Numbered from the stretch's first letter, positions 1-64,000 are shown. The stretch is 64,000 nucleotides of DNA from a virus (IMGVR_UViG_3300043435_000886); one strand, 5' to 3'. The notes: generated by a model not told the origin, from the letters alone. Translations and numbers: made by a program.

Positions 1-1767
1 TAACTGTTCTTCTAAAGACAATTCACGTCTATTACCTGATTCAGTTTTAAAAGATATTTCTCCAGCTAATAATCTATTTTGTTTATTAGTTTCTTGCACA
101 TCTCCTTCAGTAAAATATTCTAGAGATTCTAAATTTAACCCATTAGAGTTTAGTACTTCAGTTATTAATGCTTTCTTAGATAGTTTTAAATTATTAGCTT
201 CAAATGATAAACTAGTATTATTTTCTACAGCTTTAAGATAATCTTTTATTAAAGGTTGACTTAACCAATTCATTAGATATTCAGTATCTCCACCTAATCT
301 TTCAAAAGTAGAAACTACATTGGCAGTGTTTCCATTTACACCTAATAAAAATAAGAAAGGATCTTTAGCAGCATCCACAGCAGCAGTTAAATACTGATTA
401 CCTATCATCTCTGAAATCAATGTACCTCTAACATTATACCTTCCAGACAATGAAGGTACTGTAACACCATTAATTTCTAATGTATTATGATTAAAGTAAA
501 AAGGTCTACTTACATTAAAATGTAATCCAACTTGTTGAGCTAATGAATGATGTACTGATTGAGCAGCAAAAATACCTACTAAAGCTTTAGCAGCATACAT
601 TTGAGTAGTAATATCAATTAAAGTTTTAGGTTTAAACAAATCTGAATAACTCATTTTATTACTTTTACCATAGATATCATCAGCTAGTCCTTTTAAGATA
701 TCTGATGAGTTTGGAGTAAGTAGTTGTTTTAAAGTTAAATCTCCATTTTCTAATACCTGTAAAGACTGAGACATTAAATCATTTTGTAATTTCTTTTTTT
801 CAAGTTGTTCTTTAAATTGTTCACGGGTAAACTTTAATGGACCAGCAAAATCTTCAGCATCTTCTTCAGACATACCATAGTCTAAACCTTCTCTTGTTTT
901 ATCTTCCATGCTTTTAAGCATGTTATCATACATTTCATCAGCTCTAGCTAAAACTGAATCATCAACATATACAGGTTTTCCTTTATATGTAACTGTATTA
1001 GGAATGTATAAGTTAATTTTATCCACGTCAAAGTCAGCTCCAGATTGAGAAGTAATTTCTTTAGGTACAACAATTACTTGTTCCATGTATGAAGGTAAAT
1101 AACCTACAACTTTAAAATGTAAAATAGAGTTTAATCCTTGAGTTGGAATACGATAACCTATGTTAATAAGTACTCTTTCATCATCAATTATCATATTACC
1201 ATCTTTATCAGCTTTAACATAAGGTCTGTACTTTTCAGGTAACAAAATTTCAGCTGCACCTATTTTTTTATCAGCTTTATTCCACGTTAAAAATTCTAAA
1301 CCATTATTACGATAGTAAGCTATTTTAGCTGCCGGTGATATAAAACTAATACCTGTTTCAATAGCAAGAATTTCTTCATCTGTTGGATTTTTACCTATTG
1401 AAGCTAATTCCCAACCAGCTTGAGAAACTTGCACTAAAGTAGAACCGTTGATGTATTGTCTAACAATATTATTAGCAACTAAAGAGTTTATCATATTCAT
1501 TAACTTAGTTCTGTTTGGAACTGTATCAATGAATTTAGTTTCACCATCAAAAAGATAATTAATAGCTCCAATGTAATTTGTAGAAGCTCCTCTTTGCATT
1601 ACTTGTTCAAGTAAAAGCTTCTTCAAACCTTCATTATAAACTTTATCATTACGTAATACTCTATCTAAAAGAGAATTCTTTTCAATCTCAGCTAATCTTT
1701 CAATTGTTTTATAGTTTTCTTCTAACCAATTTTCAACTTCTTGAGAACCGGCACCAGCTTCAATCAT
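1..1767 (-). CDS. RNA polymerase beta-prime-like catalytic subunit (candidate virion RNAP subunit), 5' part only; the ORF runs off the window start
   Basis: Manual translation from the ATG at 1767 (MIEAGAGSQEVENWLEENYK...) gives 589 codons with no stop down to position 1. Contains IGYRIPTQGLNSILHF (cf. beta-prime NRAPTLHRLGIQAF) and about 40 aa later SGADFDVDKINLYIP (cf. NADFDGDQMAVHVP, the DPBB catalytic Asp triad). Not in the ORF track because its stop lies outside the window. Confidence 0.55.
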   Translation of the reverse strand, partial: MIEAGAGSQEVENWLEENYKTIERLAEIEKNSLLDRVLRNDKVYNEGLKKLLLEQVMQRGASTNYIGAINYLFDGETKFIDTVPNRTKLMNMINSLVANNIVRQYINGSTLVQVSQAGWELASIGKNPTDEEILAIETGISFISPAAKIAYYRNNGLEFLTWNKADKKIGAAEILLPEKYRPYVKADKDGNMIIDDERVLINIGYRIPTQGLNSILHFKVVGYLPSYMEQVIVVPKEITSQSGADFDVDKINLYIPNTVTYKGKPVYVDDSVLARADEMYDNMLKSMEDKTREGLDYGMSEEDAEDFAGPLKFTREQFKEQLEKKKLQNDLMSQSLQVLENGDLTLKQLLTPNSSDILKGLADDIYGKSNKMSYSDLFKPKTLIDITTQMYAAKALVGIFAAQSVHHSLAQQVGLHFNVSRPFYFNHNTLEINGVTVPSLSGRYNVRGTLISEMIGNQYLTAAVDAAKDPFLFLLGVNGNTANVVSTFERLGGDTEYLMNWLSQPLIKDYLKAVENNTSLSFEANNLKLSKKALITEVLNSNGLNLESLEYFTEGDVQETNKQNRLLAGEISFKTESGNRRELSLEEQL

Positions 1768-1778
1768 GTTTACAGATA

Positions 1779-4700
1779 TTAATCCATTGAAACTTCAAAT
1801 GTAGCATTAGGATCAGCTATAGCTTGGCCTTTAGAATCAAATTCAGGTTTAGTATTAGGTCTAGACATTTTAATAATAGAATCAGGACCAGTTAAACCTA
1901 TACCTTCTTTATTCATTAATGCAAGGACTTTTTCATTATTAGTACCTTTTACAGCTGCCGGTATTAAAGGATAAACAGATAACTTTAAAAAGATAGGTAG
2001 TTCAACACCATTATCTTCAATAACATCATAACCTACAGGTTTTAATGGAGGAAAAGTTACTTTCTTATCTTCTTTAGCAAGTTGCTGATTGTTCATTAAC
2101 TTGTTATATACCTTTTCCTGAGCTTCTGTCCATCTATTAATCATTTTATTGATTTCACGATAAATACCAAAATGTATTTTACCTTGGCCATCATCAACGT
2201 TATTTTTACTATAAGGATTCTTTTTACCTTCTAGACCTGTAATTTGAGTTGTTAGTTCTAGTAATTCAGGATTTGATGTTGTTTCAGTTTCTTTATAAAT
2301 CTTAACTCTAAGTTTAATAGGTGAAGGAAAGTTAACCATTGAAGAATGCCTTGTAGCTTTAATCTGATTTACTTTAGCAGGACTTAAATCATTACTTCTT
2401 GTTTCAGCAATAGCTGCTGAAGTACGTTTAAAAAAATCTTCGGGTGACTTGGTACCAGTAAAGTTACCATATAACATTTTAGATAACTCATAACCATAGT
2501 ACATTGAATTGAATGTATAAGCTTTAGCTATTTTATCCATTACAACTAACTGTTCTTCCATAGTTAATTTAGTAAAAGGATTATATTTAGATTTCTCTTT
2601 TTGTTCTTCTGTAAGAAATCTATTTACAATTTTAACCGGTATTACTGTTTTAATATAAGAAGTACCACGTCTACTAGTAGTTTCTCTAATTACACCATAA
2701 GATTTAAGTTCGTTAAATACAGTTTCTGCAGCTGTATTAACAGATTGCATGTACTTCTCATTAAATTCTTCTTGAGTAAGTACATCTTCAGCTTCATCTT
2801 TTAATAGTTCTTGCCAATATATTCTAGGATGAGTAAAGTTTTTAGTAAATTTAGTAGGAGTATTTAAAGCTAAATCTGTTTTGTATCTTTCATATAACTC
2901 TTCCAGAAACTTAGATGGGTTACCTCCGTAATAAACATACTGAGACATGTAAGCCTGTTCAGTCATAACCATACCTTCAGATGTTTTAGCATTTTTATCT
3001 CTTTCTAAAACTATACCTTGTTCTAATGATTTATCTGAAGTTCTAGGTAAACTGAATACAAAGCTACCTGGAGTAAACATATTAGTAATAGCAGTATTGT
3101 ATAAATCAACACGGCCAAGTTTATTAAAACTTTTTTGTACAGCTCTAACAGTAGCTCCACTAATAATAGTATAGTTAAACTTTCCAGCAGCTATATCAGA
3201 TTCAAGTTTAGTTTTAGCTTTAATAAATCCGGATTTAAGTTTATTGATCTTTCTAGAAAAGTAACTATGATTATGTACAGAAGATTGGCTTTCACCTTCA
3301 GCATTACGTACTTGAAGATTTCTTTCATTTTTTGTACGGGCAACAATAGTATCTAAAATTGTATTAAGATAACCTGATAGTTCATGAGTCTTTCTTAACT
3401 CAGGGTCATCTACCCAACTAATATTATTACGTGAAGTTAATGCTTCTTTAATAGCTAAAGCTGCTGCTTTTACTTCTGATGACATGTCACCTGACGTGAC
3501 ATCAAATCCAATAGCATTTAAAAACTGCAAAGGGTTTAATGGTTTTAATTCTATAGGAGATTTAATTACAGCTTTACCATTAGAATTAACTTTAATATAA
3601 GAAGATAATCTAAATTTACTTTTAGCTGCTTCTTTTACAGATTGTTTTAAAGTACTATCTAATGCATTAAAAGATAAACCATCTTTTCTTAAATCAACAA
3701 TATGGAATTCACTTTTAGCTTTAGAAAATTGCTCAAAAAAAGAAGTTCTTACTTTTTCATATAAAACTTGATTTTGTAATTGACCGTCTATAAAACCTAA
3801 ACCATTCAGTATCTGATCTTTATAAGGTAAATTACTATCTTGAATCAATTTAATTTGCTGGTCCAAAGTAGTAGAGCCTCCTAAAATGTTCATAGTATTT
3901 CTCATTGCCTCGGAGAAATTATACTGTTTAGGAATATTACCTATTAAAGGTTCTTTAGTAAATAAGCTTTTAAATAAATATACTACTTCATCTTTAGCTG
4001 TTTCTACAGCATCAAACATAATAGAAGATTTAGCTACAACACTATCTCTGTCATTTACAGCTTCTTCTTCAATATCTTCAGAAACACCTAATTGTTTTAA
4101 CCTGGAGCCTATTAAAAGAGATTTGAGATAATGATAGTTGTTTTCTAATTCAATTAATCCCCATGCTTTTAACATGTTTGGAATACCGGTATTTAAAATT
4201 GAGTCTAAGTTATCTTCAAAAAACTCTTTAGTAATAGGTGCACCTTTAGCTCTATTTTTTAAAATTAAAAAGAAACTAGATTCTAATGCATCTAACTGTT
4301 CTTGTTGATCAAGAAGACTTATGTTTTCAAATTGATTGTTCTTGGTAAGAATATGCTCTTCTACAGAAACTACTTTAGATTCTTCAGGTTTAACTTCAAG
4401 TTTTAATTTTTGATTTATTTTAATTCTTGGTGTATTCCCTGTATGATAAATAGTATATTTAGCTCCTATTTCATCAAGATAGTCTATAAATTGTGAATCT
4501 ACATTAGGCATATCTCCTACTATAAATTCAGCACCTGAATTATGAGCATTTAATATACTTTCTTTTGTAGATTTTTCTAATTTTCTATTTTTTAAAGAAC
4601 CATTTCTAGCTAACATTACTACAGCATTATTTACATCAGTATAATTATCAATTATTAAACTGTTAACTATTCCTAAAACTTTTGTTTGTTTTAAACTAGC

Positions 4701-5774
4701 TGTATTTATATCTTTATTATCTGTAGATTCATTTTTATTAATGTATTCTGCAGAAGTTCTTGTAGAAGAACTAATTGATAACCCATCTTCTTCACCAATA
4801 AAAGAATTTGCAACTTGTCTCATTGCTTTATCTTTACCATCCCCTTGAGGTGTTCCTTTTCCTTTATCTTCAAATCCTCCTTTATATCCTTGGAATCCTT
4901 CAACACTAGTAGATGGTTGTGTAACTGGTTGATTTTCAGATATAAATTTTTTAAATCCTTCTATATCTTTTTTACCTGTTTTATTTACATATTCAGAGTA
5001 TAATTGCAAAGCTTTTTGTTTTTCAGCTTGTGTTGGTAAATTATACAATTGATATTTGGTTGTATAATTTGAAACTCTTTTTTTAGATTGATTAGCTTTT
5101 TCTATTAAAGATTGATCGTATAAAACCAACTCAAGATTAGGGTCTTCTGAACTATTTATTCCTCCTATAAAAGCTTTACCGTCAATAGCTTTAACTCTAT
5201 CTTGAAAATTACCTTTTCCATTTGTAAGTTTATCATAAGGAATTGTACCTTTAAATTCGTTTTTAGCAGTAACAATTTCAGATGGATTTATTTCAAATTC
5301 AACAGTATTGACATCTTTACCAGGATAAGGATTAGTTAAAGCAAGATATAATCCTTCACCTCTTTGACCAAACCCTTTAGATCCTTTACCACTATCATCT
5401 GTTCTATAAGCTCTAATTAGATAATTACCATTAGGCAATTCAGTTATTCCAGGTTTAAATTCTGTTTTAACAGGTTTAGCTCTACTATATATATCTTTAC
5501 CTTTTTCCCATCCAGTAGGAACTGTTTCACTAAAACCTAAAGCTTCATAAATTTCATTAATTAATTCAGAATTTGAATCAATAGAAATTAAATCATTAGC
5601 TTCAATATAAGCTATGAACTTTTTATCTGTGGGTAATTTATCTGTATCATTGTCAGTTAGATACATTTCAGTGAAAGTCTTAACTTGCTGAGAAGTTAAA
5701 TTGAATTTTGCAGTTTTTGCTGCTATGTATTTAGCTACCTCTGGTAGATTTACAGATAAACATTTTTGGCCCAT
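1779..5774 (-). CDS. Giant virion-associated protein (1331 aa). Possibly the N-terminal module or subunit of a split virion RNAP. The C-terminus has weak beta-subunit-like DPBB motifs (GQGKIHFGIYREIN; VIEDNGVELPIFL).
   Basis: Long uninterrupted ORF ending 11 nt upstream of the RNAP-motif ORF, which is in a different frame. Lies in the tail-distal giant-protein block typical of crAss-like phages. Confidence 0.45.
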   Translation of the reverse strand: MGQKCLSVNLPEVAKYIAAKTAKFNLTSQQVKTFTEMYLTDNDTDKLPTDKKFIAYIEANDLISIDSNSELINEIYEALGFSETVPTGWEKGKDIYSRAKPVKTEFKPGITELPNGNYLIRAYRTDDSGKGSKGFGQRGEGLYLALTNPYPGKDVNTVEFEINPSEIVTAKNEFKGTIPYDKLTNGKGNFQDRVKAIDGKAFIGGINSSEDPNLELVLYDQSLIEKANQSKKRVSNYTTKYQLYNLPTQAEKQKALQLYSEYVNKTGKKDIEGFKKFISENQPVTQPSTSVEGFQGYKGGFEDKGKGTPQGDGKDKAMRQVANSFIGEEDGLSISSSTRTSAEYINKNESTDNKDINTASLKQTKVLGIVNSLIIDNYTDVNNAVVMLARNGSLKNRKLEKSTKESILNAHNSGAEFIVGDMPNVDSQFIDYLDEIGAKYTIYHTGNTPRIKINQKLKLEVKPEESKVVSVEEHILTKNNQFENISLLDQQEQLDALESSFFLILKNRAKGAPITKEFFEDNLDSILNTGIPNMLKAWGLIELENNYHYLKSLLIGSRLKQLGVSEDIEEEAVNDRDSVVAKSSIMFDAVETAKDEVVYLFKSLFTKEPLIGNIPKQYNFSEAMRNTMNILGGSTTLDQQIKLIQDSNLPYKDQILNGLGFIDGQLQNQVLYEKVRTSFFEQFSKAKSEFHIVDLRKDGLSFNALDSTLKQSVKEAAKSKFRLSSYIKVNSNGKAVIKSPIELKPLNPLQFLNAIGFDVTSGDMSSEVKAAALAIKEALTSRNNISWVDDPELRKTHELSGYLNTILDTIVARTKNERNLQVRNAEGESQSSVHNHSYFSRKINKLKSGFIKAKTKLESDIAAGKFNYTIISGATVRAVQKSFNKLGRVDLYNTAITNMFTPGSFVFSLPRTSDKSLEQGIVLERDKNAKTSEGMVMTEQAYMSQYVYYGGNPSKFLEELYERYKTDLALNTPTKFTKNFTHPRIYWQELLKDEAEDVLTQEEFNEKYMQSVNTAAETVFNELKSYGVIRETTSRRGTSYIKTVIPVKIVNRFLTEEQKEKSKYNPFTKLTMEEQLVVMDKIAKAYTFNSMYYGYELSKMLYGNFTGTKSPEDFFKRTSAAIAETRSNDLSPAKVNQIKATRHSSMVNFPSPIKLRVKIYKETETTSNPELLELTTQITGLEGKKNPYSKNNVDDGQGKIHFGIYREINKMINRWTEAQEKVYNKLMNNQQLAKEDKKVTFPPLKPVGYDVIEDNGVELPIFLKLSVYPLIPAAVKGTNNEKVLALMNKEGIGLTGPDSIIKMSRPNTKPEFDSKGQAIADPNATFEVSMD

Positions 5775-5784
5775 AAGATATAAA

Positions 5785-5816
5785 AAAAGATTCGTTACAA
5801 ATGTAACGAATCTTTA
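5785..5816 (-). terminator. Hairpin plus T-run terminator or attenuator between the 1498-aa and 1331-aa genes. The stem is the palindrome AGATTCGTTACA-aa-TGTAACGAATCT, which also carries a TACATTTG -7 promoter box.
   Basis: 12-bp perfect stem, extendable to 15 bp. On the minus strand it is followed by TTTTTT. Confidence 0.55.
5791..5813 (-). promoter_or_regulatory. Internal promoter candidate: TAnnTTTG -7 box (TACATTTG) within the conserved motif TTACAAAWGTAACGAAT, 24 nt upstream of the 1331-aa gene start
   Basis: Same motif and same 24-nt spacing as at 12219-12240. Confidence 0.45.
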
Positions 5817-5818
5817 AA

Positions 5819-8800
5819 TTAAAAACCAAAATCATTTACATCTTTTGTAGGATTACCTGCATCACAAACTTTATCGGTAACTTCTTCTTTAGTTTTAATA
5901 GGATCTATTTGAACAAATCTTATTTTCTTGATAAATTCATTATGTGCTTCAGGATTCTGAGCAGCTATCATATCTGTTGCTGGAACACCTGGATTTATTG
6001 AACCGTAAACTTCAGTAAATTTCTTAACTGCTTCTGCTCTAGGTATGAATAAAACAATACTTTCTCCAATAGCAGTATAGTGTTTAGATACGATGTAAAT
6101 TAATTCTTCATCTGTTAACTCTTTTAATAGTTTTTCATCTTGTAGTTTAATTCTTTTTAAAATACTTTCTTCAGTAAATACAGGTGTATCATTAGGTTTA
6201 GGTTTAGGTTTAGGTTTATCTGGAGCTTTAGGTTGAGCTTGAACTGTAGGAGATGAACTTAACATTACATTATCACCTTCAGTTCCTAAAACCATATAAG
6301 CATTGGAAAACTTAAACTCTTTACTTACATCAGTACCTATTCTTGGAGAATCAGAATCAAATAAAAAGTTAAGGTAAGATTCATATGGAGTACCTTCAGC
6401 AACACCGTCTTCAGATACAGATTTAGGAAAACTAAAACCATCTTTAAAAGAAGAAGCTGCATAGTTTTTTAACTGATATCTTAAACCGGCAGGATGATTG
6501 TCATTAAAAAACTTAATGATATCAGCTTTTGTAACTGTTGCCGGGTCAACTACTTTGTACCCTAATTTAAGTTTATATTGACCATCTTCAAAAAATACAT
6601 TTACACGTTTCTTAGAATTAGTGCCGGTAGATTTACCATAAATATTTAACAAAGAGTCGATAATACCAGGACCTTTAGGTCTATCTTTACTATCAACACC
6701 ATCTTTAACAAATCCTGAAGAAAATAGATTTACTTCTTTACCATTCAAAGTTATCTTGTTACTTTGCTTAGTTACAAAGTAATGTAAAGAATCGACTAAA
6801 CCATTTAAATCTTCATCGGAGAATTCATTTTTATAAAAAGGCATTATAACTTCTGATTCACCATTAGCTTTAATATCATTAAATACTAAATAACCTCTTT
6901 TAAAATTAGGATTAGATGTTACAAATTCTTCAGTTTGAAACTCATTACCGTCTTTCTTAATATATTTAACAGTTACAGAATAAGTACCATCCCCGTTTTC
7001 AGTTACATTTTGAACTGTACCTAATCCAGGTACTAGTTTCATAGAACCTTTAATCGGAATAATAGAACTATGTTCAACTAAAGACTTTAAGTTTTTAACT
7101 ACACGGCCTATTATATTCTTATTAGGATGTTTACCATTAATATTAGGTATTCTACTTAATATCCCACCTGATTTGGAAACTACAGGAGAATACATAGGTT
7201 TACTATTTTTTAAGATAGTGTCTATGATAAACTTTCTCTGTTCAATTAACTTAATTCTATTTGCTTCATGTTGAGCTTCTTTTTCTTCACGAGTTAACTT
7301 GTCATTCTTTTCTATCTGATCATACTCTACTGTTTCATTATAATAATTAATATCATGCATGAAACAAGTAATAGCTTTACCGTTTCTAGTTACAGGTTTA
7401 CCATTTTCATACAAAGTCATTTTAATTAATCTGTAAGCTGGATTAGTTTTTAAATCAGCTACAGTAAGAGGTTTATTATATTTAGCATTACGTTTAGAAT
7501 TAACTTCATCAGCTATTTCTTGAAGCATGCTTTCATTAGGTACTTCACTTACATCTAATTGCCAAGAGAAAGTTTTAGCAGGTTTACCTTCAAAACTAAC
7601 TCCAGGAGTGTTCTCTGGATTAGCCATAAACCTAGATAAATCTTCATTTTCTCCATTTAAAATATAATCACCTTCTTCATTTAAATCATAACCTTTACCT
7701 CTGATAAATCTCCATACACTACCGGTAGATGCAAAAAAGGATGTCTTTTTAGGAGCACTTTCAGTTCTTGGATTATATGTAGGTTTATCACCTTCTTCAT
7801 CTTCTTCTTCATCAAATTCAGATAAATCTGTTTTAGTAGGAGATATGGTATAGTCATTACCTAATTCTTCCATGGTAACTTCTTTGCCAGTAGCTACTTC
7901 TATAATTTTATGAACTCCATCAACTACAGTGGTAATGTATTCTTTAACATTTCCTTCAGCATCTGTAACTTGAATAGTATGAGGATTCTTTGCAGAATGC
8001 TTAGCTTTAAATTTATAGTTTAAATCTTTTATAGCTTTAGTTTCGTCTATTTTAGATTGCATTTCAGCTTTAAACTCATTTAGTTTTTCAGCCTGAACTT
8101 GTCTTTCTAATTTAGCCGGGTCCTCTAATATGTCTTTGTATTGTTGAATTAACTGTTTGTTTGTAACGTTAAGTTCTTTATACTTATCATATTGATTCTG
8201 AAGATTAGCTTTTTCAATAGGGTCTTCAAGAGCATCTAAAGTAGTAGTCAAAGCTTGATTTTTAAAAGCTTCTTTATTTTCTTTTACTCTTAAATCAGGA
8301 TTACCTGCTTTAGTTCTTCTAGTATCTTTTGGAAAATAAACTTCTTGATGAGCAGCAGCATATTCTTCTAAAGCAGGTAAAATCTCAGGTTTAATTTTAC
8401 TTAATTCTGAATTAATAGCTTTTTGTGATGCAAGAATATCAGCAAATTTCATCATAGCCGGTTTAGATAAATTAGCAAAACCAGGTAAATTCAAAGCTGT
8501 TTCATAAGACTTTTTAAAATCTTCAGATATTTTTAAAGCTTCAGCACTTTCTTTTTTAAACTCTTCTAAATCTTTAGGTGTAACTTCAACTTCACTTAAT
8601 TTTTTATTTTGTTGTAAAGCTTTCATAGCTTTTAATTCATCTAAAGTAATGTCTGTTTTTTGAAGTTTAGCTTTATAGTTATCATATTCACCTACAGATA
8701 AATTAAATAATGCTTCATTAAGAATCTGTTTATTCTTAGCTGCATTATATAACTCTTCGTTATTTTGTCCTCTAGCATATTCTTTTACAGATTCAAGCTG

Positions 8801-10315
8801 ACTGTTATTAGTTAACTTTTCAATGTAATCCGGATTAATTACTTTTTGAGTACCCCCTTCAGGATTTTTGTACTCAGTATATAAAGCATTTTCATCTATT
8901 TTAAAATTAGCATCTAAATCTTTCTTTAAATTATTATAGTCTTTCCAAATACTAGCTAATTGTTTTGGGGTATCGTAGTTTTTGTAACTATAAAGAGAGG
9001 ATGCACCTCCTCCCATTAGTCCCCCAAGTATCCATGACATTTGACCTTCTTCAGTTGTAAAAGATTTACCGAATTCTGAAGGTACACTTCTTGTAATGAA
9101 ATCTAACCAACCTTCTCCAGAAGCTACAGTATCTTGAGAACCTTTATTGAAAGCATATTGTAACCCTTCTTCTCCACCTTCAAACACGGCATTCTTACCA
9201 AAAGCTGTTATTACATCTATAGCTTTATCATATTTACCTACTTTATCAGCACCGGCTCTAAAATATTTACTTACTGCTCCACTATATTTACCAACAGGAG
9301 CACCTAATTTAGGTAATACTTTATCAAATACACCTAACATTTTAACATTCTGTATATAATCAGGTAATGATAATGCAAGATTAGCCATGAATGACATGTT
9401 AGCTGCTTGTTCAGCTTCATTTTCTGAATAACCGTTTTGCAGCATTTCATCTTTAGTACCTTGTCTTTCCAGTGCAGTTTCACCAAACCTACCAATTAAA
9501 GTAGAAGTAAAACCAGTAACTCCATCTGTAATTTTTTTAGCTCTAGCTATTTGAGCTGCTTCAGCTGAAGCTGTTTGACCTGCAATAGACATAGCTTCTG
9601 CACTAGCACCGTAACCGGCACCACCCATAGCTTTATTAATAGATTTATAAAAAGCAGTTCCTGGGCCTAATTTTCCAGCAACAGCTGTTGCTGCTTTAGC
9701 TCCACCAAAAAGAAAACCTAATCCTTGAGCAAATTGATCTAATCCACCTAGCCCTGCATTTCTTGCTACTAACCCTTCTTTATCAGCATCTTCAGTATAA
9801 ACAGGAGTAATCTCATCTATTAGTTCTTTAGTTTTACCTAATGTTTTAAATATTAAGTTATCAGATATCCAAGCAATAGGGTTATCATTATCAACATCAT
9901 CAGTAGCATTGTATAAAGCTTGACCAACACTTGCTAAAATCATTGCAGCTGCTCCATAAGGGTTAGCTACCAATGCAACTGGAGCATAAGCTGCCCCTGC
10001 TGCAGTACCAAAATGTATAGCAGTATTAACTAAAGCTAAAGCATCAGATTGTTTAGAATCACGGTATGTATTAATACCTTTATCTAAATCATACCCTGTA
10101 ATACCTTCATCATAAACAGAATCATTTGGAAACTGTTGACCTACACCTCTAGCTACTCCAGCAAATGCATTAGATTGATTAATAGCACTTCTTGCTCTAG
10201 CATAATCATAAGCAGCATCAGCTCTTTTACGTCTAAGTTGTAACTTAGTACCGTATCCTTGTTGTATATGGTCTTGTGTTTGACCTAACAAATCTTCAAT
10301 TTCTTCGTCTTGCAT
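5819..10315 (-). CDS. Giant virion internal or ejection-type protein (1498 aa) with Gly/Ala-rich hydrophobic, glycine-zipper-like segments
   Basis: 1498-aa ORF. Contains segments such as TAIHFGTAAGAAYAPVALVANPYGAAAMILASVGQALY and LGFLFGGAKAATAVAGKLG. Followed by a hairpin plus T-run on the minus strand. Confidence 0.45.
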   Translation of the reverse strand: MQDEEIEDLLGQTQDHIQQGYGTKLQLRRKRADAAYDYARARSAINQSNAFAGVARGVGQQFPNDSVYDEGITGYDLDKGINTYRDSKQSDALALVNTAIHFGTAAGAAYAPVALVANPYGAAAMILASVGQALYNATDDVDNDNPIAWISDNLIFKTLGKTKELIDEITPVYTEDADKEGLVARNAGLGGLDQFAQGLGFLFGGAKAATAVAGKLGPGTAFYKSINKAMGGAGYGASAEAMSIAGQTASAEAAQIARAKKITDGVTGFTSTLIGRFGETALERQGTKDEMLQNGYSENEAEQAANMSFMANLALSLPDYIQNVKMLGVFDKVLPKLGAPVGKYSGAVSKYFRAGADKVGKYDKAIDVITAFGKNAVFEGGEEGLQYAFNKGSQDTVASGEGWLDFITRSVPSEFGKSFTTEEGQMSWILGGLMGGGASSLYSYKNYDTPKQLASIWKDYNNLKKDLDANFKIDENALYTEYKNPEGGTQKVINPDYIEKLTNNSQLESVKEYARGQNNEELYNAAKNKQILNEALFNLSVGEYDNYKAKLQKTDITLDELKAMKALQQNKKLSEVEVTPKDLEEFKKESAEALKISEDFKKSYETALNLPGFANLSKPAMMKFADILASQKAINSELSKIKPEILPALEEYAAAHQEVYFPKDTRRTKAGNPDLRVKENKEAFKNQALTTTLDALEDPIEKANLQNQYDKYKELNVTNKQLIQQYKDILEDPAKLERQVQAEKLNEFKAEMQSKIDETKAIKDLNYKFKAKHSAKNPHTIQVTDAEGNVKEYITTVVDGVHKIIEVATGKEVTMEELGNDYTISPTKTDLSEFDEEEDEEGDKPTYNPRTESAPKKTSFFASTGSVWRFIRGKGYDLNEEGDYILNGENEDLSRFMANPENTPGVSFEGKPAKTFSWQLDVSEVPNESMLQEIADEVNSKRNAKYNKPLTVADLKTNPAYRLIKMTLYENGKPVTRNGKAITCFMHDINYYNETVEYDQIEKNDKLTREEKEAQHEANRIKLIEQRKFIIDTILKNSKPMYSPVVSKSGGILSRIPNINGKHPNKNIIGRVVKNLKSLVEHSSIIPIKGSMKLVPGLGTVQNVTENGDGTYSVTVKYIKKDGNEFQTEEFVTSNPNFKRGYLVFNDIKANGESEVIMPFYKNEFSDEDLNGLVDSLHYFVTKQSNKITLNGKEVNLFSSGFVKDGVDSKDRPKGPGIIDSLLNIYGKSTGTNSKKRVNVFFEDGQYKLKLGYKVVDPATVTKADIIKFFNDNHPAGLRYQLKNYAASSFKDGFSFPKSVSEDGVAEGTPYESYLNFLFDSDSPRIGTDVSKEFKFSNAYMVLGTEGDNVMLSSSPTVQAQPKAPDKPKPKPKPNDTPVFTEESILKRIKLQDEKLLKELTDEELIYIVSKHYTAIGESIVLFIPRAEAVKKFTEVYGSINPGVPATDMIAAQNPEAHNEFIKKIRFVQIDPIKTKEEVTDKVCDAGNPTKDVNDFGF

Positions 10316-12201
10316 TATTTTAATATATGGGGGTCAACAACATCGTTTAACATGTCAATTGTAAATTCAACTGGATTAATACCATCACCTAAAACATAAT
10401 CTTTAGTTTTCTGTCTATTACCATTATTATCTACATTAATAACTGATATTCTACCAGGTGAAGGGACATATTTAGTCTTACCTGAAGCATCTTTCTGAGG
10501 TATCATTCTAGCACCTTTTTTATTTACAACAAATCTAGTAACACCTAAAGTCTGACCGGTTTGTGGATCTAAATTAGGTATTTCAACATCACCGTAAGTT
10601 GTAGCTTTAGTAGGATCAAGTAAACCTTGAACAACATTTTTAACTGCTTTCATTCTAATTTGAGCATAGTTGTTTTCATTTTCTTTTCCACCTACATCAC
10701 CTAAAGCAGTTTTGTAAACTTTATCTCCAGTTCCAATAGTTATTTCACCTGTATACGGCACCATAGTAAAACTACCACTCTTCCAAGCATCTTCAATTAA
10801 AGAAGGGTCAGTAATACGATTACCTTCGTTATCATAATAAGGAGTATCTTTTAATAAAGCTTTTACATTAGCTGTAGCTGTTTCTCTTCTTCCTTTATCA
10901 GCAATAGTATATTCAGTCATTAATACTTTAGAAGCATTTACTTTTTCACCTTGGAACTTATTAAATATTTGTTGTTGAGTCATTTTATCACCAGCATACA
11001 TCTTTTGGTAATAAGGTGGAACAAGAGCATCAAAAGCATTAGCAGGAGTACCATTTTTTTCAACAAAATCATGATAAGATTTTGAGTTAGCAGATGCACT
11101 TTTTTTAGAAAAAGATACTGAATTAAAAGAACCATCAGGATTAAAAGCAGTTGAATTAATATCTTTAGTTTGATTATTAATATCTTCTACAGATTTATCT
11201 ACAGCTACTTTATTACTTATACCAGCAAGAGCATTAGGATTAAATAAATCTCCAGCACCAAATCCGGCCATGTAAGAATTAGTAGCATTAGCATCAAAAG
11301 ATGCACCTGAAGAATATTGTTCAGAAGTGTAAGCAGCTTTATTAGACCATGCATTAGCAGCATTATCTAAAGTTTGCTTTTTAATCATTTCTTTAACTTG
11401 ATTTCTATCAGAACCAGGATGGTTTTTCATGTAAATATCAGTATCTCTTTCAATCATAGATTGAATTGGAATATTCTGTTGCATCATATCACTAATACCT
11501 TTATGTACTTCGTTAAAATCTACTTTTTCTTTCATTACACCTGTTTCAGTATTATAAACACCGGATTGAATAGCAGTATCACCGTTAGGTAGTTTTTGGC
11601 CTGCTTGAACAAGTTTCATATTTTTAGATTCTTTACCGTATTTATCTGCTAACCAACCACTTGCATATTGTTGATAAGCAGCATTTACATCAGCATCAGC
11701 AACAATTTTAGGAGCTGTTATTGGTGTAAAGTCAAAAGTATTTCTTTCAGCATCGTAACCAGTTTTATTTACCATGTCATTTAACATATCAATATAATAC
11801 TGTTTAGTTTCGTCTTTACCTAAAGCTTGATTTAAAGAAATCTTTTCTTTAATATCTTTTATAGCAGTAGCTCTTTCTTGAAATTGTTTTAAATTAAAAG
11901 CAGCATTATTAGCCATAGACATAGTTTTCCAACCTACATTATGTAGTTCATTGTTTTTAATCATTTCATCTACTTGAGGTTGAAATGCACCAACATAGTC
12001 TTTTACTTTTTGCCTTTCTAATGGGTCAGCTATTTGTTCAGCTTGTTTTGCTAATTCTTGAAACTTAGTCAAGTTTTCATATGAAGTGTCATATCTTTTT
12101 TGCAACGTGTCTGAAGTTTGTTGCAGTTGTTCTAATGGAATTTCACTACCTTTAATCTTAATATTAGGATTAACGTAAGCATCTTCAAATTGAATAGGCA
12201 T
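10315..12201 (-). CDS. Virion structural protein (hypothetical, 628 aa)
   Basis: Long ORF; its ATGA stop-start overlaps the next gene. A TACTTTTG -7 box lies 24 nt upstream of the start. Confidence 0.5.
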   Translation of the reverse strand: MPIQFEDAYVNPNIKIKGSEIPLEQLQQTSDTLQKRYDTSYENLTKFQELAKQAEQIADPLERQKVKDYVGAFQPQVDEMIKNNELHNVGWKTMSMANNAAFNLKQFQERATAIKDIKEKISLNQALGKDETKQYYIDMLNDMVNKTGYDAERNTFDFTPITAPKIVADADVNAAYQQYASGWLADKYGKESKNMKLVQAGQKLPNGDTAIQSGVYNTETGVMKEKVDFNEVHKGISDMMQQNIPIQSMIERDTDIYMKNHPGSDRNQVKEMIKKQTLDNAANAWSNKAAYTSEQYSSGASFDANATNSYMAGFGAGDLFNPNALAGISNKVAVDKSVEDINNQTKDINSTAFNPDGSFNSVSFSKKSASANSKSYHDFVEKNGTPANAFDALVPPYYQKMYAGDKMTQQQIFNKFQGEKVNASKVLMTEYTIADKGRRETATANVKALLKDTPYYDNEGNRITDPSLIEDAWKSGSFTMVPYTGEITIGTGDKVYKTALGDVGGKENENNYAQIRMKAVKNVVQGLLDPTKATTYGDVEIPNLDPQTGQTLGVTRFVVNKKGARMIPQKDASGKTKYVPSPGRISVINVDNNGNRQKTKDYVLGDGINPVEFTIDMLNDVVDPHILK

Positions 12202-12218
12202 ATTTTGTTTATAATAAA

Positions 12219-12240
12219 GTATTACAAAAGTAACGAATTA
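12219..12240 (-). promoter_or_regulatory. Internal promoter candidate: TACTTTTG -7 box within TTACAAAAGTAACGAAT, 24 nt upstream of the 628-aa gene start
   Basis: 17-nt motif shared with 5791-5813 with one mismatch. Bacteroidetes sigA -7 consensus TAnnTTTG. Confidence 0.45.
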
Positions 12241-12243
12241 AAC

Positions 12244-12280
12244 TAAAAGAAAAAATCCTGTAGTTTCCTACAGGATTTTA
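12244..12280 (-). terminator. Rho-independent terminator after the 975-aa gene (AAAATCCTGTAG-gaaa-CTACAGGATTTT followed by TTCTTTT)
   Basis: 12-bp perfect stem, T-rich tail on the minus strand. Confidence 0.6.
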
Positions 12281-15208
12281 TTAAGCTTTTTTACGTTTTG
12301 GGTTATAAAGTTTAATATTTACTTTAGTTCCTTTTGAGTCATCTCCTCCTGGTATATCTGTTCCAGCACTACCCCATGCTGAACCTGCTGCTCTTGGTAA
12401 AGATAAATATTTATTCATGTTTTTCTCCTTGTTCCAATACTTGTACCATTCAGAAGCACTTTTTTTCACTTTACCTTCTTGTTTTTCATTATAGTTAATT
12501 GTTTCATCAACATAAAGAGTATCTCCTACTTGTTTTGAGTTAAATTTACCTAATGAATTTCTGATGTTTTTTGTATCATTCCATTGATCTGAAACTTTAT
12601 TCATCCCTTTATCATTGTACTGGCTGTAATCAGTTACACTTTTATATTTATTTGAAAGTTCAAGTATTTTTTGTTTTTGACTTTCTGTAAAATCATCTTC
12701 TGTGACTTTAAAATTAGTACCTAATTGATTATTAATAATATCTTTAGCTTCTATTCTTAAAGAAGTCGGTATTGCATATTTAGTCCCATCTGATAATTTA
12801 TTTATAAAATTACTAACTTCTTTTTTACCTTTATTTGTAAACTTATTAGAAGCTTCGGTAACTATTTTAGAACCAATACTTAAATTTGTTTTAACCTTAT
12901 CTTTTAAATTTTCAGCTTCTGAATTAAATTTAGATACTGCTTCTTTACCTCTTCCTATGTAATCTGGAGATACAGCATTGTTTTGAGCTAAACCAAAAGC
13001 ATTAGGATTAAAAGAAGGTTTCTTTTTAACTTGAGCTAATTCAGTAGGTACAACATCAGTATTATCAGAAGACATATTTTGTATAGCTGTTTTAGGGGCA
13101 TTTACATTTTTACGTATTCTATCAGCATTAACTACAACTTCTCTATTAGGATTAGCCCATGCTTTTTGAGGCCAAGGACCACCTGGTTGTTGAGCTTCTG
13201 TTTTAAGTTTAAGTTTTTCTACATTAGTAGGAGCAGGTTTATTAATACGGTCACCTTTAATTACTACTTCACGATTAGGGTTTTGCCAAGGTTTTTGTGG
13301 CCATGGCCCTGATTGATTAGCTTGAACATTAGGTTGATTTGGAACATTACCTTTCCATTCAGAAACACCTTTACTTAAATCATAACGTTGGTCAGCTTTA
13401 GGTTTTTGCATCTCTGTTTGAAATTTAAGATGATCATTTATCATGTCATCCATATTGGTAGCTGGAGAATTAAACTTACCGTCTTTAATACGTGAATTTA
13501 TGTACCCAGTATCTTTTACAGCAGGATTAACAGCAGGATTAACAGAAGGTTGTGTGGAAAATGAAGCTACTTCTTTAGCTTTAGTAGAACTTGTAGGTTT
13601 ACCTTCTAAAGCTTTTTTAGTTGCTTCTTTCTGTGATTTAGTAGGAGCAGTTCCAAGTGTTTCTTTCCATAATTGAGCAGCATATAAATCCTTTTCACCT
13701 CTAGGTAATACTTTATAATCTAATCCAGTTATTTTAGATTTAAAAGTATTTTGTGTTGGTTGCCCTTCTTTGTTTAAATAAGAAGCATATTCAGCATCCA
13801 TTTGAGCAGCTCTGTCTACAGTTTTATCTTTTAATACAGAATCAAGTTTTTGTTTAAACACACTACCACCATCAGCATACTTCATACCACCCATAGCTTT
13901 TACACCTGCCATAGCTCTGTCATATTCTTGTTTAGTAATTTGACCTTGTGCTAACATATAATCAGCAAGAGGTTTATTACCTTTAATTGCATCTCTGTTT
14001 ACAGTAGAAACATTAGCGTTAGCCATAATACCAGCAGCATCTAGTTGATTCTGTCTATTAGTCATGTTATTAAATACATCATTAGTCAACTGAGTTTCAT
14101 TAGCTATTGCTGCATTTCTTTGTTTAGCTAACCATTGATTATAGCCAAATTCATTAGCCATGTTTTCCTGAGCAATTCCAGCATTAGTTAACTGAGATTT
14201 CATAGCGGCTTCTGCTTGTCTTGCTTTATATTCATTTATTAACCCTGTATTTGTATTTTCTTGACCTTGCATTACTTGCCCTCTTCTTTGTAATTGTTGA
14301 GCACGAATAGCACCTAAGTTACCAAGCATAGCTGAAGTATTACCTCCACTTAATCTTAAACCTTCTCTAGCAGCAGCAGCATCAGCATTTAATGCATTAA
14401 GTTCAGCAGAATAATCTACTTTATCAGGAGCAGCTCCTGCTGAAAGATAAACGTTATTTAATACATCAGGTCTATCAACATTATTAATGTTTCTATTTTG
14501 TCTAAAAGTAGAAGCCATGCCTGAACCTAAAGCACCTACTTCTCCCCATCTTTTAAATCCTTGTTTAGGTGCATTTCCACCAGTAGCAGTATTTGCACTA
14601 TTTAACTTCTTAACTCTTTCTTGTTCAGCTTGTACTGCTTTATCATCTAAATTCATGTAGTTATAATCATAAGGATTTGTATAACCACCGGCTTGAATAA
14701 AAGGAGTAGGTATGTAAGAAGGTTTTTTTTGTAATGCTTCAACTTTAGGAGTGTAGCTAGGTTTATTGTCTAAAAGAAAAGGTTGAGCAAAAGATTGATT
14801 GTTTTGATTTCTAACAAAATCTACTGCTTGAGGTATTTGTTGAGGAATAACTGTTTCTTCTATTGGAGGATTTTTAAAAGGGTCTTTATCACCTCCACCA
14901 AAATACTTATTTAAATAACCACCATAAGCCATTTCAGGTTGACTCATAGGTAAACCTTCAGGTTGCATTGGCATTTGTGGTTGTTCCATACCTTGCATTG
15001 GTTGTTCCATAGGCATTTGAGGTTGTGGATTTTCAGCTTCCTTCATTGCTTCTTGTTTAGCAAATAGATCATCTAATTGCTTTTCAAGTAACATAATAGT
15101 ATTATCTCTAGCTTGAGAAGCAGGTCTACTTTTAGCTTTTTCAATTAAAGCTTGAAGAGGTTTTGCTACATCAGCAAATGTTCTAAGTTTGTTAGTTTTT
15201 AATTTCAT
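12281..15208 (-). CDS. Virion structural protein (975 aa) with a Pro/Gln/Met-rich low-complexity segment and an internal tandem repeat of about 40 aa
   Basis: Low-complexity run QPQMPMEQPMQGMEQPQMPMQPEGLPMSQPEM. Repeated units GPWPQKPWQNPNREVVIKGDRINKP and GPWPQKAWANPNREVVVNADRIRKN. A terminator hairpin follows the stop. Confidence 0.5.
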   Translation of the reverse strand: MKLKTNKLRTFADVAKPLQALIEKAKSRPASQARDNTIMLLEKQLDDLFAKQEAMKEAENPQPQMPMEQPMQGMEQPQMPMQPEGLPMSQPEMAYGGYLNKYFGGGDKDPFKNPPIEETVIPQQIPQAVDFVRNQNNQSFAQPFLLDNKPSYTPKVEALQKKPSYIPTPFIQAGGYTNPYDYNYMNLDDKAVQAEQERVKKLNSANTATGGNAPKQGFKRWGEVGALGSGMASTFRQNRNINNVDRPDVLNNVYLSAGAAPDKVDYSAELNALNADAAAAREGLRLSGGNTSAMLGNLGAIRAQQLQRRGQVMQGQENTNTGLINEYKARQAEAAMKSQLTNAGIAQENMANEFGYNQWLAKQRNAAIANETQLTNDVFNNMTNRQNQLDAAGIMANANVSTVNRDAIKGNKPLADYMLAQGQITKQEYDRAMAGVKAMGGMKYADGGSVFKQKLDSVLKDKTVDRAAQMDAEYASYLNKEGQPTQNTFKSKITGLDYKVLPRGEKDLYAAQLWKETLGTAPTKSQKEATKKALEGKPTSSTKAKEVASFSTQPSVNPAVNPAVKDTGYINSRIKDGKFNSPATNMDDMINDHLKFQTEMQKPKADQRYDLSKGVSEWKGNVPNQPNVQANQSGPWPQKPWQNPNREVVIKGDRINKPAPTNVEKLKLKTEAQQPGGPWPQKAWANPNREVVVNADRIRKNVNAPKTAIQNMSSDNTDVVPTELAQVKKKPSFNPNAFGLAQNNAVSPDYIGRGKEAVSKFNSEAENLKDKVKTNLSIGSKIVTEASNKFTNKGKKEVSNFINKLSDGTKYAIPTSLRIEAKDIINNQLGTNFKVTEDDFTESQKQKILELSNKYKSVTDYSQYNDKGMNKVSDQWNDTKNIRNSLGKFNSKQVGDTLYVDETINYNEKQEGKVKKSASEWYKYWNKEKNMNKYLSLPRAAGSAWGSAGTDIPGGDDSKGTKVNIKLYNPKRKKA
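13120..13330 (-). repeat. In-frame tandem direct repeat (about 120 nt, 40 aa) inside the 975-aa gene
   Basis: ggccaaggaccacctggttg at about 13181 vs ggccatggccctgattg at about 13301. Protein repeat GPWPQK(P/A)W(Q/A)NPNREVV. Confidence 0.55.
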
Positions 15209-15215
15209 TGTTTTA

Positions 15216-15824
15216 TTATTTACCAGGATAAATTAATCTGTCACTAAATATTCTTGTACCTGAAGGTAAGTTTGTTTTAATACCACCGTTATTATGTTTA
15301 GGGCCTTTAAATTGTATATTCTGACCATTAGGAGTAATAGCTGATTCTCCACCTTCAACTTCTTCTTGAGGATTAGGGTGGTTTCTTGATATAGTTTTTA
15401 AACCACCTTGAGCATATAAACTTTGAGTATTAGTTTTAATACCTAAATTAGAATTATCACTTCTACCCATTAAAGAAGCATAAGCTAATTGATTACGTTT
15501 AGTTTGTTCAAACTGTGCTTGTTTAGCATCTTGTTCTTCTTTATCATAATAACCTTTAACTGCACCTCCAAGTAAACCTACTCCACCACCAATAGCTGCA
15601 CCCCAAGGACCAAACATAGCACCCATTGAAGCACCTTGAGCACCATAGTTTAAAGCTTCAGATAACATAGGATTGGTATTTTCATCAGTAAATCCTTGAG
15701 CTATATTTAAAGCAGGAGCAATCATATTACCATTTTTAATTCCGGCACCTACTTTTGTATCACCAAAAGCATGAGTAGGTATAAATTTACCATTTACATA
15801 TTTGTATTTAGGTACGTTTTTCAT
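15216..15824 (-). CDS. Gly-rich hypothetical virion protein (202 aa)
   Basis: ORF containing GPWGAAIGGGVGLLGGAVKGYY. Confidence 0.5.
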   Translation of the reverse strand: MKNVPKYKYVNGKFIPTHAFGDTKVGAGIKNGNMIAPALNIAQGFTDENTNPMLSEALNYGAQGASMGAMFGPWGAAIGGGVGLLGGAVKGYYDKEEQDAKQAQFEQTKRNQLAYASLMGRSDNSNLGIKTNTQSLYAQGGLKTISRNHPNPQEEVEGGESAITPNGQNIQFKGPKHNNGGIKTNLPSGTRIFSDRLIYPGK

Positions 15825-16210
15825 TACTTTAAGTTTTTAAGTTTATACAATGTTGAAAAAATCAAAGTTTTAACTTCATCCATCTGATTTTGTAAATCCG
15901 AATAAGTTGTTGTTAATCTAACTTGCTCTACAAAAGTAGCTAATTTAATTAAATAATTAACAGGGGTAGAATCATTTATGGTTGGTTCAGGTATATCTAT
16001 TGAGTTATTTTCCCAAGCAGATGTTTCAAATAAAGTATCAGCTAAATCTCCTACTGTTTCATAATACTTTTGAAGAGCTTTATGTTCAGAATAAGATTTA
16101 GACTTTAAATGAAATTTATGTATAACTGTTACAGATTCAAGTAGTTCTGCTATTAATTGTGGTATTGTGTTCCTAGAAGTACTAGGTTTAACTCTGTCTT
16201 TTAAACTCAT
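15824..16210 (-). CDS. Hypothetical protein (128 aa) with a weak Dps/ferritin-like helical motif (IHKFHLKSKSYSEHKALQKYYETVGDLADTLFE)
   Basis: Start/stop overlap with neighbouring genes. The motif resemblance to Dps HWNxxGxxFxxxHE...DxxAER was read by eye only. Confidence 0.4.
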   Translation of the reverse strand: MSLKDRVKPSTSRNTIPQLIAELLESVTVIHKFHLKSKSYSEHKALQKYYETVGDLADTLFETSAWENNSIDIPEPTINDSTPVNYLIKLATFVEQVRLTTTYSDLQNQMDEVKTLIFSTLYKLKNLK

Positions 16211-19200
16211 CTTGTGTTTTTAATATATGTTGATGTTGTTTCTAATAATGTTAATTTGTAATTATAAATTTGTTTAATAGATATGATGCTACATGTAGTT
16301 GTATTATCACCTATATAAACAGGATTAATTGCTTTTAATGTGTAAGTTATACCATTTACTTTAAGTACCTGAGCCATAGATACGTAATCAGCTCCTCCAA
16401 AACCTGCATTGTCAACATTTAATAATACCCAATCTCCTACTTCAAAAGTAATTACACTATCAAAATCCATTATTAAATAGTAATCTGAAGCTACATCTTC
16501 TACTTGTTTGATACTTGATTCTACAATATCAAAATTTAAAAATACAGATGTTTTAAAATTATCGTATTTAAATCTTACAGTAAACCAATTATCTACAAAT
16601 CTTTTTAATTTACTCCAATGTTTACTTACATTAACTGCACTGAAAGGTAAATCCCAACTTTTAATTGATTGGAAAATATTACCACCATTATCAAAATAAT
16701 CTCTAAAGTTATTTATAGACCAAAAACCTTCAAGATTTCTAGCTGTAGTTAAGTTAGTTAAAGCTGATTCTTTAGATAGTTGGTAACTATTATAAGCTTG
16801 ATAACTATCAAATGTTTGTAAATACTCTTGACTTTTTTCAGTAAAATCAGCATTGTATTCAGCTACTTTAGTTTTAAATTGAACTGATTTAAATTGTTTT
16901 ACACTATCCGGGTCAGGGTTAAATATCATTTCTAAAGTAGCTATTTCAGGTAAACCTCCATAAAATATAGGTAATACATGTTTATTGTGTTCATAAATAC
17001 TGTATCTATATGAAGAATATAAAGCATCATTACTGTTAAATAACATTTCAGGGTAAAAAGTATAGAAAGAACCCCAAGATTCATATTCTGGATAATAAGA
17101 TATAGTCCAGTTAATAGGATTAAAATAATCTCTATTACCATAAGATAAAGCTGTAAACGAAGATGTTAAAGTAGAGTATTTTTTAAATTCACCATCTACA
17201 AAATAAATCTTATTGTTAGTAAGAGTAGCTCCCCCTAAATCAGTATAAATACCTAAAAAATCAGTTATAGGAAAAGTTTGGCTAAATTCTAAATCTTGTT
17301 TAGATAAAATTATTCTTTTGTAAATAGGGTCATAACCAGATTTTAAACCTATATGTACAGAATCTAAACCTACTAAAGGTAAAGATTGTTCATCATATAA
17401 GAAATTCCAATTTGCTAAATCAGTAGGTAAATTACTTGTAGTAGCTTTAGCTTGATAGTATCCTTTGTTATGTCTTACAATATTTCCAGAATTATAAATT
17501 CCAGGAACCCATAAAGGTATTACTTTATTTAATCTATCTACAACTAAACTATAAAACTTTAAAGGTAACTGATCTCTAAAAAAATAAAACATATCATCTT
17601 TAGAAATTTCTTTTAGTTCACCGGCTTTTAAAAATACTTTACCTCTATTTATATCTACATAAAACATTCCAAATGGAGTTATGTTAATTGCCCATTGTGA
17701 CATTGTTCCACCAAATCCACCATCTACTGTAATTAAATCTTTAGGGACAACAGCAAATATATCACCGGCACCTACATAAGATTCAGAATTTTGTGTAAGT
17801 ATTCTTTCTCTACCCAATGTTTCTTTGATAGTATTTTCAAATATAATATTAAGTTTATTATACAATGCTCTCAAAGCCCATATTGCACCTTTATCTTTAG
17901 ATAAATCTAAATAATCATTAGCTAAAACAACACGGTAGTTATCATAAATAGATTCTACATTATCTTTAGCTGTTCTAAGTACTCTAGTAGGAAAAGAAAA
18001 TACACTAGTTATAGGTAACATTTCACCTATAGCTGGTTGATGTATTTCATTAACAGTATTATAAGCTTTGTTATAAGAATAATAATTAGGTTGCCCATTA
18101 GGTATTAATGGTGTATTAACAAGAAAATTATTAGCGTCAGAATTAAAAGGAAAATAACTGTCATATTCTGACGTACCTCTATTACGATAATTAATATTAG
18201 AAACAGATTGACATATAAAATAATGAAGCATTCTTATTTCAAAAGCTTGCCATTTATGATTATAAGCCATAGCAAAATTCCAAATACCTGATAAATCACA
18301 ACAAGACCTATAAGCATAATAATTACTAAAAGTATCTCCTCCAAATATTGTAGGAGAAGCAGGTGAATAATTAAATGAACCAGCTTGTGCTAATTCTAAA
18401 CCATCGAATCCTTGGTATATATCTGATTTAAAACTACATAAATTAACTAAATAAATATCAGCGTCTTTTTGCATTCCAACTGTACTAAACTCTTCATGTA
18501 CTTGGTCATACATTGGAATGTTTAAAGGATTAGATATACCATTCAATTCATTTTGTAATTCCATTAAAACTACTTTATCAGCTCTATAATGATAAATAGA
18601 TTTAGAAGTTCCGTAAACACTTGCGTTAACTTGTACTTCAGGTCTGTTAGCATTAGCACTTGGATCAAACGATTCAAAAGGATATGTAGGAGTAGAATCA
18701 ATGTAATTGTATTTTAGTACTTTACGATTAAAAATTTCAAAATCACCTCCAGATAAATCTATCTGTGTTGATAAAGTTTTATCATCTAATCTCCATTGAT
18801 GTGCAATTGATACTACACCACCGTTAGTAGGAGGACCAGGATTAGATGCACCTGATGAGTAAAGGCAATCGTAAAAAGTAGTAATTTTATATAACACATT
18901 AACATGAGAAACTGTTGGTAAAGAATCAGTAGCTACTACATCAAAAGGTGAACTTCTAATAAACTTTTTGTTAGAGTTTATTCTAGTTATTATTGTACCA
19001 CCACCACCAATTCTAACACGTTGACCTTCTAATTCAACATTACCTCCTACATGAGTTACAAAATCTTCAGATTCTAGAGAACCTGCTGTAATAGAATTAC
19101 CTGAAAAATTTAATAAAGTACCATCATGTAAAACTAAAGATTGTCCTATAATAACTTTATCTTGTGATCTTTGTTTGGCGTAATATAAATTTACTTTTTT

Positions 19201-21243
19201 AATTTTACCTACGTATTCATTAGGTATTGTTATACTTGATAATCTTATACCTAAGATATAAACTTCTTCGTATTGTGAAGAAGTAATACCTAATATATTA
19301 TTTACATTTTTATGAAATCCAGCCCTTAATTCACTACAAGCAGCAGATGCATGTGGAAATCTATGATGTCTAACATTTTGATTTTTTATGTTAGAAGTAA
19401 TATTACCAAATGTATCTTTTACTACCCAATTATCATAATTAGAATAATATTCATTTTCATTTTCCCAATACCCCATAGCACCACCTGTAGGGAAAGCATG
19501 AAAAACTCTAGCTTGGTTATTTACTTGGTACATTTCTCCTGCTGGAGAAGTATCAGATGTAGTTAACCCGTTTGTAGTAGAATTGTCTACAATAGCTTGT
19601 AAATTTTGATAAGTAGTAAAAGTATCTGATGTTGTTGTAGCAGCTGTGTTTCTTTTAATGATTTCAATAACATGAGTATGTGTATATGGTCCTGAACCTG
19701 TTACACTTGAACTTACTATTCTAACATAAAAATAACTATTAGTTGAAACAGTACCTATAAGATACAAAGTACCGTTAGTTAAATTAGGTATATTAGTAGC
19801 TTTACTATAAGTAATACTATTAGTAGCTACATTTAAAGTACCTGGTGAAGATAAAGTACCTATTGCACCTACAGTAGGAAATCCACCATTATGTGAAAAT
19901 ATGTATCTAGCATGGTATGAACTTAATAAATCATCTTCATCAATAGCAATTATTTGTAAAGTATTTGATATATCTTTAGTGTTAAGAACAACACCACCTG
20001 TAATTGACGGAGAACTAAAAGTACCACCATAATTAACAGTTAATTTTTTTCTACCTGGAATATGATATGCTTTAGTCTCATAAGAACCAAATTCATCTTC
20101 TATTTGAAAAGAAGCATACAAAGCATATGTGTTATCAAACATAAAAGATTTTTTGTTAAATATAATTAACTCATCTCTGTAATTTTGATTTGTATTAGAC
20201 ACAATATTACTTTGTTCGTACATAGGTGTTACTACTATGTTATTCACATAAGGTTGAAAATCAAAAGATTCTCTTTCTTTTAAATTACCCCAATACATTA
20301 CAGCATCTAATTGAGTAACTGTTTTAGCTGTTTTGTAAGCAGGTCTTTGTACAGTAACTGTTTCTAAAGGAACAGTGGTTAAATTATCTAAAGTACTTAC
20401 AACTACAGTACATGTATTAGTATTGTCAATAACTTTGTAACCACAATCATACACTACATATGCTGTAGACGCTTTGTAAACTAAATATAAATGTATAAAT
20501 CTATAACGATCATCGGTATTTTGAATTTGTAAAGTGATAGATTTATTTGAATTACTATTAGGTTCAGCTCCATCATATTTAACACCAGGAACAGTACCAT
20601 CACCAAGGGATATTACAGAACTATTGTAAACAAGATTAGTTTCATTATAACTTTCATCTACGTATTTATAAACAGGTATGTATGCACCAGTAGGTAAATT
20701 ACCACCCCCTTCATTTATAGAAAGTAAGTTTATAAATTGGCTTTCAAAAGCAGGAAAATAAAGAAGCTTACTTATTTCAGTTGTAAATAAAGCCTCATCT
20801 GTAATTACTTGAGGGTTAGTCAAGTTTAACCAACGTTGAGCATTTTTAAAATCAGTAAAATAAATAAGAGTTTCATTCTTATTATTAAGTTTAGAAGTAC
20901 CTTCAATAGGGTATTTATCATTCATACTTAATAATGCTCTTAATACAGGTTTATAAATAGAATCTTTTAATATTCCTATTTCAGTAGTTGGTGCAGGACC
21001 AAAAATTGACATTAAACAAATACTATTATCCGGTAATAAAATATGACCTATAACAGTTTTGTCTTGATTTGAATAAGTAGAACCATCAGACCAATAAGCT
21101 TTGTATTCAACAATGTTATCAAAGCCATCTTCTACTGTATTAGACCCAAACTCATAATTAATGTTGTAGTTAATTATAAGTGAACATGAAGCTTGAGGTT
21201 GGTTTTTAGGGTCAGAGTTTCTATGTAGTTTAATTACTTTCAT
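16207..21243 (-). CDS. Tail fibre or tail spike (receptor-binding) protein, 1678 aa
   Basis: Very large, Ser/Thr/Asn/Tyr/Gly-rich beta-type sequence, immediately downstream of tail and lysis genes. Confidence 0.45.
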   Translation of the reverse strand: MKVIKLHRNSDPKNQPQASCSLIINYNINYEFGSNTVEDGFDNIVEYKAYWSDGSTYSNQDKTVIGHILLPDNSICLMSIFGPAPTTEIGILKDSIYKPVLRALLSMNDKYPIEGTSKLNNKNETLIYFTDFKNAQRWLNLTNPQVITDEALFTTEISKLLYFPAFESQFINLLSINEGGGNLPTGAYIPVYKYVDESYNETNLVYNSSVISLGDGTVPGVKYDGAEPNSNSNKSITLQIQNTDDRYRFIHLYLVYKASTAYVVYDCGYKVIDNTNTCTVVVSTLDNLTTVPLETVTVQRPAYKTAKTVTQLDAVMYWGNLKERESFDFQPYVNNIVVTPMYEQSNIVSNTNQNYRDELIIFNKKSFMFDNTYALYASFQIEDEFGSYETKAYHIPGRKKLTVNYGGTFSSPSITGGVVLNTKDISNTLQIIAIDEDDLLSSYHARYIFSHNGGFPTVGAIGTLSSPGTLNVATNSITYSKATNIPNLTNGTLYLIGTVSTNSYFYVRIVSSSVTGSGPYTHTHVIEIIKRNTAATTTSDTFTTYQNLQAIVDNSTTNGLTTSDTSPAGEMYQVNNQARVFHAFPTGGAMGYWENENEYYSNYDNWVVKDTFGNITSNIKNQNVRHHRFPHASAACSELRAGFHKNVNNILGITSSQYEEVYILGIRLSSITIPNEYVGKIKKVNLYYAKQRSQDKVIIGQSLVLHDGTLLNFSGNSITAGSLESEDFVTHVGGNVELEGQRVRIGGGGTIITRINSNKKFIRSSPFDVVATDSLPTVSHVNVLYKITTFYDCLYSSGASNPGPPTNGGVVSIAHQWRLDDKTLSTQIDLSGGDFEIFNRKVLKYNYIDSTPTYPFESFDPSANANRPEVQVNASVYGTSKSIYHYRADKVVLMELQNELNGISNPLNIPMYDQVHEEFSTVGMQKDADIYLVNLCSFKSDIYQGFDGLELAQAGSFNYSPASPTIFGGDTFSNYYAYRSCCDLSGIWNFAMAYNHKWQAFEIRMLHYFICQSVSNINYRNRGTSEYDSYFPFNSDANNFLVNTPLIPNGQPNYYSYNKAYNTVNEIHQPAIGEMLPITSVFSFPTRVLRTAKDNVESIYDNYRVVLANDYLDLSKDKGAIWALRALYNKLNIIFENTIKETLGRERILTQNSESYVGAGDIFAVVPKDLITVDGGFGGTMSQWAINITPFGMFYVDINRGKVFLKAGELKEISKDDMFYFFRDQLPLKFYSLVVDRLNKVIPLWVPGIYNSGNIVRHNKGYYQAKATTSNLPTDLANWNFLYDEQSLPLVGLDSVHIGLKSGYDPIYKRIILSKQDLEFSQTFPITDFLGIYTDLGGATLTNNKIYFVDGEFKKYSTLTSSFTALSYGNRDYFNPINWTISYYPEYESWGSFYTFYPEMLFNSNDALYSSYRYSIYEHNKHVLPIFYGGLPEIATLEMIFNPDPDSVKQFKSVQFKTKVAEYNADFTEKSQEYLQTFDSYQAYNSYQLSKESALTNLTTARNLEGFWSINNFRDYFDNGGNIFQSIKSWDLPFSAVNVSKHWSKLKRFVDNWFTVRFKYDNFKTSVFLNFDIVESSIKQVEDVASDYYLIMDFDSVITFEVGDWVLLNVDNAGFGGADYVSMAQVLKVNGITYTLKAINPVYIGDNTTTCSIISIKQIYNYKLTLLETTSTYIKNTR

Positions 21244-21959
21244 TACCAGATAAAATTATTACGTGGGTATTGGATATCTTCAGCGTTATTATCAACATTA
21301 AAGTTTTCAAGAGGATGAATATTTGGTATGAGTCTAACCCATTTGTTTTTAAACGTATCCATTCTAGGTAAATCCATTAATTTAGATTCAGCTTCTGCTT
21401 GGCTACAATATTTTAACCATTGAGCATTAGTAGTTTGAAAGTTAATTTGTTTGTTAGGATGTTCAAATCCTCTCATAGTCATTTTATATAAAATGTACCA
21501 AAATAAAGCTTCTTTAAAAGTATAGACATCAGGTATTTTTGGGTACCCATTTTCATCAACAGGAAATCCTTTGTAATGAAAATAAATAAAATCTCCTTCT
21601 GGAACATTAGTTTTAACCCAACCACCTGAAATAAAATAACTGTATAAGCCGTTAGTTTCTAATTTATCATTAAAAGCTTTATTTCCATAGTCATACGTTT
21701 GAGAAGATGATGGTAGTAACTTACCGTTATAAGTTATCATTTCAAGATAAAACAAGTTATGTGGTATGCAAACTCTGTTGTCTTTAACTGTACCTTCATG
21801 TGTACAAAATTCAAGTTCGGCTGAACCTATTCCTTCTAACCCTTCACCGATCCATTCAACCATATCAGTCAGGTAATCAGTTTCTTGAGCAATTGTAAAG
21901 CCTAAATCTCTAAAGACTTTATTTAATATTACGTTGCAGCTTACTAGATTGTATATCAT
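21243..21959 (-). CDS. Hypothetical protein (238 aa), probably tail/baseplate-associated
   Basis: ORF inside the structural operon. Confidence 0.45.
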   Translation of the reverse strand: MIYNLVSCNVILNKVFRDLGFTIAQETDYLTDMVEWIGEGLEGIGSAELEFCTHEGTVKDNRVCIPHNLFYLEMITYNGKLLPSSSQTYDYGNKAFNDKLETNGLYSYFISGGWVKTNVPEGDFIYFHYKGFPVDENGYPKIPDVYTFKEALFWYILYKMTMRGFEHPNKQINFQTTNAQWLKYCSQAEAESKLMDLPRMDTFKNKWVRLIPNIHPLENFNVDNNAEDIQYPRNNFIW

Positions 21960-22452
21960 ATTCTGGGAAATTTAAATAATAAAGTTCGTTATCTTTTAAC
22001 AAAGATACAATTTTATTTTTATTTCCAGATTTACATTCTGTACCGTTTGTTCTTGAAGAAGAAAATTTGTAGAATCTTACGTATTTATTTACATTAAGAT
22101 TGGCCCCTTTTAACCATCTAACTCCTACATACCAATTACGTATAAAGTAAACATAGTTTTTACCTTTTAGTTCTGGAGATTCTTTCCAAAGTTTAGTTGT
22201 TTCCTGCCAATTAATAGGATAAATGATATTTCCTTTTTTATTTGTAGGTGTTTTTTTAAATCTAAAATACTGCATTTGACCTACTCTGTTACCAAAGCTT
22301 ATACGGTTACCATTACCTTCTTGCATGTATTCAAATAACTTTTGATTAGTTAAAATACATACTTTACGATATTGTTGATAAGTTACAGGAGCATTTGTAG
22401 ATTTACAGTAATGTTCGTAACTATTTTTAATGGTGAGAGTCGTTGTCAGCAT
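21919..22452 (-). CDS. Hypothetical protein (177 aa)
   Basis: ORF inside the structural operon. Confidence 0.45.
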   Translation of the reverse strand: MLTTTLTIKNSYEHYCKSTNAPVTYQQYRKVCILTNQKLFEYMQEGNGNRISFGNRVGQMQYFRFKKTPTNKKGNIIYPINWQETTKLWKESPELKGKNYVYFIRNWYVGVRWLKGANLNVNKYVRFYKFSSSRTNGTECKSGNKNKIVSLLKDNELYYLNFPEYDIQSSKLQRNIK

Positions 22453-23086
22453 CTGGTGCAGTTCTTAACATGTAATTTAATTCTTTACTTAAAATCATTT
22501 CAGTTAAAGGTTGAATCATATCTTCCGGAATAGGATATTCACTATCAGAAGTATAACAATCTACACCATCACATAAAAATGCATTAGCAGCTTTAGGGTC
22601 TTCTAAAATACCTCTAACATTTATAGCTTCTAAATCATGATTATTAGGAATATAAATATATTGATTTAAATAATAAGCTCTAGGAATAGCAGCAGTGTAT
22701 TTACTGTATTTAATAAAACCTGCTCTTTGAGGTAAAATTAAATCAAAAGCTGTTTGTTTATCTATGGACCCTACATAAGTAATACCTAATCTTGTTTTTA
22801 ATCTTAAAAATTTAGGTAATTTTACTGAAGTTTTTAATATATCACAATCTAATTGAAAATGACAACATTCAGCTTTATCAGCTTTAATCAAACTAATACA
22901 ACCTAAATCTTGACTGTAATCTGGGTGAATGTTCCAATTTTGATCTAAATCTCTACGTATAAACATAGCTCTTACATACCTTACCATAAAAGCTATTTGG
23001 TTGTATGAAGGTATAAAGTCATCTGAAAGTCTTCCTCCAGAATGTGTGTTTAAAATATTATAGACAATTTCACTTTCAGTAGCCAT
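22427..23086 (-). CDS. Hypothetical protein (219 aa)
   Basis: ORF inside the structural operon. Confidence 0.45.
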   Translation of the reverse strand: MATESEIVYNILNTHSGGRLSDDFIPSYNQIAFMVRYVRAMFIRRDLDQNWNIHPDYSQDLGCISLIKADKAECCHFQLDCDILKTSVKLPKFLRLKTRLGITYVGSIDKQTAFDLILPQRAGFIKYSKYTAAIPRAYYLNQYIYIPNNHDLEAINVRGILEDPKAANAFLCDGVDCYTSDSEYPIPEDMIQPLTEMILSKELNYMLRTAPDADNDSHH

Positions 23087-23532
23087 TACTTTACAATTTT
23101 AAATATAAATATACCGACAAAGATAGTTACAAAAAGCCATAAATACCATTTAGGATAACCTTCTTCTATTTTTATTTGTTCCGAGCAAGCTAACTGAATA
23201 GTATCTCTTATTACTATTTCAACACTATCATGTATGTAAATAGGTTTACGAACTACAGTAGTTTTAATTTTTCCTGTTTTATCAATGATTTGATATACAG
23301 TTGTAAAGCTGTCGTTATATACTTTAAGAACAGAATCAAGGTAATGTCTGGAATATTGAAAACTACTATCACCGTGTATAGTATCGTATATAAAAATTGT
23401 TTTAATTTTTTCAGTAATGATAGTTTTGTAAATACTGTCACCATATTTAGGATTCTTTTTAATTGCTTGTTTTAAATGATATTCAGCAGAACAAGAACCT
23501 AAAAACATTAGAAGTACTAATAAATATCTCAT
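23086..23532 (-). CDS. Unimolecular spanin candidate: outer-membrane lipoprotein signal plus a C-terminal transmembrane helix
   Basis: N-terminal MRYLLVLLMFLGSCS has a lipobox (L-G-S-C). C-terminal WYLWLFVTIFVGIFIFKIVK is a TM helix. Lies immediately downstream of the holin-like genes. Confidence 0.45.
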   Translation of the reverse strand: MRYLLVLLMFLGSCSAEYHLKQAIKKNPKYGDSIYKTIITEKIKTIFIYDTIHGDSSFQYSRHYLDSVLKVYNDSFTTVYQIIDKTGKIKTTVVRKPIYIHDSVEIVIRDTIQLACSEQIKIEEGYPKWYLWLFVTIFVGIFIFKIVK

Positions 23533-23999
23533 ACAATTTCAATTGTTATTTTAGTTACTTTGGGGTCTTGTAATATCTTCATTAACTTAGCAAATGTAGG
23601 TTTAGAATTACCAACAAAGTTATTAGCTTTACTTGAACCTACTAAAATACAACCTTCTGTATGTTCAGCTTTATTTCCATTATGAATTCTAACTCCCTCA
23701 AAATCAACGACTTTAAGTAATAAAGGCATCATAACTTTAAACCTATTAGACATATTTACAATAACATCGTATTTACCTCTAGGTATAGCAGTTAAAGCGT
23801 TTACCTTTTTTTCACCTGGATCTTTAAGGTCACCATCTTTGTTTAAATCTCTATCAAAATCTTCAAGAGTATAACAGAAGAATTTACCATTAATAGACAT
23901 ATCTCCAATTGTGGAAATATTGCTAAACGTTTTCCTGATTAGCTTGAGATTGATTTCCATTACCAAAAAAATTAGATAAAAACATACCAACAATACCAA
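23529..23999 (-). CDS. Lysis-cassette protein of unknown fold, possibly an endolysin or cell-wall hydrolase. The true start is probably internal (Met at 23960 or 23900).
   Basis: Sits between the holin-like genes and the spanin candidate. No canonical lysozyme, amidase or peptidase motif recognised. The N-terminus of the track ORF overlaps the upstream ORF. Confidence 0.3.
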   Translation of the reverse strand: MVLLVCFYLIFLVMEINLKLIRKTFSNISTIGDMSINGKFFCYTLEDFDRDLNKDGDLKDPGEKKVNALTAIPRGKYDVIVNMSNRFKVMMPLLLKVVDFEGVRIHNGNKAEHTEGCILVGSSKANNFVGNSKPTFAKLMKILQDPKVTKITIEIV

Positions 24000-24159
24000 T
24001 AACAGCTATAATAGAAGCAACATCTTCTTGACCAAAATAGGCAAAAGTTCCTGCTGCTGTTGAGCAAGTTAAAAAAGCTGCCCATCCTAGACGAGCAATG
24101 TTTTTAGGTGTAGGTTTTAAAAAGTGTTTAAAACCAAATTCGTTTTTTCCTATTGTCAT
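23923..24159 (-). CDS. Holin/antiholin-like small membrane protein (78 aa, two predicted TM segments)
   Basis: Hydrophobic segments LGWAAFLTCSTAAGTFAYF and IIAVIGIVGMFLSNFF. Confidence 0.4.
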   Translation of the reverse strand: MTIGKNEFGFKHFLKPTPKNIARLGWAAFLTCSTAAGTFAYFGQEDVASIIAVIGIVGMFLSNFFGNGNQSQANQENV

Positions 24160-24347
24160 TTGAATAGTTTTTTAATTATTTGTACAAATTTAGGTAAATT
24201 TACAACAATAGTTACAAATGTACTTACTATTGCCATAAATACTGCTACTAATTGAAATTCAGGCAGTAAGTTAATTATCTTACTTACACCTATAAATAAC
24301 CATGCTGAAAGTGATATTCCTAATTCTGTTCTAAATTCTGGTGTCAT
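24156..24347 (-). CDS. Holin-like small membrane protein (63 aa, two TM segments, basic C-terminus)
   Basis: LSAWLFIGVSKIINLL and LVAVFMAIVSTFVTIVV, then KFVQIIKKLFK. Confidence 0.45.
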   Translation of the reverse strand: MTPEFRTELGISLSAWLFIGVSKIINLLPEFQLVAVFMAIVSTFVTIVVNLPKFVQIIKKLFK

Positions 24348-24628
24348 ATTGTATAAAATTGATGTACTGGTGATTTTGGAGGTGTAACAAGAGTTTCAAA
24401 TATTGATTCATCAAAATCATCACTAACTAAAAGATTTGCATGATACCCTGATTTGTAAGTTACGGCTTCATCTTTTAATCTATTAGGGTTACTTGGTATT
24501 TGTCCAATCAAATGCCCTATAATTTCATTGCTTGAAAACTCAACTTCACCATTATAATCTTTAATTACTTTAGCTATATCAGCTATAAGTAATGTTTTTT
24601 TTGTTGATTTTAAATATATTGTTTTCAT
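24344..24628 (-). CDS. Hypothetical protein (94 aa)
   Basis: ORF; stop overlaps the next start. Confidence 0.45.
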   Translation of the reverse strand: MKTIYLKSTKKTLLIADIAKVIKDYNGEVEFSSNEIIGHLIGQIPSNPNRLKDEAVTYKSGYHANLLVSDDFDESIFETLVTPPKSPVHQFYTI

Positions 24629-24631
24629 GGC

Positions 24632-25996
24632 TTATAGTGTTGTTAAGGCAATACATTCTGCATCCGAAGGCCTTGTGTTGTTTAATATGACACCGCCAAC
24701 CAATTGAGGTTGAATCCCTATAAGGAAGTTATCATTCAATCTTACAGCAGATAAAGCACCAGTAAATGTAAATGCTGTTGTATTTGTTGCTCCTATTTTA
24801 GCACCATTAACAAACAATGCACTATCTCCACTTTTGTAAGCTAATGCAATTTTTACTTTTGTTGTTTTAATCCCAACATCAGCAAAATTTAATGCTACAC
24901 TATTAGCATAAATAGTAGCACGATACAATGTTCCTGAGCCTTTTGTAATGTAAACTCCATTTACTGTACCTTGGTTTATACCAATTAAATCTGTTTGTAA
25001 AGAACAACTTCCTTCCCAATATAAAACTCCTTCTGTTTGTCCTATTAATGCACTTGCTCCTGTTAAATTAGGCACATCAGCTATTCTTGTAGCAGTTGCA
25101 CCTCCTGTAACTATTGGACTTGTACCAGAACTACCAATTTCTGCTCCAGCATAAGCTAAAAAAGTATCACCTGCTGCTCCTGTTGTGGAGCCGTTAGTGT
25201 TGGTAAACATTAATTGATAAAATGCTGGTATTTGAGTTCCACCTGTTCTTGTTAATGTTATCTTGTAAAATCCATTATATTCAGCATCAATAGAAGCAGA
25301 ATACCCTGCGTTCACAGTTCCCAATGTTCCATTTCCAATATTAAACCATGCTGCTGCTGCTCCTCCTGCTATATCAATTATGGCAACAAAGTCTAAATCT
25401 TTCTTCTTAACAAAAGCCTGTACAGAATAACTACCTGTCGCTCCTGTTGTTAACCTCAAAATACCACTAAGAGTAGCTGCTGTTGATGTTATAGTTGTTA
25501 CGACTTGACCAGATATGGGACTAACTTCTGAACTTACAGACCTTGTGGCTGCATTATCTGTCCATCCTGCTCCTGCAAAATTGGTTGACTCTAATACAAT
25601 ATTTGTCCTCTGTGGTTCAAATAACCAACTTGGGCATGAACCTCCAATAGGATAGTTTAATCTTGGAACATTGTTAGCCACGCTTTCCCAAATGCCAGAA
25701 CTATTTCTTCGCATTGCTGTTGATGCACGAGTAAGTGTAAAATCACCAGCACCGCTTGTCGGTTTTAGTGAATACAGTTTACTTGATTTATAAGCATTTG
25801 GAGTAAGTATTAACGAAGCCTTATCATAAAATCCTTGAGAATTTAAAGAAGTTACAGTTGTTTGTAAACAAGATTCTGCTTCAAACGTACCTGAGTCAGC
25901 TAATACTCTTGCTTTAAAAGTATTAATTACTACAGCTACAAAATTTAAAGCTGAATTACAAATTTTAGCAATACTTAAACCTAATCCTATATTCAT
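24632..25996 (-). CDS. Tail fibre-like protein (454 aa, Thr/Gly/Ser-rich)
   Basis: Composition and position in the tail region. Confidence 0.4.
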   Translation of the reverse strand: MNIGLGLSIAKICNSALNFVAVVINTFKARVLADSGTFEAESCLQTTVTSLNSQGFYDKASLILTPNAYKSSKLYSLKPTSGAGDFTLTRASTAMRRNSSGIWESVANNVPRLNYPIGGSCPSWLFEPQRTNIVLESTNFAGAGWTDNAATRSVSSEVSPISGQVVTTITSTAATLSGILRLTTGATGSYSVQAFVKKKDLDFVAIIDIAGGAAAAWFNIGNGTLGTVNAGYSASIDAEYNGFYKITLTRTGGTQIPAFYQLMFTNTNGSTTGAAGDTFLAYAGAEIGSSGTSPIVTGGATATRIADVPNLTGASALIGQTEGVLYWEGSCSLQTDLIGINQGTVNGVYITKGSGTLYRATIYANSVALNFADVGIKTTKVKIALAYKSGDSALFVNGAKIGATNTTAFTFTGALSAVRLNDNFLIGIQPQLVGGVILNNTRPSDAECIALTTL

Positions 25997-25997
25997 A

Positions 25998-26312
25998 TTA
26001 ATTCATTACTGTTAAAGAACCATAACATCTTACAACTGTACCTACAGCTGGAGTTATCGAAGTTATCTTTCCATAAACTATAACACCTTGAGATATAGAA
26101 ATTGCACTTAAAGCAGTTGAAGTAGTATTATCCATAGTAATAGACGAGATAGTTCCAGTAGAAGATAATATTTGAAATGCACACCAATCTCCTGTAACAG
26201 CAGTACCGGCACCTGTTATTAAAGTATTACCTGAAGTAATACCAAAAGTTATTTTGTAAAATCCTAAAAAAAGATTTACAAGTTGTTGAAATAAGTTTTC
26301 TAATCTATTCAT
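25998..26312 (-). CDS. Hypothetical structural protein (104 aa)
   Basis: ORF in the tail region. Confidence 0.4.
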   Translation of the reverse strand: MNRLENLFQQLVNLFLGFYKITFGITSGNTLITGAGTAVTGDWCAFQILSSTGTISSITMDNTTSTALSAISISQGVIVYGKITSITPAVGTVVRCYGSLTVMN

Positions 26313-26316
26313 AATT

Positions 26317-26604
26317 TTATTTTTTTGCTATGTTTAAAGCTGTTGTTATAATATTAACAAACTGTTCTTGAGTAATTGTATTGTAATATTCTTCAGGGTC
26401 ACCGTTATAAGCTTGTTGCCAATCTTTTAATACACGTTTAGCTAACCATAATCTGTAATATTTACAAAGACATGCTGGAGAAGAACCAAAAGAATATTTA
26501 TTAGCTACTGTATTAGCATATTTAATAAAAGCAGAATCTATTTGAGATTCCATTTCATTAAGTATATCAGTATTAATGTTAATTACATCCACAGTTGTCA
26601 TCAC
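26317..26604 (-). CDS. Hypothetical protein (95 aa)
   Basis: ORF. Confidence 0.4.
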   Translation of the reverse strand: MMTTVDVININTDILNEMESQIDSAFIKYANTVANKYSFGSSPACLCKYYRLWLAKRVLKDWQQAYNGDPEEYYNTITQEQFVNIITTALNIAKK

Positions 26605-27388
26605 AGTATTTACTTAAAAGAGTAAAAATTTGTTTAGCTTTATTTACATTATCTATTTCACAATTAATAAACATTGCATCGTAAAGCAAATATTTATGTA
26701 TTAATTCTGGATCATCTTTAGCACAATTACATTCAACTAAATCAGCTACTTTATTATCTAAACATTCTTTTATAGACCTAGCTACAGGAAAATATTTAGT
26801 AGCTGCATAACCTATTCTATATTGAGCAGTGCCTGGTAATGTGGCATAAGCATCTTTATCAGTATAAATATTAGCTGAACTTTTAGTTACCGGGGTTGTT
26901 ATACCGTAAAGATAAGCAGTAGTTAAAGGTACTATTGTTGTAGCTAAATAAAGATAATCAGCATTTTTAAACGATAAAAAATCAGATGTAGTGTAAGTCA
27001 TTACTGGAGAATTTATTATAGTTGAAATTGTAACAGAACCAGCGTTAGCAAAAAACACAATGTATTCTGATTTCCAAATACCATCTTCAATAAACTCATC
27101 TACAGTTAGTCCTAAATCAGTATTTAAAACTTCATAATATTCTTGAGTACCTGATGCTAAATTAAAAGCTATAGCAGGTGTTATAGCAAAAGTATAAACA
27201 GTACCTGAAGGAGAAGTTAGGAGTAATCTACCGGCTAGAATATCTGTACCGTTTGAAGCAGCTTCTCTATAACTTACAGGATCTTGATTGGCACCATAGC
27301 CATTAATACCATAACCTGTTAAGTCGTAAATTCTAAGAGACTTATAACTAATAGCTACAGCTCCTTTTATAATATTATTTAATGCCAT
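26579..27388 (-). CDS. Hypothetical structural protein (269 aa) with a Cys-rich C-terminus
   Basis: C-terminal ...CNCAKDD...CEIDN...CDDNCGCN. Confidence 0.4.
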   Translation of the reverse strand: MALNNIIKGAVAISYKSLRIYDLTGYGINGYGANQDPVSYREAASNGTDILAGRLLLTSPSGTVYTFAITPAIAFNLASGTQEYYEVLNTDLGLTVDEFIEDGIWKSEYIVFFANAGSVTISTIINSPVMTYTTSDFLSFKNADYLYLATTIVPLTTAYLYGITTPVTKSSANIYTDKDAYATLPGTAQYRIGYAATKYFPVARSIKECLDNKVADLVECNCAKDDPELIHKYLLYDAMFINCEIDNVNKAKQIFTLLSKYCDDNCGCN

Positions 27389-27390
27389 AA

Positions 27391-27894
27391 CTATAAAGGA
27401 GCGTATGCTTCTATGATTAATGTGTAATTTCTTAAAAGATCATTAGCTGGATTAAAACTACTATCAATAGTCTCTATTCTGTATTGTGATAATGAAACTC
27501 CGTTATCAAAAACATAAAAAATATCTCCCGAAATAGTACTATAAAGTGTTTGAGAAATAGTTGTTACATTTAATGAAGTTAAATCAACTCCTAAATCTAA
27601 TCTATAAATACCTTCAGCATTATAAACAAAATTACCAGTTGGAAAGGTGTTTACTAATACTTCTGCTATTGGAGGATTAATTGATTCTTGATTTATAATA
27701 GCTTTATAAACATATAAAGGTTGTGTTGAGTTTCCAAGTAAATTTCTAAGAGGTACTATAAAATCGTTACCGTCTTTATTAATTGTAACGTAAGATTTAT
27801 TTATTTCTTCGGTACTAGGAATTATAATTGATTTCATATCTACAAAATTAATGGTTTTAGAATCAATAACAAAGATAGGTTTTATTTTAAACAA
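27391..27894 (-). CDS. Hypothetical structural protein (167 aa)
   Basis: ORF; a terminator lies immediately upstream. Confidence 0.4.
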   Translation of the reverse strand: MFKIKPIFVIDSKTINFVDMKSIIIPSTEEINKSYVTINKDGNDFIVPLRNLLGNSTQPLYVYKAIINQESINPPIAEVLVNTFPTGNFVYNAEGIYRLDLGVDLTSLNVTTISQTLYSTISGDIFYVFDNGVSLSQYRIETIDSSFNPANDLLRNYTLIIEAYAPL

Positions 27895-27925
27895 AAAAAG
27901 AGGGTATTTCTACCCTCTTTTAATT
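27890..27925 (-). terminator. Terminator after the 427-aa structural gene (AAGAGGGTA-tttc-TACCCTCTT), flanked by an A-run and a T-run so potentially bidirectional
   Basis: 9-bp GC-containing stem. On the minus strand it is followed by TTTTTTTGTT. Confidence 0.65.
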
Positions 27926-27939
27926 TAATTGATTGATAA

Positions 27940-29223
27940 CTAGCTTAAAGCTACACCGGTAATACTTGCTAACACACTATCAAAAGTAGTTACAGTAGTA
28001 CCATTTACAACATAAATGTCTAAAGTACCAGGTTCTACTCTTGCAATACCTTGTGCTGATTGGTCAGTTACAGGATTCTCATAGTAAATAGAATAACCAA
28101 TATACTCAACTCCACTTACTGCATAAGTATCGTTAGGTAAAGGCATCCAAATACGATTTTCAACTCCGATATCTCCTAATGCTTGCATTTCTTTTTTAAG
28201 AACTTCATTATAAGTACCTGAACCGTAAACCATAGGTACTGTAAGAGTAATAGGTGTACCTGCTAATGTATCCATTAAAGGAACATTAATCATAGTATTT
28301 AATCTACCTGCTGCATAAGAATTAGCAGTAAAGTAACTACCTGTTACAGCTATTTTAATACCTGCTAAAGAACTAGTAGTAGGTAATACAGAAGCAGAAG
28401 CTCCTACCATTACAGTACCAATAGCTCCAGCAGTAACTGATGTTCCTACAAATGGTCTAGTTAATACTACAGTTGTAATTAAAGAACTTGTAGCAGTAAC
28501 ACTAGCTATTTGATAGATAGGGTTAGTAGCTGCTGAACCTCCAATTCTAATCCAACATCCTGCTGCTAAACCAGCTGCATTTGTTAAAGTTGCACCACTT
28601 GTGATAACTAAAGTTGCACTACCATCAGTATATGCTACAGTTGGAGTACCACCGGTAGCAGGTGCAGTAGCTAAAGTAATATCTGAAAGGACATCTACTA
28701 AAGCAAATCTTCCACCATCAATAGAAGGCATTACACTTAATTGTTGATTTAAATCTTTTACTAATTGATCAGCTACCCAAACTGGGTTGTTTACAGCTGT
28801 TACACCTTGTCTTAAAGTATATTGAGAATAAACTTTAGGAAATGGAGGTGCTAATGTAACCATGTTTTCAATCTTAATTCCGTAAGGAACTGTACTTGAA
28901 CCTGATGCAGCAATAAAATTAATACTGTTTGCTCCTGAACCTGTGTAACCAATAATCTCAATAGGTTGTACTGGAGCAGTATAAGCTTTTTTAGTTATAC
29001 TTTTAACAGCACCTGCTTTGATAATTGGTGAAAGACGTGGGTTTCTTCCCGTAGGAACTCCTTGTGCAACATAAAATGAAGGTATTAAACCTACTGCAGA
29101 ACTTACAGCAGCATTTGTATCTCCATTATAAATTGCAATTTGACCATCAGTAATAACTGAAGGATTTGCACCAGTAGCTAATAAAGTGCTACTTGTTTTG
29201 TGAACTAATACTTGTTTAGCCAT
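27940..29223 (-). CDS. Abundant virion structural protein (427 aa). A strong terminator follows it. Candidate major tail or capsid-associated protein.
   Basis: Ala/Thr/Gly/Val-rich. The rho-independent terminator directly after the stop suggests high expression. Confidence 0.35.
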   Translation of the reverse strand: MAKQVLVHKTSSTLLATGANPSVITDGQIAIYNGDTNAAVSSAVGLIPSFYVAQGVPTGRNPRLSPIIKAGAVKSITKKAYTAPVQPIEIIGYTGSGANSINFIAASGSSTVPYGIKIENMVTLAPPFPKVYSQYTLRQGVTAVNNPVWVADQLVKDLNQQLSVMPSIDGGRFALVDVLSDITLATAPATGGTPTVAYTDGSATLVITSGATLTNAAGLAAGCWIRIGGSAATNPIYQIASVTATSSLITTVVLTRPFVGTSVTAGAIGTVMVGASASVLPTTSSLAGIKIAVTGSYFTANSYAAGRLNTMINVPLMDTLAGTPITLTVPMVYGSGTYNEVLKKEMQALGDIGVENRIWMPLPNDTYAVSGVEYIGYSIYYENPVTDQSAQGIARVEPGTLDIYVVNGTTVTTFDSVLASITGVALS

Positions 29224-29261
29224 TTTGTTTGTTTGTTATTTTTGTAAAAAAATTAAAAGGT

Positions 29262-30326
29262 TTATTCTGTTGTTAAAACTGTTTCTTTATGTGTTTGTTG
29301 TCTTGCAGCTTCAAACTCTTCTAAGAAATATTGAGCAGTCATGCTTATAATTTCTTGGTGAGTATGCTCTGGTAAATCACAACTTATATTAGCATAATAG
29401 GACACAGTTTTAGGTTTACGAATATAAGTCATTTCTATATTACTAACAACAAAATTATTTTTATCGTAGTAAGTGTAATATAGGTTGTTTTCAAATAAAC
29501 TTAAAGGGAAATCTTCAGTTGTTTTGTTAAACGGATCTGCTTGCATTGCATAAATAGTATCATGAGTTACAACTTTATCAGAAGAAGTGTTAGATGTTCC
29601 TTGAGGTGCGTAAGTCTTTTCAATAGGAGAAGTAAGCAAGTTTATACTTATTTCTGAAGTACCGTTGTAATATTTAAACGATGTTGACGGTGTTGTTGTA
29701 ACAAATAAAATATGATTCTTTTTTGTATACGTAAGAAATGTTTCAAAGAACATTACGTTTGTAGTTTTATAATTAGCTACAGTTTCATCTAAAACGATAT
29801 CTTTAAAAGTATCAAAATCATCTGTAGTGTAATTACCTAAACCTGAATTCTCCGTAAATATTTTATTACCTGCCGGGTCTTTAATATAAAAACTAGCATA
29901 ATTAGTAATAGCTGATAAATCAAATCCATAGATATAATAAGTTATGTTAGTGGTAACCGGTGAAAAACTAGAACTACATCCTTTAGTTGAACTTTTTATT
30001 CTTGCTGCCACTTTAAATCTATAGTCTTGTGGTAATACAAACAAAGAACGTTCATCATAACTAAAAGAGTTATTAAACGTAAAACCAAGTAAACCGGGTC
30101 CAGTCATTACTCTTACAAGAGAACGTAAATCATCTGTTCGTTTTTGAGATTGTTCAAATCCTTCTTGTTTTCTATTTGATTTATTATCATACCTCTGATT
30201 GATAAACATTTCAATATTCTTATTGAAAGCCATATCAACTTCTTGAGGTAAAAGCACATCGTAAAGAGCTGAATTTATTTTATTCAGCTCTTGTTCAAGT
30301 GCAATATGCCATTCTTTAATTAGCAT
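29262..30326 (-). CDS. Hypothetical structural protein (354 aa)
   Basis: ORF. Confidence 0.4.
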   Translation of the reverse strand: MLIKEWHIALEQELNKINSALYDVLLPQEVDMAFNKNIEMFINQRYDNKSNRKQEGFEQSQKRTDDLRSLVRVMTGPGLLGFTFNNSFSYDERSLFVLPQDYRFKVAARIKSSTKGCSSSFSPVTTNITYYIYGFDLSAITNYASFYIKDPAGNKIFTENSGLGNYTTDDFDTFKDIVLDETVANYKTTNVMFFETFLTYTKKNHILFVTTTPSTSFKYYNGTSEISINLLTSPIEKTYAPQGTSNTSSDKVVTHDTIYAMQADPFNKTTEDFPLSLFENNLYYTYYDKNNFVVSNIEMTYIRKPKTVSYYANISCDLPEHTHQEIISMTAQYFLEEFEAARQQTHKETVLTTE

Positions 30327-31194
30327 CGGTAGTTACAGGTTTTTTAGTTATTTTAATTACTTTGTACCCTAAAGCTTCTAATTTAGCTTTAAGTTTAACA
30401 TATTCTGTCTGATTTTTAGCTGATTTAAAATAAGCTACTGCTTCTTCTAAACTATCACCTAATGGTTCAGTACCATTTATAAATCTATTTCCAGATTTAG
30501 TTAAAACATTGTAATCTACCATTGATAGAATTTCTGCTTTTAACTCAAGGTCTTTATCTGTAGCCAAAGCCATAAAAGCTTTAGGGTAAGTTGTAACCAT
30601 TTTATCTAGAATTAAAACTTTATCTTCTTTAGATAAAGAGGTATATTTACTTGTCTTTTCTCCTTCTTTTTGAGCAAACACTTGTAAAATCCAATCTACT
30701 AAAGTATCACTTTCTTTAACTTTAAAGTACTCTTTTTGAGCATTTTCTTTTTCTTCAAGAGTTTTTAAACGTTTAACTTTTTCTTCTGTTTCATCACTGA
30801 TAAAGAAATTATAAAACTGATCTGAAAGTAATTGTTGTTTACTTTTAGCTACACGTTTATCAACCATGGCTCTACGGTAAGTTAAATAATCAATAGGTAC
30901 TTCAGGCATTCCTGTTTTATCACTTATTGAAATATTTAATTTTAAACCTTCTTTTGTTACCGGCTTAGATAAGTTGTTATACCAACTGTTAACTTTAGTA
31001 GCAAATTCTGGGTGTGTTGGTGGTATACCTACAATTGAAGGTAAGAATTTTTCTTCTTCTTCAATGCTTATACCTTTAAGTGGAATACCACTTTGAGTGA
31101 TACCTGCACTTAATTTTAATACTGCTTGGTCTTTGATTTCTTGTGGTAATCTAGCAGCTGATTCTCTTCTGTAAACTGTTACGAATTTTTCCAT
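30316..31194 (-). CDS. Hypothetical structural protein (292 aa)
   Basis: ORF. Confidence 0.4.
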   Translation of the reverse strand: MEKFVTVYRRESAARLPQEIKDQAVLKLSAGITQSGIPLKGISIEEEEKFLPSIVGIPPTHPEFATKVNSWYNNLSKPVTKEGLKLNISISDKTGMPEVPIDYLTYRRAMVDKRVAKSKQQLLSDQFYNFFISDETEEKVKRLKTLEEKENAQKEYFKVKESDTLVDWILQVFAQKEGEKTSKYTSLSKEDKVLILDKMVTTYPKAFMALATDKDLELKAEILSMVDYNVLTKSGNRFINGTEPLGDSLEEAVAYFKSAKNQTEYVKLKAKLEALGYKVIKITKKPVTTDAN

Positions 31195-31217
31195 TTGTCT
31201 GTTTTGTCTTTTTATTG

Positions 31218-31246
31218 TAAAAAAGTAGGGGATTTCTCCCCTACTT
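31218..31246 (-). terminator. Rho-independent terminator after the major capsid protein candidate (AGTAGGGGA-gaaa-TCCCCTACT followed by TTTTTTAC)
   Basis: 9-bp stem, T-run on the minus strand. Confidence 0.65.
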
Positions 31247-31252
31247 ATATTT

Positions 31253-32686
31253 CTAGCTCAAGTTACACTGTAAATCAATTGAAGTGTTGAATCTTCTAAG
31301 TACAATTCCTGAAGCTTTTAATAAGTGGATACTAGAAGCATCTTTATCTGAAGCACGGAAATCGTTTCCTTTGAAGTCAGCAGGTAATTCATTAATACCG
31401 GCAACTACACGTCTAATCATAGCACGACCTTTTTTGTTAACCATGATTAAGTTAGGCTTACCGTTGTAAGTTGAAGTATCAACAAACACCATACGATAAG
31501 ACTCTAAAGGTAAACCTGAGATTGGGTGCTTAGGTGAAGCCAAAGCTTTAGGGCCATCATCAAACAAGTTTACACGTTTGATAGTAATAGTATGACCATC
31601 AATATGTTGGTAAGTACTGAAGAAACCACTTAACTCTAAATTTCTACCTGTACCGTAAACGAATTTACCAGCATCAAGTTTAATGTAGGTTCTAGCAGCT
31701 AAATCATCCTTCATAGCATTGTCAAACTCTTCACATCCACCTAAACCTGTAAATAAGGTAATAGATTTCTTAGAAGCATCGGACATACCATATAAAGCAT
31801 CCCTTACAACTTGCTTAACTTTCTGAGTAGTTAAAATACCATAACTATCTTTATTAGTAATTTGTTCTAACAAACCATCACCAATAGGAATAGCTACACC
31901 GTTTTTATCTTTCAAGGTAACAATACCTCTATCATCACGGTTATCTTTACCGTACCAATATAACATCTCACATTCTAATTTGAATGCAATCATGTGTTGA
32001 TACTCTTCAAAATCCCACCAGTAGTTACTAGTACCTTTGTCAGTTTGTACCTGCATGGTCATAGTTCTTTCTACTGCATTACCTTCCCAAGCAAAAGACT
32101 TACGGATAGTAGTAATTTGACCTCTAACTAAACCAGGAGCAGCTGCAAAACTTTCATTACCGGTAGAACCGTAAGAAGCCACAGGAGCAAAGGCTTGAGA
32201 GAACAAGTTACCTGCAACTAATTCAGTTAACGGAACAAACTCAGCAGCATTTGTAGCATTAAGTACAAATGTGTATTCCCAGTTAGTTCCACGTTGAACA
32301 GGAGATTCAGTTACACGAATCTGATAACCATTAGGTGTAAAGATAATGTAGTCTTTAGCAAAACGTCTTTCTGAAAACACTAACTTGAATGGTGTAAAAC
32401 CAATACCAGGTTGTGTAGAAGTAGAAAAACTTTCAGCTAACATTACAGGTGAATAAAGACGACCAATAATACTGTATTCGTATTCATTACCTTCAATCTC
32501 CATTGTATTCTGCATACCTTCAGTTAAGAAAGACAAAGGAAACCTTTCATCTTCTTGACCCATCAAGTATGTTAATACCGGAGTTAATTTTTCGGGCTTC
32601 AACAGAAGTTGACGTTGCAACGAATTATCGTTGGTTTTGCCCTGTTCATTCCAAATCACATCTGGTGTGAGTTTAAAAATTGCCAT
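31253..32686 (-). CDS. Major capsid protein candidate (477 aa)
   Basis: Lies immediately after the acidic scaffold-like gene and portal. A strong terminator follows its stop. Size is typical of crAss-like major capsid proteins. Confidence 0.45.
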   Translation of the reverse strand: MAIFKLTPDVIWNEQGKTNDNSLQRQLLLKPEKLTPVLTYLMGQEDERFPLSFLTEGMQNTMEIEGNEYEYSIIGRLYSPVMLAESFSTSTQPGIGFTPFKLVFSERRFAKDYIIFTPNGYQIRVTESPVQRGTNWEYTFVLNATNAAEFVPLTELVAGNLFSQAFAPVASYGSTGNESFAAAPGLVRGQITTIRKSFAWEGNAVERTMTMQVQTDKGTSNYWWDFEEYQHMIAFKLECEMLYWYGKDNRDDRGIVTLKDKNGVAIPIGDGLLEQITNKDSYGILTTQKVKQVVRDALYGMSDASKKSITLFTGLGGCEEFDNAMKDDLAARTYIKLDAGKFVYGTGRNLELSGFFSTYQHIDGHTITIKRVNLFDDGPKALASPKHPISGLPLESYRMVFVDTSTYNGKPNLIMVNKKGRAMIRRVVAGINELPADFKGNDFRASDKDASSIHLLKASGIVLRRFNTSIDLQCNLS

Positions 32687-32717
32687 GTTTGTTTATTTTT
32701 TATTTTAAAAAGTGTTG

Positions 32718-33824
32718 TTACTTTTTTGCAAATTGAACTGAACCATCATCCCAATCAGTATTATTACTGTTATCTCTTGGGTCAGATGATTTTAACTTTC
32801 CATTACCTGCTATAAGTCTTTCTCTTAATTTAGAGGTATTCTTAGTTGCAGCTGCTTGGTCAATATACTTGTCTAGTTTAAAGTTATTCTTTAACATTAA
32901 AGATAACTGTACTCTACCTTCAGTAGTTGACCATAACTCATTAAGCTTTGTTAGGGCTTCACCAGTAGCAATGTAATCAAAAGTTGATTTTCTTTCAGAA
33001 ACAGGAATAGTAAAATTACCTACTTTTCCTGTATCTACAGTTTGTTTTAATGATTCATAATATTTTCTAGAATCATCTTTTCGTTTATCAGCTAAAGCTT
33101 TCTCTCTTCTCATAACTTCAGCAATTTCTTTTTCTTGAGCTTTAGCTAAAAGAACAGATGCTTCTTCAGCTTCATCTTCAAGTAAACCAGCAATTTCAAA
33201 TTTGTCAATCTTCTTTGTAATTTGTTCTTCACTGTAACCGTTGTTTCTAAAGAATGTTCTTAATACTGATTTCTGTACATTTTCATCTTTTAAATCAATT
33301 GACTTAAAATCTATTTCAGGACTTTTACCTTTAAAGAATTCAGAAATAATTTCTTCTTGATCTTCTCCTGGTAAATCTGAAATCATACTTACTAAGTCAA
33401 ATAACTCTCCTGCTTTAGGATGTACATTGTTAAAATAGTTTGTTACAATTTCTTGTGCACCTATTTCTTTTTGTTTTTCAATGAAAGAAATTAATCCTTC
33501 TTCTGAATCTTCGTATTCTTCATCTTCAGCAAATTCATAACCTAATTTACCAGCTAACGAAAGTATTAAACCATCTTCATCATTATTACCTGTAATCTCT
33601 TTTTCAGGAGCAGGTGTTGGTTCAGGTTCAGGTTCAACCGGATCTTTCGGTTTAGGTTCAGGGTCTTTTTTAGGTTCTGCAGGAGGTTCATCATCAACTA
33701 AAGTAGCTTTAGCTGGTCTTCCTGGTTTACCTTTTGGTTCGTCCCCAGAGGGATTGTCAATTGTTTCTTTGATTGGTTCCGATAAAAAATCATCACCGAA
33801 ATCTGTTCCTTGTTTAGTTGTCAT
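32718..33824 (-). CDS. Scaffolding-like protein (368 aa, acidic, Pro/Glu-rich N-terminus, coiled-coil)
   Basis: PEPKPKDPVEPEPEPTPAPE and a high Asp/Glu content. Position between portal and major capsid protein. Confidence 0.4.
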   Translation of the reverse strand: MTTKQGTDFGDDFLSEPIKETIDNPSGDEPKGKPGRPAKATLVDDEPPAEPKKDPEPKPKDPVEPEPEPTPAPEKEITGNNDEDGLILSLAGKLGYEFAEDEEYEDSEEGLISFIEKQKEIGAQEIVTNYFNNVHPKAGELFDLVSMISDLPGEDQEEIISEFFKGKSPEIDFKSIDLKDENVQKSVLRTFFRNNGYSEEQITKKIDKFEIAGLLEDEAEEASVLLAKAQEKEIAEVMRREKALADKRKDDSRKYYESLKQTVDTGKVGNFTIPVSERKSTFDYIATGEALTKLNELWSTTEGRVQLSLMLKNNFKLDKYIDQAAATKNTSKLRERLIAGNGKLKSSDPRDNSNNTDWDDGSVQFAKK

Positions 33825-33902
33825 CTTCGTTTCAAATTTAAAATTAATTTTTCTAATTTTTATTGTTGCAATATAACTATGTTAGTATACTTATATTATA
33901 TG

Positions 33903-36233
33903 TCACTTATTTGATTGTGATTTCTTAGCAGCAATTTCTTTTTCTTTAATTTGCATGTCTTTTTCTTTCATTTCTTTTTCATGCTTCATTCTTTTATCAT
34001 CGTTATATTGATTAGCTGCTATTTCTTTTTCTTTTAAGTTAGTTTGAGATGTTAATTTAAACTGTTCTAATGCTAATTTAGCTTGACCTAAAATATCTAC
34101 ATTATCATCACCTTCATCCATACCTAAAGCAGTAAGTTCTTTACCCATTAAATCCCAATGCCCTTTTCTATCAATTTTTTCAAGTTCTCTTTGATGTTGT
34201 TTTTCACCAAGTTGATTTTGCATTTCTAAAGTTTTTCTAGCTTCTTCACCTTTCATTTGTTCCATGTGTTGTTGGAATTCTCTTTGTTTAGCTTCAGCTT
34301 TTCTAAGAGCATTTTTAATTTCTACAAAAGATTCTTGTTCAATTAACTCAGCAATAGTAGAACCAGGTGTACCATTCTGAGCCATAGCTTGAGCTACTTG
34401 TTCTAACTTTTGCATTTTCTGTGCATCTTTAGTTGAATTAGACATGAAAATACCTAATTCAGCTTCACTATATTCACCTGGATCAATATCCATGTAAACA
34501 GTATTACCATATTCAGGGTGAACAAAAGCTGTTTTTTTACCATTAATCCAAGCTAAACGTGAATAGTCTAATAAAGCTTGGTATTCTCTTTCTTTAAATT
34601 GGTCAAATAATCTAAAATACATTTCTGTAACTAAAGATGATTGAACTACAGCTCTTTCAACTCCACCAACAGTTTCTGAAGATGCAATAGTACCTTCTCT
34701 TTGTTTAGAGATACCACATATTTCATCCCATTCAGATTTAATAAAAGCTAATAAATCCATATAAGATTTAATTGTATCAGATGCTAAACGAATAGAAGTT
34801 TGATGTTGAGCATTAAATCTTACACCTTCTTTATTATAATCAACAAATCCGATACCAGTTAAATCTAAGTAATCCATCCATTTATCTGTACTCCATCCTT
34901 TAGGAATAATGTTTACATCTAATAAAGACATTTGGTCTTTCATTTTAGCCATGGCTAATTCCATACGAAAATGTACACCATTATATAATACTTGTAACGG
35001 TACCCCTAATGAAACTAAAGAAACGTTTTTAGAATTTCTGTTAGACATTACTCTACCATTATAAGGACTTTTACATTTAGATCCATTATCTAATGAACCT
35101 CTTTGTACCGGGCATGGTCTTATTTTCTTGAAAAATTCCTTATTAATTCTGTAACCTTCCCAAAATTCATTCTCCCAATGCCATTCTATTGTTTGGCCTT
35201 CAGCTACTTTGTAATCTTCTGATACATCTATTAATTGTTCGTTACCGTATTCATCTATAAATTTAACTATACCTACTTTTTTACGTGATTTCCAAACAAC
35301 ATGAATTATTTCTAGTAATCTACCATATGATTTAAATGGTTGTTGTCTATCTTGAATTTGAGCAAAAGGAATAAACCATTCAGCGTTAATAGGAGCCGAT
35401 TGTTCTAATTTTATAATCTCATCTTTAGTAAAAGGGTCATCTCCTTGGAAATAATCTACAATACCTGATACAGTCATGTATTTTCTACGACACACCCAAT
35501 CAGCATCTTCTACAAATTGGATATCCGGGTCTTTATCAAAATCTATATCTAAAGGATTAACTGCTTCGTAAACTACTTCATTAGAAACTACATCTCTAAA
35601 CGAATAAACTTCACCAGTTACCAAAGAATCGAAAAATAAAATATCAAACTTTTCTTCTAATCTTAAATATTTTTTAAGATATGAAATAGCATTTTGTCCT
35701 AAAATAGCTCTTTTATCTCTATAACTAGATTCAAATTCTTTAGCTACATATTCCGGAGTTTGTGTTTCTTGAGTTGGTACCCCAGTTTGAACACCAGCTT
35801 GATTTAAAATATTGATGAACATTTGTTCAACTGTTTCTTTAATCTTCTGATTCTTTTCTTCTAATTTTTTATTTGTAACATCTCCGTTAGTAACTACTAC
35901 AGAAAAATTATCCATTCTTTTAGCAAACTCACCTCTTAATAAATCTATTTTAGGTTTAATTATAGGATAATTCTTAACAAAATTAGGAGACCCTGTTCTC
36001 GTAACACCATAAGGTTGAAGAAAAGATTCATAGTCTTTATTATCTATAACTCCATTATAATAGTCATATAGTTTTTTAAGATATACTTTATAAGACGAGT
36101 TAGCAAACGATGCTAAATTAATAAAAGCATTTACGTTATTTTTACCCCATTCATTTTTATTACTGATTTTATCAGTATAAGAAATAGTTTGTATTGGTAT
36201 ATTAAAAAAACCTGTTGATTTAGTTTCTTCCAT
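33903..36233 (-). CDS. Portal protein candidate (776 aa) with a Lys/Glu-rich coiled-coil C-terminus
   Basis: Immediately downstream of the terminase large subunit. Size is right for a portal. Confidence 0.45.
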   Translation of the reverse strand: MEETKSTGFFNIPIQTISYTDKISNKNEWGKNNVNAFINLASFANSSYKVYLKKLYDYYNGVIDNKDYESFLQPYGVTRTGSPNFVKNYPIIKPKIDLLRGEFAKRMDNFSVVVTNGDVTNKKLEEKNQKIKETVEQMFINILNQAGVQTGVPTQETQTPEYVAKEFESSYRDKRAILGQNAISYLKKYLRLEEKFDILFFDSLVTGEVYSFRDVVSNEVVYEAVNPLDIDFDKDPDIQFVEDADWVCRRKYMTVSGIVDYFQGDDPFTKDEIIKLEQSAPINAEWFIPFAQIQDRQQPFKSYGRLLEIIHVVWKSRKKVGIVKFIDEYGNEQLIDVSEDYKVAEGQTIEWHWENEFWEGYRINKEFFKKIRPCPVQRGSLDNGSKCKSPYNGRVMSNRNSKNVSLVSLGVPLQVLYNGVHFRMELAMAKMKDQMSLLDVNIIPKGWSTDKWMDYLDLTGIGFVDYNKEGVRFNAQHQTSIRLASDTIKSYMDLLAFIKSEWDEICGISKQREGTIASSETVGGVERAVVQSSLVTEMYFRLFDQFKEREYQALLDYSRLAWINGKKTAFVHPEYGNTVYMDIDPGEYSEAELGIFMSNSTKDAQKMQKLEQVAQAMAQNGTPGSTIAELIEQESFVEIKNALRKAEAKQREFQQHMEQMKGEEARKTLEMQNQLGEKQHQRELEKIDRKGHWDLMGKELTALGMDEGDDNVDILGQAKLALEQFKLTSQTNLKEKEIAANQYNDDKRMKHEKEMKEKDMQIKEKEIAAKKSQSNK

Positions 36234-36243
36234 TTGTACAAAA

Positions 36244-38277
36244 TTAATAATTAGAATCTAAATTACCTAATGAATGAAATCTATTAAAAAAAGGGTCTTC
36301 ATCGTAAATATAGTTAATTCTGTTAATTGTTTTAGTTTCTACTTGTTTTTGGTAAAACATAGCAACTAACATAGCTGACACTCTATCAAAGTTACCTTCA
36401 TAGTCAAATTTAAGCAATTCTTCTAGCAAAGGTACAGAATAAATCATATTTAAATTAAGTTTATGTTTACCAGAAGGGTCAATTCCTCTTTTAGCTAAAA
36501 GCCAATCTCTTAGGTAAATAGCTCCTTGTTGCTTTTTTTTCAAATTAGACATTGACATACCAAAACTTCTACCTAATGAATTAGAAACTTTTTCTCCTTT
36601 ATCGTAAATATCAGCTTCATCCTGAAGTAAGTGTAATACTTTATTTGAACGTGCATATTGTATAACATTACCCCTATCATTCTCAAATCCAATTTTAGCA
36701 TTATAATACTTAGCAATCATAAACATAATACGATTGTATTCATCTTGGCCGGCAGAAGGTCTAGCTGAGTATTCAGCTACAATACAATCATCAGGTTGAG
36801 ATAAATTATTAGCTTGTTTTAAAACAAACAAGGAACCTAAAGATTCACCTCTGTCTGAATCTACACCGTAAGGGTCATGTCCTATGTAATATAAATTATC
36901 AGGTATTCTACCGTTTTCATAATGAGGTTTTTGATATTGTACAAAACAACCTTCACGATTAGAATCTTTTTTAATTGGAAAAGAATCAATAGGTTTAAGA
37001 TTGTCTGAAGGTATAAAATTAACAATCCCTTCTTCATCACTTAATATCCCGGCTACACCTAAAGTAGAATCTATTTTAGATGATTTAATATAATTAATTT
37101 GAGCTTGAAGTTCAGCTTTAGGAAAAATATTAGAAGAAGTTTTAATAAAAGCTTCTTTTGGTCTTCTAGGAAACTCAGCTAAGAATGCATCTACAGCACT
37201 AGAATCTTTTGAAGTTCTTTTAAGTTTTTCTATCTCACCTTCAATATGTAATTCAGCTTCATTTATTAAAGACTCTCCTTTATCAGAAATAAAACCACCT
37301 TTACTGTAATAATCAGGTAAAAAATAACCTATTTTATTAAGTTCCATACCTTCTTCCCAAACATTACTATAACATCTAAAGTTATAAGGTTCAGGATTAT
37401 AAAACATTTCTTCAAAATCTACAATACCTCCAGAAAAGTCTCCTCCTGTACCAAATACAAATATCTGTCCTGATACACCTAAACCTTCTTCTACTGTTGG
37501 CCGGGTAGCACGATAAGTAGCTTTTAAATTAGAAAAAGAACCTGCTTCTTCAAATAAAATCACATTAGCATCTTTTCCTCTAGCTACTGAAGGATTACTT
37601 TTAGCTGTTAAAGCTAATATTCTACTTAAATAACCGGATCTTGATTTTGAACCATCAGCTAATATCTCTTCAAAACCTGCAAGAACTTCTTCTTTAGGTT
37701 TGTTAACCAATCTGTTTTTACCAAAATCAGTATATTTAATTAAAAAATCTAAATAGCTAACAGCCATCCCCATAGTTTCTTCAGAATAATCGGAAGATTC
37801 AGCTATAATTAATGACGTTGAACTACGATAAAAAGTATAATTGTAAGCACATTTAGCAGCATTTTTATAAGAATACCCTCTTCTTCTTGGCTTTAAAATC
37901 AACATATGTTGACCTTCTTCTTTAGCTTTTTCACACTCAGTAAAATAAAACCAATCTGAATCCCAGAAATCAGGAAATGTAACAAGCTTATCTACTTTAC
38001 GTTTTGATTTAATGACTTCTGATGAAAATCCTGTTTTTAACTGTATCTGACAAAAGTTTAAATAAAAATAATGCTCTCCGGTAATACGTAATCCACCAAC
38101 TGAATAACCATTTTTACAATAATATTCTTGTTCATCCCAATACTTTACCCATTCATAAGAGTTTTTAGGAGCATCTACATAAAAACCTACACCAGTAGAT
38201 TTAAAATTCTTTAACCATTCTAATGCAGGTCTTCTAAATTCATTAATATTTATATGTTCTAAATTTATATCAAACAT
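36244..38277 (-). CDS. terL: Terminase large subunit
   Basis: Deviant P-loop ILKPRRRGYSYKNA. Walker B-like LIIAESSDYSEE. Asp-rich C-terminal nuclease-like segment HDPYGVDSDRGE. Position upstream of the portal. Confidence 0.6.
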   Translation of the reverse strand: MFDINLEHININEFRRPALEWLKNFKSTGVGFYVDAPKNSYEWVKYWDEQEYYCKNGYSVGGLRITGEHYFYLNFCQIQLKTGFSSEVIKSKRKVDKLVTFPDFWDSDWFYFTECEKAKEEGQHMLILKPRRRGYSYKNAAKCAYNYTFYRSSTSLIIAESSDYSEETMGMAVSYLDFLIKYTDFGKNRLVNKPKEEVLAGFEEILADGSKSRSGYLSRILALTAKSNPSVARGKDANVILFEEAGSFSNLKATYRATRPTVEEGLGVSGQIFVFGTGGDFSGGIVDFEEMFYNPEPYNFRCYSNVWEEGMELNKIGYFLPDYYSKGGFISDKGESLINEAELHIEGEIEKLKRTSKDSSAVDAFLAEFPRRPKEAFIKTSSNIFPKAELQAQINYIKSSKIDSTLGVAGILSDEEGIVNFIPSDNLKPIDSFPIKKDSNREGCFVQYQKPHYENGRIPDNLYYIGHDPYGVDSDRGESLGSLFVLKQANNLSQPDDCIVAEYSARPSAGQDEYNRIMFMIAKYYNAKIGFENDRGNVIQYARSNKVLHLLQDEADIYDKGEKVSNSLGRSFGMSMSNLKKKQQGAIYLRDWLLAKRGIDPSGKHKLNLNMIYSVPLLEELLKFDYEGNFDRVSAMLVAMFYQKQVETKTINRINYIYDEDPFFNRFHSLGNLDSNY

Positions 38278-38879
38278 TATTTTTCCCTTTCAGAAATATT
38301 CACATTTCCTTTAGCCCGTGAATCAGACTGTTTTTCATTTTTTATCTTGTTTTCCAAGTTTTCAAGTTCTTTTAACATAGCCGGTACCCGTTTAGCTACA
38401 TCCATTAAAGAATTTATATCATCTACTGTAACCTGTACTCCGGTTTTTACAGCATTACCCATTTTTATAATTGCTAGTTTATGAGTTTCATTAGTTAGAT
38501 TTTCTTCTAACTGCTCAATTAAAGCTTTAATAATTTTATCTGTTTTATGAATAGTTTCATTTAAAGTAACTACTAACTTTTCAGACGGAGTTGTGTTCAT
38601 TTTTTTATACAACTCAATGCATTCTAATACTTCAGCATCTGGTTGCCAGGTAGGTTCTTTAAAGATATCATTAGCTAAATGACCATGACGTTCTTTTTCA
38701 GGAAAGTTAGAATATTTAGAATTGTAATCTGCCATATGAAACACATAGCATAATTCTTTTTTACATTGTTTCTTATATTTGTCTCTATCTCTAACTATGA
38801 TTTTTCTAAATGCTTCTACATCCCTTATTTCCGGAGCCGGTTCAGCTTCAAAATGTTGGTTTAATATTAAAATTTTCAT
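38277..38879 (-). CDS. Hypothetical protein (200 aa). Possible terminase small subunit, by position only.
   Basis: Immediately upstream of terL; no motif evidence. Confidence 0.25.
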   Translation of the reverse strand: MKILILNQHFEAEPAPEIRDVEAFRKIIVRDRDKYKKQCKKELCYVFHMADYNSKYSNFPEKERHGHLANDIFKEPTWQPDAEVLECIELYKKMNTTPSEKLVVTLNETIHKTDKIIKALIEQLEENLTNETHKLAIIKMGNAVKTGVQVTVDDINSLMDVAKRVPAMLKELENLENKIKNEKQSDSRAKGNVNISEREK

Positions 38880-39103
38880 ACTTCTAGTAAATGTCCTCCT
38901 GAAGTTACCATATCTAATTTACCCATATATCTACCTATAATATTATTACATGCAGTTATAATACCATCTTCATAAGCTAGCCCCATAGCTTTAGCATCTA
39001 ATTGTGTTTTCAAACAACTGTTAGCTACTTCTAATAATTTTACTTCAATATCAATCTTTGGTAATTCCGGCAGCTTTGCTTTTGGATCTATGTTTGTTTT
39101 CAT
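38876..39103 (-). CDS. Hypothetical protein (75 aa)
   Basis: ORF. Confidence 0.4.
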   Translation of the reverse strand: MKTNIDPKAKLPELPKIDIEVKLLEVANSCLKTQLDAKAMGLAYEDGIITACNNIIGRYMGKLDMVTSGGHLLEV

Positions 39104-48336: not shown

Positions 48337-49091
48337 AACGTATGTTTTTAGAGGTAAAAAACAAAGTCAGAGAAAGATTTAATTCTTTTTCTGGCTTACC
48401 TTTATTCTTTTTATCTAAAAGAATAGCCAAATTAGAAGGTTAAAAGTCTTAAATCCATTCAGGATAATAAATAAACTGAATGAAGTTGGTACTTCTCAAA
48501 ACACAGCCTTGCTTGCTAAAAAGGTGTAGGGATATGAGATTAAATGTGGATATTAGCAATGAAGCATTATCAACGAGGTTAACAGAAAACTACGTAAGTA
48601 GAAGTCCTTTGAATTGTAATCGTGTATAAACTGTTCCTTTAGTGGTATTAGTAAACCAATACAATTCATAAAAATCTATCAGTAATGGTAGATGTGTGTT
48701 CTTCCTTGAGAAAGAAGATTGATTAGAAGGGGTATTTTATAACGAACCGAATCACACAATTGAGTTCTCAGCAAGTAGTTATAATACAAAAAGAATATCA
48801 TAGGTCGTAAGCCCTAAAAGATAACTACGTGACCCTACTTTTATACAAATATTTAGTGTTTACACAAATTCGGGTAAGACAAGAGGGTGCTAATAAACAA
48901 CTACTGATTAATACTAAACAATAACTATTCTGAGCTAGGCAGATAGTAAAGGTAAATATTAGTTACATAGTTATCTCACAGTCTAAGATGTGAGTGGTTT
49001 AGGTTAATTGAAGAGGGGTTGAAATACCTAACAGTTTGTAATGAACTCAGAATAAGCTTTACTTCTTAGAAAGCAGTAGTTGTTTTTTAAT

Positions 49092-49165
49092 GGTCAGGTA
49101 GCTCAATGGTAGAGCAAGGGGACTTAAGTAAGCCTTGGTTACAGGTTCGAGTCCTGTCCTGACTA
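49092..49165 (+). tRNA. tRNA-like gene with canonical acceptor, D and T arms but a non-canonical anticodon arm; possible pseudo-tRNA or tRNA-like element
   Basis: Acceptor GGTCAGG/CCTGACT. D arm GCTC-AATGGTA-GAGC. T arm ACAGG-TTCGAGT-CCTGT. The central 25 nt AAGGGGACTTAAGTAAGCCTTGGTT do not form a 5-bp stem with a 7-nt loop. Confidence 0.4.
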
Positions 49166-49181
49166 CTAAATTAAAAGAAAT

Positions 49182-49577
49182 ATGAATAAAGAATTTATAC
49201 CTTACGAAGAAGCTTTAGCTTTAAAAGAACTTGGATTTGATGAACCTTGTTTTGGTTATTATCATGATAAAAGATTAACTGGTGTTAATAAATGGGATAG
49301 AAAAGATTTTGAATTTCATATATTATCAAAAAAAGAAGTTACAGCAACAACTGTTGAGATAGTTATAGCACCACTTTATCAACAAGCATTTAGATGGTTT
49401 AGAGAGAAGTATGGTTATTGGTCTTACATTAAAGAAGCAACAAAAGGAACGTGTAGATTTTACATTGAGAAATTTGATGAAAAGTTTTTTAATTCTGATA
49501 TAATTGATTCCTATGAAGAAGCAGAACTTGCATGTTTAATTAAATTAATTAAAATTGTAAAGGAGAAAAAACAATGA
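49182..49577 (+). CDS. Hypothetical protein (131 aa)
   Basis: ORF starting 17 nt after the tRNA-like gene. Confidence 0.45.
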   Translation: MNKEFIPYEEALALKELGFDEPCFGYYHDKRLTGVNKWDRKDFEFHILSKKEVTATTVEIVIAPLYQQAFRWFREKYGYWSYIKEATKGTCRFYIEKFDEKFFNSDIIDSYEEAELACLIKLIKIVKEKKQ

Positions 49578-50425
49578 AAAACTTACATTTAATACGAACA
49601 GATAAACGAAGTAGGCTAAGATTAGATGATGGTGAATTAGTATTAGGTAATAGTAAACTATGTCAAAATACTCTAAACTACCAATATCAACACATCTACA
49701 TTACTTCTGATGAAAAAATTAAAGAAGGTGATTATTTTTATGTCAAAACACCAAATATACATGGAGGAAATATAGTTAAAAAATGTTTAAACCTTGGAAA
49801 AGGTTGTTGGTCAGAACACATTTTAACGGATACAATAGATGAGAAAGGTTATCACCCATCACATTGTAAGAAAATTATCCTAACAACAGACCAAAACTTA
49901 ATCAAAGATGGTGTACAAGCTATTGATGATGAGTTTTTAGAATGGTTTGTTAAGAATCCAAGTTGTGAAAGTGTTAACGTTGAAAAACTATTGTTATGTA
50001 CTTATTGTGGTCAAGAACATTGTGATAATCTTAGATGTAGAGGTTATAAAGACAGTCCTTATTATAAAATCATCATTCCACAAGAAGAACCTAAACAAGA
50101 AGATGAAATTATTGATATTTCAGACCATGACGGAATAGGTAATGCAGTTGATAATCTTAATAACGAAGAGCCTGAAAAAGAAACACTTGAAGAAGCTGCT
50201 GAAAAAGATTTTAACATTTTACAAAAGGAAAATCTTATTGTCCCAGATAATCATATTTGGCCATTTAAACTTGGTTACATAAAAGGGGCTAAATGGGTGC
50301 AAGAAAGAAGGTATAGTGAGGAAGATATGATTGAGTTTTATTTGTTTTGTATAACAGAATTATTAAGTTCTAAATCATCGGCAAAATCACCAAAAGAATT
50401 ATTTGAACAATTTAAAAAAAACTAA
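49574..50425 (+). CDS. Hypothetical protein (283 aa) with a Cys-cluster (CTYCGQEHCDNLRC) and an acidic region
   Basis: ORF. Confidence 0.45.
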   Translation: MKNLHLIRTDKRSRLRLDDGELVLGNSKLCQNTLNYQYQHIYITSDEKIKEGDYFYVKTPNIHGGNIVKKCLNLGKGCWSEHILTDTIDEKGYHPSHCKKIILTTDQNLIKDGVQAIDDEFLEWFVKNPSCESVNVEKLLLCTYCGQEHCDNLRCRGYKDSPYYKIIIPQEEPKQEDEIIDISDHDGIGNAVDNLNNEEPEKETLEEAAEKDFNILQKENLIVPDNHIWPFKLGYIKGAKWVQERRYSEEDMIEFYLFCITELLSSKSSAKSPKELFEQFKKN

Positions 50426-50807
50426 CAACATGGAAAAAGAAAGAATCCCATTCGATTGGGAAAAGTACCAATCAGGAGAATATCAAGTGGTTTGTAAGAA
50501 TGGAAGTATTCCTGAACAAATAGTTTATTATTCAAATGCAGTAAGTAAGTATAAACTTGTTGCATTAGTTTGTGGAACACTTGAAACATTTACAGAAGAT
50601 GGATTTTGGAAACAAAGTAAAGAAGAATCAGAATATGATTTACTTTTAATCCCCAAGCCAAAAAAGTTCCAAGCATGGGTTAATCTGTATAGTAATGGAG
50701 CGGCTCAAAGTTTTGTAAGTAAAGAAGTAGCAGATGAATTTAATAGATTCCACATAGTTAACGGAGTTATTAGAGTCGAAACTCGATTAATTGAATGGGA
50801 GGGTTAA
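50403..50807 (+). CDS. Hypothetical protein (134 aa; alternative start at 50430)
   Basis: ORF. Confidence 0.4.
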   Translation: MNNLKKTNNMEKERIPFDWEKYQSGEYQVVCKNGSIPEQIVYYSNAVSKYKLVALVCGTLETFTEDGFWKQSKEESEYDLLLIPKPKKFQAWVNLYSNGAAQSFVSKEVADEFNRFHIVNGVIRVETRLIEWEG

Positions 50808-50816
50808 TCGTAATTA

Positions 50817-51104
50817 GTGAATAAAAAAATGATATTACAACTTAACCCTATGATACCTATATTTAGAGTATCAGATAAAATGGAAGGTTATGCTTTTTTA
50901 GTTATAGATTATAGTCAAGAACATGATTTGCTATTTACTTGTGCTATGGATGATGGTGAAATATGGACTCTTAATAATAAAGAAATTAGATTTTGTAAGA
51001 ATATATCATTAGATAGACACACAAAAGTTATGCCTTCGTTGACAAAGCTGGACGGTTTATCAGCACTTACCCGAAAAAGGGGAAATCGAAGCACAAAACT
51101 TTAA
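50817..51104 (+). CDS. Hypothetical protein (95 aa)
   Basis: ORF. Its 3' end overlaps the repeat and hairpin element. Confidence 0.4.
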   Translation: MNKKMILQLNPMIPIFRVSDKMEGYAFLVIDYSQEHDLLFTCAMDDGEIWTLNNKEIRFCKNISLDRHTKVMPSLTKLDGLSALTRKRGNRSTKL

Positions 51105-51165
51105 ACTTAAACAAATGTATAACCGAAGCACAGAACTTAAACATAGCACTAAAACCCCTTTTTTG
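51072..51165 (+). repeat. Composite element: two direct repeats CGAAGCACA(A/G)AAC(T)TTAAAC with 38-nt spacing, enclosed by the inverted repeat AAAAAGGGG ... CCCCTTTTTT, followed by a T-run
   Basis: Read directly. Overlaps the 3' end of the 95-aa ORF and the intergenic region. Confidence 0.45.
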
Positions 51166-51187
51166 GCTTCATTAATCGTAAATTAAA

Positions 51188-51481
51188 ATGAGAAATCAAT
51201 GTAAATGCAAGTTGCCTTATGTCTTGAACGGAACAGACACTTGTACGCAATGTAAAAATCAACAAGTAAGGTTTTTACCAATTATAAATGATAAACCAAT
51301 TTCAATAAAACGAGAGTTTAATGGAACAGAATTTAAACCAACTGATGTAGTCGAAGTGATTGGCAAATCTTACGCTTGTCTGGTTGAAATAGTAAACTAT
51401 ATACCAAATGGTTGGTATGGTGTTCAATTACCTAATGGTGGTTTTCACGAAACTCAAATACTTGGTGATGTCGTTTCTTAG
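51188..51481 (+). CDS. Hypothetical protein (97 aa) with an N-terminal CxC...CxxC zinc-ribbon-like motif
   Basis: MRNQCKCKLPYVLNGTDTCTQCKN. Confidence 0.4.
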   Translation: MRNQCKCKLPYVLNGTDTCTQCKNQQVRFLPIINDKPISIKREFNGTEFKPTDVVEVIGKSYACLVEIVNYIPNGWYGVQLPNGGFHETQILGDVVS

Positions 51482-51626
51482 CATTGGCTATAACGTTAAG
51501 GTGCTTTGCGATGTGGCGGATTAGTAGCACTAACTGTCATCATAGCACTAAAGCCCAATAGAATTACTAAGGTTGATTTTAGCACGCCAACCGCCATAAC
51601 GCAAAACACGTGTTATGCCCAGTGCT
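51478..51626. repeat. GC-rich 150-nt intergenic element bounded by inverted copies of AGCAYTGGGCATAAC. Carries TAGCACTAA repeats. A third solo copy lies at 52047-52062.
   Basis: tagcattggctataacg (51478-51494) vs inverted cgtgttatgcccagtgct (51607-51626). tagcattgggcataact at 52047. TAGCACTAA at about 51146, 51525 and 51544. Confidence 0.45.
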
Positions 51627-51654
51627 TATTGTCGAATAATTTTAAAACAGAAAA

Positions 51655-52050
51655 ATGAAAGTATTTGTAGCAGATTCAAGACCGAAAGGTTATATAAACG
51701 AAAAAGATTACCATTGGTGTGATGATAATGACTTGCTAATGTTTGGTCAATTTCAATTAGGAAATGGAAACCCATCCGAAGTAGCAATGTGTGGAATACA
51801 AAGCCGAAAATTCACAACCCATATTTTAGTAAAGGATTTAAAAATTGATAAGGATTTTTATAAGGAACTAATTACCGAAAGTGTGGAAGGGGCAATGGGT
51901 TGTACTATTGATAGAAAAGGTGATTATGAAATTAAGATGGGTTTCTCACATCATTTCAATATTAACGACATTATGAACGAACTACTGGAAAAAGCAAGTC
52001 ATTTTGAAGATGGTCAAAAAGTTCAATGTTTTGGCAGAACGCTGTCTTAG
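51655..52050 (+). CDS. Hypothetical protein (131 aa)
   Basis: ORF flanked by AGCAYTGGGCATAAC repeats. Confidence 0.4.
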   Translation: MKVFVADSRPKGYINEKDYHWCDDNDLLMFGQFQLGNGNPSEVAMCGIQSRKFTTHILVKDLKIDKDFYKELITESVEGAMGCTIDRKGDYEIKMGFSHHFNINDIMNELLEKASHFEDGQKVQCFGRTLS

Positions 52051-52179
52051 CATTGGGCATAACTTACTTATTACAGCCATAAAATCATACATATCCAACA
52101 ATCTTAGCTAATGAAAAACACACAAGAAAAACAAAAAATTTTATGTTATTGGTAAAAAAGAAATCAATTTTAATTAGTA

Positions 52180-52446
52180 ATGACAAATCAAGAAATACTA
52201 TTACAGGTTTACCTGTTAAGTAAAGCTGTTAATCATAATTTGTTTTTTCTCAAGCAAAATGGAATTCCAGATAAAGAATTAAAAGATGCTATCAACCAAT
52301 TATCAGCTAAAACTTCTTATTTTAATAAACAGATTGAAAGTACATTATTTTCTAATATGAAGAAAGTAGATTTAGATAAACAAGAAGAATTTACTTATGA
52401 AATCTTAGAATTTTTAGAGCAGACAATTAAACGTAAAAAAACATGA
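52180..52446 (+). CDS. Hypothetical protein (88 aa)
   Basis: ORF. Confidence 0.4.
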   Translation: MTNQEILLQVYLLSKAVNHNLFFLKQNGIPDKELKDAINQLSAKTSYFNKQIESTLFSNMKKVDLDKQEEFTYEILEFLEQTIKRKKT

Positions 52447-52748
52447 TAAATTTATTTAACAAAATAACAGAATGGCAAGAAAAAACATTCTCCGAAACTA
52501 CTAAAGAAGCAGTTGCTAAACATTTATTAAAAGAAAGTAATGAATTACTGGAAGCAATTCAAACAAAAACAGATGAAGAAGCTAAGGAAGAACTAGCTGA
52601 TAACTTCATATTGTTATTTAATCTTACTAAAAAGATGAAAATGAATTATTGGGATTTAGTATTTGCAATTGAAAACAAACATTTTAAAAATCTTTCAAGA
52701 AAATGGAAAGCTCCGGATGCTGATGGTTGTGTACATCATGAAAAATAA
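52443..52748 (+). CDS. MazG-like nucleoside triphosphate pyrophosphohydrolase (all-alpha NTP-PPase)
   Basis: KHLLKESNELLEAIQ...EEAKEELADNFILLFNL fits the MazG pattern (EExxE...EExxD, metal-binding helices). Confidence 0.45.
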   Translation: MINLFNKITEWQEKTFSETTKEAVAKHLLKESNELLEAIQTKTDEEAKEELADNFILLFNLTKKMKMNYWDLVFAIENKHFKNLSRKWKAPDADGCVHHEK

Positions 52749-52762
52749 AAAAAAATAAACAA

Positions 52763-53206
52763 ATGAAAAAATATCTATTATTATTAATTATTACATTAGG
52801 GATTAATGTAATGGTTTCAGCACAAAATTATATCGGTAAAACTCAAAAACAAATTACCGATATTTTAGATTCAAAAAGTATTGAGTATAGTACTTATTAC
52901 ACTAAAGATGGTAATTTAGGAATTCAATATGAATTAGAAACTGAAAAAAGAATTTATGTTATTGGGATAAACGGTATTTGTGATTGGTATGCTGTTTTAA
53001 GTAATGATGAAGGGTTTGTATATAATATGAGAAAGTATGCATCTTCAAAACAATTTAAACAAACTAAAGTTACAGATAATTATTTATTCGTTTATAAAAA
53101 AGCAAATCATGAGCTTTTAATAGGAACTACAACAGATGAATCAAAAGAAGACGTAAATAGTATTTTTTACAACTGGGCTTACTTTTTTATTTACAATGTT
53201 AAATGA
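52763..53206 (+). CDS. Secreted protein (signal peptide MKKYLLLLIITLGINVMVSAQ)
   Basis: N-terminal signal peptide. Confidence 0.4.
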   Translation: MKKYLLLLIITLGINVMVSAQNYIGKTQKQITDILDSKSIEYSTYYTKDGNLGIQYELETEKRIYVIGINGICDWYAVLSNDEGFVYNMRKYASSKQFKQTKVTDNYLFVYKKANHELLIGTTTDESKEDVNSIFYNWAYFFIYNVK

Positions 53207-53469
53207 AAAGACTATTAATATTATTAACAATTTTACTTACTTTATCATGTAACGATGATAGAGTAAGTTATAGTTGTACTAAAGGTACAATTAGAGTGTT
53301 GAATAAAAACGGTGAATTTTACAGAGGTGCGTTCTACGGTAAAATGTATTTGTATGATGGTACAAAAGCATATTGGTGTGACACAGATGAAAGAACATTT
53401 AAAAGTTATGAAATTAACGATACATTACCAACATTAGTAATTATTAAAACATATGAAAAAACAAATTGA
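53203..53469 (+). CDS. Small lipoprotein (MKRLLILLTILLTLSCN; lipobox L-S-C)
   Basis: Signal peptide plus lipobox. Confidence 0.4.
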   Translation: MKRLLILLTILLTLSCNDDRVSYSCTKGTIRVLNKNGEFYRGAFYGKMYLYDGTKAYWCDTDERTFKSYEINDTLPTLVIIKTYEKTN

Positions 53470-53788
53470 ATTTGATTTTGAAAAATTTGGACAAGAAAAT
53501 GTTACAGCTTTTATTGATGGTGTAGAAATATTAACTGTACATAAATTTCCTTCTAGTTATCCTGATAGATATTATGGTCTTGATGTAAAAGGTATGACTT
53601 ATGACAGACATAAATCAAAACTTGTTATGGTGCAAAAAATTAAACCCCGTGAAATTTGGGTTAATGAATATCCTGAAGGATTATTTAATTGTGCTCATTT
53701 ATCAAAAGAAAAAGCAATAAGTTCTAAAATTTTTTCCACATGTATAGCTACAATTAAATTTATAGAAGTATTAGATGATGAACAATAA
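53453..53788 (+). CDS. Hypothetical protein (111 aa)
   Basis: ORF. Confidence 0.4.
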   Translation: MKKQIEFDFEKFGQENVTAFIDGVEILTVHKFPSSYPDRYYGLDVKGMTYDRHKSKLVMVQKIKPREIWVNEYPEGLFNCAHLSKEKAISSKIFSTCIATIKFIEVLDDEQ

Positions 53789-54011
53789 AAGATATTTTCA
53801 TATTGTATATTCTTGGTGGGGTGATAATAACACTAATGGTAAAGGGGTTTGTAAGTCAACAGGTCCCAACATGCCTTCTAAAAAATCTATTCAAGAAATT
53901 GCTATTAAAGCTTTAACTGAAGAATTTAATGTTAAAGGTACTATACAAATCATTGTTGAAAACATCATAGAAATGACAAAAAAAGATTTTAATAATTTCT
54001 ACAATGAGTGA
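53775..54011 (+). CDS. Hypothetical protein (78 aa)
   Basis: ORF. Confidence 0.4.
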   Translation: MMNNKRYFHIVYSWWGDNNTNGKGVCKSTGPNMPSKKSIQEIAIKALTEEFNVKGTIQIIVENIIEMTKKDFNNFYNE

Positions 54012-54288
54012 TGAACAAGATAATTTACATTTTGCAAATAAATGGATAGATAAGTTTAAAATACTTTCATCTGCACATCCTTTATTGAGAAAGACTAAAA
54101 TTGTAGCTTTTTCTGCTTATCCTCAAAATGTTTATCTACATGCAGCTTATGACCCAAAATTGTTTATTTATTTGCTAACACATTTTGATTTTTATAAATT
54201 AGATCATAATGACAATGTTAGTTTTAATTTAATACCAGGTAAATCAGTATCAGAAATACAATTATTTATGCCTAAAAAAAGAACATGA
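54004..54288 (+). CDS. Hypothetical protein (94 aa)
   Basis: ORF. Confidence 0.4.
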   Translation: MSDEQDNLHFANKWIDKFKILSSAHPLLRKTKIVAFSAYPQNVYLHAAYDPKLFIYLLTHFDFYKLDHNDNVSFNLIPGKSVSEIQLFMPKKRT

Positions 54289-55562
54289 TTGATTTAACAA
54301 GTAGTAGAAGTATAAAACAACAAGAATTAGTAAATGAAGGTATAAAATTAGGTTTAAAAGTTTATTATGAATTAATAACTGGATTTGGTAAAACACGTCT
54401 AGCTATAATGCTTACTCAACTTTGTAATTTAAGACACCCGGATAAAGACATATTTATTGTTGTTCCTTCTACTAATTTAAGAGACTCTTGGTTAGGTTCT
54501 AAAGGGCACATAGCTCAAAACAAACTAAAAAATGTTCATGTGTTTATCGTAAATACTTACGTTAAATCAAAACATAAATGTGGTATGCTAATTTGTGATG
54601 AGTTACATCATTATGCAAATGAAGAATCTACTACATTTAAAACTGTACTTGAGAGAACACAGTTTAATTGGTTTGTAGGGCTATCTGCTACTTTAGAAGA
54701 TAACCATAAATCCTTTCTACATTCTAAGGGTATTGTATCTGCTGGTAAAATCACGGCTAAAGAAGCCATGGATAACAAGTGGATTAGCCCTTATAAGATT
54801 CTATGTGTACCTATAGAATTAAATGATGTAGATAGAGAAAGGTACGATAAGATGGATGCTGAATTTAATAAGCACTTTCCTACATTTAAGTTTGATTTTA
54901 AATTTGCTATGCAATGTGTTAAAGATAGTTCAGCTAGAAAGTCTTTAGCTACACAACTTGGTTGGACTGAACAGAAAGTAAATACAGCTACTTTTAGCTG
55001 GAACAGAAGCATGAAGAATAGAAAACATTTTTTATATCATGTTGAAGCTAAAATTGATGCTGCTATTGAAGTAACTCAAGCTTTAGGATTACCTACTATT
55101 TTATTTGGTCAATCTATTGCCGGAGCTGATAGAATAGCTGATGAATTAGGTGATGTTTGTGTTGAATATCATTCAGACATGACTAAAAAGCAAGCTAAAG
55201 CTAATTTGAAAAGGTTAATAGATGGTAGGACCAAAGTAAAATGTATTTCATCAGCTAAAGGACTAGAAGAAGGTTTTGATTTACCTGGTTTAGAAATAGG
55301 TATTACATGGTCACGTACTTCTAAAGCTTTAAGAGCTAATCAAGTTTTAGGTAGAATATGTAGGTATGTAGAAGGTAAAGTAGCTTATATGATTGAACTA
55401 TATGTTCCAGAAACTCAAGATGAACGTTGGTTAAAGACATCATTAAAAGGTCAATCCAATATACTTTACTTAAAGTCATTAGACCAAGCAATTAATTTCA
55501 TATTACATGAACGAAGTAAAAACATTCTCCAATTGGATGTTATCCAAGGGGAAGAACATTGA
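54285..55562 (+). CDS. Superfamily-2 DExH-box DNA/RNA helicase
   Basis: Motif I TGFGKTRLA. Motif II LICDELHH. Motif III LSATL. Motif VI QVLGRICR. Confidence 0.6.
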   Translation: MIDLTSSRSIKQQELVNEGIKLGLKVYYELITGFGKTRLAIMLTQLCNLRHPDKDIFIVVPSTNLRDSWLGSKGHIAQNKLKNVHVFIVNTYVKSKHKCGMLICDELHHYANEESTTFKTVLERTQFNWFVGLSATLEDNHKSFLHSKGIVSAGKITAKEAMDNKWISPYKILCVPIELNDVDRERYDKMDAEFNKHFPTFKFDFKFAMQCVKDSSARKSLATQLGWTEQKVNTATFSWNRSMKNRKHFLYHVEAKIDAAIEVTQALGLPTILFGQSIAGADRIADELGDVCVEYHSDMTKKQAKANLKRLIDGRTKVKCISSAKGLEEGFDLPGLEIGITWSRTSKALRANQVLGRICRYVEGKVAYMIELYVPETQDERWLKTSLKGQSNILYLKSLDQAINFILHERSKNILQLDVIQGEEH

Positions 55563-55914
55563 GCAAGATGTTGAAGAGTATTTTGAAGAACAAAAGTCTA
55601 AAACAATTTCAATTGAAGTATTAAGAAAAAAACTATGTGAAATTCATAAAGTTACTGTATTGGAGTTATTAACCGATAAGAAAGGTAAAAAACAAAAGAA
55701 TAGTTTATCTAGAGCAAGAGGCCAATTAGTAAAATATGCTTTACTTAACACAAATCTTTATGCTGCATCGGTAGTTTATTATAGACTGTTTAATTTTCAT
55801 AAAGATCATTCAACTGCTTTTTACCATAGAAATATGGAATATTTTGGTGAAGAGAAAAAGCAATATCAAGAACTTTGTAATTTTATTGAAGCACATAATG
55901 TAATTTGGCCATGA
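55507..55914 (+). CDS. DnaA C-terminal (domain IV)-like DNA-binding protein
   Basis: LSRARGQLVKYALLNTNLYAASVVYYRLFNFHKDHSTAFYHRNME matches the DnaA_C signature (RPRQIAMYL...[20 protein letters not shown]). Overlaps the end of the helicase gene. Confidence 0.4.
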   Translation: MNEVKTFSNWMLSKGKNIEQDVEEYFEEQKSKTISIEVLRKKLCEIHKVTVLELLTDKKGKKQKNSLSRARGQLVKYALLNTNLYAASVVYYRLFNFHKDHSTAFYHRNMEYFGEEKKQYQELCNFIEAHNVIWP

Positions 55915-56138
55915 AAAAAATACTATTCAACTTGACAATGCTACTAAAGCAAAACCCGGATTATGAACAATTGAGTCTTAATGAGTTACATGCTATATAC
56001 AATGAAGAGTATCAAAAAGTTAGTAAACAAGATTTGAAACAAGTATTAGATTTTATTATATTTGGAACCATTCAAGATGTCTTTGATTTTAATGAAGACT
56101 TTGAGATGTTAACTAAATACGACAATGAAAATATGTGA
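55905..56138 (+). CDS. Hypothetical protein (77 aa)
   Basis: ORF. Confidence 0.4.
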   Translation: MAMKKILFNLTMLLKQNPDYEQLSLNELHAIYNEEYQKVSKQDLKQVLDFIIFGTIQDVFDFNEDFEMLTKYDNENM

Positions 56139-56256
56139 AGATTGCCCTAATCCGGGTATTTGCAAAGCTCAGCAATTTTGTGACCAAGAAGATTTATCTG
56201 ATGTAATAGATGATGAGTATTGGGATATAGTTGAAGATAGCATGGAAGACGACTAG
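56125..56256 (+). CDS. Small Cys-rich acidic ORF (43 aa; MKICEDCPNPGICKAQQFCDQEDLSDVIDDEYWDIVEDSMEDD), below the track cutoff
   Basis: Manual translation; four Cys and an acidic tail. Confidence 0.2.
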   Translation: MKICEDCPNPGICKAQQFCDQEDLSDVIDDEYWDIVEDSMEDD

Positions 56257-56291
56257 TACTTTGTGTTTTCTGCTTACTAAAAGAATAGAAT

Positions 56292-56906
56292 ATGAATATA
56301 CTATCAAATGTAACAGATTACACAGAGTTTTTAATTAAAAACAAGTTGTCAACCAATCAGTTTCTTTTGTTGTATTTACTTTATACCGAAAAGATGATTA
56401 AAAACAAAACGGGAAAAGTAAGTTACTCAGAAGCAACATGTTTGTATAAGTGGCAAGCTAAAGGTTCAGGTTGGAACCAAAACGAAATTGAAGATTTAGT
56501 ATCTAAAAATTATGTAATAGCTTTTTCAAAAAGCTATTTAGTTCAAGGTCAAAATTTAACAGGATATGCTATTGATGATTTGATTCTTACAGAAAAGTTT
56601 TATGACTTAATGTTTATTTCAACTCAACATGCATTCGAAGAATTGTTAGATTTATACCCAGATACTATTAATGTATCAGGAAGTGTAGTATTTACTAAAA
56701 GTGGAGACTTAGAAAAAGTAGCTGATGCTTATAGTAAATTAATACGTAATAGTCTTACAGCTCATGCTAAAGTTAAAGACATGATTATCTATGCTAATGA
56801 AAGAGGACTATGTAACATGAAGCTGGATAAGTTTTTAACTAAAGGTGTATTAGATTCAATAGCAAAAATGATAGAGGAGAATAGTTCAAATGGCAGAGAC
56901 ATTTAA
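56292..56906 (+). CDS. Hypothetical protein (204 aa). Possible replication initiator or helicase loader, by position only.
   Basis: Immediately precedes the DnaB-like helicase and overlaps it. Confidence 0.3.
   Translation: MNILSNVTDYTEFLIKNKLSTNQFLLLYLLYTEKMIKNKTGKVSYSEATCLYKWQAKGSGWNQNEIEDLVSKNYVIAFSKSYLVQGQNLTGYAIDDLILTEKFYDLMFISTQHAFEELLDLYPDTINVSGSVVFTKSGDLEKVADAYSKLIRNSLTAHAKVKDMIIYANERGLCNMKLDKFLTKGVLDSIAKMIEENSSNGRDI

Positions 56907-64000: not shown

Follow-up and report, generated by a model that had tools for sequence, protein, structure and literature searches.

Two short gaps in the virion operon of an uncultured crAss-like phage, here called gap 1 (positions 5775-5818) and gap 2 (12202-12280), are each likely to hold an intrinsic terminator together with a promoter for the primary sigma factor of the host, which would restart transcription of the cargo-region genes and of the virion RNA polymerase (RNAP) gene. 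The arrangement is real but ordinary, having already been mapped, or being visible, in other crAss-like phages. All positions refer to the window, i.e., the whole 64,000-nucleotide stretch that was analysed (IMGVR_UViG_3300043435_000886), and both gaps are read on the minus strand. The original prediction, that each gap carries a strong minus-strand hairpin with a T-run and unites a terminator with a promoter of Bacteroidota type ahead of the RNAP and cargo genes, was borne out: both hairpins are present and are the two best minus-strand terminator-like sites within positions 1-20000 of the window, whilst the combined reading is favoured by conservation of the -7 box, by covariation in gap 2 and by parallels in phi14:2 and in Bacteroides phages.

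To judge by its proteins, the window belongs to a divergent member of the Crassvirales. A crAss muzzle domain was found with Pfam in the gene at 16207-21243, and major head (major capsid), portal and large terminase proteins were found with PHROGs; the capsid protein matched 142 crAss-like phage records, at identities of 31% or less. Neither a megablast search with positions 1700-12400 nor a tblastn search with a 628-amino acid (aa) protein encoded there gave a match among GenBank phages, thus indicating a phage without a close cultured relative, and a protein-pattern scan of IMG/VR returned no relative. The virion operon runs along the minus strand from approximately 41764 to the start of the window, and small and replication-type genes occupy the plus strand between 41924 and 64000. 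A Shine-Dalgarno-like 4-mer occurs in 5 of the 72 genes of the window, and the gene leaders are rich in A, with A at -3 in 61%; leaders of this kind, A-rich and without a Shine-Dalgarno sequence, are characteristic of how Bacteroidota initiate translation (Baez et al., 2019; PMC6847099). Together with the Crassvirales hallmark genes they hint at a Bacteroidota host.

No family was found in PHROGs or Pfam for the four large proteins encoded beside the gaps. In the direction of transcription, a 975-aa gene (12281-15208, minus strand), situated downstream of the muzzle gene and predicted to be ended by the gap-2 terminator, is followed by gap 2 and by a 628-aa gene (10315-12201, minus strand) which would be served by the gap-2 promoter and has 29 homologues in metagenomes, with synteny in all. 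Next comes a 1498-aa virion/cargo-region gene (5819-10315, minus strand), the stop codon of which lies 3 nt ahead of the gap-1 hairpin. The gene downstream of gap 1 and its promoter is, on its homology, the virion RNAP gene. Its N-terminal 1331 aa (1779-5774, minus strand) were assigned from synteny and from a 92% relative, L019, which has one 2378-aa ORF at this position; its continuation in another frame (1-1794, minus strand) contains DFDVD, runs off the window and matches both the structure of phi14:2 gp66 (PDB 6VR4; E = 9e-17) and 109 crAss-like phage records, the annotated ones often being labelled "putative RNA polymerase". The gene is thus interrupted in the window (1700-1850, minus strand), the 1331-aa ORF ending at a TAA (1779-1781) with the DFDVD part in the other frame, and L019 has 70 additional nucleotides at this point (its positions 19655-19724); the interruption is either a true deletion or fission, or else an assembly error.

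Promoters of the Bacteroidota primary sigma factor (sigma-ABfr) consist of a -33 TTTG and a -7 TAnnTTTG element (Baez et al., 2019; PMC6847099, citing Bayley et al., 2000, and others). For Flavobacterium johnsoniae the -7 element has been refined to TAHHTTTG (T-12 A-11 H H T-8 T-7 T-6 G-5), transcription starts 4-5 nt downstream of this box, and the -33 element is weak even in this species (Baez et al., 2019; PMC6847099).

Gap 2 reads TAA-T-AAAATCCTGTAG-GAAA-CTACAGGATTTT-TTCTTTTAGTTTAATTCGTTACTTTTGTAATACTTTATTATAAACAAAAT-ATG on the minus strand. Directly after the 975-aa gene, folding and covariation both point to an intrinsic terminator hairpin, AAAATCCTGTAG-GAAA-CTACAGGATTTT (12252-12279, minus strand), with a 12-bp stem followed by UUCUUUU; the 51-nt segment that contains it (12240-12290) folds at -17.5 kcal/mol (z = -4.6). 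The T-rich tail TTCTTTTAGTT (12241-12251, minus strand), which would be the U-tract, sits at approximately -33 of the downstream promoter. The -7 box of this promoter, TACTTTTG (12225-12232, minus strand), lies 23 nt ahead of the ATG at 12201 and within the gap-2 copy of the shared 17-mer, ATTCGTTACTTTTGTAA (12222-12238, minus strand). By the 4-5-nt rule (PMC6847099) transcription would start at approximately 12220/12219, giving a predicted leader of 19 nt (12202-12220, minus strand).

Gap 1 is only 44 nt long and reads TAA-ATTT-AAAGATTCGTTAC-ATTT-GTAACGAATCTTT-TTTTATATCTT-ATG on the minus strand. The perfect palindrome that had been predicted here is present, in fact as 14+14 bp about a 2-nt centre (5786-5815). 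As RNA it would form a putative intrinsic terminator stem-loop of the 1498-aa gene, AAAGATTCGTTAC-ATTT-GTAACGAATCTTT (5786-5815, minus strand), with a 13-bp stem and a 4-nt loop at -15.6 kcal/mol (z = -7.6), a value matched by none of 200 shuffles. A run of seven T that closes the stem on its 3' side and extends beyond it (5782-5788, minus strand; the count includes the last three stem bases) would be both the U-tract of the terminator and part of the predicted RNAP mRNA leader; read on the plus strand, the hairpin leads into AAATTAAAAA and not into a U-tract. The stem is AT-rich, with GC at 4 of its 13 pairs, and it is not conserved in relatives, so that it is the structure itself which argues for a terminator here. 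The -7 box, TACATTTG (5798-5805, minus strand), lies within the hairpin, where it takes up part of the loop and of the 3' arm, and ends 23 nt ahead of the ATG at 5774, i.e., at the same distance as in gap 2, as had been anticipated for the two sites of the window. A candidate -33 region (5821-5830, minus strand), which falls in the last bases of the upstream gene and reaches its TAA stop, consists of TTTG (5827-5830), 21 nt upstream of the box, and then TTTTT; it is weak (TTG-N21-box). The start would fall at approximately 5793/5792 by the same rule (PMC6847099), predicting another leader of 19 nt (5775-5793, minus strand), and the gap-1 copy of the 17-mer is ATTCGTTACATTTGTAA (5795-5811, minus strand). 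That a -7 box should lie inside a terminator loop within a 44-nt spacer is the only slightly unusual point of the arrangement, and it changes no concept.

In the comparison with Bacteroidetes sigA promoter models that had been suggested, both boxes proved to be perfect sense matches to the -7 TAHHTTTG of the Bacteroidota. The predicted 19-nt leaders are within the usual range, they have no Shine-Dalgarno sequence and the region upstream is AT- or T-rich, with a TTTG in gap 1 as described. Unlike typical Bacteroidota promoters, gap 2 and most relatives have a T-tract in place of the -33 element, and the sites of the window, with starts placed by rule, lie inside a phage operon, directly after or within a terminator. 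Speculatively, the T-tract of the gap-2 terminator, or that of the end of the upstream gene at gap 1, may act as a weak -33/UP-like region.

A comparison of the metagenome contigs that carry the 29 homologues of the 628-aa protein, in which synteny and gap sizes are conserved, provides the main evidence for selection on these elements. Eight lineages have a full gap 2 (W, which is that of the window, L020, L022/L027, L024, L025, L026, L028, and L031), their 628-aa homologues being 32-57% identical to that of the window over the aligned part, and four have gap 1 (W/L019/L029, L020, L022, and L027/L034); scanning metagenomes with aligned N-terminal RNAP sequences added only L034, of the same type as L027, and no new lineage. 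TAHHTTTG is kept at gap 2 in all eight full-gap lineages whilst the flanks differ, a ninth lineage (L032) having only a degenerate box with a one-base variant, TTAATTTG. At gap 1, TA[CT]ATTTG is kept in all four lineages, 23-25 nt ahead of the ATG, and again the flanks diverge. The box is therefore present in 12 of 12 gaps, each instance fitting the TAHHTTTG rule of Baez et al. (2019); per-gap shuffles gave P = 0.02-0.19, and the product, ~1e-14, sets an upper limit to the significance, given that the lineages share ancestry. In the eight gap-2 lineages the order is constant: a hairpin, with GAAA or AGAAAT as its loop, precedes a T-run, after which comes TAHHTTTG. The stem has both-sided compensatory changes at 6 of 11 pairs, which indicates selection on the terminator. 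Each of the clade's 12 sites has a T-tract at approximately -34 to -26. The distance from box to ATG is less constrained: a fixed spacing of 24 nt had been proposed, and relatives show 8, 8, 8, 9, 18, 19, 23 and 23 nt at gap 2 (the window included) and 23, 25, 25 and 25 nt at gap 1, so the proposal does not extend beyond the window.

The two gaps have more in common than the box. The shared 17-nt motif, ATTCGTTACWTTTGTAA, occurs as had been reported, being found without mismatch only at 5795-5811 and 12222-12238 in the window, and further matches there require three mismatches, which is chance level. When the 35 upstream regions whose gap is 30 nt or longer were aligned on their ATG (595 pairs, with 300 composition-preserving shuffles), the gap-1/gap-2 pair gave the best 17-nt identity of all pairs, 16/17 in register, and 16 was reached in 1 of the 300 shuffles. 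It is thus unlikely that the shared motif arose by chance, although the probability is not astronomically small (P ~0.003-0.01), and the promoter consensus alone is not a full explanation of it. One reading of this extra identity is that the gap-1 palindrome and a gap-2 half-site, the 9-mer ATTCGTTAC, form an operator over the -7 box for a dimeric protein of phage or host, so that the promoter would be regulated rather than constitutive. The in-register identity speaks for this, as do the centring of the perfect inverted repeat on the box, the exact occurrence of the 9-mer in each gap (gap 1 having two copies, inverted with respect to each other) and a weak, all-A/T quasi-palindrome about the same box at gap 1 of L022 (-6.9 kcal/mol, z = -3.7).

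We nevertheless consider an operator unlikely, as the features on which it would depend are confined almost entirely to one lineage. The gap-1 hairpin is identical in L019 and L029, but folding and alignment showed that the palindrome is not kept in the other three gap-1 lineages: that of L020 has another, insignificant hairpin downstream of the box, L027 has no hairpin, and L022 has only the quasi-palindrome just described, which tells against the palindrome as a conserved dimeric binding site. The ATTCGT upstream of the box is likewise missing at gap 1 of L020, L022 and L027 and from six of the seven other gap-2 lineages, L020 alone having AATTCG just upstream of its gap-2 box. Gap 2 itself has a single good half-site. 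The 9-mer has no intergenic copy elsewhere in the 64-kb window, its sole other exact occurrence being antisense within a coding region (60985-60993); a search for a regulon with one mismatch allowed gave 22 matches against 13 expected, with no extra exact intergenic copies, and among the syntenic relatives only the window's own lineage (L019, L029, and L030) has the 9-mer. A scan of IMG/VR for the exact 17-mer returned 18 single, unrelated matches (L001-L018), which is chance level and means that the 17-mer is not a widespread motif. The claim that it defines a motif class is not supported, whereas the motif search and conservation check which had been proposed for it succeeded in one part: the box is kept in relatives, and it is the extended motif that lacks further intergenic copies in the window. 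Moreover, the TTAC-N4-GTAA core of the palindrome is partly forced by the box and the common TA after it, and the hairpin with its seven U is fully explained as a terminator. The extra identity (ATTCGT upstream of the box and C at box position 3) is, on this distribution, lineage-specific and no separate functional element; it is most simply put down to copying or conversion between the two promoters, or to coincidence; another possible explanation is that TTAC-N4-GTAA seeded a quasi-palindrome, which was then completed by templating.

An extension of the operator, in which the gap-1 sequence would be terminator, promoter and dimeric-regulator site (or extrudable cruciform) in one perfect 28-bp palindrome, is very doubtful. 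If true, it would amount to a switch coupling cargo read-through to RNAP re-initiation, and through the half-site copy in gap 2 one factor would control both cassettes.

The statistics of the box within the window need to be read with caution. TAHHTTTG is common at a GC content of 30%, with 63 copies on both strands, 30 of them in sense orientation within genes, so that a box alone is no proof unless comparative data back it. The composite pattern TTG-N19-21-TAHHTTTG is not significantly enriched in the window either (9 against 5.2 +/- 2.3 expected); window-wide enrichment is therefore unusable as evidence, and the case is carried by the comparisons. These figures, and the AT-rich stem of gap 1, would be compatible with the hairpins being RNA-level elements, such as stabilisers of 3' ends after processing or RNase sites, within one transcription unit in which the boxes are non-functional. 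Such a reading is very unlikely given that the box is invariant against diverging flanks in the 12 gaps, that a lineage with an inserted gene has kept its cassette intact upstream of the insertion, that the order of hairpin, U-tract and box recurs in crAss001-type and DAC15-type phages, with the box also in the phi14:2 type, and that both hairpins run straight into U-tracts, as terminators do.

The insertion concerned is in L025, where a GIY-YIG homing-endonuclease gene (9375-10001, within 9288-10001) lies between the gap-2 cassette and the 628-aa homologue and has taken the promoter-proximal place. In L028 (9917-10000) the gap-2 hairpin is identical to that of the window, although the promoter segment differs and the protein encoded downstream shares only 51% identity across half of its length, a pattern suggesting that the cassette has been a site of mosaic recombination. 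In L024, L025, L026, L028, L031 and L032 a single ORF of approximately 4300 aa replaces the 1498-aa gene, gap 1 and the RNAP gene, and these ORFs give weak AAA_30/helicase matches. The 1498-aa protein shows marginal but collinear homology to their N-terminal part (E = 0.002-0.01), and gap 1 with its promoter is present only in the lineages with a split giant gene (W/L019/L029, L020, L022, and L027/L034). Tentatively, gap 1 may thus have originated through gene fission.

The closest experimental parallel is phi14:2, in which the virion RNAP makes the early transcripts, for which no common motif was found (Drobysheva et al., bioRxiv 10.1101/2020.03.07.982082; Nature 2021), whilst the middle and late genes are sensitive to rifampicin and hence depend on the host RNAP (bioRxiv 10.1101/2020.03.07.982082). 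Four middle promoters, P070, P075, P108 and P110, upstream of g070, g075, g108 and g110, were mapped by primer extension, and similar motifs were described in other crAss-like phages upstream of the homologues of RNAP, gp069, IHF, gp092 and portal genes (bioRxiv 10.1101/2020.03.07.982082). Against this background the weakest alternative, that the 17-mer marks a phage-specific promoter class read by a phage-encoded or phage-modified host polymerase, is highly improbable: crAss-like phages do bring their own virion RNAP and the two sites agree beyond the host -7 consensus, but in phi14:2 the virion RNAP reads motif-less early genes and it is the host RNAP on which this block depends, relatives lack the extended motif, the sole part conserved across them is TAHHTTTG, an ordinary -7 element of the host primary sigma factor, and no sense box lies within 40 nt of any gene start in the plus-strand half of the window. 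All three alternatives, operator, RNA-level elements and phage-specific class, fit the conservation pattern less well than a terminator with a host promoter. A search for repeats in the plus-strand half yielded no convincing other shared promoter motif.

In the phi14:2 genome all four mapped middle promoters read TTG-N20-TAnnTTTG after an A-tract, P070 being located within the cargo-gene block, in a gap of 77 nt that follows g071, a 1340-aa gene in the position of the muzzle gene; the phi14:2 portal gene and g092 also carry TATATTTG. Phi14:2 and the window share their phage order, the virion/cargo gene block and the box, and the boxes of the window are found upstream of the virion RNAP gene (gap 1), the cargo-region genes (gap 2), the portal gene and the gene at the gp092 position. 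They differ in that phi14:2 has a clear A-tract and TTG-N20, whereas in the window a TTG occurs at gap 1 only and an A-tract at neither site, and in that the 77-nt gap of P070, which was read rather than folded, has no preceding terminator hairpin. The 628-aa gene was not supported as an orthologue of phi14:2 gp070 (E = 0.25), so the parallel to P070 is positional and not orthologous; nor did comparison support the 975-aa gene as an orthologue of g071. With regard to the other boxes of the virion operon, one at 36239-36246 (minus strand) is only 5 nt ahead of the portal ATG, so that the mRNA of the portal gene may have no leader, as with the portal gene of phi14:2; another (33833-33840, minus strand) is 8 nt ahead of the gene at the gp092 position, a sense box at 39632-39639 (minus strand) is near the start of a virion-operon gene, and a TTG-N19-TATATTTG (41781-41810, minus strand) places a box 16 nt ahead of the first gene of the operon.

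Two cultured Bacteroides phages, PhiCrAssBcn1 (crAss001-like) and DAC15, provide a further parallel to gap 1: immediately ahead of the RNAP gene each has a GC-rich hairpin and its T-run, followed by TATATTTG or TACTTTTG, i.e., a terminator hairpin and a box ahead of the RNAP start. Their gap is 140-150 nt, with the parts well separated and a leader of approximately 32-34 nt, whereas gap 1 packs everything into 44 nt with the box in the hairpin loop. As in Rho-independent terminators generally, the stem-loops of the window come right after a co-directional stop codon and are followed by a U-tract on the coding strand only; gap 1 departs from that class in having GC at so few pairs of its stem and in that the loop and 3' arm double as promoter. 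The virion RNAP promoters of phage N4 are hairpins with stems of 5-7 bp and a 3-nt loop, upstream of early genes. Gap 1 likewise has a DNA inverted repeat beside a gene, and the phage would likewise inject an RNAP of its own, but this is a resemblance only, the stem being 13 bp with a 4-nt loop and situated before a virion gene of middle or late type, and on stem size and gene class the gap-1 hairpin was rejected as an N4-type promoter.

From the sequences and these parallels we infer that initiation and termination actually take place at both sites, by the host RNAP and from the start positions given. Each terminator hairpin with its U-tract would attenuate read-through from the upstream virion genes, and a host promoter of Bacteroidota type (-7 TAHHTTTG with a weak T-rich -33) would then restart transcription approximately 5 nt after the box, on a leader of approximately 19 nt without a Shine-Dalgarno sequence. 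The gap-2 promoter would serve the 628-aa and 1498-aa cargo-region genes, and the gap-1 promoter the virion RNAP gene. Terminator and promoter stand side by side in gap 2 and would overlap in gap 1, where read-through RNA, containing both arms and the U-tract, would form the hairpin and terminate, whereas RNA started at the promoter has the 3' arm only and so cannot form it. Presumably this allows the cargo and RNAP genes to be dosed or timed independently of the upstream virion genes, cf. the middle-class P070. By analogy with phi14:2, the cargo and virion RNAP genes of this phage probably use the host polymerase.

This provides a usable transcription map for an uncultured and very divergent crAss-like phage, with predicted restarts for its cargo and virion RNAP genes. 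As the order of a terminator and then TAnnTTTG before the RNAP/cargo block recurs across distant Crassvirales lineages, it can serve as a practical annotation rule, and the same recurrent order gives a hint of a Bacteroidota host.

Several further features of the window deserve mention. Hairpins with T-runs but without a -7 box are found in the gaps at 27895-27939, 31195-31252, approximately 45900-45958 and 60393-60422; they are GC-rich, one of them comes after the major capsid gene, and they are probably plain attenuators or terminators. In the plus-strand half, two stretches, 43717-45032 (1.3 kb) and 48630-49091 (0.46 kb), have no ORF of at least 50 aa; the early region of phi14:2 has highly transcribed non-coding intergenic stretches (Drobysheva et al., bioRxiv 10.1101/2020.03.07.982082). 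ARAGORN predicted a tRNA-Phe(aaa) at 44534-44610 (plus strand), without confirmation by Rfam, and a second tRNA at 49092-49166 (plus strand), which Rfam confirmed at 54 bits; the latter was assigned a 4-base anticodon, "taag", i.e., an enlarged anticodon loop, inside which lies the palindrome ACTTAAGT.
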